Source of the DNA: an uncultured bacterium
GTDB taxonomy: Bacteria; Joyebacterota; Joyebacteria; Joyebacterales; Joyebacteraceae
Assembly: GCA_964597945.1 (NCBI GenBank)
Contig: CAZRAD010000003.1
Coordinates: 1-46,680, forward strand
Direction: 5' to 3'
DNA length: 46,680 nucleotides
The position numbers and the translations under genes were made by a program. The notes beneath the pieces are model-generated. The model saw only the letters and a list, made by a program, of their open reading frames with translations. It was not told where the DNA came from and did not search any database. Below are positions 1-46,680 of the stretch, one piece after another (positions within the stretch are counted from its first letter, which is position 1; each line of letters opens with the position of its first letter).

Positions 1-1791
1 CAGGATGCCCAGGGCCTCGCGGTAGTAGTATTCGGAGCTGTGGAAGTAGTCGCGCATCTCACTCGGCGTCGCCCGACCATGCTTGTCAACAATCAGCAGA
101 CCAGGGTCCGACACCGTAGCTTCAAGCGGCAGAATCGAGAACTCGAAGTAACCGTCAGGAGCGGAGCTCGGGTACGTCGCGACGTTCCCGACACCATCGG
201 TTGCCTCGAAGTAGTAGTGAATCTCGGTCTGCGGATTCATCTGGTTCACCGGCGGCGGACAGTTCCAGTCGTTGCCGAGCGGATCCAGGCGGCGACAGGG
301 GTAGGACTCCCACGTCGCACCATCATCACCCGAAGCCACGACGAAGACCGATGCAACATCGTCATCGTCCTTGACCGTCAGCAGCGCGGTGTCAAGCAGC
401 GCGTCCGCCGTCTGCTCGACATACCAGTCATTGAAACGATCCCAGTTGCCAAGTGTGAACGCTGTGCCGGGGTCACCGGAGGGAATGCCGACCTTCTGCC
501 TGTGCAGGAAGATACCGGCCTTGTGCGTACCCGGAGCGGCCGGATCCTGGTTCTCCTGCTGCCAGGCGATCGCGAGCCAGTCGTTGCCGGCGAACGCGTC
601 CCAGTCGTCAGCCCAAACGCCCCAGAACGGGCCGCCATACCAGCCACCTGGATTCTCATCCACGAAGCCGTCGGGTGACGTGACACAGGCTTCCTGGTCG
701 TCAGAAGCCAGCCACAGGTCGAACCGGTTGTTCGACTCGAACGGCAGGTCGACCCACATGTCCCACAGGCCGACGAGCTTCTCGGCGCCGCTGATGTCGA
801 TCGGCGGCGAGATCAGCCACGTGTACTGACCGTCGATCGTCAGGCCGGTGAACGGATCGACCGCACCCATCATCCAACCAACACGGTTCTCACACGTGAA
901 CGGGCGACCGGTCTCGAAATCCGTGCCGTAGAGACCACGGTAGAACGTCAGACCCGTCTGGCCGGCCGCGGCGAGGTCGTCGTGGACCCAGCCGTTATCG
1001 CCGGACTCGACATCGTCGGACCACACGGAGAGCGTGTTGACCGTGATATCGAAGTTATCCAGCTGCCAGGCACCATCCTGCACCGAGCCGAGCGGGGCGT
1101 TGTTGAACTCGTCCTGAGCGGAGTACGCCTCGTCGGTCTCAACGCGGAAGCGAAGACGGACATCCGAACCGGCCCACGCCGAGATGTTCAGCGCCTGATG
1201 GCCCTGGTCCGAATCCCAGTCCTTCGGTGTGCCGGGCTTGCCGGCGAAGCCTGGGTTGTTCGCTGTGTAGATGGTCGTCCACGTCGTGCCACCGTCATCG
1301 GAGATGTCGACGTAGCCGTAGTCGTAATCGTGCTCGAGCGCGAACCGCTGGTCGAAGTCGAGGACGACGTCGTCGCCGGCGACACTCCAGCTGGACAGCT
1401 CGAAGTCCCGGTGCATAAGCATCAGCCAGTCGTTGCCGTAACCACGTGGCTGAACCCAGCACTCGTTGTACGTACCACACCACCACGTGTAGTCGCCGAG
1501 ATACGTCTCGGTCAGGCGGATGGTATCTCTGTGCCAGTAGTTCTCCTGAGCAGCGGTGCCGGAGAAGTCAGGAGACGTCCAGCCGGCGTTGTCACCGGTC
1601 AGATCTTCGAAATCGGCCTCGAAGATCCACAGAGTCTCGAGACGAGCTCCCTCGAAATCACCGCTGGTCACTGATGCGTTCGGCAGAGGCACATGCGTAG
1701 CCAGACCGGCGTTGTCGAGGCCCTTCGCCCCGGCCATCCCGGCAACCAGCACGACCCCCAGCACCAGCAGTACCAGTGTTCTGCTATTCAT
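1..1791 (-). CDS. Secreted hypothetical protein, C-terminus cut by the window edge (597 codons present)
   Basis: It is absent from the ORF track because it has no stop in the window. My manual translation from the ATG at 1791-1789 stays open to position 1. It begins MNSRTLVLLVLGVVLVAGMAGAKG (signal peptide), then a W/D/G-rich sequence including DYGYVDISDDGGTTWTTIY, and ends ...EMRDYFHSSEYYYREALGIL at the edge. There is a GAGGGGGG Shine-Dalgarno at 1808-1801 on the minus strand. The plus-strand ORFs here are Arg-rich shadow ORFs. Confidence 0.75.
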   Translation of the reverse strand, partial: MNSRTLVLLVLGVVLVAGMAGAKGLDNAGLATHVPLPNASVTSGDFEGARLETLWIFEADFEDLTGDNAGWTSPDFSGTAAQENYWHRDTIRLTETYLGDYTWWCGTYNECWVQPRGYGNDWLMLMHRDFELSSWSVAGDDVVLDFDQRFALEHDYDYGYVDISDDGGTTWTTIYTANNPGFAGKPGTPKDWDSDQGHQALNISAWAGSDVRLRFRVETDEAYSAQDEFNNAPLGSVQDGAWQLDNFDITVNTLSVWSDDVESGDNGWVHDDLAAAGQTGLTFYRGLYGTDFETGRPFTCENRVGWMMGAVDPFTGLTIDGQYTWLISPPIDISGAEKLVGLWDMWVDLPFESNNRFDLWLASDDQEACVTSPDGFVDENPGGWYGGPFWGVWADDWDAFAGNDWLAIAWQQENQDPAAPGTHKAGIFLHRQKVGIPSGDPGTAFTLGNWDRFNDWYVEQTADALLDTALLTVKDDDDVASVFVVASGDDGATWESYPCRRLDPLGNDWNCPPPVNQMNPQTEIHYYFEATDGVGNVATYPSSAPDGYFEFSILPLEATVSDPGLLIVDKHGRATPSEMRDYFHSSEYYYREALGIL

Positions 1792-2084
1792 TCGCTCAAT
1801 CCCCCCTCTAGCCTGAAGGTGATCCAGCCCATCCTTCTCGTCAAGACAGCTCCTCACTCCGACCGTTCCCCACGCATCGGCAGCCATGGAAACGGCCAGC
1901 GTGAGCGTTCGAATGAGTAGCCTTGATGGAAGTTGCGCAATCCCAGACTTGTGGTAAGGACGGCCTCTTGACCGTCTATCGCGGATAGGGCGCAACTACC
2001 CGCCCACAACAACCTTCCGGTCTCGCACGGGCAGCAGTGACGGAACCAGCACCTCGGCTTCGCCTATTTCCCGACTCGGGTAGG

Positions 2085-2114
2085 ATTATATCACCATCAG
2101 GCGGGTGTTGTCAA
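2085..2114 (-). promoter_or_regulatory. Sigma70-type promoter, TTGACA-N18-TATAAT
   Basis: On the minus strand, TTGACA lies at 2114-2109 and TATAAT at 2090-2085, separated by an 18-nt spacer. It sits in a 466-bp intergenic region, about 290 nt upstream of the ATG at 1791. Confidence 0.45.
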
Positions 2115-2257
2115 CGGTCAACCCGGTCATCAGACCGTTCTCGGGAATCCGCCGACTGAGGCAAGAAAATGGAACACGTGGCGATCGGAGGGCGATCGAG
2201 ACGGATCGTGTGAGCGCTTGAGCGGGTCGTCAGCCGCTCCCAGGCCGCCGGGCGCCG

Positions 2258-4642
2258 CTACAGCCGCTCGAGGAGCTGCTCGAGCGCAGGCACCGGCTCG
2301 CCCCCGAGCTCCCGATAAGCCCTATAGTGATTGACAGCCAGATTCGGATTTCCCTCATTGAAGTAATATGTCAGCGCGAGATTGAGGTGGGCCGGCGGGA
2401 AGTCCGGGTTGATGCGAATCTCCGCTTCATATTCGTATATCGCGCTGTCGTGGTCCTGCATCTCGCTCAGGATGACACCCATTGAGAAATGACCGTGCTC
2501 GACGAACGGGTCCAGTTCGAGCGCCTGTGCCATGAGTTCCCGGGCCTCCTCGATCAGTCCCATGTCCCGCTTCACCAGCGCTATCCGACGCAGCGGCTCG
2601 CCGGACTCGGGTGCCATGCGAGCCGCCATCTCGAGCTCCGCCAGGGCGTCGACGACCCGGCCGGCCCGCAGAAGCGTATCAGCGGCAGCCATCGCTCTCA
2701 CCGAGACCTCCGGGACCTCGGCGCGCTGTGGACGGTCGATGAGATTCAGGTAGAACGACGCCTCCGCGCGCTCTCTCCGCTCCCCCTCCACCGCCAGCGC
2801 CGCCGTGAGCGAAGCCCGAGCCTCGTCGAACCTCCCCCAGCGATAGAGAGCCACGCCCCTCTCCTTGAGCGCGAGAGCGTTCCCGGGGTCCGCCGCGAGG
2901 ATGGTGTCGAGTTGCGCGACGGCGCCCTCGAAGTCTCCGATGGACTCGAGCGCCATGGCCAGGTTCACACGACCGGTCACGTAGCCCGGATCGAGTCGGA
3001 CGGATGCGCGGAAGGCCTCGATGGCCTGCTCGGGCCGGTCCGCCTCGACGAGCATCGAACCAAGATTGAGGTAGCTCTTCGGATACTCGGGGTCGAGCTC
3101 GATGGAGCGACGACACTCCTCGATCGCCCGAGCCGTGTCGCCCCGTTCTCCGTAGATGATACCGAGACGGAAGTGCGACTGCGCGAAACCCCGGGCGCGA
3201 TCGACACCGTACCAGTTGACATTGACCACGAGCAGAAGAAGAACCGCCCCGACCGTGATCCACGCCATCGCCCTCCAGGCGCGGTCTCGAACGAGCCGTA
3301 TCAACTCGAGGACAGCGAAGCCCGAACCGACCGCAAGCACGGGAACGACCGGGAGTCGGTACCTCGCGACAACGAAGAACGCGACCACGGTGGCCATGTA
3401 GCTGATGACGAACAGCGCGAGGAGACGCGCCTGTCTGCGCCGCCAGGCCAGCACGATGCCGATGAGTCCGAGCGGCGCGACCAGCGCGAATCCCGGAAGC
3501 GGCAGCGCCAGAAGTCCCGAGTATCGCTTCTGGAAGTAGTAGTTCTCAAGCTGGGGCAGTTCGTAAGAACTCATGGCGAAGGAGAGTTTCCTCACGAGCA
3601 GCTTCATCCACTCGGACGGGTGGCTCGCGATGTAGGCGCGCGATCTGCCGTACCAGAACGCGGAGACCTCCGACGGCTTGAGGTCACGGCCGACTGCGGC
3701 CTCGGCGATGAGTTCACCGTCCGGGTCGTCCACGATGTCCAGTCCGACGGGTTTGACATATCCGCCGGTCGAGATCTCGCTGTTGCCGATGTAGAAGTTG
3801 AGTCCGCCGTTCGATGTGACCATCACGAAATCGTCGGCGACCACGAGGTTTCTCACGGTCACCGGAACGACCACGAGGATCACACCGAGCGCGAAGAGAG
3901 CCACGGCCCGGCCACGACCCGTCCGGTTTCTGCGCCACGCGAACCAGATCCAGAGCGCCGCCACCGGCACGAAAGCCAGCGCAGTGGCCTTGCCGATGCC
4001 GGCGAGGCCCAATGAGACGCCGGCGAGCGCGTAGAGCCAGTGCGTTCCCCGGTCGTCGGCGCGGATGAGAAGGTACAGGCAGAGTGAGTTCAGGAAGACA
4101 AGGAGCGGCGTGATGAGGATGGAACCGTCATAGAACACGAGGGCGCCATAGAGCGCGGTGACAAGGCCGGCGATGAGACCAACCCGGTTGCCGAACACGC
4201 GGTGTCCGATCAGGTAGGCAAGCGCAGCAGTCGCCGAGCCGATACCGGCCTGAATGACACGTACGAGCAGCAGGTCACGACCGAGAATTCGGTAGATGGC
4301 CGAGAGGAAGTACGGATAGAGCGGCGACATGAAGAACGCCTCGCGCTCTGACGTTCCGGATGCGATTCGCCGCGCCCACGCGTCATAGAACTTCGCGTCA
4401 AGCCCGAGCGTCTCGAAGAACGGCGTCTGTCTGATCTGGAATACGTAGACAAGCCTCACGACGAGTGCGACAACGAATATGGCCAAAGGCAAGAACCAGA
4501 GGGAGCGCGTGAAACCGTATGCCTTCGGTTGCGGTTCTCCCGGCGATGTCTGCGTCGGCCCTGCCGCCCCCGCTGTCCTCGGCGTACGAGCCGTCTTCGG
4601 CGTCCGATCGTGCTGCTTCCGCTTTCGCCCTCGTCTGGTCAT
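2258..4642 (-). CDS. GT-C fold (PMT_2/GT39-like) membrane glycosyltransferase fused to C-terminal TPR repeats
   Basis: 794 aa. The N-terminus is basic. It is followed by many hydrophobic segments and an early loop, FFETLGLDAKFYDAWARRIASG, typical of PMT/ArnT-like enzymes. The C-terminal ~320 aa hold repeated TPR-like units (e.g. AIEECRRSIELDPEYPKSYLNLGSML, AIEAFRASVRLDPGYVTGRVNLAMAL). An AAGGA RBS lies upstream of the ATG. Confidence 0.8.
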   Translation of the reverse strand: MTRRGRKRKQHDRTPKTARTPRTAGAAGPTQTSPGEPQPKAYGFTRSLWFLPLAIFVVALVVRLVYVFQIRQTPFFETLGLDAKFYDAWARRIASGTSEREAFFMSPLYPYFLSAIYRILGRDLLLVRVIQAGIGSATAALAYLIGHRVFGNRVGLIAGLVTALYGALVFYDGSILITPLLVFLNSLCLYLLIRADDRGTHWLYALAGVSLGLAGIGKATALAFVPVAALWIWFAWRRNRTGRGRAVALFALGVILVVVPVTVRNLVVADDFVMVTSNGGLNFYIGNSEISTGGYVKPVGLDIVDDPDGELIAEAAVGRDLKPSEVSAFWYGRSRAYIASHPSEWMKLLVRKLSFAMSSYELPQLENYYFQKRYSGLLALPLPGFALVAPLGLIGIVLAWRRRQARLLALFVISYMATVVAFFVVARYRLPVVPVLAVGSGFAVLELIRLVRDRAWRAMAWITVGAVLLLLVVNVNWYGVDRARGFAQSHFRLGIIYGERGDTARAIEECRRSIELDPEYPKSYLNLGSMLVEADRPEQAIEAFRASVRLDPGYVTGRVNLAMALESIGDFEGAVAQLDTILAADPGNALALKERGVALYRWGRFDEARASLTAALAVEGERRERAEASFYLNLIDRPQRAEVPEVSVRAMAAADTLLRAGRVVDALAELEMAARMAPESGEPLRRIALVKRDMGLIEEARELMAQALELDPFVEHGHFSMGVILSEMQDHDSAIYEYEAEIRINPDFPPAHLNLALTYYFNEGNPNLAVNHYRAYRELGGEPVPALEQLLERL

Positions 4643-4683
4643 CGTCCGTCCTTCGGAGTTGTGTGCTCACCCGCCAGGAACCG

Positions 4684-6036
4684 TCAGCTGATGTAGCCGA
4701 GCGTCTTCAGCCGCTCGATAACCTCTTCGTCGACAGGTGAGGGAATCGGCTCCGAATCACCATTCCGCTCCCCGGTCTCGTGCGTCTCGATGAAACTGAC
4801 CGGATGCTGTTCAAGCCACCCCGGCTCGAACGCCGCATCAAGCAGCTGTCCGTCCATGTCCTCACCGAGCGGGATGTCGAGCGTCGCAAGCACGGTCGGT
4901 GCCACGTCGAGAATCGAAGCTCCGTCTATCCGTGTACCCTGCGCAACGCCCGGACCGGCGATGATGACGATGCCGTCCTCGCGATGCATGCTGACGCCCA
5001 CGGCCAGCTCGCCCTCGAAACCCGGGTAGCCGCTGTGCCCGGCGAACCCGTGGTCGGAACAGAGCACGACCGTCGTCTGCGCACTCCGGTGCGCAAGTAC
5101 CTCGCCGACGATCCCATCGATACGCTCATAGTAGTTCTCAATGAGAGGAGCGAATGCGGACACCATCTCAGGCTGAAGCTCCTCCGGCCACGTGTCCGGC
5201 TCCATGTAGCGCCAGTACATGTGGCAGCTTGTGTCGAGTCCGCGGAAGTAAACGGCCGCGAGGTCGGTCGGGACGTCTCCGAAAAACCGATGCGCCATGG
5301 CGAGCGTCGTCTGGTCGGACGCGTAGATCCTCCTGAACTCCCTGACCGCGGCGGCCGCTTCCTCGCTCTGCGGAAGGTCTCCACCGAGGAACGCGGCCAC
5401 GGTCTCATCACTGACATCCGCGTCGTCGACACGAAGCGAGACCGCGTCATCCCAGATGCCGGGCGGGTGAACGCTCTGACGCTTGCGCGCGAGCATCTCC
5501 TCATCACCGACGTCGAGCAGTTTGTCCCGGAGGAGCGTATGGAAACGTGACGAGATCATGTAGCCGCTCACGGGCTCGGCGGGCCACGTCACGAGCCAGC
5601 CGATGACGCCGGTCGAGTGACCGGCATCGTTGAGGATCTGCCACATCGCCCTCGCGGTTCTCATGTTGCTGCTCGTAGGGGTCGGATTCGTCGTGGTGCC
5701 GCGGTCGACCAGAAATCCCGCGATGCCGTGCTTGTCCTCGCGCTTCCCGGTCGCGATGCTCGTCCAGATGCTGGGAGAGAGATACGGATAGAGAGAGTGA
5801 AGAACGCCGGAGCTGCCTTCCTCCATCAGCCCGGCGATGTTGGGAAGCCGGCCCTCGTCGGCCAGCCGCTGGACGCGGCCCCAGTCCAGCCCGTCCACGC
5901 CGATGAACAGCACGCGCGGTCCGGGTGGCTCCTCGACTTCCGGCTGACATCCGAATAGAGGGAGTCCCAGGACCACCGAGAGTGCGGCGACGAGCAGTGC
6001 GGCTCCTTTGATCCATCGGCCGGAAACAGATCTCAT
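4684..6036 (-). CDS. Alkaline-phosphatase-superfamily (NPP/phosphodiesterase-type) lipoprotein, paralog 1
   Basis: 450 aa. Lipobox LFGC. Motifs FIGVDGLDW, GRLPNIAGL, SPSIWTSIATGK..HGI, GVIGWLVTWPAEPVSGY, RGLDTSCHMYW, LCSDHGF and DVAPTVLA. The C-terminal tail is PSPVDEEVIERLKTLGYIS. Its ATG overlaps the stop of paralog 2 (ATGA). Confidence 0.85.
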   Translation of the reverse strand: MRSVSGRWIKGAALLVAALSVVLGLPLFGCQPEVEEPPGPRVLFIGVDGLDWGRVQRLADEGRLPNIAGLMEEGSSGVLHSLYPYLSPSIWTSIATGKREDKHGIAGFLVDRGTTTNPTPTSSNMRTARAMWQILNDAGHSTGVIGWLVTWPAEPVSGYMISSRFHTLLRDKLLDVGDEEMLARKRQSVHPPGIWDDAVSLRVDDADVSDETVAAFLGGDLPQSEEAAAAVREFRRIYASDQTTLAMAHRFFGDVPTDLAAVYFRGLDTSCHMYWRYMEPDTWPEELQPEMVSAFAPLIENYYERIDGIVGEVLAHRSAQTTVVLCSDHGFAGHSGYPGFEGELAVGVSMHREDGIVIIAGPGVAQGTRIDGASILDVAPTVLATLDIPLGEDMDGQLLDAAFEPGWLEQHPVSFIETHETGERNGDSEPIPSPVDEEVIERLKTLGYIS

Positions 6037-7265
6037 CGAAGCACCTCATCGAGAACGCGTCCGTCAAGCTCGATGGCCGGCGTGATCCCGGCCGCCTGCA
6101 TCAGCGTCGGCGCGAAGTCGAACAGCTCGGATTCGGATTCGTCGACCCGCGCGCCCGGGCGGATCGACGGCCCCTTCATGATCCACACGCCGCGATCGCT
6201 GTGCATGTCGGTTCCGAGCCGCGGGTTGCCAACCCAATCCAGCTCAACACCCTTGTATCCATGGTCTGCAACAACTGCGATCGTCGCGTCGTCGGTCGCA
6301 AGATCGAGGATCTCGCCGATGATCTCGTCAAGATACTCGTAGTACCGCTCGATGACGATGCCCAGCGTCTCCGCCTGCACGAGCATCTCCTCGCGAGCCT
6401 CGTCGGTCAGTGTGACGCCACCGAGCACGCGCTCCGGCTCCATGTAGTGCCAGAAGCGCTGCGATATTCCGTCGAGACCGAGGAAGTGCACCATCAGCGA
6501 CTCAACGCCCGGATCGGCCGTGATCCGAAGCGCGATCGCCGTGTGTGACGCATCACCGGCATACGAGGTCGCGAGCGTGGTGTAGTTCTGCCCGACGAGC
6601 GCTTCGTAGGGGTTCCTCGTGTCGAGATCGATGAACCGACCAAGGTCGACGCGCCGAACCGAGGACGGACTCGCGAACATCGCGTCGAGCACCGTCTGCT
6701 GGCTCTCCGGATAGATTCTCCCTGAGACGTCCCCGTTGTGCATCTGGTCGAGAATGACCCGGCTGTGTGAGCCGACCATGACACCATTCACCGCTTCGAC
6801 CGGCCATGCTCCCGGCCATCCGATGACACCGACCGTGCGTCCACTGCTCGAAAGCAGCGTCCAGATCGTATCGACCGTCCGATGTTCCGGTACCAGCGGG
6901 CGCGGGACGACCTCCCCGCGAGGTGAGATACGCGTTCCGCCGATGCCCTGGTTCTCAGGTCGCATGCCGGTCACAAGGCTGGTCCAGGGGATCTCCGAAT
7001 CGATACCGCGTTCCAGACTCGCGAATCGTCCGACCGCGCCCTCGGCCATCAGCGCGCTGATATTCGGAAGCCCACCGTCGGCCGAGAACCGCTCCACGAG
7101 CTCCGGTTCGAATCCCTCGATACCGATGACGACCAGCGAGAGGGAACCCCCGCGCGGCGCCGAGGCGTCCTGCGCGGTCTCGCCGTCACGCTTTGACATG
7201 AACACGACAGCGGCGGCCACCAGGGCGACAATGATGAACAGAATCAGTACGTGGTCTCGCTTCAT
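6033..7265 (-). CDS. AlkP-superfamily paralog 2, divergent: membrane-anchored, altered metal-site residues, no C-terminal tail
   Basis: 410 aa. The N-terminal hydrophobic anchor has no Cys lipobox. Motif variants are VIGIEGFEP (D to E), LGLDGISQRFW (H to Q) and VVADHGY. It ends ...DGRVLDEVLR without the LGYIE tail. Confidence 0.8.
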   Translation of the reverse strand: MKRDHVLILFIIVALVAAAVVFMSKRDGETAQDASAPRGGSLSLVVIGIEGFEPELVERFSADGGLPNISALMAEGAVGRFASLERGIDSEIPWTSLVTGMRPENQGIGGTRISPRGEVVPRPLVPEHRTVDTIWTLLSSSGRTVGVIGWPGAWPVEAVNGVMVGSHSRVILDQMHNGDVSGRIYPESQQTVLDAMFASPSSVRRVDLGRFIDLDTRNPYEALVGQNYTTLATSYAGDASHTAIALRITADPGVESLMVHFLGLDGISQRFWHYMEPERVLGGVTLTDEAREEMLVQAETLGIVIERYYEYLDEIIGEILDLATDDATIAVVADHGYKGVELDWVGNPRLGTDMHSDRGVWIMKGPSIRPGARVDESESELFDFAPTLMQAAGITPAIELDGRVLDEVLR

Positions 7266-7274
7266 CGTTCTCCC

Positions 7275-8600
7275 CTACTCGATGTACCCGAGTGAACGGA
7301 GCCGCTCGAGCACCTCGTCATCGACGGGTGACTCGATCGGAGCCGCGTCAGTACGCTCGGTGCGTCCGTAGCTTTCGATTGTGGCAACCGGATTGGCGGC
7401 GACGAACTCGTCCGTGAAGATCTCGGAGAGTACCCTCCCGGGCATGTCGTCAGCGACCGGGGCCGCGCTCATGGCGAGAATCGTCGGCGCAACATCGAAG
7501 ACCGAGGCGTTCTCGATCGTGACTCCCCGCTTCACGCCGGGGCCGCTGACGATGAGCACCCCTTTGAGCGCGTGCTGGTCCTCACCGTACCACGGCGCGT
7601 GCTCTCCCCACTTCCCGGGACCTCGGAATCCGTGATCCGAGCAGATGACGACGGTCGAGTTCAGCGGGAGCAGTTCGAGCAGCTTCCCGATCTCCGAATC
7701 GGTGTAGCGGTAGTACTCATCAATGAGCCCCGCGAGTTCGACGGCCTGATCGGCCAGCATCGCGGTCCCGGGCTTCGCGGGATCGACCGGCGGACGCGTA
7801 TCCTCGTACGCGTGGATCCAGAACCTGTGACAGACCTCGTCCACGCCTCTCGTATAGACACAGGCGACATCCGGGACGTCATCAGAGAACAGGAATCGCG
7901 CCACTGCGTACGTGCTCTCATCACCCGCGAGCGCACGACGCAGTCCCTCCTCGTAGTGGTCGGTCAGTACCGAGAGACCCTCCACGCCCCCGCTCGCGAA
8001 ACGCCCCAGCTGCTCGGGTGACAGCGCCAGCTCGTCGGTCACGTGCGGGGCGATGGCGTCGTCCAGGCCATCGGGCCACGAGATGCCCCGGCCCTTCCCC
8101 GACTGACGGAAACGGTCGTGATACTGCACGTGCTGAGAGACCATGTACCCGTTGACGGGCCACGGCGGCCAGGTGACCAGCCAGCCGATGACCCCGACCG
8201 TCTTGCCTCGGTCGCCGAGGATGTCCCAGAATGCGGGGGCCTTCCACATGTTGCTCGAGTAGTGCGAGTACGAGTCGCGGCCGTGCGGATTGCCGCTGAT
8301 GACGAACCCTCCCACGCCGTGGACGTCGGGGTCGAGACCGGTGGCGATGGTCGTCCAGATGACGGGCGACTTCCGCCGCGGGTCCAGCGAACCCAGCTCT
8401 CCGGATGCCCCACGCTCTATGAGGCCGGAGATGTTCGGAAGCTCGCCCGCCTCGAGCAGCGGCTCGATGATGCTCCATTCCGCGCCATCGATCCCGATGA
8501 CGACGATGGGGCCGTCCACACCGGTCGGCGGCGCCGGCTCCGCGCACGCGCCGAGTATGACGGCGAGAAGCCCGAGGGCGATGATCGTACGAAGCCTCAT
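7275..8600 (-). CDS. AlkP-superfamily lipoprotein, paralog 3
   Basis: I place the start at the ATG at 8600 (MRLRTIIALGLLAVILGACAEP, lipobox LGAC), which is preceded by GGAGAA. The ORF-track start at 8678 would add an Arg/His-rich extension. Motifs VIGIDGAEW, SPVIWTTIATG, ICSDHGF. Tail APIESPVDDEVLERLRSLGYIE. Confidence 0.85.
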   Translation of the reverse strand: MRLRTIIALGLLAVILGACAEPAPPTGVDGPIVVIGIDGAEWSIIEPLLEAGELPNISGLIERGASGELGSLDPRRKSPVIWTTIATGLDPDVHGVGGFVISGNPHGRDSYSHYSSNMWKAPAFWDILGDRGKTVGVIGWLVTWPPWPVNGYMVSQHVQYHDRFRQSGKGRGISWPDGLDDAIAPHVTDELALSPEQLGRFASGGVEGLSVLTDHYEEGLRRALAGDESTYAVARFLFSDDVPDVACVYTRGVDEVCHRFWIHAYEDTRPPVDPAKPGTAMLADQAVELAGLIDEYYRYTDSEIGKLLELLPLNSTVVICSDHGFRGPGKWGEHAPWYGEDQHALKGVLIVSGPGVKRGVTIENASVFDVAPTILAMSAAPVADDMPGRVLSEIFTDEFVAANPVATIESYGRTERTDAAPIESPVDDEVLERLRSLGYIE

Positions 8601-8617
8601 ATGTTCTCCATGGTGGT

Positions 8618-8638
8618 CCGCGTCGTGCGTCGACGCGG
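8618..8638 (-). promoter_or_regulatory. Intercistronic GC hairpin (8-bp stem, 5-nt loop) just upstream of the paralog 3 RBS
   Basis: On the minus strand, CCGCGTCG-ACGCA-CGACGCGG is followed by ACCACCATGGAGAACATATG. There is no U-tract, so it is not a canonical terminator. Confidence 0.3.
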
Positions 8639-8690
8639 TTCTCCTCAGTCCTGTGACAGTGCGCCGACGTCTTGCCACGCTGGTGCCGCG

Positions 8691-10025
8691 CTACTCGATG
8701 TACCCAAGCGAGCGAAGGCGCTCGCGCACCTCGTCGTCGACCGGTGACTCGATCGGCTCGGCGTCATCCGTGGTCACGCCCTCTTCATACGAGAGGATCG
8801 CCGTGACCGGATGCCGCTCAAGGAACTCCGGCTCGATCGCCTCGGTGAGAACGCGACCGTCCATGTCGTCCGCGACCGGAAGTCCGAGGAGCGCGAGGAG
8901 CGTCGGCGTGACATCGAGCACACCCGGCGAGTCCAGCTGTGTCCCCGGAACGATGTCTCGACCCCAGAGAGCGATGACGCCGGTCGGGTCGTGCATCGCG
9001 ATACCCCAGTGGTAGACACCGTCGCGGTTCTTCGGACCGGAATGACCGTGGTCCGATGTCAGAACGACCGTCGTGCGGTCATCCGCGAGCGCGATGAACT
9101 CACCAACAACCTCGTCCATGTATTCGTAGTACCGCTCGACGACGTCAGCGAGATACGCGGTCCCCGGCTCCGTGCCCTCGGGCCATGACTCCGGGAACGC
9201 ATCCACCCAGAACTGGTGGCTCGGACCGTCGACGCCGCGGAGATAGAGCGCGAAGAAGTTCGTCGGTCGCTCCTCGAACAGTCGAAGCGCCGAGCGCCGA
9301 ACGGTCTCGTCAGTCGCGATCGCCGTCTTGAGTGAGCGCAATCGAGCCAGCTCCGCGTCCGTGTCTCCCGGGTCTCCGGTGAGAAACGCGCGGACCCTCT
9401 CGTCAGAGATGTCGTCTGCGGTCAGACGCAACTCCGCAAGCTCGCCCGCCAGCTCCTCCGGCCACGTGTATCGGCTCCTCTCCCCGTCCGCTCCGGGTCT
9501 CCATCCGTAGTTGAAGTAGGATGAGACGAGATAGCCGTTGACCTCCTCTGCCGGCCAGGTCGCGAGCCACCCGATGACGCCGACGGAGAGACCGCGCTCT
9601 CCAAGGATGCTCCAGAGAGCCTTCACGCGTCGGACGTTCGAAGTCATCGGGACCGGTTCGGCCCCGGCGTGGAGCTGCTTCGCGAACCCGGTGATGCCAT
9701 GCTTGTCCGGGGTCTTTCCGGTAGCGATCGACGTCCAGATCACCGGCGACTCCAGGATGTCGAGCGATCGGACCTCTCCCCAGGCGCCCTCACTGAGAAC
9801 GCGCGCGAAGTTCGGGAGCCTCCCCGCCTCGAGCATCGGCCCCATGATGTCCCATTCAAGACCATCGACACCGATGATCATCACCTTCCGCTCCGACGGC
9901 TTCATCTCGCTCGATCCACACGATGTGAGGAGCACGACCGCCGCGCCGAGCGCGATCGCGAGGAGAACGGTCAGCGCCACCCCGGCACGGTTCGATCTGC
10001 ATCGACAGGTGCTGAGTCTCATCAT
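8691..10025 (-). CDS. AlkP-superfamily lipoprotein, paralog 4
   Basis: 444 aa. Lipobox LTSC. Motifs IIGVDGLEW, SPVIWTSIATGKTPDKHGI, LTSDHGH. Tail EPIESPVDDEVRERLRSLGYIE. Its ATG overlaps the stop of paralog 5 (ATGA at 10025-10022). Confidence 0.85.
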   Translation of the reverse strand: MMRLSTCRCRSNRAGVALTVLLAIALGAAVVLLTSCGSSEMKPSERKVMIIGVDGLEWDIMGPMLEAGRLPNFARVLSEGAWGEVRSLDILESPVIWTSIATGKTPDKHGITGFAKQLHAGAEPVPMTSNVRRVKALWSILGERGLSVGVIGWLATWPAEEVNGYLVSSYFNYGWRPGADGERSRYTWPEELAGELAELRLTADDISDERVRAFLTGDPGDTDAELARLRSLKTAIATDETVRRSALRLFEERPTNFFALYLRGVDGPSHQFWVDAFPESWPEGTEPGTAYLADVVERYYEYMDEVVGEFIALADDRTTVVLTSDHGHSGPKNRDGVYHWGIAMHDPTGVIALWGRDIVPGTQLDSPGVLDVTPTLLALLGLPVADDMDGRVLTEAIEPEFLERHPVTAILSYEEGVTTDDAEPIESPVDDEVRERLRSLGYIE

Positions 10026-11284
10026 CTCGTCACTCCAGGCTCATCGGTCGTCTCGTAGGTCGGGATCACGCGCACGGGGTGCGCACGAAGGAAGTCATCC
10101 TCGAAGGCATCGCGCATGACGGCCCCGTCCATGTCGTCGCCGACAGGCAGACCGAAGAGCGCGAGGATCGTCGGCGTGATGTCGCGGACGCTGTGCTCGG
10201 CTATCGTCACGCCGCTCCGGACACCGTCCCCGCTCAGCGCGAAGACCCCGATCGGTCCGTGGTCGTTGATCCCTCCGCGACGGCGGCCGGGTCGCGGACC
10301 CTCAAAGCCGTGGTCCGAACAGAGCATGACCGTCGCGTCGTCGCCGAACTGTTCGATGAGCTCTCCGACCAGGGCGTCGGCGTGTTCGTAGTAGCGCTCC
10401 ATCGTCTCGCCGAAGACGCGTATCTCGGTCTCCGGCACGTCGACCTCCACCTCCTCCGGGAAGCTCGCGGGCCAGAAGCGGTGGCTCATCGAGTCGGTCC
10501 CGCGGAGATAGACGACGCTGACATCGGTCGGTCGCTGTCGCATCAGATGCTTCGCCACCGCCATGAACGTCGCGTCGCCGGCGTAGTGGTCCTTGAGCTG
10601 AGAGATGTTGCCCTCGATCTCGCTGATCGCGCGCATCTCGACGAACATGCGTTCGACATCGAGCCGCTGCGCCTCCTCGCCCGTCATCGCGTTGTCGAGG
10701 TCGTAGAGGCGCTCCACCTCTTCATCCGGAATGGTCTCGCTCAGGACGCGGAGCGGGGCCACCTCGGCCGCGAGTTCGTCGGGATAGGTCAGACCATCGG
10801 TACGCCTGTCCTCGCGCGGGCGATAGCGGAAGTAGTCGGTGACCATCGTCCCGTTGACGGGCTCGGCGGGCCAACTGACGAGCCAGCCGATGACGGTCAC
10901 GGTGAAGCCGTGCTCTCCGAGGATGTCCCAGAACATCCGAGCCGTCCTCACGTTGCTCGTAAGAAGCTGTTTCGATGTCGGATCAATGTAGTCGGTGATG
11001 CCATGCTTCTCCGGGAGCTTGCCGGTGCCGATAGTCGTCCAGATCGTGGGCGACTTCTGCTTCGGTTCGAGCGAACGGAGCCTGCACGAGACACCGGACT
11101 CCATCAGCGCAGCGATGTTCGGCAGCCGGCCCTGCTCGATGAGCGGATCGACGATCGACCACTCCGCACCGTCAAGTCCGATGAGAAGGAAGCGTCGGTC
11201 GACGGTCCCGTCGCCGGATCCGCACCCGGACGCGAGCAGAATCGCGGCCAGCGCGACAAGTGCGATCAGTTTTCCCGGTCTCAC
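10022..11284 (-). CDS. AlkP-superfamily lipoprotein, paralog 5 (no C-terminal tail)
   Basis: I place the start at the in-frame GTG at 11284 (V RPGKLIALVALAAILLASGCGSG, lipobox ASGC). It is preceded by AGGGGAGGGA and lies 16 nt after the paralog 6 stop. The ORF-track start at 11443 would overlap paralog 6 by 143 nt. Motifs LIGLDGAEW, SPTIWTTIGTGK, LCSDHGF. It ends ...TYETTDEPGVTR. Confidence 0.8.
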   Translation of the reverse strand: MRPGKLIALVALAAILLASGCGSGDGTVDRRFLLIGLDGAEWSIVDPLIEQGRLPNIAALMESGVSCRLRSLEPKQKSPTIWTTIGTGKLPEKHGITDYIDPTSKQLLTSNVRTARMFWDILGEHGFTVTVIGWLVSWPAEPVNGTMVTDYFRYRPREDRRTDGLTYPDELAAEVAPLRVLSETIPDEEVERLYDLDNAMTGEEAQRLDVERMFVEMRAISEIEGNISQLKDHYAGDATFMAVAKHLMRQRPTDVSVVYLRGTDSMSHRFWPASFPEEVEVDVPETEIRVFGETMERYYEHADALVGELIEQFGDDATVMLCSDHGFEGPRPGRRRGGINDHGPIGVFALSGDGVRSGVTIAEHSVRDITPTILALFGLPVGDDMDGAVMRDAFEDDFLRAHPVRVIPTYETTDEPGVTR

Positions 11285-11300
11285 TGGAGGTCCCTCCCCT

Positions 11301-12620
11301 CTATTCGATGTATCCGAGGGAACGGAGCTTCTCGCGGATCGCGTCGTCGACCTCTTCGGTCTCGGGCGCCTCTCCGGAGGCGGCGGGCTCTCGCTCGTAG
11401 GTATCCACATAGGTAACTGGGTTTGCAGCCTCGAAGTCGTCATCGAGGATCTCGGTCAAAACAAATCCATCCATGTCGCGCGCGACCGGCTCGCCGAGCA
11501 GCGCCAGGACGGTCGGGGTAATGTCGAACACGCTCGCGTCGAGCGTCTCGTTCGAAGGCTCGATGCCGGGGCCGGCCGCGATGAGCACGCCGGTCTGCCG
11601 GTGCATCCAGATCCCGAGCAGCAGTCCCCGCGGCGACCTGTACGGCCCGCGGAACCCGTGGTCCGAACAGATGATGACGGTCGAATCCTCATCCATACGA
11701 TCGATGATCTGGCCGACGGCGCTGTCGATGTACTCGTAGTAGCGCGGGATGAGCTCGCTGTACGTTCGGATCATCTCCGGGGTCATGTACATGTCGACCG
11801 ATGTGGTGTCCCACTGCCCCCAGTATCGGTGACAGGTGACATCCAGTCCCTGGAAGTAGGTCGCGAAGAAGTCGGGCTGATCGTGTGTTTCGAGCATGTG
11901 GTTCGTAACCTGGAGGATGGTCTTGTCCATCGCGTGGATGCCGCGGATCGATTCCCGACCGTCGCTGACGGTGTGGTCGTCGGTCGTCCTCCACGAGTCG
12001 CCGACAAGGAACGGCGCGAGTTCGTCGTCGGGCAATGTGCTGACGGGCTGGCAGAAGGGCGCCAGCTCCTCCGCAAGTTCCGGCGGGGTCGTCACCTCCG
12101 GGATGTCCGGATAGCCGTCCTCGGCGGTGAATGTGATGCGCTCCGTAATGAGGAACCCGTTGACCGGGTAGGCGGGCCACGAGAGCCACCAGTTGATGAC
12201 GCCGACGGTGCGCCCGGCGTCACCGAGCATCTGCCAGACCGCCAGCGCCTTCCAGCCGCGCGAGTTGTAGAGCGCCTGCTCGCCCGTCTGCTCCTGCAGG
12301 AAGTCGCTGATCCCATGCTTACGCTGTGTCTTGCCGGTTGCGATACAGGTCCAGATGATCGGAGACTTCATCTCGGGACCGATCGAGCGGAGATTGGCCC
12401 TGACGCCGCGGTCGATGAGCGACCGGATGTTCGGGAGCTTCCCCGCTTCGAGAAGCGGGTCGACGATCTGCCAGTCCATGCCGTCGATGCCGATGAGGAC
12501 GACCTTGTGGTCGCCAGTTCCAGCGCCACATCCGCCGAGACCGACGAGAAGCGTCAGCGCAAGGGCCGCCACGACCAGAGCCGCACGGGTTGTGATCCAT
12601 CTGTTCGTTCGATGTTCCAT
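11301..12620 (-). CDS. AlkP-superfamily lipoprotein, paralog 6
   Basis: 439 aa. Lipobox LGGC. Motifs LIGIDGMDW, SPIIWTCIATGK, QGLDVTCHRYW, ICSDHGF. Tail EEVDDAIREKLRSLGYIE. A GAGGA RBS is present, and the gene begins 68 nt downstream of the glyS stop. Confidence 0.85.
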   Translation of the reverse strand: MEHRTNRWITTRAALVVAALALTLLVGLGGCGAGTGDHKVVLIGIDGMDWQIVDPLLEAGKLPNIRSLIDRGVRANLRSIGPEMKSPIIWTCIATGKTQRKHGISDFLQEQTGEQALYNSRGWKALAVWQMLGDAGRTVGVINWWLSWPAYPVNGFLITERITFTAEDGYPDIPEVTTPPELAEELAPFCQPVSTLPDDELAPFLVGDSWRTTDDHTVSDGRESIRGIHAMDKTILQVTNHMLETHDQPDFFATYFQGLDVTCHRYWGQWDTTSVDMYMTPEMIRTYSELIPRYYEYIDSAVGQIIDRMDEDSTVIICSDHGFRGPYRSPRGLLLGIWMHRQTGVLIAAGPGIEPSNETLDASVFDITPTVLALLGEPVARDMDGFVLTEILDDDFEAANPVTYVDTYEREPAASGEAPETEEVDDAIREKLRSLGYIE

Positions 12621-12688
12621 TCGATTGCTCGTCCTCTGTTCGCCTGCTGCGTGAAGGCCCTGCCCAACTCCTGCGTTTCGACCCCGCG

Positions 12689-14779
12689 CTACTCCTGCAC
12701 TTCGCCCTCGAGCACGACGCGCGAGAAGTCGGCGATTCGCATGAACAGCGAGCGCACCTCCGAGAGCAGGCCGAGCCTGACCGCGCGAAGCCTCTCGTCT
12801 TCGACCATCACCATCACGGCGTCGAAGAACTCGTCGATCGGACGCCGCAGACCAAGCAGGCTCCGCACGGCATCGTCGAGATCGTCCGACGCAACGGCGG
12901 CATCAACACTCGACTCCGCCTCCGCGCGCGCCTTCTCGAGCGCTATCGAAGCCGGCTCGACCAGAGCGGATGCATCAACCCTCACGGCCGGGCTGCCCTT
13001 GAGGATGTTCATCACGCGCCGCGAGCCGACCACGAGACCGGTGAAGTCGTCCGCCTCCCGGAAGTGCGAGAGCGCGACGATGCGCTTCCTCGCTCCGGGC
13101 AGGTCATCCGACGACGCCGCGAGGACCGCGTCGACCAGATCGTACGCGTATCCCTCATCCATGAAAACGTTGCGCGCGCGCTGGCGCACGAAGTCGAGCA
13201 CGCCGTCGAGCGTCGTCGCCTTCGAGTCGCCGGTGAGCTCGAACGCGTCCGCGGCCGCCTCGGCCAGTCCCCGGACCGGCACGCTGAGGTCCCGCTCCAG
13301 AAGGATGCGGATGAGACCGATGGCCTGGCGTCTCAGCGCGTACGGATCCTGCGACCCCGACGGGATCAATCCCGCGGAGAAACAGCCAACGATGGAGTCG
13401 AGCCTGTCCGCAATACTCAAGATGACGCCGGCCTCCGAGGATGGCAAGTCGTCACCGGCGAACCGCGGCATATAGTGCTCGTGGATGGCCGCGGCTACCG
13501 GCGCGTTCTCGCCCGATGCCAGGGCGTATTCGCGCCCCATGACCCCCTGGAGCTCGGTGAACTCCTTCCCGTCCTTCACCATCTCGGTGACGAGATCGGC
13601 CTTCGCGAGCCTCGCAGCCCGGACAGCCGTATCGGTCTCCGATGAGGAGATTCGCTCGCCGATCATCCGCGCGAGCCTCTCGAGCCGTTCCGTCTTCTCG
13701 TAGAGCGAACCCAGCCCCTCGAGCCAGACGACGCTCTTGAGGCTCTCAACCTTGTCCTCGAGATTCGCGCGGGTGTCCTCGTGCCAGTAGAACGCCGCAT
13801 CGTCGAGTCGAGAGACCAGCACTCGCTCGTTTCCCTCTCGCACGGCATCATGGCTCTCGGCCGGGACGTTGGCAACGCAGAGGAAGTTCGGAAGCAGCTT
13901 ACCGTCCTCGTCTTCGACGGCGAAATACCGCTGGTGACTCTTCATCGCGACAACGATGACGTCGCGCGGGAGCTCGAGGAAGCGGTCTGCGAACCGCCCG
14001 GCGAACACGGTCGGATACTCAACGAGATAGGTCACCTCGTCGAGGAGTGACTCGTTCACGACGAGCCGCCCCCCGCACTCGCCCGCGACCCGCTGAGTCT
14101 CCTCGAGAATGCGGACGCGACGTGCCGCCGGGTCGGCGAGCACGTAGTTGCTCTCGAGCACGGCGAGGTAGTCGTCCACATCCCTGACGCGGTGCGGCCC
14201 CGGCGACCAATTGCGATGCCCGCGCGTCTCGTTCCCCGCCTTGACGCCTGCGAACTCCATGTCGAGCACGTCGCCGCCGAGCAGCGCGACAAGCCAGCGT
14301 ACGGGGCGCGCGAACCGCTGGTCCGGCCCCCAGCGCATCGTTTTCGGGAAGCTCAGCGATGCCGCGGCGGCGCTGAGGATCTCGGGCAGCACCTCGAACG
14401 ACGAACGCCCCTTGTCGACCACGCGTACGTGCACGTACTCGCCCTTGCCCGTGTCTCGGACCTCAAGGTCCTCGACGGCTACACCCTGGGACTTCGCGAA
14501 GCCGAGCCCGGCCTTCGTCGGGACGCCCTCGTCGTCGAACGCGACCTTCGCCGGTGGACCGACGACCTCACGCTCCAGGTCTTCCTGCATGTCTGCAACA
14601 TCCGCCACCCCGACGGCCATCCGCCGCGGGGTCATGAACGTCCTCACCTCGCCGTGCTGGAGCCGCGCCGCGCTCAAACCGTCTTCGACGGCCGCGCGGA
14701 GCTGCTCGATCGCCGGAGGGACGTACGAGGCCGGGATCTCCTCAGCGCCGATCTCGAAGAGCAGTTCCTTCCCCATCAC
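12689..14779 (-). CDS. glyS: Glycine--tRNA ligase beta subunit
   Basis: ~695 aa, beginning (M)[26 protein letters not shown], with length and layout typical of GlyS. The start is either the GTG at 14779 or the ATG at 14776; both overlap the glyQ TGA (GTGATG). Confidence 0.93.
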
Positions 14780-15771
14780 GCACCCCCTCTGCTCTTGGCA
14801 CCGGACTTGCCGTCGTTCTTGCCGCCGCCCTTGCCACCCTTCGTGCCGCCCTTCTCTTCCTCGGCCAGCAGACGGGTCCGCTCGTCCTCCGGCAGGAGTG
14901 GATACCCCAGCTCCCTGCGTTGATCGATGCAGAGGATCGCCGCCTTCCGCGCGAGCTTCCGCACGCGCGCGATGTACCCGGTCCGCTCCGAGACACTGAT
15001 CGCGCCGCGCGCATCAAGCACGTTGAAGGTGTGCGAACACTTGAGCACGTAATCGTATCCCGGCGCCAGAAGCCCGGCGGAGAGAAGCCGGTCGGCCTCG
15101 GTCTCGAACTTGTCGAAGAGCTCGCGATGAAGCGGGATGTCGGCCTCTTCGAAATTGAACTTGGAGAACTCGATCTCGTACTGCTTCGTCAGCTCGCCGA
15201 ACATCACATCCGGCGCCCACTTCATATCGAAGAAGCTGTCGACCCCCTGGAGGAACGTCGCGATACGACCAAGACCGTAGGTGATCTCCGACGATATGGG
15301 ATCGAGTTCGAGACCTCCGGCCTGCTGGAAGTACGTGAACTGCGTGATCTCCATCCCGTCGATCCACACTTCCCATCCGAGACCCGCGGCGCCCAGCGTC
15401 GGAGACTCCCAGTCATCCTCGACGAGACGGAAGTCGTGCTTCTTCCGGTCGATTCCGAGCGCCTCGAGACTCTGGAAGTAGAGGTCGAGTACATCATCGG
15501 GCGCCGGCTTAAGAAGCACCTGGTACTGGAGGAACTGCTGCATACGGATCGGATTCTCGCCGTACCGACCATCCTTCGGCCGGCGCGACGGCTCGACGTA
15601 GGCTGCGCGCCATGGCTCCGGTCCGAGACATCTGAGGAACGTCGCGGGATTGAACGTCCCGGCACCGACCTCCGAGTTGTACGGCTGCACGATCACGCAG
15701 CCGTAGTCCGCCCAGAACCCCTGCAATCGCAGGATGATATCCTGGAACGTGAGCGCCTTCGCTTCAGCCAT
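14776..15771 (-). CDS. glyQ: Glycine--tRNA ligase alpha subunit, with a Lys/Gly-rich C-terminal tail
   Basis: I place the start at the ATG at 15771 ([39 protein letters not shown]), which aligns with the canonical GlyQ N-terminus and has AAGGGGA upstream. The ORF-track TTG at 15858 is an extension into the recO stop region. The C-terminus is ...[28 protein letters not shown]. Confidence 0.92.
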
Positions 15772-15831
15772 GATCCAGTCAGTCCCCTTGTCGCGTGTTG
15801 TCGGTGCGGCGAACGCTGTCGCCTGTCGTGA

Positions 15832-15870
15832 ATTCTGCTCCTCAATGCTGCTCCTCAACTCGGCTCCTCG
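15832..15870 (-). repeat. 13-bp tandem repeat x3 spanning the recO stop codon
   Basis: The plus strand reads attctgctcctca / atgctgctcctca / actcggctcctcg. On the minus strand the copies are CGAGGAGCCGAGT, TGAGGAGCAGCAT and TGAGGAGCAGAAT, each containing a GAGGAG. Confidence 0.7.
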
Positions 15871-16760
15871 AGCCTCCTGACCTGCGCCAGGAAGCCGAGC
15901 GACTTGAGTCTCATGGAACGCCCCGCGTGCATCTCGAGAAACGACCCGAGCGCGCGCGTGATGTCGTCGCGTGCCGCCGGGCTTATTGAGCGCCCCGCGA
16001 GGGTCAGCGCGCCCTCGCTCACGCCTGTCACGGCCCCCTCGCTCACGCCTGCAGCTGCGAGTCGCTCACCGTCCTCTCCGGCGAGCACCGGGAGCACGGC
16101 CGCCTCGGAGCCGACCGGCAAGGGGACATCGAGCTCTCCCCTGGAGACACAGCGGTCGCAGACCAGCCCGCCGAGGTCCGGGCTGAAACCGGCCCACCCG
16201 GCGCTCTCATCGGCGTCGTCCTCGTGCGCTTCCCTGCCGCGGTCGCTCCCTCCCACCGGTCCGCCGCAGCCGGCGGCGCCGCAACGAACGCAGCGCGACA
16301 GCTCCGGCTGATACCCGAGCCTGCACGCGACCTCGAGCATGAATCGCCAGAGCACGACGTCCAGCGCGTGGAGCGGCGCCTCCGACATCGTCTCGAGCGT
16401 TCGCTCGGTGAGCTCGTAGAGTCCGCCGTCGGGTTCGTGGTCCGGGAGCAGCCGCTCGAGCAGCTCGACGACCGCGCCGCCCATCGCCATCCGGACGACG
16501 TCACGCCGGAGCTCGGGGAACTCGCGCTCGATCGACGCCTGCGATACCAGGGAGAGATCGCGCCCCTCCCTCAGGTAAAATACGACCCCGGAGACCATGA
16601 GAGGCTCCAGGGCGGCCCCGAACCGGCTCCCACCCTTCCGCACACCCTTCGCCACGAGCCGTACTTTCCCATAGTCGCGAGTATAACACACCACGACCTT
16701 GCTGGTCTCACCGAGCCGATGGTCCTTCAGCACGATCGCCCTGGATGTGACGAGCGCCAT
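15855..16760 (-). CDS. recO: DNA repair protein RecO
   Basis: 301 aa, beginning [48 protein letters not shown]. It has a CxxC...CxxC zinc module (CVRCG...CDRC) with low-complexity insertions. Confidence 0.9.
16011..16058 (-). repeat. 24-bp in-frame tandem duplication inside recO
   Basis: ccctcgctcacgcctg recurs with a 24-bp offset (16011 and 16035) and encodes [16 protein letters not shown]. Confidence 0.65.
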
Positions 16761-16799
16761 CTCTCCACGTCCGTTCCTGGATCGGCACGCCCCCGCACG

Positions 16800-18143
16800 T
16801 CAGCTGATCGCCGAGAGGAAGACCGACGCCATCCCGAGGTAGACCATGATTCCCAGAATGTCGTTGAGCGTCGTGACAAATGGACCCTGTGCAACGGCAG
16901 GGTCCACGCCCACACCGCGAAGCGCATACGGAATGACGGCTCCGAGCGTCGCGGCGACGAGGATGACCATCGCGAGCGAACCGCCGACGACGGCCGCGAG
17001 CTGCCACGACCCGAGCCAGAACCCGACGATGGCCCAGATCGCCGCGCCGAGAACGAACGCGTTCATCAGCGCGACGCGCCATTCTTTGACGAGTCTCTCC
17101 CCCACGGGATCGCTGAGGCCACGCTCCGAGTGCATGCTTCGAACGATGATGGTCGAGGTCTGAAGCCCCACGTTACCGCCCATCGCGGTGATGACGGGAA
17201 CGAAGAACGCCAGCGCGAGCACGCGCTCGAGTGAGACGCTGAAGTGCCGCATCACGAGCGCGGAACAGAGCCCGCCGGCTGCGCCGATGATGAGCCACGG
17301 AAGCCGGATGCGCGAGATCCGCATCGAGGACTCCTCATGGAACTCGTCCTCGCGCGTACCCGCCATGAGGCTGATGTCCTCGTCGGCCTCTTCGTGAATG
17401 ACATCGATGATATCGTCGACCGTGATCCGTCCGACGAGCACGCCGGACGGGTCAACCACGGGAATCGCGACGAGGTCGTACTTGCTGAAGACGTGGGCAA
17501 CATCCTCCTGGTCCATCTCGGTCGAGACCGACACGACGTCCGCCTCCATGATGTCGCCGAGGCGCGTCGACGGCTGAGCGAGCACGAGGTTGCGGAGCGG
17601 AAAGACCCCGACGAGGCGGCGCGCGCCGTCGGTCACGTACACGTTGTGAATCTCGTCGACTTCCTCTGTCGCCTGGCGGATGAGTTCGATGGCATCGGCG
17701 ACCGTCTTTTCTCTGTTGAGGTAGACGAGCTCGGAGGCCATGATGCCGCCGGCCGACTCGTCGGTGTACTGCAGCAGATCCTCGACCTGCCGTCGATCCT
17801 CAGCTTCGAGCTGGGAGAGAACCTCGTCGCGTCGCTCGTCCTCCAGCATGCCCACGACATCGGCAGCATCGTCCGACTCGAGCTCAGTGGCGATATTGGC
17901 GATCTCGGGGGTCTCGAGGTCGGCGAGCACCAGCTCGAGCGCGTGCTCGTCGAGATGAGGAAGCACATCGGCGCTCGTCTCGGTGTCGAGTTCAGCGAAT
18001 ACGGCGCGCAAGAGCTCATCATCGAGGCGCTCGAGTGCCGACGCGACATCCGCAGGGTGCAGCCCCATGAGCTGCTCCGCAAGGGCGCTCGCGCTGCCCC
18101 GCAGATCCAGAAGAAGGTCGTCCTCTCTTGCACGATCAGGCAT
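16800..18143 (-). CDS. mgtE: Magnesium transporter MgtE
   Basis: The start is probably the ATG at 18143 (MPDRAREDD...), overlapping the DUF502 stop by 8 nt. It has an MgtE_N-like acidic helical region, a CBS pair, and a TM domain with AMGGNVGLQTSTIIVRS and DPAVAQGPFVTTLNDILG. Confidence 0.92.
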   Translation of the reverse strand: MPDRAREDDLLLDLRGSASALAEQLMGLHPADVASALERLDDELLRAVFAELDTETSADVLPHLDEHALELVLADLETPEIANIATELESDDAADVVGMLEDERRDEVLSQLEAEDRRQVEDLLQYTDESAGGIMASELVYLNREKTVADAIELIRQATEEVDEIHNVYVTDGARRLVGVFPLRNLVLAQPSTRLGDIMEADVVSVSTEMDQEDVAHVFSKYDLVAIPVVDPSGVLVGRITVDDIIDVIHEEADEDISLMAGTREDEFHEESSMRISRIRLPWLIIGAAGGLCSALVMRHFSVSLERVLALAFFVPVITAMGGNVGLQTSTIIVRSMHSERGLSDPVGERLVKEWRVALMNAFVLGAAIWAIVGFWLGSWQLAAVVGGSLAMVILVAATLGAVIPYALRGVGVDPAVAQGPFVTTLNDILGIMVYLGMASVFLSAIS

Positions 18144-18810
18144 GCGGTCCGTCCGAACGGTCGCGCGACAGAACCCCTGCCGATACGACGAGCTTGAGCC
18201 CCTCATCGACGGGCATGTCGAGCGCGACGACGTCTTCTTTGGGAACGATCAGGAAGAACCCGGATGTCGGGTTCGGGGTTGTCGGGAGGAAGACCGTCAC
18301 GACATTGCGGCCGAGGTCATCGGACAAGCGGCCGCCGGTCTCCGATGTCACGAACGCCATGCTCCAGGTTCCCTTGTGCGGGTACTCGACGAGCACGACA
18401 CGGCGGAAGCTCGTCGAACGCTCCTGGAGAATGGTCGAGAACATCTGCTTCGTCGTCCTGTATATCCACCGAATGATAGGGATGTGATTGACGACACGTT
18501 CGCCGGCGCCGATCAGCCGTCGGCCGAGAAGATTGCTCGCTACCGACCCGATGATGATGATCACCGACACGAGCACGACGAGCCCAAGCCCGGGGACCTC
18601 GCGGCCGTAGTACCTTGCAACGAGCGGTCCCAGGATCGCATCAAGCCCGAAGAAGAGCTTCCAGAGAATGAAGACACTGATAGACGCGGGGAGGATGACG
18701 AGGAGCCCCGTGAAGAAGTAGCGCCTCAGAACACGCGCGATGCTCTGCCGCTCGGGTGCGGCGGTTCCCGTTCCGCCGTCCGCGTTCGGTGTCGTTGTTT
18801 CGTCGGTCAT
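18136..18810 (-). CDS. DUF502-family membrane protein
   Basis: 224 aa with RRYFFTGLLVILPASISVFILWKLF...GLGLVVLVSVIIIIG...YPHKGTWSMAFVT..., the pattern I associate with DUF502. Its start overlaps the upstream stop (ATGA). Confidence 0.75.
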   Translation of the reverse strand: MTDETTTPNADGGTGTAAPERQSIARVLRRYFFTGLLVILPASISVFILWKLFFGLDAILGPLVARYYGREVPGLGLVVLVSVIIIIGSVASNLLGRRLIGAGERVVNHIPIIRWIYRTTKQMFSTILQERSTSFRRVVLVEYPHKGTWSMAFVTSETGGRLSDDLGRNVVTVFLPTTPNPTSGFFLIVPKEDVVALDMPVDEGLKLVVSAGVLSRDRSDGPHA

Positions 18811-20063
18811 CGTTTCCTGATCCTCACCTTGCCGATTCGTGTCGGGCTCGCGGAGACGACTCGAAGATCGAGCCCCGAGACGACGATCTCCTCGCCCGAC
18901 TCCGGGATCCGCCCGAGCATCTTCAGAAGAAGCCCGGCGACGGTGTTGTAGTCGCCTTCGGGCAGTTCCACACCCAGTATCTCCTCGACCGCATCGATCT
19001 CAGCGCGTCCATCGACCATAAACAGGTTGCGGTCGATCGCGCGGATCAGCGTCTCATGAATGTCGTACTCGTCCTCGATCTCGCCTACAAGCTCCTCGAG
19101 CAGATCCTCGAGCGTCACGATGCCCGAGAGGCTCCCGTGTTCGTCGATCACGACCGCCATATGCTGCCGTCTCGCCTGGAGCTCACGGAACAGATCGTCG
19201 CAGGTCTTCGTCTCCGGCACGTGCGGCACCGGCCGCTTGAGCGCTTCTATCGATTGCTCGCGTGGTATGCCGAGAAGATCACGCGAATGGACCATCGACT
19301 CGATGTGCTCACGGTCCCCGGAGATAACGGGTAGTCGTGAGAACCCGTATCGGCGAACGATCTCGACGGCATCGCCGACGGTCGCGTCCTCGCTCAGCCC
19401 GACGACGTCGGTTCGCGGCACCATCACCTCGCCGATGGACTTCTCTCCGAACTCGAAGACGCGCGTGATGAGCTTCGTCTCCTCCTTGTCGACCGCCCCC
19501 GCCATCTCTCCCTCGCTCGTCAGCAGCCGCTGGAGCTGGTCCTTCGTCAGTCGCTTTCGCCACTCGACGACGTGGACGCCGAAGAGCAGCAGCACGCCGC
19601 GCGCCAGACCCGTCGCCAGCCATATGACGGGCGAGAGCAGATAGTAGAAGAACCGCAGCGGGTGGACGATGCGAAGGACGATGCTGTCGCTGTGCCTGCG
19701 GCCGACGATCTTCGGGATGACTTCTCCGAGCATGAGAAGTGTCGGCGTCACGATCGCCGTCGAAAGAAGGGCGATCGCCCCGGGCGACCAGCCTTCTCTC
19801 TGGGGAGTCTCGCCCAGCCAGCTCATGAGTACCCAGGACACGAGCGACGAGGTCATCACGACCGCGAGATTCGTCCCGACGAGCGTTGTTCCGAGCAGGC
19901 GCTCCGGGTCCGAGGCAAACTTCTCGAGCACCCGGGCGCCGCTGCGCCCCTTCTCCAGCCAGTGTTCGAGACGAATCCAGTTCATCGAGACAAGCGCCGT
20001 CTCGGCCCCGGAGAAGAACGCGGACAGGACGAATCCGAGCGCGATGAGGAGACCGATCATCAT
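18807..20063 (-). CDS. CNNM/CorC-HlyC family transporter (DUF21 + CBS pair + CorC_HlyC), copy 2
   Basis: 418 aa. It has an N-terminal DUF21 TM region (FFSGAETALVS), a CBS pair, and the C-terminal CorC_HlyC-like sequence VELPEGDYNTVAGLLLKMLGRIP. Confidence 0.88.
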   Translation of the reverse strand: MMIGLLIALGFVLSAFFSGAETALVSMNWIRLEHWLEKGRSGARVLEKFASDPERLLGTTLVGTNLAVVMTSSLVSWVLMSWLGETPQREGWSPGAIALLSTAIVTPTLLMLGEVIPKIVGRRHSDSIVLRIVHPLRFFYYLLSPVIWLATGLARGVLLLFGVHVVEWRKRLTKDQLQRLLTSEGEMAGAVDKEETKLITRVFEFGEKSIGEVMVPRTDVVGLSEDATVGDAVEIVRRYGFSRLPVISGDREHIESMVHSRDLLGIPREQSIEALKRPVPHVPETKTCDDLFRELQARRQHMAVVIDEHGSLSGIVTLEDLLEELVGEIEDEYDIHETLIRAIDRNLFMVDGRAEIDAVEEILGVELPEGDYNTVAGLLLKMLGRIPESGEEIVVSGLDLRVVSASPTRIGKVRIRKR

Positions 20064-21349
20064 CGTCGACCATCCTCCTCTCCACTCCCGGGCTGTTCCG
20101 TCTCGTCGAGCTTCACGATGGTCACGTTCGTGATGCGCTGCTCGTCGAGTTCCTCAACCGTGAACTCGAATCCGTCGCGCTCGAGCTTCTCACCAACCGA
20201 CGGAATGCGCCCGAAAGCGACCATGAGGTAGCCGCCGAGCGTCTCGATGCCCTCGCCCTCGAATTCGGGGACATCGAGCTCATCGGCAAGCAGGTCGAGC
20301 CTGATGGCGCCGTCGGCGATCAATGTCTTGCTGTCCAGGACACGGAATAGAGGGCGCTCTGCGTCGTCGTGCTCGTCGCGGATCTCTCCAACGATCTCCT
20401 CGATGAGATCCTCAAGCGTCACAACGCCCGCCGTCCCGCCATACTCATCGACGACGATGGCGATGTGGATGCGTCGCCGCTGCAGTTCGCGGAGCAGCCC
20501 GCCAGCGCTCTTGCTCTCGGGCGTGAAGGTCGCCTCTCGCACAAGACCGCGGATCGATTCGTCGCCGGCCTGCTCGAAGTCGAGCTTGAGCAGATCCTTC
20601 GCGTACAGGACACCGACGATGTGGTCGATGTCGTCGCTGTAGACGGGCATGCGGGAGAGTCCGTGCTCCCGGAACGCGGCGATAGCCTCGGACACGGTCA
20701 CGGTCTCGTCGAAACACTGCATGTCGACGCGCGGGACCATGAGTTCGCGGACAACGGTGTCCCCGAATTCCATGACGCTGTCGATCATGTCGCGCTCGTC
20801 CTCCTCGAGCGTACCCTCGTGTTCCGAGATGGCTACGATCGTGCGAAGCTCAGCGGCCGTGACGAATGGAGCCTCACCCTCATCAAGTCGGCCGAGCTTG
20901 GAGACCAGCCAGTGAACCGCGGTGACGATGGGAGCCAGAACCCGATCGATCGCGCCCAGAATCGGCGCCGCCCGGGTGGCGAACACCAAATTGTGCTGCA
21001 TCGCATACATCTTCGGGGCCACCTCGCCCACAACGAGGATGAAGAAGGTCACCACGATGACCTCGACCGTGATGCTGGCGGCGTCCGACAGCCCGAGAGC
21101 CCGAAGAGCGGTGAGCGCGACGACCGCGCCGAGCGAACTCGTCGCGACGTTGACGAGCGTATTGCCGAGTAGAATGGTAATCAGCAGCCGATCCGGCATG
21201 TTCAGGAGCCACCGTATGCGGCTCCGCTCATCCATCTCACTCACCTCGAGCCGCGAGAGCGAGAAGAGCGCGGTCTCGGAGCCCGAGAAGACGCCGGAGA
21301 GATAGAGCAGCGCGGAGAATCCAAGAGCCGCTGCGATAAGATAGGTCAT
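20060..21349 (-). CDS. CNNM/CorC-HlyC family transporter, copy 1
   Basis: 429 aa with the same architecture (FSGSETALFS; CBS pair; GIETLGGYLMVAFGRIP). Its ATG at 21349 is immediately preceded by the 18-bp repeat array. Confidence 0.88.
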   Translation of the reverse strand: MTYLIAAALGFSALLYLSGVFSGSETALFSLSRLEVSEMDERSRIRWLLNMPDRLLITILLGNTLVNVATSSLGAVVALTALRALGLSDAASITVEVIVVTFFILVVGEVAPKMYAMQHNLVFATRAAPILGAIDRVLAPIVTAVHWLVSKLGRLDEGEAPFVTAAELRTIVAISEHEGTLEEDERDMIDSVMEFGDTVVRELMVPRVDMQCFDETVTVSEAIAAFREHGLSRMPVYSDDIDHIVGVLYAKDLLKLDFEQAGDESIRGLVREATFTPESKSAGGLLRELQRRRIHIAIVVDEYGGTAGVVTLEDLIEEIVGEIRDEHDDAERPLFRVLDSKTLIADGAIRLDLLADELDVPEFEGEGIETLGGYLMVAFGRIPSVGEKLERDGFEFTVEELDEQRITNVTIVKLDETEQPGSGEEDGRR

Positions 21350-21350
21350 C

Positions 21351-21422
21351 GGTGTCCCTTACGGCTTCGGTGTCCCTTACGGCTTCGGTGTCCCTTACGG
21401 CTTCGGTGTCGCTTATGACTGA
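21351..21422 (-). repeat. 18-bp tandem repeat: three perfect copies plus one degenerate, reiterating the RBS region of the CNNM gene
   Basis: The plus-strand unit ggtgtcccttacggcttc occurs at 21351-21368, 21369-21386 and 21387-21404. A degenerate copy lies at 21405-21422 (13/18 by my count). The minus-strand unit GAAGCCGTAAGGGACACC carries TAA and AAGGGA. The proximal copy places AAGGGA 5 nt before the ATG at 21349. Confidence 0.95.
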
Positions 21423-21443
21423 GGAGCGCGGTAGACCCCTCGT

Positions 21444-21890
21444 TCAGCGTCCGTCAGACGCCGCCCGAACATGGCGGTTCTCGATCCGCCGCATCTCGGC
21501 GATGCGCTTCTCGTTCGGGTGGTCATATCCCAGAAGATGGAGCACGCCGTGTGCCACGAGCTTCAGGATCTCCCGGTCCACCGTCCGCCGGAATCGGCGC
21601 GACTGCACGGCCGCGCGGTCGACGGAGATGACGATGTCGCCGAGCACGAGTTCCTCGCCCTCGTCGCGCACGTCGCCGCCGTCGCGCATCGCGAACGACA
21701 GAACGTCGGTCGGTCTGTCGATCCCGCGATACTCTCGATTGAGATCATGCACGTACGCGTCATCGGCGAACGTGAGCGTCACGTCCGCGCCCGCCGCATC
21801 ATGCTCCGAGAGCAGCGCCTCGATGAGCGACCGGATGGTCCTGCGGTCCAGCTCCACGGTCTTCTGCTTGTTGATGATCGTGAGCGGCAT
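21444..21890 (-). CDS. ybeY: rRNA maturation endoribonuclease YbeY
   Basis: I place the start at the ATG at 21890 (MPLTIINKQK...), 4 nt after the upstream TAG. The motif is VAHGVLHLLGYDH. The ORF-track start at 21986 overlaps the upstream gene. Confidence 0.9.
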   Translation of the reverse strand: MPLTIINKQKTVELDRRTIRSLIEALLSEHDAAGADVTLTFADDAYVHDLNREYRGIDRPTDVLSFAMRDGGDVRDEGEELVLGDIVISVDRAAVQSRRFRRTVDREILKLVAHGVLHLLGYDHPNEKRIAEMRRIENRHVRAASDGR

Positions 21891-21894
21891 CAGT

Positions 21895-24261
21895 CTACTC
21901 CGTTGGTCCGGCGCCGGTTCCCTCATCGGGCGCGCCGGGTGTGGTGTCGACCTCTCGTCGCGCGGCAGACTCATCGCCATCTTCACTCAGGCCGCCCTGA
22001 CCCTCCTCGCCCTCCGCCTGGTCGGGGTACTTCACCCGCTGGTGGTACATCCCGACGAGAACGCGGAAGTAGGCCTCGCGGATCTTCCGCAGATCAGAGA
22101 GCGTCAGCTCCGCGTCGTCGAGCTGGTGCGCCTTCCATCGCTTCTCGATGGCGTCCGCGATCTCGCTTTCGATGCGCTTCGGAGAAGCCGAGTCGCCTAT
22201 CGAGCGCGTGCGCGCCTCGAGGATATCCGCGAGCATCAGGATCGCCGATTCCTTGCTCCTCGGCCGCGGACCGGGATAGCAGTAGTCGGACTCCGTCACC
22301 TCATCAGGATCCTCGGCTTCCTTCCTCGCCTGATTGTAGAAGTACTCCATCAGGCTCGTACCGTGGTGCTCCCGGATGAGGTCGATGAGCGGTTCGGGGA
22401 CGTTCTCCTTGTGCGCAAGCTCGATACCGTCCTTGACGTGCGCCCGGATGACGAGGCTCGAGACCTTCGGCTTGAGACCTGTATGTTTGCTGGATTCGGC
22501 GTCGAGCCCCTGCTGGTTCTCGATGAAGTAGCCGGGGTTCACGAGCTTGCCGATGTCGTGATAGTACGCGCCGACGCGGGTCAGGAGTCCGTTGGCACCG
22601 ATGGCCTCGGCCGCCGCCTCGCCGAGGTTGCCGACGACGATGCTGTGGTGATAGGTGCCGGGAGCGGTCATCGCCATCTTGCGAAGCAGCGGTTTGTTCA
22701 TGTCGCCGAGCTCGAGCAGTGTCACGTCGGTCGTCACGCGGAAGCCGCGCTCGAACAACGGGAGTGTGACGATCACGATGCCCATACTGATCACCGCGTT
22801 GAGACCGCCCCATCCCATCCGCGACAGCGTTCCCATGTCGACCTCGACCATGACGATGTCGGCAATGGCGATGGCCGCGGCGTAGACACCGACGACTCGG
22901 ATGCCGGCCCAGTAGAAATCCTCGCGGTGCCGAACGCGCCGCACGGAGTGCGCGGCGACGATGGCCGCGGCGACCGAGACGAACGTGAACGGCATCCCGA
23001 AACCCGTGTAGATCGACGCGATCAGAACGACGATGAGCGTCGAGAAGACGGATGTCTCGAAATCGAACAACAGGGAACCCAGCATCGCAAGGAGCGCCAC
23101 CGGCACAAGATACGGTGACGCGTCGGGAACCCGCACGATGATCGCGGCCGCGATCATGACGGTCGTCAGAAGCACGGAGAACAGCACCGTGTAGCGAATC
23201 TCAGTGATGAGCTTCGGCTTACGGACCGATACGTAGAGCGTGAACACGAACAGCAACAGCGCCGCCTGAAGCATGCGGCCGAGCTGCGGGAAGAAGCGCG
23301 TGATGCCCGCGACATCCCTGAGCATGTCCTGCCGACGTCGCTCCATGGACCGCAGGATCGTCAGATGGTCCTCGGTCACACGCTCCCCGCGTTCAATGAT
23401 GATCTCATCCTGTTTGAAGTCCCGTCCCTCGAACTCCGAGACGTTCTCGCGCGCCGTTCTCCGCCGGCGGGCCGTTTCATCGGCATCGTATACGATGTTT
23501 CCCTCGAGGAACTGCGAGAGGATCTCCTTGACGGCGATGGTGCGCTCCGGGTCGTCGAACGTCCGACCGGCTTCGCGCTGGACCGTTTCGACAAGAAGCT
23601 GCTCGGGGATGAACGCCGCGGTCCGGACGATGCTCTCGTCATCACCCTCGAGGAGGGTCACGGTCGCGTCGGTCGCCATCTCGGGAGTTCCACGTTCACG
23701 GAGAATGCCGGTGTCGTACAGAACGAACAGGATCTCACGCGCTCGCTCCTCGACGTCGGAGGCGCGCTCCTCATTGAGAAGGATCTCGCGCGTCGACTCG
23801 CTCAGAACGACCCCGAGCTGCCCGAGCATGTCGAGCTTCTGCTGGCGAGGCTCGGTGCCGCCGCGGATCTCGTAGACCCGCGTCAGGAACTCGCCGAAGC
23901 TCGTCCGACTGACGGTCTGCACGCCCTCGTTGAGTCGGAACACCGGGACGACCTGTTCGGCAGCCGCCGTGCGCTCCTGCTCGAGCGCGTCCTCGGACTT
24001 GAGCACATCGAAATCGTACGGAGCAACGATCTCCTCGCGCGCGACCTGGCCGACCTGCAGTTCCACTCCGGTCTCCGGCAGAGCGCGCGGGAAGAGAAGC
24101 TCGAGGACGATGATGAACGCGAGCGACAGGAGAATGCCGTAGACGACGCCCCGGCGCCGCCAGGGACGAGCGGGCCCCTTCGCGTCGGCGTCAGCGACGT
24201 GCTTCACGCGACCGGCGCGTCGGCGGGTCTCCGGCCGCTTGCCGAACAGGCGTCGCATCAC
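21895..24261 (-). CDS. 7TM-HD membrane phosphohydrolase (PgpH/YqfF-like)
   Basis: ~788 aa. It has an extracytoplasmic N-terminal domain, a 7-TM block, and an HD domain (HHSIVVGNLGEAAAEAIG...GAYYHDIGKL). The GTGATG start overlaps the phoH stop. Confidence 0.85.
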   Translation of the reverse strand: MMRRLFGKRPETRRRAGRVKHVADADAKGPARPWRRRGVVYGILLSLAFIIVLELLFPRALPETGVELQVGQVAREEIVAPYDFDVLKSEDALEQERTAAAEQVVPVFRLNEGVQTVSRTSFGEFLTRVYEIRGGTEPRQQKLDMLGQLGVVLSESTREILLNEERASDVEERAREILFVLYDTGILRERGTPEMATDATVTLLEGDDESIVRTAAFIPEQLLVETVQREAGRTFDDPERTIAVKEILSQFLEGNIVYDADETARRRRTARENVSEFEGRDFKQDEIIIERGERVTEDHLTILRSMERRRQDMLRDVAGITRFFPQLGRMLQAALLLFVFTLYVSVRKPKLITEIRYTVLFSVLLTTVMIAAAIIVRVPDASPYLVPVALLAMLGSLLFDFETSVFSTLIVVLIASIYTGFGMPFTFVSVAAAIVAAHSVRRVRHREDFYWAGIRVVGVYAAAIAIADIVMVEVDMGTLSRMGWGGLNAVISMGIVIVTLPLFERGFRVTTDVTLLELGDMNKPLLRKMAMTAPGTYHHSIVVGNLGEAAAEAIGANGLLTRVGAYYHDIGKLVNPGYFIENQQGLDAESSKHTGLKPKVSSLVIRAHVKDGIELAHKENVPEPLIDLIREHHGTSLMEYFYNQARKEAEDPDEVTESDYCYPGPRPRSKESAILMLADILEARTRSIGDSASPKRIESEIADAIEKRWKAHQLDDAELTLSDLRKIREAYFRVLVGMYHQRVKYPDQAEGEEGQGGLSEDGDESAARREVDTTPGAPDEGTGAGPTE

Positions 24262-25316
24262 TGGTCACCCTCCTCGCCGGCATCGCTCCCGGATCCGTTC
24301 GCGGCGCCTTCGCCGGGCGTCCCCACGTACGGCGACGTCGAGCCGCTGCTGTTCCGTCCGGCATTCTCCGTCGCCTTCACATAGCGGTCGAACGCCTTGA
24401 CGATCTCACGAACGAGTCTGTGGCGGACCACGTCGCTCTCGGTCAGGTAGGAAAAGGCAATGCCGTCGATTCCCGAGAGGATGTCCTGGATGCGTACGAG
24501 TCCTGACATCTCACGGTTCGCCAGGTCGATCTGCGTGATGTCACCCGTGATGACGGCGCGCGAGTTGAAGCCAAGCCTCGTGAGGAACATCTTCATCTGC
24601 GGCATCGTACTGTTCTGCGCCTCGTCGAGGATGACGAACGCGTCGTTCAACGTCCTCCCGCGCATGTACGCAAGCGGGATGACCTCGATCGTCCCGTTGT
24701 CGATGAGGTGCTTCACGCGCTCGGGGTCCATCATGTCGCGGAGCGCGTCGTAGAGCGGCCGGAGATACGGCGCGATCTTGTCCTGGTAGTCACCGGGCAG
24801 ATATCCGAGGCTCTCACCGGCCTCGACCGCCGGGCGGACCAGCGCGATCCGCGCGACCTCCTTCTGACGAAGCGCCGACACCGCCATCGCCACAGCGAGA
24901 TAGGTCTTGCCCGTGCCCGCGGGGCCGATGGCCGCGACGATATCGTTCTTGAGCATCGCCTCCACGTAGCTCTTCTGGCCGACCGTCCGTGGCTGCACCG
25001 GCTTCTTGAGCCCCGTCAGGGGCTTCTCGGCATCGTAGAACCGCGAGAGCTCCTCGGCGCGATCGGACCCGACCATCCCCATCGCATACTCGACATCCGC
25101 GCGGCGAACAGTCCGGCCACGGCGCACGAGCTTCGCCATCTCCGTGATGATGGTCTCGATCTGCTCAACCTCGCTCTGCTCACCCTCGATGATGATCTCG
25201 CCGCCACGCGCGGTCACCCTCGCGTCGAACGAGTCCTGGAGCAGCCGCAGATTCGTGTCGTGCCGCCCATAGAGATGGAGCGTGTCGATGTCGGCAACCG
25301 ATACCTTGCGCTTCAC
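24258..25316 (-). CDS. phoH: PhoH-like ATPase
   Basis: 352 aa, starting at GTG. Walker A is GPAGTGKTYLAVA and Walker B is FVILDEAQN. The Gly/Ser-rich C-terminal extension is unusual. Confidence 0.9.
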   Translation of the reverse strand: MKRKVSVADIDTLHLYGRHDTNLRLLQDSFDARVTARGGEIIIEGEQSEVEQIETIITEMAKLVRRGRTVRRADVEYAMGMVGSDRAEELSRFYDAEKPLTGLKKPVQPRTVGQKSYVEAMLKNDIVAAIGPAGTGKTYLAVAMAVSALRQKEVARIALVRPAVEAGESLGYLPGDYQDKIAPYLRPLYDALRDMMDPERVKHLIDNGTIEVIPLAYMRGRTLNDAFVILDEAQNSTMPQMKMFLTRLGFNSRAVITGDITQIDLANREMSGLVRIQDILSGIDGIAFSYLTESDVVRHRLVREIVKAFDRYVKATENAGRNSSGSTSPYVGTPGEGAANGSGSDAGEEGDQ

Positions 25317-25330
25317 ATTGCCCTCACGGA

Positions 25331-25374
25331 ATGAAAACAGGCTCCCGGTCCCGGCGTGCCGGGAACCAGGAGCC
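25331..25374 (-). terminator. Rho-independent terminator-like hairpin plus U-tract
   Basis: On the minus strand, GGCTCCTGGTTCCCGGCACGCCGGGACCGGGAGCC forms an imperfect GC-rich stem and is followed by TGTTTTCATT. It lies downstream of the LysM gene and only ~15 nt before the phoH start. Confidence 0.6.
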
Positions 25375-25487
25375 AGTTTCTGTCGTTATCGCCTGGCAGC
25401 CGGGCGGCCCTCCTGCCGAGGTCGCCTCACCACACACTGACACCCGATCGACTCGCGGAGGCGGCGCCAATCGGCTTGTCCCTGCGC

Positions 25488-26174
25488 CTAGCGCGGGATC
25501 ATCAGGACCATCCCCGGCTGGATCACATCGGGGTTGTTGATCTGGTCCGTGTTCGCCTCGTAGATGACGTCCCACTTCGTGGAATCACCATAGATCTCCC
25601 AGTAACCGGCGATGCGCCAGAGGCTCTCGCCCATGCCGACCGTGTAGCTGTGCGGCCAGTCACGCGGGATAGTGAGCTCCCAGTCCGGGTAGATCAGGTT
25701 CGGGTCCTGGATCAGCTCTCGGTTCGCGCGGTAGATGCGCTTCCACTTGAGCGGATCGGCGTAGATCTCGTCCATCTCGGCGATCTTGTAGAGGAAGTCG
25801 CCCTTCTGAACGACATACACGCGCGGCAGACCCTCGTACCATGCGATCTCGCCCTCGAGCGCCTCGACCTCGCCTCGGAGCCCCATGAGCTCAGGCTGCA
25901 GACGGGCCATCTCGACATCGAGGTCACCGATCGCGCGCTGCTCGGCCGTGACATCATCAAGAGCCGCGGCCGCGCTGTCCTGCATGTCCTCGTACTCACC
26001 CAGCAGGTCGGCGCAGTACGCCTCACGCTGGTCCTTCGAAAGCTCCTGGTACTCCTCTTCTGTATAGAAGTCGCCACTGCTCGGATCGGCGGTCCGCTGA
26101 ACTCCGGAACCACACCCTGTCACGAGCGCGAGAGCGACCAGGAGAACCAGTACCACTGTTATCCTTCGCAGCAT
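25488..26174 (-). CDS. Lipoprotein with a coiled-coil segment and two LysM domains
   Basis: 228 aa. Lipobox VTGC. An acidic heptad-like segment is followed by two LysM-like repeats (YVVQKGDFLYKIA...LIYPDWELTIP and YTVGMGESLWRIA...VIQPGMVLMIP). Confidence 0.85.
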   Translation of the reverse strand: MLRRITVVLVLLVALALVTGCGSGVQRTADPSSGDFYTEEEYQELSKDQREAYCADLLGEYEDMQDSAAAALDDVTAEQRAIGDLDVEMARLQPELMGLRGEVEALEGEIAWYEGLPRVYVVQKGDFLYKIAEMDEIYADPLKWKRIYRANRELIQDPNLIYPDWELTIPRDWPHSYTVGMGESLWRIAGYWEIYGDSTKWDVIYEANTDQINNPDVIQPGMVLMIPR

Positions 26175-26205
26175 TGGTCGAATCCCTTTCGTTCGCTCGC
26201 GGCGA

Positions 26206-26499
26206 CTAGCGTCCGCTGCCCTTCTTCAGTTCATTCAGCCTTGCCTCCAGCGCGGCAGGCTGCGACTCCAACTCCGAGATCTCACTTCTTGCTGCCGCGA
26301 CCTCAGCTTCGAGGTCGGCCCGCGCTGCGCGGACCTCCTCAAGCTCGGCGGTGGCGGCATCGTACTCGTCCTGCGCCGCCTGCACCTCGGTCACGTACAC
26401 GCCCTCACACGGAGGCTTCGGGCCACAGCCCATGAGCATCGCGCTGAGGACGAGGAGCAGCGTGGCGAGAGTGAGAACCCCCCCGGTCTTCCTTGCCAT
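26206..26499 (-). CDS. Small coiled-coil lipoprotein (Lpp-like architecture)
   Basis: I place the start at the ATG at 26499 (MARKTGGVLTLATLLLVLSAMLMGCGPK, lipobox LMGC), with GGAAGGGGG upstream. The mature part is an Ala/Glu/Leu-rich helix ending ...LNELKKGSGR. Confidence 0.7.
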   Translation of the reverse strand: MARKTGGVLTLATLLLVLSAMLMGCGPKPPCEGVYVTEVQAAQDEYDAATAELEEVRAARADLEAEVAAARSEISELESQPAALEARLNELKKGSGR

Positions 26500-26588
26500 C
26501 GCGTGGCACCCCCTTCCAACATACAACGACACACGCCTTGCGCGCTGTCACACGCAAAGCTCTCGAAATACCTACGTCCGCACGACTT

Positions 26589-26617
26589 AAGCTAACAGAG
26601 CCCCTCAGAGCTGTCAA
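26589..26617 (-). promoter_or_regulatory. Candidate sigma70 promoter, TTGACA-N17-TAGCTT
   Basis: On the minus strand, TTGACA lies at 26617-26612 and TAGCTT at 26594-26589. This is ~90 nt upstream of the lipoprotein ATG at 26499. Confidence 0.4.
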
Positions 26618-26759
26618 GGCTGATTTGGGGGTCAGAAGCGGCTCTGGAAGCCGCGCGACGATGCGCAACTTGCCATGAAGACGCGTTTTACAGAGATGGC
26701 GACGACTCCGGACCGGGCGCGCAGCGCTCAAGGGAGCCCCCACAGCGAGCCTCCTCGGT

Positions 26760-28847
26760 CTACTGGACGTATCCCAACGCCTCAAGCATCTCCCGGAGCG
26801 CGGGATCGAGCTCGTTCTCAGCACCGGCCACACCGGAGAACCCCTCAGGCACGGGCGTCTCCGCCAGTACGGCCGCCGCACGACTCAGGACATCGGCAGC
26901 TGAATGAATATTATTCACCGTCTCGCCCGGGTCGCTCTCCAGATCGTAGACCTCCACAGGGAGCCCGCCGCGCTCGATGACCTTCCAGCGTCCGTCTCGG
27001 ACGGCGCGATGATCGATCCCCCGATGCGGATTCGAGAGGATGACGAGCTGCTCTCCTACGGGCGACTCGTCCTTCGACGCCCTCGCCGGCGGTGACTCCC
27101 CCATTGGCCGGGTGAGCAGGTCCGCAAGACCCGAGCGCCCGCCGAGCTCCCCGGAGATACCGGCCAGTTCCAGGATCGTCGGCGCGATATCCATCGATGA
27201 GACCTGGCGTTCGATCCAGAGATCGCTCGGGATGCCCGGCCCCGCCATAACGAGCGGCACACGGCAGACCTCATCGTACGGATCGACGTGCGCGAACCAG
27301 TTCTCCGGCGGCACGTGCTGCTCCTGCATATGCTCGCCATGGTCCGAGGTCACCACCACGACCGTGTTGCTCAAGGCACCGGTGCGCTCGACCGCATCAA
27401 GCAGAACACCGAGTCCGTCATCTGCGAACCTGACCTCGGAGTCGTAGGCGTCCAGCGCCGCTCCGGCCGTCGAACGCTCCTCGCCCGTTGGCGGCGGTTC
27501 GTCAGTGCCGGATGCCTCCGTCGCCGTCCCCCCCGCCCCCACCACGCTCGCGACGAGGCTCTCACGCTCCTCGAAGCTGAAGACGCGCCCGGTCTCGTGA
27601 TTCACGTACGGCATGTGCGGATCGAAGACATGCACCCAGAGGAAGAACGGCGCGCGGTCCGACGACACCGACCCCGACGACCGTCGCTGCGCCTGGAGCC
27701 AGTCCGCTGCCGCCGTCGCCGTCAGCATGGCGCTCCGCTCGTGCGCGAACAGTGCCGGCGCGTGACGCTCGAGCACGCGGCCGCCGACGTGATGTCGATA
27801 GCGGTCCGCCCACCCGCGGTCGGCGAACAGACGGAACCCTCTGCTCAAGTGAGATATGTGGCCGTCCAGGTGTTCGACGCTGACGAAAGCGGCCGTGTTG
27901 TAGCCGGCATCCGCCAGGAGCTCCGCCAACACCGGCACGTCCCGCCGGAGCGGCATCGCGTTTCGAACCACGCCGTGCTCCCACGGCGGGACGCCGGTCA
28001 GCAGCGACGCATGACTTGGATCCGTGACGACCTCCGGGACGATGGCGTTGGTGAAGACGGTCCCGCGCGAGGCGAGCCCATCCAGCCGGGGCGTGATCCC
28101 GAGGCCGTCCGCCCGAGGGCCGAACGGCGAGGAGTACCCCGAGTAGCCGGTCCGGTCGGCCCGCACGGTGTCGAGCGTGACGAGGAGTATGTTCGGGCCT
28201 GCTACGCTCGGATCGGAGGAATCATTCGGCGCAACAGCTGGCACATAGGTGGTTCCATGCGGAAGCGCTGAGACCGCGACAGCGAGGCAGATGGCGAGCA
28301 GCGCGGCCGACGTGACGACCACAGGCATCGCCTGCACCCCGCGCTCTCTGGAGAGAATGCGCCGAGCGAGAACGAATGCCGCGGCTGCCGCAGCGACCAT
28401 TGCAACATGGCCGACCGCGTTCCCGGCGGTCCCGAAGAACCTCCCATCGAGTGCGGAACCCCAGAACAGGAATACGAAGAACGGGATGCACAGCGATGCG
28501 GACAGCACAAGGGCCCGCCGTGCGGACCGAACGAAGGGCCCGAGCGCGAGTGTGAGAGCAGCGCCAATGAGAACGCCGACGACCGCGTGCGCGGCCGCCG
28601 GCAGGAGCAGGAACGAGAGAAGCGAACGGGTGGTGTTGAAGTAGTAGCCGTGTCTCAGCGCGACGAGCAGACTCTCGACGGCGCCGGTCACCGCGCCAGC
28701 GGAGACCCAGACGGCTGCTGCAATCCAGACGGTCAGCGCGACGCGGCCGATTGCCGCCACCCGGCCGGTGGCCGCTGCCACAGACCCCGGGGCCGCGTCC
28801 GCGTCCTCACGCGACGATGGCGTGGCGCTACTTCTTCTCCTCGACAA
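26760..28847 (-). CDS. Membrane-anchored sulfatase-like AlkP-superfamily hydrolase/transferase
   Basis: ~695 aa. The start is uncertain: the TTG at 28847 overlaps the aspS end, and in-frame GTGs lie downstream. The N-terminal ~200 aa hold several hydrophobic helices. The catalytic domain has LLVTLDTVRADR, VTDPSHASLLTG (Thr where sulfatases have Cys/Ser in CxPxR) and VVTSDHGEH. The C-terminus is ...ENELDPALREMLEALGYVQ. Confidence 0.8.
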   Translation of the reverse strand: MSRRRSSATPSSREDADAAPGSVAAATGRVAAIGRVALTVWIAAAVWVSAGAVTGAVESLLVALRHGYYFNTTRSLLSFLLLPAAAHAVVGVLIGAALTLALGPFVRSARRALVLSASLCIPFFVFLFWGSALDGRFFGTAGNAVGHVAMVAAAAAAFVLARRILSRERGVQAMPVVVTSAALLAICLAVAVSALPHGTTYVPAVAPNDSSDPSVAGPNILLVTLDTVRADRTGYSGYSSPFGPRADGLGITPRLDGLASRGTVFTNAIVPEVVTDPSHASLLTGVPPWEHGVVRNAMPLRRDVPVLAELLADAGYNTAAFVSVEHLDGHISHLSRGFRLFADRGWADRYRHHVGGRVLERHAPALFAHERSAMLTATAAADWLQAQRRSSGSVSSDRAPFFLWVHVFDPHMPYVNHETGRVFSFEERESLVASVVGAGGTATEASGTDEPPPTGEERSTAGAALDAYDSEVRFADDGLGVLLDAVERTGALSNTVVVVTSDHGEHMQEQHVPPENWFAHVDPYDEVCRVPLVMAGPGIPSDLWIERQVSSMDIAPTILELAGISGELGGRSGLADLLTRPMGESPPARASKDESPVGEQLVILSNPHRGIDHRAVRDGRWKVIERGGLPVEVYDLESDPGETVNNIHSAADVLSRAAAVLAETPVPEGFSGVAGAENELDPALREMLEALGYVQ

Positions 28848-30618
28848 AGCTGATCCCGATCTCTTTCATTACATCCGGGTCGGGCTCGGACGGTGACCCA
28901 TCCATGAGCGACAGCCCCTTGTAGGTCTTCGGGAACGCGATGACGTCACGGATGGAATCCTCGCCCACAAGCATCATCACAATACGGTCAAGGCCGGGCG
29001 CGATCCCGCCGTGCGGCGGCGCGCCATAGTCGAACGCTTTGAGCAGGAACCCGAACCGCGTCTCGGCGTCCTCACGCGACATGCCGACGACGGCCATCAC
29101 GCGCTCCTGGATATCGCGGCGGTGGATCCTGATGGAGCCCGACGCCATCTCGACACCGTTGAGCACCAGGTCGTAGAGCTGCCCGAGCACGCGGCCGGGG
29201 TCGCTCTCGAGGTACTCCATATCCTCGTCACGCGGCATCGTGAACATGTGGTGCTCGGTCTCCCACGACTCCGTATCATCGTTCCACGCGAACATCGGGA
29301 AGTCGGTCACCCAGAGGAAGTTCAGCCTGTCCCCGGGGATAAGGTCGAGTTCCGCGCCCACGGCGAGCCGGAGCCTGCCAAGCACGTCGTGGACGACCTT
29401 CGTCCGATCGGCGCAGAAGAGCAGGATGTCGCCCTCGCTCGCCTTCGCCGCATCGATGATCGCGGTCGCCTCGTTCGGCTGGAGGAACTTGCTGATTCCG
29501 CCGGTGAGACCGTCCCGGTCGACCTTCGCCCAGGCGAGTCCCTTTGCGCCCCACTTCTTGACGAGCGCTTCGTGGTTGTCAATGTCCTTTCGCGACCAGC
29601 TCGCGCAACCGGGCGCGCACAGACACTTGACCGACCCGCCCGTCTCGACCGCGCCGCGGAACACCTTGAACTCGCTCTCGGCGACGATCGACGAGACATC
29701 GACGAGTTCCATCCCGAACCGCGTGTCGGGCTTGTCGGAACCGAACCGCGCCATCGCCTCCGCGTACGGAAGCCTCGGGAACGGCGTCGGGAGGTCGATG
29801 TCGTTGACGGACTTCCACATCGCCGCCATGAGGCCCTCGGCCATCGTGAACACGTCGTCCTGCGTCGCGAAGCTCATCTCGATGTCGATCTGCGTGTGTT
29901 CGTACTGCCGGTCGGCCCGGAGATCCTCGTCGCGCAGGCAGCGCGCGATCTGGAAGTACTTGTCACACCCGCTGACCATGAGGATCTGCTTGTAGAGCTG
30001 CGGCGACTGTGGGAGCGCGTAGACCTTGCCCGGGTGGACGCGCGACGGCACGATGAAGTCGCGCGCGCCCTCGGGCGTCTTCTTCGCGAGCATCGGCGTC
30101 TCGATCTCGAGGAACCCGAGCCCCGCGAGGTAGTTCCGCGCGGAGATGGCGGCGGTGTGCCGCGCAAGCAGCCGCTGCTGCATATGCGGCCTGCGAAGAT
30201 CAAGATAGCGGTACTCAAGCCGAAGCTCGTCGCTTGCCTTGATCGGCTCCTCGAGCACGAACGGCGGCGTCTGGCAGTCGTTGAGCACGTGCATCGCACT
30301 GACGGTGACCTCGACCTCTCCGGTCGGCATGTCTCTGTTGATGGTGCCGTCCGGTCGCACACCGGCCTCGCCCTCGACGGCTATCACGTACTCCGCCCCC
30401 AGATCGCCCGCAGCCTCGAAGAGCGCCGCATCCGTCTCCGGATGGAAGACGATCTGCGTCTCGCCATACCGGTCGCGGAGGTCGACGAAGAGAAGTCCTC
30501 CGAGGTTGCGTCGCCTGTGCACCCATCCCATCAGCACGACGGACTCACCGGCGTTGCCGGCCCTGAGTTCGCCGCACGTGTGTGTTCGCCTGGTCGTACC
30601 GAGCGGTTCGAGCTTCAT
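28828..30618 (-). CDS. aspS: Aspartate--tRNA ligase (bacterial type)
   Basis: I place the start at the ATG at 30618 (MKLEPLGTTRRTHTCGELR...), with GGGAG upstream. Motifs GWVHRRRNLGGLLFVDLRDRYG, QSPQLYKQ, FQIARCLRDEDLRADRQYEHTQID and GGIAPGLDRIVMML. The ORF-track N-terminal 136 aa are Arg-rich and overlap hisS. Confidence 0.93.
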   Translation of the reverse strand: MKLEPLGTTRRTHTCGELRAGNAGESVVLMGWVHRRRNLGGLLFVDLRDRYGETQIVFHPETDAALFEAAGDLGAEYVIAVEGEAGVRPDGTINRDMPTGEVEVTVSAMHVLNDCQTPPFVLEEPIKASDELRLEYRYLDLRRPHMQQRLLARHTAAISARNYLAGLGFLEIETPMLAKKTPEGARDFIVPSRVHPGKVYALPQSPQLYKQILMVSGCDKYFQIARCLRDEDLRADRQYEHTQIDIEMSFATQDDVFTMAEGLMAAMWKSVNDIDLPTPFPRLPYAEAMARFGSDKPDTRFGMELVDVSSIVAESEFKVFRGAVETGGSVKCLCAPGCASWSRKDIDNHEALVKKWGAKGLAWAKVDRDGLTGGISKFLQPNEATAIIDAAKASEGDILLFCADRTKVVHDVLGRLRLAVGAELDLIPGDRLNFLWVTDFPMFAWNDDTESWETEHHMFTMPRDEDMEYLESDPGRVLGQLYDLVLNGVEMASGSIRIHRRDIQERVMAVVGMSREDAETRFGFLLKAFDYGAPPHGGIAPGLDRIVMMLVGEDSIRDVIAFPKTYKGLSLMDGSPSEPDPDVMKEIGISFVEEKK

Positions 30619-30671
30619 GTGTGGTGACTCCCATGTTGTATCGTGTCGGTGTACTCGGCTGCGCCACCGCG

Positions 30672-31925
30672 CTAGTCGGCCATGCGCTCGGCGATCACGT
30701 CGGAGACCATGTCCGTGGTCACCTCGACCTCCCAGCCCGCGCCGCTCTCGCGGACACGGAGCGGAGCGTCCGGCCCGTTGTTGACGACCACGAACCGCGC
30801 GCCGAGCTTGCCGGCCTCCTGCATCTGCTTGTTGAGGCTCCGGCCCTGGTAATCCATCTCGACGGCGAACCGCTCTCGCAGTCTCGCCGCCAACTCGACG
30901 TTCGATGCAGCGCAATCGCCCTCCCCCGCGACGAGATAGACATCGGGCGCGGGGGCGTTCTCCCCAAAGGCGCTCTCCTCTTCGAGCGCCATCACCAGAC
31001 GCTCGACACCGGAGGACACGCCGCATGCCGGCGTCGACGCGCCACCGAGCTCCTCGACGAGACCATCGTACCGGCCGCCGCCGCAGAGCGCGTTCTGCGC
31101 GCCGAGCTTCTCGTAGTGGATCTCGAAGATCGTCTTCGTGTAGTAGTCGAGACCGCGCGCCATTTTCGGGTCGAGCGTGTACGGCACGCCGATGGCGTCA
31201 AGGTGCGACCGCACGGCGTCGAAGTGGTCGCGGCATTCAACGCAGAGCGCGTCGAGTATCGACGGCGCGCCGTCGAGGAGCTCCTGGCATTGCGGGTTCT
31301 TGCAGTCGAACATCCGACGCGGGTTGCGCTCGTAGCGCGTCTGACAGTCCCCGCAGAAGTCACTCAGCTTCGCCGCGAGTTCCTTGCGAAGCAGCTCATT
31401 GTAATCGGGCGTGCAGGTCGGGCACCCGGCACTGTTGAGCTTCGCCCCGGTGTTGCGGATACCCAACCGCTTGAAGAAGCTCACCGAGAAATGGATGATC
31501 TCCGCGTCGATCGCAGGGTTCGACGAGCCGAGCGCCTCGAGTCCCCACTGCCAGAACTGGCGGTAGCGACCGGCCTGAGGACGTTCGTACCGGAACATCG
31601 GGCAGAAGTACCGGAGCTTCGTCACCCGCGCGCCGCGCCCCATCCCGTGCTGCACGAATGCGCGCACGACACTCGCGGTGCCCTCGGGCCTGAGTGTCAG
31701 GCTCCGACCCTTCCGGTCCTCGAACGTGTACATCTCCTTGCTCACGATGTCGGTCGTGTCCCCGATGCCGCGCGCGAAGAGCTCCGTCTCCTCGAAGACG
31801 GGCGTACGGATCTCCTCGTAGCCGAACCGCGCTGCGGTCTCGCGGAAGATCTGCTCGACCCGCTGCCACTTCCAGCTCTCGACAGGCAGTACGTCCTGTG
31901 TTCCTCTCGGTGCCTTGTACTTCAT
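30672..31925 (-). CDS. hisS: Histidine--tRNA ligase
   Basis: 417 aa, beginning MKYKAPRGTQDVLP, with ARGLDYYTKTIFE and CGGGRYDGLVEELGG. Confidence 0.93.
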   Translation of the reverse strand: MKYKAPRGTQDVLPVESWKWQRVEQIFRETAARFGYEEIRTPVFEETELFARGIGDTTDIVSKEMYTFEDRKGRSLTLRPEGTASVVRAFVQHGMGRGARVTKLRYFCPMFRYERPQAGRYRQFWQWGLEALGSSNPAIDAEIIHFSVSFFKRLGIRNTGAKLNSAGCPTCTPDYNELLRKELAAKLSDFCGDCQTRYERNPRRMFDCKNPQCQELLDGAPSILDALCVECRDHFDAVRSHLDAIGVPYTLDPKMARGLDYYTKTIFEIHYEKLGAQNALCGGGRYDGLVEELGGASTPACGVSSGVERLVMALEEESAFGENAPAPDVYLVAGEGDCAASNVELAARLRERFAVEMDYQGRSLNKQMQEAGKLGARFVVVNNGPDAPLRVRESGAGWEVEVTTDMVSDVIAERMAD

Positions 31926-31994
31926 TTCGATCGTCCTCGCTCGATGTGTTCGCGTGCTCTCTCGCCCGCCGCCCTCCAGCCTGACGCGTTCGCG

Positions 31995-32408
31995 CTACTC
32001 GGTGCCTTCCTGGTGTTCAGGCTCGCCGGTGCGCCATCGGAAGAACTCGGTCGCGAGGCGGTTCCCAAGAATGACACCCACGGCGTCGGCGCACCAGTCG
32101 TAGAACTCGACCGAACGGCCGGGCACCGTGAACTGGTAGAGCTCGTCGAAGACGCCGACGGTAAGCCCGGTCGCGATCACCAGCGGGGTAACCCATCTCC
32201 GCCTGTCGTCGGTGAACGTGCCGCGATACCCGACCGTCAGAAAAACCCCCAACCCGCCGTACTCGATCGAGTGCGCGAGCTTATCGATCATATTGAACTT
32301 GATGATGCTGCTCGCGAAGACCGTCATCGACGACAGACCGAAGATCACCATCGTCCACACGATGGCCGGCAGCCACGAGAGCAGCATGCGTCTTCGGTCG
32401 TCCGTCAT
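31995..32408 (-). CDS. VanZ-like membrane protein
   Basis: 137 aa with four hydrophobic segments and DKLAHSIEYGGLG, a pattern typical of the VanZ family. Confidence 0.65.
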   Translation of the reverse strand: MTDDRRRMLLSWLPAIVWTMVIFGLSSMTVFASSIIKFNMIDKLAHSIEYGGLGVFLTVGYRGTFTDDRRRWVTPLVIATGLTVGVFDELYQFTVPGRSVEFYDWCADAVGVILGNRLATEFFRWRTGEPEHQEGTE

Positions 32409-32502
32409 GTTACCTCCGTCCGGGCGATCTCAACCGCCGCGCGGCTCTGCTGCACCCCGCGCCCGGGCGGCCTCGCCCGGCGTGACCCGTCGCACCACGC
32501 AC

Positions 32503-33312
32503 CTAGACGCCGTACGAGTGCAGCCCTCCAAGAATCTTGCTGCCCAGGATCGTGAAGATGGTCATCGCATAGCCGAGAACGGAGATCCACGCGGCCCCGC
32601 TCCCGCTCCACCCGCGGACGAACCGCGCGTGAAGGTAGATCGCGTAGATGAACCACACGATGAGTGAACTGGTCTCCTTCGGGTCCCACGACCACGGCGA
32701 ACCCCACGCCTTCTGCGCCCAGATGGCGCCCGCGAAGAGCGCGCCGATGGTGAAGAGCGGGAAGCCTATGCCGATGGCGCGGTAGGTCACCGTATCGAGC
32801 TTCCGTCCGTCGGGCATCCCGCGGAAGTCGCGACCCTGACCGATGAGATACATCACGGACGCGACGAACGCCACGGTGAACGCGGCCTCTGCAAGCACGG
32901 CAAGCGAGACGTGGATCCAGAGCCAGTAGCTCTGGAGCGCCGGGATGAGCTGCTGGTTGATCTCCGCGGGGAAGAGCGACGCCATCGCGAGCGCGAGAGC
33001 CCCCGCCGTCGCCCCGAAGACGGCAACGAGATCGAGTCCCTTGCGCCGCCAGAGCAGCAGGAATCCGAGCACGATGCACCATGCAAAGAGCGTCATGTAC
33101 TCGAAGAGCCCGGTTACCGGGGGGTGTCCGGAGATGACCGAGCGGATGATGAGTGCGACCGTGTTCGCGAGAAATCCCGCGAGCGTCAGCGCGAACACGA
33201 TGCCCCGGACCGCCGGACGACGGACGCCGGCATAGACACACGCCGCCACCGTGCCGCCGAGATAGCACCAGAGAGCTATCCAGAAGTAGAGCATGTCGGG
33301 GTTCTGCGTCAT
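32503..33312 (-). CDS. ccsA: Cytochrome c biogenesis protein CcsA/ResC (System II)
   Basis: 269 aa, polytopic, with the Trp-rich motif WGSPWSWDPKETSSL and conserved His residues. Confidence 0.88.
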   Translation of the reverse strand: MTQNPDMLYFWIALWCYLGGTVAACVYAGVRRPAVRGIVFALTLAGFLANTVALIIRSVISGHPPVTGLFEYMTLFAWCIVLGFLLLWRRKGLDLVAVFGATAGALALAMASLFPAEINQQLIPALQSYWLWIHVSLAVLAEAAFTVAFVASVMYLIGQGRDFRGMPDGRKLDTVTYRAIGIGFPLFTIGALFAGAIWAQKAWGSPWSWDPKETSSLIVWFIYAIYLHARFVRGWSGSGAAWISVLGYAMTIFTILGSKILGGLHSYGV

Positions 33313-33320
33313 CGTTCACC

Positions 33321-34451
33321 TCACGCTGGATTGGGCGGCGCCTTCCGTGTCCAGAACACGAGACAGAGCCCGAGAGAGAGCGCGGCGAACCCGAAGAAGA
33401 GAAGCGGGGTTCCCGGCTGGTGCGTGAACTCGAACCGCGTGAGTCCGCGGTCGAAATCGGGAATGTAGTCCAGGAAGAAGAGCCGGCAGGGCAAACCCTC
33501 CGCCTCGTGGCCGGCGACGCCAGCGAACACCCACTGCTCCCCGGCGAGACGACCGTTCTCCCAGACCTGTACGAAGACCGCCGGGTTGTCGTGCCTCGGC
33601 GACGCCAGCCCAGCCGTTCGTGTCTCGATATCATATGTGAAGTCCGAGAGGAACTCCAGAACTTCGACCGAGATGCCCGTGTCGAGCACCGGGACACGTT
33701 CGTGGAGCGCCGCCGGCACCTCGAGATGGAGCGGTGTGGCGGCTTCGGTGGCCGCTTCCCCTGCCGGGGCCGCGGCGCCGCGCGCGTCCGTCGCGCCCGG
33801 GCGATCCGCGGGGATGACCACGCCGAGCAGCACCTCACGGACCGAGCTGGCCGACGGGAGCATCTCGAACTGGTAGACGCCGATCCCGTTGTGAACCAGG
33901 GGCTCGTTGACCTCGATGCGGTGCTGTCGAACCTCGTTGCCGTTCTCGAGGACCGTAACCTCGGAGAGATACTCCGAGAGTACGCCGTCGTCGGAGAACT
34001 CGGTGCGGGCGGCATCGACGCGGATGGAGAACCCGCCCGCAGGCGCCTCAATCACATCGCCCGCCTCCATGTAGCGTGGCGCGGCCTGACGGAAACCACC
34101 CACCGCGGTCCAGACGCCGCCGGCGGCGATGAGCGCGATCGAGAGGTGCGTGATGAGCGAGCCGAAGACGCGGAGTCTCCGGTTCGACGAGGTGAAGAGC
34201 GTTGCGATCCGCTTGAGCGAACAGACGACGGTCGAGAGCGTGAGGAGTCCCGCGAGCGCGACGAAATACCACGTCCTGAAGACGTTGCCGAGCCCGGCGC
34301 GGAAGACAAGCGTCCCGATCGCGTGACCGAAGCGTTCAACGTACACCTCCGGCGGAAGCTGCTGGCCTATGAGGACCCCGAGGACGGCGAGCGCCGTCAT
34401 CGCGATGAGCAGCCCAACCGCCGTCCGCATGGATGTCAGCCAGCGTATCAC
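33321..34451 (-). CDS. Cytochrome c biogenesis protein ResB/Ccs1 (System II)
   Basis: 376 aa, starting at GTG with GGGGGAGG upstream. The N-terminus LTSMRTAVGLLIAMTALAVLGVLIGQ is typical of ResB. The gene lies directly upstream of ccsA. Confidence 0.8.
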   Translation of the reverse strand: MIRWLTSMRTAVGLLIAMTALAVLGVLIGQQLPPEVYVERFGHAIGTLVFRAGLGNVFRTWYFVALAGLLTLSTVVCSLKRIATLFTSSNRRLRVFGSLITHLSIALIAAGGVWTAVGGFRQAAPRYMEAGDVIEAPAGGFSIRVDAARTEFSDDGVLSEYLSEVTVLENGNEVRQHRIEVNEPLVHNGIGVYQFEMLPSASSVREVLLGVVIPADRPGATDARGAAAPAGEAATEAATPLHLEVPAALHERVPVLDTGISVEVLEFLSDFTYDIETRTAGLASPRHDNPAVFVQVWENGRLAGEQWVFAGVAGHEAEGLPCRLFFLDYIPDFDRGLTRFEFTHQPGTPLLFFGFAALSLGLCLVFWTRKAPPNPA

Positions 34452-34538
34452 TCGTGCCTCCCCCGCTCGCGTGCCGTATCCTCCGCTGATCGCGCGGTCG
34501 ATCCCGCCTGCTTCCCGTTTAAGCCGCCCGGTTCCCGC

Positions 34539-35201
34539 CTACCCCGCCCGCTTCGCAGCGAGCTTCCCGCGGAGCCAGTCGCACCACGCGTCCATCCCGT
34601 CGCCCTTGAGCGCCGAGACTCGCATGATCTCGCACTCGGGATTGAGGACGCGCACTTCCTTCTCCGCGCGCTCGATGTCGTACGGCAGATACGGAAGAAG
34701 ATCGATCTTGTTGACGACCGCCATCTGGGACTCGTGGAAGATAGCCGGATACTTCATCGGCTTGTCGTCGCCCTCGGTCGTGGAGAGGAGTACCATCCGG
34801 ACATCCTCACCGAGATCGTAGGTCGCCGGGCAGATGAGATTGCCGACGTTCTCGATGAACACGAGGTCGGCCGACTTGAGGTCGAGGCCGTCGAGGACCT
34901 CCCGCACCATGTTCGCGCTCAGGTGACAGCCACCACCCGTGTTGATCTGGATCCCACCCGCACCGTGCGCACGAACGCGGTCCATGTCCCGCTCGGTCGT
35001 GACGTCTCCCTCGATGACGAGGATGTTGAACTCGCTTGCGAGCCGGTCGAGCGTCGCCTCGAGCAGCGTGGTCTTACCGGAGCCCGGTGAGCTGATGATG
35101 TTGAGGACGAACACGTCCGCGTCGTTGAAGACCTGTCGGATCTCGGATGCGGTGCGCTCGTTGTCACTCTGGATCTTCTTTTCGACATTGATCTTGGTCA
35201 C
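34539..35201 (-). CDS. hypB: Hydrogenase nickel-incorporation GTPase HypB
   Basis: 220 aa, starting at GTG with an AGGAGA RBS. Motifs SPGSGKTTLLE, GGGCHL and ENVGNLICPA. There is no His-rich or CxxCGC N-terminal segment. Confidence 0.92.
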   Translation of the reverse strand: MTKINVEKKIQSDNERTASEIRQVFNDADVFVLNIISSPGSGKTTLLEATLDRLASEFNILVIEGDVTTERDMDRVRAHGAGGIQINTGGGCHLSANMVREVLDGLDLKSADLVFIENVGNLICPATYDLGEDVRMVLLSTTEGDDKPMKYPAIFHESQMAVVNKIDLLPYLPYDIERAEKEVRVLNPECEIMRVSALKGDGMDAWCDWLRGKLAAKRAG

Positions 35202-35280
35202 TGCAGTCTCCTGTAGTTGGTTCCCTTAACATAAAGTCCGCCCGTGCTCCATATGAAAGGCAGCCTTTAGCATGTCCGGA

Positions 35281-35637
35281 CTAGCCGGCCTCTGGCTCAT
35301 CGATCTCCAGCTCGCGGATGTCGAGCTCCATGCCGGACTCGATGACGATGTTCGTTGATCCGCACGACGGGCACCCAAGCGCCATCTCCTCGTACGTGAA
35401 CGACTTCCCGCAGTCGCGGCATCTGCCCGCGATCGGGATGGTGTTGATATCAAGCTCCACGCCCTTGTACGGCCCCCTGTCGGTCAGGATCGCGAACGCG
35501 TCGGTGAGCAGTATCGGCTCGATCGTCGCGCCCTTGCCGATGTCGAGCCGGATCGTCTTGAGCTTCGCCCCGGGATGCTCGCGCATCGTTCGCTCGACGA
35601 TATCGAGCATGCTCTGGCAGACGGAGAGTTCGTGCAC
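35281..35637 (-). CDS. hypA: Hydrogenase nickel-incorporation protein HypA
   Basis: 118 aa, beginning MHELSVCQSMLD, with the zinc motif CRDCG...CPSCG. Confidence 0.92.
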   Translation of the reverse strand: MHELSVCQSMLDIVERTMREHPGAKLKTIRLDIGKGATIEPILLTDAFAILTDRGPYKGVELDINTIPIAGRCRDCGKSFTYEEMALGCPSCGSTNIVIESGMELDIRELEIDEPEAG

Positions 35638-35652
35638 GTGTGTCCTCGGTGG

Positions 35653-36675
35653 TTAGCAGATGCGTGGGAGCTGGACGCCCTCGAGCATGAGTATCGGTCG
35701 CAGCCCGCCGACCGACGTTCTCAACCGGACGCCCGGGTCGCCGCCCACCTCGCCGATGACGGCGGCGTCGCGTCCGAGCGGGTTCGCTCTGAGCGCTGCG
35801 AGGACGGCGTCCGCCGACTCCGCCGGCGTGACAACGATGGCCTTGCCCTCGTTGGCCATGTAGAGCGGGTCGAATCCGAGGATGTCGCAGACGGAACGGA
35901 CCTCGCGACACATCGGAATGTCGTCCTCACGAATGGTGATGCCGACGCCCGCGCGCGACGCGATCTCGTTGAGCGTCGTCCCGAGCCCGCCCCGGGTCGG
36001 ATCCCGGAGCACGTGGACATCGGCGTACGCATCGAGCACGTCGCGGACGAGTCCGCCGAGACACGCGCAGTCGCTCTCGATCGGCGTGTCGAGCTTGAGT
36101 TCCTCGCGAGCGACCAGAATGGATGTCTCGTGGTCGCCGATGGTCCCGGAGATGATAACGACATCGCCGTCGGCAGCACGCGCGCCGGAGATGTTCACAC
36201 CGTCGGGGATGAACCCGATGCCCGCGGTGTTCACGATCATCCCGCCGACCGCGCCACGCTCGACGACCTTCGTGTCGCCGGCCGCGATCTCCACGCCGGC
36301 GCCCTTCGCTGTCGCCGCGATCGAGTCGAGCACGCGCTCGAGTTCGGGCATCTCCACGCCCTCCTCGAGCACGAGGCCGAGCGTGAGATAGAGCGGTGTC
36401 GCTCCCTTCATCGCGAGATCGTTGACCGTCCCCGCGACGGCGAGCGTGCCGATGTCGCCGCCCGGGAAGAACAGGGGCTGAACAACAAATGAATCGGTCG
36501 TGAACGCAAGACGTCCGCCTTCGATGGCGTGTCCGCCAAGGTCGGCGATCTCCGCGGCGTCGTCGAGCGCATCGAGCGCCGGATTGCCGAGCCTGCCGAC
36601 GATCAGGTCCCCGATGAGTTCGTGCATCAGCGTGCCGCCGCTGCCATGCGCCAGGCGGATCTTCTTCTCGCTCAC
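35653..36675 (-). CDS. hypE: Hydrogenase maturation protein HypE
   Basis: 340 aa with a PurM-like fold pattern and the characteristic PRIC C-terminus. Confidence 0.93.
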   Translation of the reverse strand: MSEKKIRLAHGSGGTLMHELIGDLIVGRLGNPALDALDDAAEIADLGGHAIEGGRLAFTTDSFVVQPLFFPGGDIGTLAVAGTVNDLAMKGATPLYLTLGLVLEEGVEMPELERVLDSIAATAKGAGVEIAAGDTKVVERGAVGGMIVNTAGIGFIPDGVNISGARAADGDVVIISGTIGDHETSILVAREELKLDTPIESDCACLGGLVRDVLDAYADVHVLRDPTRGGLGTTLNEIASRAGVGITIREDDIPMCREVRSVCDILGFDPLYMANEGKAIVVTPAESADAVLAALRANPLGRDAAVIGEVGGDPGVRLRTSVGGLRPILMLEGVQLPRIC

Positions 36676-37838
36676 TCGGCCTCCGTGCCGTCAGGACCTT
36701 CGGACCGCCAGCTCTGCTCATACTTGTAGAACGCCGCGCACGAACCCTCGGTCGAGACCATGCACGGCCCGACCGGTGACCGCGGCGTGCACGCCGCTCC
36801 GAAGTGCGGGCAGTCGGGCGGGAGGTTCCGGCCCAACATGATCTCCCCGCAGATGCACCCGCGCTCGCCTTCGGGCTCGGGCACGTCGATCTTGAGTCGC
36901 TTCGTCGCGTCGAACATCTCGTACTTCTTCGAGAGCGTCTGTCCCGTTGCCGGAACGACACCGATCCCGCGCCACTCCGCGTCGTAGACCGCGAAAACGT
37001 CGTCCATGAGCCCCTGCGCGGTGGTGTTGCCCTCGGGCGTCACGGCGCGCGAGTACTGAACCGCAACACCGGCGCTCCCGGTCGCTTCGCGGATCGCGAC
37101 GATCTGCTCGAGCAGCATCACGATACCCGCGAGGATATCGAGCGGCTCGAACCCCGTCACGACGCACGGGATATTCCGGTCGCGGGCGACCGGCAGGTAT
37201 GCGTCGGACCCGATGATGACGCTCACGTGTCCCGGGCAGATGAACCCGTCGAGCGGACGACCGGGCACGGCCGCGAGCATGTCGAGCGCTGCCGGCACGG
37301 TCTTGAAGAACGGCAGCACCGTGAAGTTCGAGATCCCTTCGCGCGCGGCCGCGACGAGAGTCGCGGCGATGATCGGCGAAGTGGTCTCGAATCCCACACC
37401 CAGAAACACGACGAGCTTCTTCGGGTTCCTGCGCGCCGTCTCGAGCGCGTCCATCGGACTGTAGACGATGCGCACATCGGCGCCGTCGGCGCGGACCGAT
37501 TCGAGCGAGCGGTGCGAGCCGGGAACACGCATCATGTCACCGAATGTCGCGACGATCACGTCGGGCACCGTCGCTGCGGCGATGGAGCGATCGATCTCGA
37601 TGAGCGGGGTCACGCAGACCGGACACCCGGGACCGGACAGAAGCCGCAGTCCCGGCGGGAGCATCGTACGCAGACCGTACCGCGAGATGGCAACGGTGTG
37701 CGTGCCACAGACCTCCATCAGAGCGATGGGGTTCTCTGGTGTGCCACCGGCGCGCTTGAGGAGCGACGTGATCCGTCCGACGAGCGCGTTCGCCGCCGGC
37801 TCGGAGCGGAAGGCTGCGAAATCGATACCGCCGGTCAT
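36672..37838 (-). CDS. hypD: Hydrogenase maturation protein HypD
   Basis: 388 aa with CGTHT, GPGCPVCV and CPGHVS motifs. ATGA overlaps occur at both ends. Confidence 0.93.
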   Translation of the reverse strand: MTGGIDFAAFRSEPAANALVGRITSLLKRAGGTPENPIALMEVCGTHTVAISRYGLRTMLPPGLRLLSGPGCPVCVTPLIEIDRSIAAATVPDVIVATFGDMMRVPGSHRSLESVRADGADVRIVYSPMDALETARRNPKKLVVFLGVGFETTSPIIAATLVAAAREGISNFTVLPFFKTVPAALDMLAAVPGRPLDGFICPGHVSVIIGSDAYLPVARDRNIPCVVTGFEPLDILAGIVMLLEQIVAIREATGSAGVAVQYSRAVTPEGNTTAQGLMDDVFAVYDAEWRGIGVVPATGQTLSKKYEMFDATKRLKIDVPEPEGERGCICGEIMLGRNLPPDCPHFGAACTPRSPVGPCMVSTEGSCAAFYKYEQSWRSEGPDGTEAE

Positions 37839-38119
37839 GAAGACTCCCCGTCGGCTGGATCGTCGCGCTCGGCCGAGTCGTCGGAACGACGGCCGTCCTT
37901 CTCGAGCGCTTCGGCAAGCTCGCCGAAGAGCTTGAGCGTCTCCTGCGCCTCGGCCTCGTCGAGCTTCTGGATGGCGAACCCGGCATGGACAAGAACGTAG
38001 TCGCCGGGCTCGACATCAGGCACGAGCGTCAGATCGGCCTCGCGGCCGATGCCGTTGAAGTCGACCCTCCCCTTTGTCCCCTCCACCTCGAGTATCCTGC
38101 CCGGTACTGCCAGACACAT
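37835..38119 (-). CDS. hypC: Hydrogenase maturation chaperone HypC, with an acidic C-terminal extension
   Basis: I place the start at the ATG at 38119, giving the obligatory MCLAVPG N-terminus. GAGGAGGA lies 7 nt upstream. The ORF-track GTG at 38140 would bury Cys2. Confidence 0.9.
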   Translation of the reverse strand: MCLAVPGRILEVEGTKGRVDFNGIGREADLTLVPDVEPGDYVLVHAGFAIQKLDEAEAQETLKLFGELAEALEKDGRRSDDSAERDDPADGESS

Positions 38120-38148
38120 GGGCACATCCTCCTCACTCACGCCGTAGG

Positions 38149-38508
38149 CTACGCGCCTCGCTGATCGAGCAATCCGGACATCTCAAGCAAACGCTGAGAC
38201 CACTCGCCGGCCTCATCGGCCATCGACGACCGGCGCTCACTGTCATCCCAGACGCTCTGCCACTGGTCGTGCCACTGCACGAGCCGTCTCTGCAGCGCCG
38301 CGAGATCCGGGAGCTCCGATGTCTCAACGTCGCGCGCGGTCCACTCAATGAAGAGGGCGCTCTCGCGAACGAGGCGGGAGACAACATCGCCGTGATCTGA
38401 ACGATCAGCGTACGAGCGGATGCGAAGCAGGTTCGCGGCCAATCCACCGAGCCTGGTTCCCACATCGTCGCGCATATAGCGCGCTCGAATGTCCGCCCAA
38501 CTGCTCAT
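38149..38508 (-). CDS. Hypothetical 119-aa acidic, Trp-rich helical protein inside the hyp operon
   Basis: The sequence is MSSWADIRARYMRDDVGTRLGGLAANLLRIRSYADRSDHGDVVSRLVRESALFIEWTARD...WHDQWQSVWDD...EWSQRLLEMSGLLDQRGA. Its composition is non-shadow, its ATG is coupled (TGATG) to the upstream small ORF, and its stop lies 30 nt before hypC. I recognise no family. Confidence 0.6.
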   Translation of the reverse strand: MSSWADIRARYMRDDVGTRLGGLAANLLRIRSYADRSDHGDVVSRLVRESALFIEWTARDVETSELPDLAALQRRLVQWHDQWQSVWDDSERRSSMADEAGEWSQRLLEMSGLLDQRGA

Positions 38509-38669
38509 CACTCTCCCAGGAGTGCGCTCGCGCAGTCAGCGTGCATGGCACCGCCCCCGGCAAGCACACCTCTCTCAACATCCACTGCCAGCTTGATGTA
38601 GTTCTCAAGCTCCTCAAGCATCTCGGCCAGCTGTGCTGCAGCGGCCTTCTCTCGAATGATGTGGATCAC
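38508..38669 (-). CDS. Small 53-aa ORF resembling the N-terminal half of DUF5674-type proteins
   Basis: It is not in the ORF track. The GTG at 38669 is preceded by GGGGAGAAGCGC. Translation: (M)IHIIREKAAAAQLAEMLEELENYIKLAVDVERGVLAGGGAMHADCASALLGE. The stop TGA at 38510-38508 shares one nt with the next ATG. The family resemblance is from memory only. Confidence 0.45.
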   Translation of the reverse strand: MIHIIREKAAAAQLAEMLEELENYIKLAVDVERGVLAGGGAMHADCASALLGE

Positions 38670-38712
38670 GCGCTTCTCCCCAAGGGGCCCAAAGGGGAAC
38701 CTCTCACAACTT

Positions 38713-41301
38713 CTATTCTACCCCGCGCCGGTGCCGCTCGCCACCCACGACCGCCTGCCCGAGCGAGACGCCCCCGTCATTCGTGGGGACCTCACGGTTG
38801 AGAAGCACCCGGAATCCGCCCCGCTCGAGGAGTTCGACCAGAGAGGCCAGCAGGTAGCGGTTCTGGAAGACCCCGCCGGAGAGGGCGACGGTCTTGATGC
38901 CCGAGACCTGCGAGATCCAGCGAGCCGCCTCGAACGAGAATCGGGCGACCGTGTTGTGGAACGCCTCGGCGATGACGGCGCGGTCGGTTCCGGAAGCGAC
39001 GTCGGCCAGCACCGCCAGAACGGCGGGTCCGGCATCGACGATGAACCCGCGTTCGCGTCCGTCCGCATCGCGACCGGGATCGAGTGAGAACGGATAGTAC
39101 GGACCGCCGTTCACCCGTGCGGTCGACCGGTCAATGAGCGACTCGAGCTCGATCGCGGCCTGGGCCTCATAGCTGATCTCGGTGCAAACACCCAACAGCG
39201 CCGAGACCGCGTCGAAGAGCCGACCCGCGCTCGAGGTGTCGATGCAGTTGACGCGCTTCTCGATCTGCTGCGCGACCAGGTCGATCTCGCCGGCGTCCAC
39301 AAGCGGAAAGAGCCGTCTCCCCCAGTCCGCCGGACCGGACTCGCCCGCCGCGTGGAGATGCGAGAGCGCGACGCGGTACGGGTGGCGGACCGCCGCGTCT
39401 CCTCCCGGAAGCGGAACATACGCGAGATGACCGGCGCGTTCGAAATCACCCCGGTCGGCGAGCATGAACTCACAGCCCCAGATCGCACCGTCGGTCCCGT
39501 ATCCGGTCCCGTCGAGCGCAAGTCCGATCACCGGCGAGTGAACACCGTTCTCCGCCATGACCGACGCGATGTGCGCGTGGTGATGCTGGACGCCGACGAG
39601 CGGGGTACCGTGCTCGGCGGCGTAGCGGCGCGCGAACCGTGTCGCGAGATAGTCGGGGTGAAGGTCGTGCGCGACGACGCCCGGTGTCAGGCGGAACCAG
39701 CGGAGGAAGCGCTCGAGCATCTCCTCATAGAAATCGAGCGTCGCCTGGTTCTCCATGTCGCCGATGTGCTGACTGACGTACGCGCGGCTCCCGTCGAGCA
39801 GCGTGAACGCATTCTTGAGCTCGGTGCCCGCCGCGAGAACGGTCGGGCTACTCGTCGTGCGCCCGCCGCCACCACCAGCGGTGCCGCCACCACCAGCGGT
39901 GCCGACACCACCAGCCCCGTCGCCACCCCCGGCCGTATCCCCCACATCGGCGGCGTCGCCTGCGAGCTCGGGTTCAGGAAGGTCGATCGGGTACGGCGCG
40001 TAACCGCGCGACCGCCTGCTCATCAGCGGTCTGCCGACCTCGACGTAGACGATCGAGTCGTCGTTGCGGTTGACGATATCACGGTCGTGTGTCAGGAACG
40101 TGCGCGTGATCCCGCCGAGCCGTTCGAGCGCCGTCTCGACGTCCGCGATGATCGGCTCGCCCGAGACGTTGGCGCTCGTCATCACGAGCACCTCGAGATC
40201 GTCATCGAAGAGCAGGTGATGAACCGGTGCGTACGGAAGCATCACGCCAAGGTAGCTGTTGTTCGGCGCGACATTCGAGGCCAGCGCGCGGGTCGCGTCC
40301 TTCCGCCGCCTGAGGAGCACGATCGGGCTCCATGGACTCGCCAACGCCTGCTCCTCGATCGGATCGAGATGCACGAGCTGGCGCGCCACATCGAGCGACC
40401 GGCACATGATGGCGAACGGCTTCGCCGGGCGGTTCTTCTTCTCGCGAAGCGCGCGGACGGTCGACCCGACGGAAGCGCTCGCCGCGATGTGGAACCCTCC
40501 GAGCCCGCGGACGCCGACGATGGCGCCGTGCCTGAGGAGCCACCGCGTGCGCGCTGCCTCGTCCGAAGCTGCCACATCCTCGGGCATCCTCAGATAGCTC
40601 CGGCCGAGCAGAAGCTCGCTTGCCTCCGATGACGCGTCGCGCGGTGCGACCAGTTCGAGCGACGGGCCACATACCGGACACGCGTTCGGCTGCGCGTGAA
40701 ACCGACGGTCAAGCGGGTCCACGTACTCTCGCAGACAGTCGGGACACATCGGGAACGACTTCATCGAGGTCTTCGGGCGGTCGTACGGCGTCTCCTCTAT
40801 GATAGAGAAGCGCGGCCCGCAGTTCGTACAGTTGATGAACGGGTAGTGATGCCGACGGTCGCTCTCGTCGAGGAACTCGCGATGGCAGTCCGGGCAGACG
40901 GCGACATCGGGACAGATGAGCGTCATCTCGTCGCGGTCGGCCTCGCTCGCGCGGATCTCGAAACCCGCGAACCCCTGGACCTCGAGTTCGTCCCGTTCGA
41001 TGGAGTCGATGCGCGCAAGCGGAGGCGCCTGCTCGTCGAGCGCCCGCTCAAACGCGCGGAGCCGGTCAAGCGTGCCCTCGCACTCAATGATGACGCCGCG
41101 GCTCGAGTTGACGACCCAGCCGTCGAGTCCGATCTCGTGCGCGATCCGGTAGACGAACGGCCGGAACCCGACGCCCTGGACCACGCCGCGCACGGTGAAT
41201 CGCGCCGCGTGCCGCCCCGGCTCCGAGACTGGACCGTTCCTCTCTGATGACGATCTCGCCATCAATGCTCCCCGCTGGAGTGATATCGGCAGAACGACCA
41301 T
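38713..41301 (-). CDS. hypF: Carbamoyltransferase HypF
   Basis: It has an acylphosphatase module (FTVRGVVQGVGFRPFVY), two zinc-finger pairs (CPDCHREF..NCTNCGPRF; CPDCLREY..CPVCGP), and YrdC-like and Kae1-like domains. The start is ambiguous: the ATG at 41301 has GGAGGGGGG upstream and the ATG at 41262 has GGGGAG upstream. The ORF-track start at 41328 is less likely. Confidence 0.9.
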   Translation of the reverse strand: MVVLPISLQRGALMARSSSERNGPVSEPGRHAARFTVRGVVQGVGFRPFVYRIAHEIGLDGWVVNSSRGVIIECEGTLDRLRAFERALDEQAPPLARIDSIERDELEVQGFAGFEIRASEADRDEMTLICPDVAVCPDCHREFLDESDRRHHYPFINCTNCGPRFSIIEETPYDRPKTSMKSFPMCPDCLREYVDPLDRRFHAQPNACPVCGPSLELVAPRDASSEASELLLGRSYLRMPEDVAASDEAARTRWLLRHGAIVGVRGLGGFHIAASASVGSTVRALREKKNRPAKPFAIMCRSLDVARQLVHLDPIEEQALASPWSPIVLLRRRKDATRALASNVAPNNSYLGVMLPYAPVHHLLFDDDLEVLVMTSANVSGEPIIADVETALERLGGITRTFLTHDRDIVNRNDDSIVYVEVGRPLMSRRSRGYAPYPIDLPEPELAGDAADVGDTAGGGDGAGGVGTAGGGGTAGGGGGRTTSSPTVLAAGTELKNAFTLLDGSRAYVSQHIGDMENQATLDFYEEMLERFLRWFRLTPGVVAHDLHPDYLATRFARRYAAEHGTPLVGVQHHHAHIASVMAENGVHSPVIGLALDGTGYGTDGAIWGCEFMLADRGDFERAGHLAYVPLPGGDAAVRHPYRVALSHLHAAGESGPADWGRRLFPLVDAGEIDLVAQQIEKRVNCIDTSSAGRLFDAVSALLGVCTEISYEAQAAIELESLIDRSTARVNGGPYYPFSLDPGRDADGRERGFIVDAGPAVLAVLADVASGTDRAVIAEAFHNTVARFSFEAARWISQVSGIKTVALSGGVFQNRYLLASLVELLERGGFRVLLNREVPTNDGGVSLGQAVVGGERHRRGVE
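39865..39918 (-). repeat. 18-bp in-frame tandem repeat inside hypF (two perfect copies plus one degenerate)
   Basis: The plus-strand unit gccgccaccaccagcggt occurs at 39865-39882 and 39883-39900. A degenerate copy follows at 39901-39918. The region encodes a Gly/Ala/Thr-rich insertion, ...GTAGGGGTAGGGGG... Confidence 0.85.
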
Positions 41302-41423
41302 ACTACCCCCCTCCAGACGACCGGGCAACCCACGCGGGTGAACCTGCTCGATGTGTGGCGCAACCTGCCCTGCGGGTGTATACTGCCAGCCTGAAGCTCG
41401 AACACGCTAACAGGAGAAGCAGC

Positions 41424-41876
41424 TTGCAGTTCCCCGATGAACTCACACGAGCCGCGGCGTTCCATACGCATCTCGGCCCGTTCCTCGTCGTCGGTCTTCG
41501 CATGGGACGCATCGTGGTCCGCGAGTTCGGCGATGAGCCGTTCCGAACGAGGATCGACGTGCACACCGGGCGCATCCCGCCCTACTCGTGCCTCTCGGAC
41601 GGCATACAGATGTCGACGCCGTGCACGACCGGCAACGGCTGCATGTCCGTGACCGACGAGCGCGCCATGCGTATCGACGCACGGCAGGACGACCGGACGC
41701 TGTCGGTTGCGCTCCGGCGCGAGGTCTTTGACTGGATCGAGAACGAGTGCGGTGAGGACGACCAGCACGCGTTCTCGCTAGAGATCTGGGAGATGCCCGA
41801 CGAGAGGCTGTTCGATATCTCGATGTCGAACGGAGCAGCGCGCCCGTCGAGCTCCAACGCGGGAGGCGACCGATGA
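41424..41876 (+). CDS. FmdE/FwdE-domain protein
   Basis: I place the start at the in-frame TTG at 41424, with AGGAGA 6 nt upstream. The sequence (M)QFPDELTRAAAFHTHLGPFLVVGLRMG...YSCLSDGIQMSTPCTTGNGC matches the FHGH..P.. and SC..DGiQ..tGCT.G signature of the FmdE family as I recall it. The ORF-track start at 41247 would overlap hypF. Confidence 0.65.
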   Translation: MQFPDELTRAAAFHTHLGPFLVVGLRMGRIVVREFGDEPFRTRIDVHTGRIPPYSCLSDGIQMSTPCTTGNGCMSVTDERAMRIDARQDDRTLSVALRREVFDWIENECGEDDQHAFSLEIWEMPDERLFDISMSNGAARPSSSNAGGDR

Positions 41877-42436
41877 GCGGACGCCGAATGACCACGGGGA
41901 TGATCACGGGGACCGCGCTTCTGCTCGCACTCGGTGTCGTGCTGCCGATCGTCTTCCATATGATACCGCTCGGCGGGAGGATCTTCTCACCGATGCACAT
42001 CCCGGCGTTTCTCGCCGGACTGCTGCTCGGACCGGTCAGTGGTCTCATCGTCGGACTCGGGTCACCGGTGCTCTCGGGTCTTCTGACGGGACGCCCGACG
42101 TTCTTCTACATGATTCCGATGCTCTTCGAACTCGGGACCTACGGTCTCGTCGCGGGGCTCCTGCGGCCGTGGCTCGCGAGGATGATGCAGCCTGCCGGAG
42201 CAAAGGCGATCGGATACGCACCGACGCTTCTTGCGCTCATAGGCGCGATGGTCATCGGACGCGCCGTCTGGTTCGTCGTCGTGGTCTGGCTCGCACCGCT
42301 GCTGGGGATCAACGCACGCACGACAGCGCTCGCACTCGGCGCGCTGGGCGCGGGCTGGATCGGCATGGCCATCCACATCACGGTGCTCCCCGCGCTCGTT
42401 CGCGTTATCGAACGCTCACGACGGAGCGATCGGTGA
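41873..42436 (+). CDS. ECF-transporter S-component-like membrane protein (orphan; no EcfA/T nearby)
   Basis: 187 aa with ~5-6 hydrophobic helices and SPMHIPAFLAGLLLGPVSGLIVGLGSPVLSGLLTG...MLFELGTYGLVAGLL. It overlaps the FmdE-like gene by ATGA. Confidence 0.6.
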   Translation: MSGRRMTTGMITGTALLLALGVVLPIVFHMIPLGGRIFSPMHIPAFLAGLLLGPVSGLIVGLGSPVLSGLLTGRPTFFYMIPMLFELGTYGLVAGLLRPWLARMMQPAGAKAIGYAPTLLALIGAMVIGRAVWFVVVVWLAPLLGINARTTALALGALGAGWIGMAIHITVLPALVRVIERSRRSDR

Positions 42437-42484
42437 TGTGCTAGCATCAACGTGAACACGCCATCTCACACCAAGGGGGACGCC

Positions 42485-43768
42485 ATGACATCCCGAGTGA
42501 TGCAGTTCGCCCTCTCGCTTCTCTCCGTCGCGCTCCTCTCCGTCTTCTTTTCGGTCTCCCAGGCAGGCGTTATCCACGTTGACCAGGCCGGCGGCGGCGA
42601 CTATGAGATCATCCAGGATGGGATCAACGCTGCGACGTACGGAGACACGGTCCTCGTGGCTCCGGGAACCTACTACGAACATCTCTACATGGGACCGGCG
42701 GCGGACGGCGTCACGCTGCGTGGCGAGTTCGGCCCTGAGCAGACCACGGTCCACAACGAATCCACATACCCCTACTCCGTGTTGTTCTGCGAGGACGTCG
42801 GCGCGGACACGCGGGTGGAAGGACTGACCTTCGACGGTGGCTACTCGGACGCCCACGGTGGCGGCATCCGCTGCGACCGTGCGCACGTGCGAATCGAGAA
42901 CGTCTCGGTGACGAGTTGCAGCGCACTGGAGTCTCACGGTGGCGGCATCGCCGGCCAAGGCAGCGACCTCGTCGTTCTCAGCAGCATGATCGGAAACAAC
43001 CGATCGGGGATCGGCGGAGGCATCTCGATCGACGGAGGATCCCTGTACGCTGAGGGCAATCTCGTGGCGGGAAACAGCGCCGACTGGATCTCGCTCGATC
43101 GCATCGGCGGCGGGATCTACATCTCCTGCGACGGAGCCGACATCATCGACAACCAGATCGAGTCGAATAACGCTCTGGACGGAGGGGGCATCGCAGTCGA
43201 CCGCAGCAGCAACATCTCGATCACCGGGAATCGCATCATCAACAACTCGGCGACCGACAGGGCCGGCGGTATCTACATCTTCGAGAGCGACTGCGTCGTC
43301 TCGGGCAACGCGATCACGGGCAACTACGCCATCACGACAGGTGGAGGAGCCGTGGACATCGATCTCTCGGAGACGCCATCGAGACTCGACCCACCGGTCT
43401 TCACGGGGAACACGTTCTTCGGCAACATCGCCTATGGATGCGAAGCTGCCATTCGCGTTCATGACGGGGGCCAGCCGCCGGAGTTCAACGGCAACTACTT
43501 CGCCGATGCCACGACGTATGAGGTGCTTGTGGTCACATCACCCGAGCGGCTCACCATCGACTTCACGGGCAACTGGTGGGACACGGAGGATCCGCTCGAG
43601 ATCGCCGGCAAGATCTACGACTGCGATGACAACGGTGGACTCGCCTGGTGTGTCGATTACTCTGACTGGTGCGATGAAGCGTCGTGCGGCGGGCAAGCGA
43701 CATCCGTCGAGGAGACGCCTGGAACGACCCCAGTCAGCTGGGGGCAGCTGAAGAGCCTCTACCGATAG
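42485..43768 (+). CDS. Secreted right-handed parallel beta-helix (PbH1/NosD-like) repeat protein
   Basis: I prefer the start at the ATG at 42485 (AAGGGGGA 4 nt upstream) over the ORF-track GTG at 42452. The signal peptide is MTSRVMQFALSLLSVALLSVFFSVSQA. GGGI-containing ~22-25 aa repeats follow, with NNxA..GGGI periodicity. The C-terminus is Cys-rich and ends ...VSWGQLKSLYR. Confidence 0.8.
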   Translation: MTSRVMQFALSLLSVALLSVFFSVSQAGVIHVDQAGGGDYEIIQDGINAATYGDTVLVAPGTYYEHLYMGPAADGVTLRGEFGPEQTTVHNESTYPYSVLFCEDVGADTRVEGLTFDGGYSDAHGGGIRCDRAHVRIENVSVTSCSALESHGGGIAGQGSDLVVLSSMIGNNRSGIGGGISIDGGSLYAEGNLVAGNSADWISLDRIGGGIYISCDGADIIDNQIESNNALDGGGIAVDRSSNISITGNRIINNSATDRAGGIYIFESDCVVSGNAITGNYAITTGGGAVDIDLSETPSRLDPPVFTGNTFFGNIAYGCEAAIRVHDGGQPPEFNGNYFADATTYEVLVVTSPERLTIDFTGNWWDTEDPLEIAGKIYDCDDNGGLAWCVDYSDWCDEASCGGQATSVEETPGTTPVSWGQLKSLYR

Positions 43769-43795
43769 CGCCCACATGCCTCCGGAGGAACACCC

Positions 43796-44827
43796 TTGCA
43801 TCTACGTCCTCACAGCGCCGTGGCAGCGCTTGCCACGATCGTGCTCGTTGTACTGGCAGTTCTTGGCTGTGCGTCAGACTCCGCCAACCCTGACAACTCC
43901 GCACAGACAGCCACTCTGGCGGTCCCCGACCATCTCGGTCCGCCTCCCGGCAGCTACACGATCGACGGTGATGCGCGACCGGTCGTCATCCCGTTCGAGT
44001 ACTACGGGATGAACCTCATGGTCGATGCGGAGATGAGCGGCACTCCCATCAAGATGCTCATCGACAACGGCGTGATGTGGGACGAGCTCTGGTTCTTCAC
44101 GAACACTCTTACCGATTCGCTGGGCATCGAGTACGAACAGGCGCTGGAGGTCACGGGCGCCGGCGAAGGTGAAGGGATGGACTCGTTCACGGCGTCGGAT
44201 GTGGCGATTCGGTTCGGAGACGTTCAGTTCACCCACCAGCCCGCCATCATCACACCGGCAGGCCAGAGGATCAGCGAGATGTTCCCCGGTGTGGACGGCC
44301 AGCTCTGCGGGTGCTTCTTCAAGCACTTCGTGACCGAGTTCGATTTCGACGAGCAGCGTGTCATCCTGCATGAGCCCGCGGGCTACGTGTACGACGGTGA
44401 TGGCGTTGCGCTCCCGATGACGCGCGACGAGGTCGGCTCGTACAGCATCCCCGTGACGGTCGGGGTCGAAGGCGGGAAGCTGATCAACATGGACATCTTC
44501 ATCGACCTCGGCGGGGTCAACGTGGCGCATCTGGTCATCGATGAGGAGGCAGGGATCCTCCGGCCCGACGCGGAGCGCGTTCTTCTCGGCCACGGCGCGT
44601 CCGGACCCATCCACGGATACAGAGGCAAGCTCGAGAGCCTGACCGTCGGCGGATACACGCTCATCGAGCCGCCGACCGTGTTCACGGAGGCGCCTGAGGG
44701 TGGTGACAGCTCGAATGTCATCATCGGGCTCCCGGCGTTCCAGCGGTTCACGGTCGTGTTCGACTATTTCCGCGAGATCCTCTACCTCGAGCCGAACAGC
44801 CACTTCGCCGAGCCGTACGGGGAGTAG
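43796..44827 (+). CDS. Lipoprotein, possibly a bilobal retropepsin-like aspartyl-protease fold with atypical DNG/DLG motifs
   Basis: 343 aa, starting at TTG with GGAGGA 6 nt upstream. Lipobox LGCA. Two similar halves each have a strand-rich lead-in to MLIDNGV and IFIDLGGV, where retropepsin-like proteins have DTGA/DSGA. Confidence 0.5.
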   Translation: MHLRPHSAVAALATIVLVVLAVLGCASDSANPDNSAQTATLAVPDHLGPPPGSYTIDGDARPVVIPFEYYGMNLMVDAEMSGTPIKMLIDNGVMWDELWFFTNTLTDSLGIEYEQALEVTGAGEGEGMDSFTASDVAIRFGDVQFTHQPAIITPAGQRISEMFPGVDGQLCGCFFKHFVTEFDFDEQRVILHEPAGYVYDGDGVALPMTRDEVGSYSIPVTVGVEGGKLINMDIFIDLGGVNVAHLVIDEEAGILRPDAERVLLGHGASGPIHGYRGKLESLTVGGYTLIEPPTVFTEAPEGGDSSNVIIGLPAFQRFTVVFDYFREILYLEPNSHFAEPYGE

Positions 44828-44906
44828 GCGACCCGGACGTGCAGCTGGTGGCCCCGATGCGGGCCGGCCGGCGTGTTCAGCCCTGACTACCCGAAACCAG
44901 CCCCGC

Positions 44907-44935
44907 TTGCCGGGTCCCAGATTCCGTGCTACGAT
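44907..44935 (+). promoter_or_regulatory. Candidate promoter, TTGCCG-N17-TACGAT, upstream of thrS
   Basis: The hexamers lie at 44907-44912 and 44930-44935, ~80 nt before the ATG at 45017. The match is weak. Confidence 0.25.
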
Positions 44936-45016
44936 ATGACGAAATCTCCCGATATCGGCACTGCCAGGATCTGAGGCGCCCGAGCCATCCGGACGGGTGC
45001 AGGAAGACGGTCTGCT

Positions 45017-46680
45017 ATGCGTATCCTTCTGATTCACGCTGATAAGTTCAGCTACCACGTCACCGAGAAGACCTCGGCGGTCTCGAAGCTCGCGGAGCTC
45101 GACGAGAGCCAGATGCAGGGCAGCTGCGGCGAGTCGCTCGTCGCGTTCATGGCCTCCGAGAAGCCCGACGAGAAGGGCGTCGACTCGGTCGCGGAGCAGG
45201 CCGCGGAGACCATCACCGACCAGGCGAAGCAGCTCTCGGTCGGCACGGTCATGCTCTACCCCTACGCGCACCTCTCGAGCGACCTCTCCTCCCCGCGCGT
45301 CGCGACGAAGGTGCTCGCGCGCATCCGCGAGCTCATGAGCGAGTCGGGCGAGTTCGAGGTGCTCGAGGCGCCGTTCGGGTTCTACAAGGGGTTCAACGTC
45401 GCCTGCAAGGGTCACCCCCTCTCCGAGCTCGCGAAGACCATCGCGCCGACCGATGCGAAGGGGAAGCCCGAGGACGAACACGCGTCCGAGGCGATCAAGG
45501 CCGAGGCTGAGCTTAAGTCCGACTGGCGCATCTACACGCCCGACGGCGGCGATGTCGAGGCGTGCGACTTCGATCTGTCGACGAGCCACGCGCTCAAGTG
45601 CATGTGTGACTACGAATTCGAGGGCTCGCGCGCGGTCACCGAGCCGCCGGCCCACATCGAACTGATGAAGCGTCTCGAACTCGTCGACTACGAGCCCGCG
45701 TCCGACAGCGGCAACATGCGGTGGTACCCGCAGGGCCAGCTGGTCAAGTGGCTCTGCGAGGAGCACGTCAGCGCGCTCACCAACGAGTACGGCGCGATGC
45801 GCGTCGAGACGCCGATCATGTACGACTACCAGCACCCGAATCTGAAGAGCTACCTCAATAGATTTCCGGCGCGTCAGTACGTCGTCATCTCGGAGCAGAA
45901 GGAGTTCTTCCTGCGGTTCGCCGCGTGCTTCGGTCAGTACATGATGCAGCACGACATGCAGCTGTCGCACAGGATGCTCCCGTGCCGGCTCTTCGAGATC
46001 AGCCACTACTCGTTCCGACGCGAGCAGTCGGGCGAGCTCGCGGGCCTCAGGCGTCTGCGCACCTTCACCATGCCCGACCTCCACACGCTCGCAAAGGACC
46101 TCGTCCAGGCACGTGAGGAGTTCCTCAGGCAGATGGAGCTCGCGACCCGGTGCCTCGATGACTTCGGTCTCAAGTACGAGGTCGCGGTCCGGTTCGTCCG
46201 CGACTTCCTCGATGAGGACCCGGAGTTCGGGCGCTCGATCGCGAAGCAGGCCGACAGGCCGATGCTCGTCGAGATCTGGGACCAGCGGTTCTTCTACTTC
46301 GTCGCGAAGCTCGAGTTCAACTTCGTCGACGCGCAGGGAAAGGCGTTCTGTCTCTCGACCGTTCAGATCGACGTCGAGAACACCGAGCGGTTCGATATCG
46401 ACTACGTCGATGAGGACGGTCAGAAGAAGCGACCCGTTCTCATGCACACCTCGGTCTCGGGCGCCATCGACCGCGTCATCTGCGCCATCCTCGAGCAGCA
46501 GGCGATGAAGATCGAGAAGAAGGAAGTCCCGATGCTCCCGGTCTGGCTCGCCCCGACTCAGGTGAGGGTCATCCCGGTGGCGGAGCGCCACACCGAGTTC
46601 TGTGAGGCGCTCGTCGAGAAGATCCCGTTCCGCACGGACTTCGACGACCGTGAGATGAGCGTCGGCAAGAAGATCCGCGA
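45017..46680 (+). CDS. thrS: Threonine--tRNA ligase, apparently archaeal-type (N-terminal DTD-like editing domain), 3'-truncated by the window edge
   Basis: It is absent from the ORF track because it has no stop in the window. An AGGAAG RBS lies at 45001. My manual translation reads MRILLIHADKFSYHVTEKTSAV...MLYPYAHLSSDLSSP...FGFYKGFNVACKGHPLSEL...SGNMRWYPQGQLV...RFAACFGQYMM...RLRTFTMPDLHT...FFYFVAKLEFNFVDAQGKAFCLSTVQIDVEN...SGAIDRVICAILE...LPVWLAPTQVRVIP...DDREMSVGKKIR. The 905-aa minus-strand ORF 43874..46591 is its antisense shadow. Confidence 0.88.
   Translation, partial: MRILLIHADKFSYHVTEKTSAVSKLAELDESQMQGSCGESLVAFMASEKPDEKGVDSVAEQAAETITDQAKQLSVGTVMLYPYAHLSSDLSSPRVATKVLARIRELMSESGEFEVLEAPFGFYKGFNVACKGHPLSELAKTIAPTDAKGKPEDEHASEAIKAEAELKSDWRIYTPDGGDVEACDFDLSTSHALKCMCDYEFEGSRAVTEPPAHIELMKRLELVDYEPASDSGNMRWYPQGQLVKWLCEEHVSALTNEYGAMRVETPIMYDYQHPNLKSYLNRFPARQYVVISEQKEFFLRFAACFGQYMMQHDMQLSHRMLPCRLFEISHYSFRREQSGELAGLRRLRTFTMPDLHTLAKDLVQAREEFLRQMELATRCLDDFGLKYEVAVRFVRDFLDEDPEFGRSIAKQADRPMLVEIWDQRFFYFVAKLEFNFVDAQGKAFCLSTVQIDVENTERFDIDYVDEDGQKKRPVLMHTSVSGAIDRVICAILEQQAMKIEKKEVPMLPVWLAPTQVRVIPVAERHTEFCEALVEKIPFRTDFDDREMSVGKKIR

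Follow-up and report, generated by a model that had tools for sequence, protein, structure and literature searches.

The 46,680-nt window (the whole stretch of DNA that was analysed) carries on its minus strand six tandem PF01663 genes at positions 4684-12620, here called P1 to P6, followed downstream by a gene for a PMT_2 GT-C/TPR glycosyltransferase, here called GT. A first-pass annotation had described six consecutive minus-strand genes and a 794-aa glycosyltransferase, and an ORF check found the open reading frames at exactly these positions. The features of the locus are, in the direction of transcription:

26760-28847, minus strand: protein of 695 aa with five TM helices and a PF00884 AlkP-superfamily domain, possibly associated
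14776-15858, minus strand: glyQ, upstream and on the same strand as the array
12689-14779, minus strand: glyS, directly upstream of P1
11301-12620, minus strand: P1, predicted PF01663 lipoprotein, 439 aa
10022-11284, minus strand: P2, predicted PF01663 lipoprotein, ~420 aa, counted from GTG 11284
8691-10025, minus strand: P3, predicted PF01663 lipoprotein, 444 aa
7275-8600, minus strand: P4, predicted PF01663 lipoprotein, 441 aa, counted from ATG 8600
6033-7265, minus strand: P5, degenerate PF01663 paralog, 410 aa
4684-6036, minus strand: P6, predicted PF01663 lipoprotein, 450 aa
2258-4642, minus strand: GT, PMT_2 GT-C/TPR glycosyltransferase, 794 aa
2085-2114, minus strand: perfect sigma-70-type promoter (TTGACA-18-TATAAT with TG), 144 nt past the GT stop

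For both P2 and P4 the longest ORF runs too far in the 5' direction. The most likely start of P2 is GTG 11284, which is preceded by the putative ribosome-binding site GGGGAGGG, and its longest ORF (to 11443; 143-nt overlap with P1) is probably not used. For P4 the most likely start is ATG 8600. With the corrected starts the spacings from P1 to P6 are 16 nt, a 4-nt overlap (P2 stop and P3 start), 90 nt, 9 nt and a 4-nt overlap (P5 stop and P6 start), and GT follows P6 after 41 nt. The spacing values reported earlier, from 4-nt overlaps to 90 nt and 41 nt before GT, were thus reproduced. The gap of 68 nt between glyS and P1 contains no promoter- or terminator-like site, and in relatives the glyS stop and the P1 start overlap or lie 2 nt apart. 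The gaps are short, genes overlap in relatives and no promoter- or terminator-like sites intervene, from which we infer co-transcription of the array and GT; glyQ-glyS probably belong to the same transcription unit. The promoter at 2085-2114 marks the next transcription unit and thereby the 3' boundary of the module.

In the Pfam search the scores of all six paralogs exceeded the gathering threshold of PF01663, and their E-values range from 1e-18 to 5e-30 (4.9e-30 for P1, 1.8e-27 for P2, 1.3e-18 for P5). By these scores the match is far beyond chance. The other paralogs share 27-39% identity with P1, in agreement with the earlier description of mutually alignable AlkP-superfamily proteins. The first-pass annotation had allowed that they might turn out to be ordinary PhoD/PhoA-type phosphatases; profile searches gave no matches to PhoA, PhoD or PhoX among the paralogs, which are therefore not of the PhoA/PhoD type by this measure. 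Structural matches were obtained at the superfamily level only (TM ~0.5, 14-17% identity), and a large helical insert is present at approximately residues 160-250. The AlkP family to which these paralogs belong is large and uncharacterised. The AF2 model of P1 has a pLDDT of 91.8.

The five lipobox signal peptides noted before are carried by P1 (LGGC), P2 (ASGC), P3 (LTSC), P4 (LGAC) and P6 (LFGC). The active sites were compared in 14-20 Eisenbacterial orthologs per paralog group. P1 and P2 contain the full catalytic set, and in the orthologs of P1, P2, P4 and P6 the residues D46, S86, D260, H264, D320, H321 and H340 are kept wherever the site was aligned (20/20 for P1). The P3 orthologs have the same seven residues in 16/17 at each site. 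Judging from the lipoboxes and these alignments, P1-P4 and P6 are lipoproteins in which the two-metal site is complete and the Ser invariant. A C-terminal LGY helix is conserved in four of the six paralogs, namely P1 (...LRSLGYIE), P3 and P4 (both LGYIE) and P6 (...LKTLGYIS); it is absent from P2 and from 17 of its 18 orthologs. In the P4 ortholog group the otherwise conserved K97 and K101 are variable. P4 and P6 are each gone from some relatives. The lipid-anchor linkers of the Eisenbacterial paralogs comprise only 11-15 residues, first strand included, and are poor in Ser/Thr (8-12%) after the lipid-modified Cys.

P5 deviates from this pattern. It has an N-terminal TM anchor and neither a lipobox nor the C-terminal tail, and its motifs read IGIEG, DSEIPWT, NQGI, GISQRFW and VADHGY. 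Among its orthologs position 46 is E or Q instead of D, S86 is lost in 15/17, H102 is changed to Q and Q replaces H264 in 17/17. P5 was found in every complete array. By its residues, P5 is a membrane-anchored pseudoenzyme whose degenerate state has been kept across the phylum. The motif list given earlier as shared does not hold for all six, as P5 departs from it at the motifs above and P3 reads TSDHGH in place of CSDHGF. The array does not encode six equivalent phosphodiesterases but five predicted enzymes and one conserved pseudoenzyme. The intact site in five paralogs together with the coordinated loss in P5 fits non-redundant roles or a hetero-complex.

GT matched PMT_2 with 46 bits (cutoff 26, E 7.8e-12), and many TPR models matched residues 487-770. 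Its AF2 model (pLDDT 88) exhibits 18 helices past the last TM helix, corresponding to ~9 TPR-like pairs. The earlier assignment as a PMT_2 GT-C protein with TPRs was thus borne out by the HMM searches that had been proposed, and the TPR part also by the structure prediction. Hydrophobic-segment analysis suggests a basic, cytoplasmic N-terminus and ~11 TM helices, which would place the TPR solenoid (482-794) in the periplasm. Together with the lipoprotein signal peptides of the paralogs, this predicted topology agrees with the periplasm-facing orientation proposed before. The first outside loop contains the conserved D82/Y86/D87, and a large outside loop at 270-384 is conserved. The TM7-TM8 loop shows strong conservation. 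The acidic residues of the first outside loop and the TM7-TM8 loop were counted in favor of a competent enzyme. No match to a solved GT-C structure was obtained for the GT-C domain. In TMTCs, 11 TM helices are combined with a long outside loop between TM7 and TM8 and a non-cytoplasmic C-terminal TPR region (PMC7801869). GT belongs with the eukaryotic TMTC1-4 and actinobacterial Pmt to the GT-C/PMT clan, but it has no MIR domain and showed no match to the TMTC signature DUF1736 in the Pfam search, and TMTC and Pmt genes are not known to be linked to AlkP-fold genes. Thus, the TMTC likeness proposed earlier stands for the architecture only.

The window comes from Candidatus Eisenbacteria, and within this phylum the GT-C/TPR gene directly follows the array in 14/14 contigs that reach past it. 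Related arrays contain 4-6 paralogs in unchanged order, and this order and the paralog-specific features hold down to ~50% identity. The array always lies just downstream of glyQ-glyS, with glyS upstream in 17/17 related loci extending that far. The whole 25-kb region is, however, syntenic within the phylum and the array is embedded in a housekeeping string (ybeZ/ybeY/corC/mgtE/recO/glyQS), so that the linkage could reflect inherited gene order rather than function. Since within-phylum synteny alone is weak evidence, the associations in other phyla carry the argument.

Among GT-C/TPR homologs with 37-40% identity, PF01663 genes were adjacent in all six that were looked up. The array and the GT-C/TPR gene, for which an absence of linkage in relatives had been considered, are thus always linked within the phylum, and distant homologs of the latter adjoin PF01663 genes as well. 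In four of these six loci the GT-C/TPR and PF01663 genes overlap by 4 or 14 nt. Three of the six clusters have the order PF01663-GT2-YfhO-PMT_2-LPG_synthase_TM-YfhO-PMT_2/TPR-PF01663, and glyS is directly upstream in both such YfhO-containing clusters whose records reach far enough. A third lineage has the order glyQ-glyS-AlkP-metallohydrolase-PF01663-GT2-PMT_2. The 58 distant AlkP loci contained a PMT_2 GT-C in 9 cases, a GT2 in 10, an AlkP-TPR fusion in 10 and a PF00884 gene in 6. The union of these neighbours amounts to 26/58, and 32/58 had no glycosylation or TPR neighbour at all. Examples of such neighbours, which recur independently in other phyla, are PMT_2/TPR-PF00884-AlkP in a Phycisphaerae locus (L024), PMT_2-PMT_2-PF00884-AlkP (L054) and PMT_2-AlkP (L057). 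The linkage of the array to the glycosyltransferase is real and recurrent. About one third of the best 150 family representatives reach a length of 700 aa or more, and the C-terminal extensions were TPR arrays in 8/8 members tested, which links the AlkP domain with TPR function. Other members carry a Band_7 anchor or an N-terminal 5-TM domain (e.g., P0267), the latter as in membrane-anchored AlkP transferases. These membrane-tethered forms and the short linkers indicate that the enzymes act at the surface of the membrane.

In agreement with the earlier view that no system of this composition had been described, a literature search found none. The NPP of Xanthomonas, the phosphonoacetate hydrolase PhnA and the PafA of Bacteroidota share the Pfam family, the AlkP fold, the extracytoplasmic location and equivalent two-metal ligands (Asp, nucleophile, Asp-His, Asp-His, His) with the paralogs. 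However, the paralogs are just 14-17% identical to them (TM ~0.5), reach 19-28 bits against a PhnA equivalog cutoff of 407, have the nucleophile Ser in an S-P instead of a T-x-P context and add the helical insert, the LGY helix and the lipoprotein anchor. A functional analogy may exist to EptA with ArnC/ArnT or LpxE/F in lipid A modification and to LtaS with CsbB/GtcA/YfhO in the modification of teichoic acids. The logic of the systems with EptA or LtaS would be shared: a membrane-anchored AlkP-fold transferase (OpgB and BcsG are others) and a GT-C work on a single envelope polymer where the inner membrane faces outward, together with a GT2, which in our case occurs in relatives. These transferases belong to PF00884, have a TM domain and work with effectively one metal, in contrast to the two-metal PF01663 lipoproteins of the window. 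To our knowledge, the GPI pathway is the only well-known pathway that joins PF01663 enzymes (PIG-N/O/G ethanolamine-phosphate transferases) with polyprenyl-phosphate-sugar-dependent GT-Cs (PIG-M/V/B/Z mannosyltransferases, with the GT2 DPM1). It has several PF01663 paralogs of differing positional specificity, and the sister-lineage clusters contain the same three ingredients. The homology considered here is that of the shared Pfam domain. The lumenal GPI pathway differs in being eukaryotic, and PIG-N/O/G have large C-terminal TM domains.

Our preferred explanation, which we rate somewhat short of an even chance, is that the module modifies or assembles an envelope glycoconjugate and faces the periplasm. 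GT would draw a sugar from a polyprenyl-phosphate-sugar donor at the inner membrane and pass it to an acceptor chosen or positioned by the periplasmic TPR solenoid. The lipid anchors would keep the five NPP-like two-metal phosphoesterases within ~7-11 residues of the membrane, where they may act, via a phospho-serine intermediate, as hydrolases or transferases of phosphoester, phosphodiester or pyrophosphate groups. Their target could be the lipid-linked or membrane-proximal substrate of GT or its precursors, and the inactive TM-anchored P5 might be a non-catalytic binding or scaffolding subunit. Expression would probably be constitutive, along with glyQS. The explanation builds on the domain identities, the intact and degenerate sites, the lipoboxes, the gene order and the conserved, recurrent linkage; we infer the topology, the co-transcription, that the parts are coupled physically or functionally, and what kind of donor and acceptor are used. 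Among AlkP-superfamily proteins, hydrolases such as NPP, PhnA and PafA more typically have a full two-metal site than the known transferases, which leaves room for simple nutritional hydrolysis. Further points against the explanation are the 32 of 58 distant loci that lack glycosylation or TPR neighbours, the synteny of the whole region within the phylum, the structural matches confined to the superfamily level and the failure to match the GT-C domain to a solved GT-C.

Phosphorus scavenging and lipoprotein glycosylation are both weaker explanations. For scavenging, the paralogs would be periplasmic or surface phosphodiesterases, nucleotide pyrophosphatases or phosphatases of varied specificity that release phosphate or nucleosides, with the GT-C/TPR gene as a mere conserved neighbour. 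The PF01663 match with the NPP-like site, the nearest solved relatives, which are hydrolases (NPP, PhnA, sulfatases), and the 32 distant loci devoid of glycosylation neighbours agree with this. So does the precedent of PafA, a PF01663-type phosphatase made constitutively and insensitive to phosphate in the related phylum Bacteroidota (PMC8812569). But the similarity to PafA is confined to a 75-residue stretch (E 2e-5), PhoA/PhoD/PhoX matches are absent, no pst/pho genes occurred among the recurrent neighbour families annotated, and the housekeeping surroundings argue against Pho-regulated scavenging. Furthermore, with tethers this short the enzymes are kept close against the membrane, and scavenging would not account for why the pseudoenzyme is conserved and the paralog order fixed, nor for the TPR fusions and the repeated PMT_2/GT2 adjacency in unrelated phyla; we consider it unlikely. 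It is quite improbable that the lipoproteins themselves are the acceptors, recruited by the TPRs and O-glycosylated by the GT-C while paralog catalysis is a separate matter. Actinobacterial Pmt mannosylates secreted lipoproteins, PMT_2 falls within the protein O-mannosyltransferase clan, TPRs and lipoproteins are predicted to share a compartment and the LGY helix of four paralogs could serve docking. TPRs also select protein substrates in TMTC (PMC7801869) and in OGT. However, the short linkers offer few Ser/Thr residues, the tail persists beside a GT-C without TPRs in the L048 lineage, and the AlkP-TPR fusions indicate that the AlkP enzyme itself uses the TPR, which is hard to reconcile with a mere substrate. 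The distant GT-C/TPR homologs are, moreover, often accompanied by GT2, YfhO and flippase-like genes, which are typical of glycan or glycolipid pathways.

Least probable of these is a sub-case of the envelope-glycoconjugate explanation, in which polyprenyl-pyrophosphate or lipid A/LPS would lose phosphate to the paralogs on the periplasmic side and the position exposed in this way would then be glycosylated by the GT-C, similar to LpxE/LpxF with ArnT/RgtD. The tight membrane tethering, the recurrence of ArnC-like GT2, ArnT-like PMT_2 and EptA-like PF00884 neighbours in other phyla and the 5-TM PF00884 protein of the window speak for it. Yet the known enzymes for such steps are PAP2 or BacA proteins and not AlkP-fold, a TPR solenoid and six paralogs look excessive for lipid A, and the window proteins tested gave no NCBIfam match to the ArnT or EptA equivalogs.

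The window ORFs that were scanned included neither a GT2 nor a flippase gene, which speaks against the glycoconjugate explanation. The 695-aa PF00884 protein has a Thr where the formylglycine Cys is expected and ends in an array-type tail (...LREMLEALGYVQ). Given this shared tail, and given that in other phyla the family has PF00884 genes as neighbours, the protein possibly belongs to the module.

Seven closely packed genes occupy the minus strand of the window (G+C content 62-67%) from 12620 down to 2258. Six encode the tandem AlkP-superfamily paralogs P1 to P6 and the last encodes GT, a 794-aa glycosyltransferase. The array and the sites discussed with it are as follows.

11301-12620, minus strand: P1
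10022-11284, minus strand: P2; probable start GTG 11284, with GGGGAGGG 5' of it and a classical lipoprotein signal peptide
8691-10025, minus strand: P3
7275-8600, minus strand: P4; probable start ATG 8600, with GGAGAA 5' of it and a classical lipoprotein signal peptide
6033-7265, minus strand: P5
4684-6036, minus strand: P6
2258-4642, minus strand: GT
2085-2114, minus strand: perfect sigma-70 consensus promoter (TTGACA, 18 nt, TG-extended TATAAT), 144 nt past the GT stop

For P2 and P4 the longest open reading frames (473 aa and 467 aa) were rejected, since each has a better internal start with a ribosome-binding site and a signal peptide. With the revised starts P1 and P2 are 16 nt apart, P2 and P3 overlap by 4 nt, 90 nt separate P3 from P4 and 9 nt P4 from P5, P5 and P6 overlap by 4 nt, and GT begins 41 nt past P6. 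This reproduced exactly the ORF positions and gene distances of a first-pass annotation of the window, and the five lipoboxes which it had listed (LGGC, ASGC, LTSC, LGAC and LFGC) are present. On the plus strand, opposite the array and GT, lie antisense ORFs of 445-826 aa with low-complexity, Arg/Asp-rich translations. Those at 10995-13475 (826 aa), 2489-4015 and 10079-11416 were discarded as genes, the high G+C content being their most likely cause.

The array region of the window showed neither a promoter-like nor a terminator-like site. Together with the sigma-70 promoter 3' of GT this suggests that GT is the last gene of its transcription unit. Judged from the sequence, the array probably belongs to this unit too, and glyQS may do so as well. 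A scan of the whole window gave no tRNA genes and no Rfam matches; thus, there is no riboswitch or leader to account for regulation. The promoter at 2085-2114 is followed by a leader of about 290 nt, matched by no Rfam family, and by a minus-strand gene (1-1790) which starts at ATG 1790 and runs off the window. Its product begins with a signal peptide, MNSRTLVLLVLGVVLVAG..., and the counterpart in the relative L001 is an InhA-like/MAM protein.

All six paralogs (410-450 aa) scored above the gathering cutoff of 23 for the Pfam family PF01663 (Phosphodiest, "Type I phosphodiesterase/nucleotide pyrophosphatase"), with 68-106 bits and E-values of 1e-18 to 5e-30. The HMM search which the first-pass annotation had recommended thus bears out its family assignment. 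P2-P6 aligned with P1 over their full length at 27-39% identity. Conserved residues (P1 numbering) were mapped on 14-20 orthologs per paralog from related contigs. Orthologs of P1, P2, P4 and P6 retained D46, S86, D260, H264, D320, H321 and H340 wherever the site was aligned, and among P3 orthologs each of the seven sites was retained in 16 of 17. The Asp and His residues form the two-metal ligand set, with S86 as candidate nucleophile. In the AF2 model of P1, S86 opens the helix 86-95; the start of such a helix is the expected place of the AlkP-superfamily nucleophile. Profile alignments to PhnA and a sulfatase put the canonical nucleophile one residue before S86. Its invariance and its coordinated loss in P5 support S86 as the putative nucleophile.

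The P5 orthologs carry E or Q at position 46, Q at 264 (17 of 17) and Q at 102 (16 of 17), and S86 is lost in 15 of 17. P5 has one N-terminal TM helix in place of a lipobox and no C-terminal tail, the conserved LGY helix described below. Since P5 was found in every complete array, it appears to be a conserved, membrane-anchored and catalytically dead paralog and not a decaying copy. The six-fold phosphodiesterase battery suggested earlier therefore has to be revised to five enzymes and one pseudoenzyme, as P5 lacks the two-metal set. A lipobox with its Cys is present in P1, P2, P3, P4 and P6 and, depending on the group, in 50-94% of their orthologs, and in none of the 17 P5 orthologs. On the basis of these lipobox signal peptides the five proteins are predicted lipoproteins.

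The AF2 model of P1 (pLDDT 91.8, pTM 0.89) was matched by Foldseek to NPP, ENPP1 and choline sulfatase with a probability of 1.0, and the predicted fold of P1 has the AlkP alpha/beta core. Among PDB structures choline sulfatase, Xanthomonas NPP, ENPP1-3 and autotaxin were retrieved at TM scores of about 0.4-0.5 and 11-17% identity; these are superfamily-level relatives only, and no close structure was found. PDB sequence and profile searches with the paralogs returned choline sulfatase, PhnA, NPP and iPGM with E-values from 1e-10 to 1e-4 across partial regions. NCBIfam offered no equivalog-level name for any component of the module. The paralogs are not PhnA orthologs (TIGR02335), to which they scored 19-28 bits versus a cutoff of 407.55, the match being limited to the N-terminal 100 residues or so. 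Pho-regulon phosphatases of the PhoA, PhoD or PhoX type were ruled out by the lack of any Pfam or NCBIfam match at E <= 0.01; the PhoD/PhoA-type identity which would have spoken against the original proposal was consequently not found. A PafA-type phosphatase was rejected, as the family profile matched PDB 5too (E 2e-5) across 76 residues only. A formylglycine sulfatase (PF00884) was likewise rejected, the paralogs having K-S-P-I-I-W instead of the C/S-x-P-x-R motif; their Pfam sulfatase matches were incomplete, confined to the C-terminus and no higher than the cutoff. With superfamily-level matches only and no equivalog near its cutoff, P1-P6 thus represent, by sequence and model comparison, a distinct clade within PF01663. 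Its members are labelled by JGI as "predicted AlkP superfamily phosphohydrolase/phosphomutase". A full-library HMM search counted 7,588 clusters at 50% identity in the clade for E <= 1e-30; at E <= 1e-10 the count rises to 17,335.

P1-P6 also differ from the LtaS/EptA-type architecture, five TM helices plus an AlkP domain, in that their membrane attachment is limited to a lipobox or one TM helix. That architecture is present in the family relative P0267 and in the window gene at 26760-28847. Among the ArnT/EptA equivalogs of NCBIfam no ArnT match was obtained, and the YejM, MCR and LtaS models gave weak, sub-threshold matches to PF00884 proteins only.

GT matched the GT-C glycosyltransferase family PMT_2 (PF13231; GT39/GT83 clan) at residues 106-262 with 46.1 bits against a cutoff of 26.1, and many TPR models at residues 487-770. 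The PMT_2 plus TPR composition proposed beforehand was thus recovered by the Pfam search. The AF2 model (pLDDT 88) contains a TPR solenoid of 18 helices at 482-794, and 10-11 helices of the protein are hydrophobic. The topology was parsed from the AF2 helices, the hydrophobic segments and the distribution of basic residues (positive-inside). This parse suggests that the N-terminus is basic and cytoplasmic, that about 11 helices span the membrane and that the TPR domain is periplasmic. The outside loop between TM7 and TM8 (about 270-384) is large and highly conserved, with TSNGGLNFYIGN and related blocks. D82, Y86 and D87 (GT numbering) in the first outside loop are at least 90% conserved among 68 homologs and invariant in an 8-sequence domain alignment, and may have a catalytic role. 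Foldseek matches of full-length GT were dominated by the TPR half (OGT, SPY), which masked the GT-C half; with the sequence profile of the membrane domain no PDB chain was found at E <= 1.

GT had been described as TMTC-like. TMTC1-4 have 11 TM helices, an N-terminus inside, a long TM7-TM8 loop and a lumenal C-terminal TPR domain (PMC7801869). The predicted architecture of GT is similar, with 11 TM helices, the long loop and non-cytoplasmic TPR. However, the long and conserved GT loop belongs to another sequence family, and the TMTC signature DUF1736 had no Pfam match in GT at E <= 0.01. Without DUF1736 the likeness is architectural, and GT was rejected as a TMTC ortholog. The earlier description thus stands for the predicted architecture and falls for orthology.

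The closest homologs of the array and of GT were found in metagenome-assembled genomes of Candidatus Eisenbacteria. There a 25-kb string is kept, consisting of a phoH-like/ybeZ gene, a 7TM-HD protein, ybeY, two CNNM/CorC genes, DUF502, mgtE, recO, glyQ, glyS, the array and PMT_2/TPR. Eisenbacterial arrays comprise four to six PF01663 genes, and the GT-C/TPR gene directly follows in 14 of the 14 contigs reaching beyond the array. The objection that arrays in relatives might never be linked to such a gene is thereby answered. Down to about 50% identity the paralog order and the individual features are kept: P2 is tailless, P5 weak and tailless, and the others are tailed. P4 or P6 is missing in a few genomes; P1, P2, P3 and P5 are constant. 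The glyS stop and the P1 start of relatives are 2 nt apart or overlap. A 6.45-Mb chromosome labelled Candidatus Eiseniibacteriota (L066, OZ245046.1) yielded one 32%-identical homolog locus without an array; it was retrieved by peptide pattern, which is possibly incomplete.

On the GT side, homologs at 37-40% identity in sister lineages adjoin PF01663 genes in all six cases looked up, four of them with 4-nt or 14-nt overlaps at this junction. At L079 four PF01663 genes precede the GT-C/TPR gene and glyS lies directly upstream. L078, L081 and one further contig carry the order PF01663(569 aa)-GT2-YfhO-PMT_2-LPG_synthase_TM-YfhO-PMT_2/TPR-PF01663(420 aa), with glyS directly upstream in the two such clusters whose records extend there. 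These long clusters are a much larger, multi-GT-C version of the Eisenbacterial module. The shorter records L080 and L082 hold the PMT_2/TPR-PF01663 end only. All five contigs continue with a reverse-strand DUF8201/PMT_2 gene and a Tricorn/PD40-like protein, and in the sister-lineage clusters a large T9SS-tailed protein comes next where the record is long enough. Another lineage shows glyQ-glyS-AlkP-CehA-like metallohydrolase-PF01663-GT2-PMT_2, a Phycisphaerae contig PMT_2/TPR-PF00884-AlkP, and other contigs from unrelated phyla PMT_2-PMT_2-PF00884-AlkP or PMT_2-AlkP.

Among 58 loci of distant homologs (26-35% identity) a PMT_2 GT-C gene was present in 9, GT2 in 10, an AlkP-TPR fusion in 10 and PF00884 in 6, at least one of these features occurring in 26. 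Among the top 150 family representatives about one in three has a length of 700 aa or more, and the C-terminal extensions scanned in long members were TPR arrays in eight of eight cases. Elsewhere in the family a 5-TM domain at the N-terminus or a Band_7 anchor is found. The adjacency on the GT side, the occurrence in unrelated phyla and the TPR fusions therefore indicate a linkage beyond inherited synteny. Family AlkP genes repeatedly stand beside glycosylation machinery dependent on polyprenyl-phosphate sugars, and the AlkP domain appears to work habitually with a TPR module at the membrane. On two unrelated contigs (L049 9824-14615 and L032 8528-13404) the gene after an AlkP-TPR fusion of 832-835 aa encodes a DUF5916/CBM9-like protein. 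A hybrid histidine kinase (CHASE-PAS-HisKA-HATPase-REC-Hpt, about 1,450 aa) was observed beside distant AlkP homologs at 11 loci (L020, L031, L038, L042, L043, L050, L061, L070 and L073-L075).

P1, P3, P4 and P6 end in a tail of the form ...[DE]x[IV]xExL[RK][ST]LGYI[ES], which recurs on a second AlkP-superfamily protein of the window.

11301-11350, minus strand: tail-coding segment of P1
8691-8740, minus strand: tail-coding segment of P3
7275-7324, minus strand: tail-coding segment of P4
4684-4733, minus strand: tail-coding segment of P6
26760-28847, minus strand: 695-aa protein with five N-terminal TM helices and a PF00884 AlkP-superfamily domain, ending ...LREMLEALGYVQ

The ending LREMLEALGYVQ of the 695-aa protein is the same tail as in the PF01663 paralogs. 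In this protein Thr replaces the formylglycine Cys (VVTDPSHASLLTG); consequently, its sequence points to a product that is probably a phospho-transferase or hydrolase and not a sulfatase. In other phyla the tail is also seen on PF00884 proteins encoded next to family members. Among the 1,774 long ORFs of all fetched loci the motif [DE]x[LI]xxLGY[IVL]x stood at the end of 117, namely 113 family members and four PF00884 proteins, and was thus restricted to AlkP-superfamily proteins of two Pfam families (PF01663 and PF00884). In AlkP-TPR fusions it lies exactly at the domain junction (P0263). The P1 model shows the tail as a helix (422-434, pLDDT about 80) after a low-confidence linker. The tail could be a TPR-docking element, the relic of a lost TPR domain or a structural cap. 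It is present also beside a GT-C that has no TPR, in the L048 lineage, and a docking role becomes less likely for that reason.

Tentatively, we propose that the array and GT form a functionally coupled, periplasm-facing module which assembles or modifies an envelope glycoconjugate. GT would use a polyprenyl-phosphate sugar as donor and glycosylate an acceptor which its TPR domain holds in position. The five active paralogs, tethered by linkers of only about 7-11 residues past the lipid-modified Cys, would cleave or transfer phosphoester groups on the substrate of GT, or on its lipid-linked precursors, at the membrane surface, with P5 as a non-catalytic partner. By analogy, the nearest functional counterparts may be ArnC/ArnT with EptA or LpxE/F acting on lipid A, CsbB/GtcA/YfhO with LtaS acting on teichoic acids, and the lumenal GPI pathway, whose GT-C enzymes add mannoses that PF01663 paralogs decorate. 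A scheme in which a carrier lipid or lipid A is dephosphorylated and glycosylated is a sub-case of this model and, in that specific form, improbable. In a quite speculative extension, which we regard as improbable, the tail helix would act as a transferable signal by which proteins dock on TPR solenoids of the periplasm. In Eisenbacteria the TPR arm of GT would then collect several phosphoesterases together with the pseudoenzyme scaffold. Such a multi-enzyme assembly line in the periplasm would make a glycolipid or glycan with phospho-substituents and would be the bacterial equivalent of the lumenal GPI pathway.

Constitutive scavenging of organophosphate by the paralogs, with GT as an unrelated neighbour, has a precedent in PafA, a phosphate-insensitive PF01663 phosphatase from a related phylum (PMC8812569). 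We consider it unlikely, since it leaves the pseudoenzyme, the fixed gene order, the TPR fusions and the recurrent GT-C/GT2 adjacency unexplained. Another reading takes the lipoproteins themselves as glycosylation targets of GT, and the compartment and the enzyme clan fit. Yet the linkers are short and contain little Ser or Thr, and the AlkP-TPR fusions argue that the AlkP enzyme uses the TPR itself, which makes this reading rather improbable.

A literature search found nothing on the combination of AlkP array and GT-C/TPR protein in Eisenbacteria or on this AlkP family, in agreement with the first-pass annotation, which knew of no described system of this kind. Each component falls in a familiar superfamily, and known envelope-modification systems work by a logic similar to that inferred here; current understanding is not overturned. 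The family is very large and spread over many phyla, and no characterised member was found. Its recurring partners (TPR arrays, GT-C, GT2 and PF00884 enzymes, membrane anchors) lead to the testable hypothesis that the biogenesis of envelope glycoconjugates includes a step which is widespread but has gone unrecognised. The putative Eisenbacterial operon, which combines five predicted active paralogs and one pseudoenzyme with a GT-C that bears TPRs, appears to be the most elaborated version. We know of no cultured representatives of the phylum, and the operon bears on the envelope composition of its cells. If the coupling is real, envelope modification dependent on polyprenyl-phosphate sugars would gain a new enzyme class, and a new C-terminal docking motif could come to light.

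Elsewhere in the window the following genes were found.

35653-41328, minus strand: hydrogenase maturation genes hypE-like (AIRS/AIRS_C), hypD and hypF
34539-35201: CobW/HypB-like GTPase

These maturation genes and the GTPase indicate a [NiFe]-hydrogenase in the source organism.
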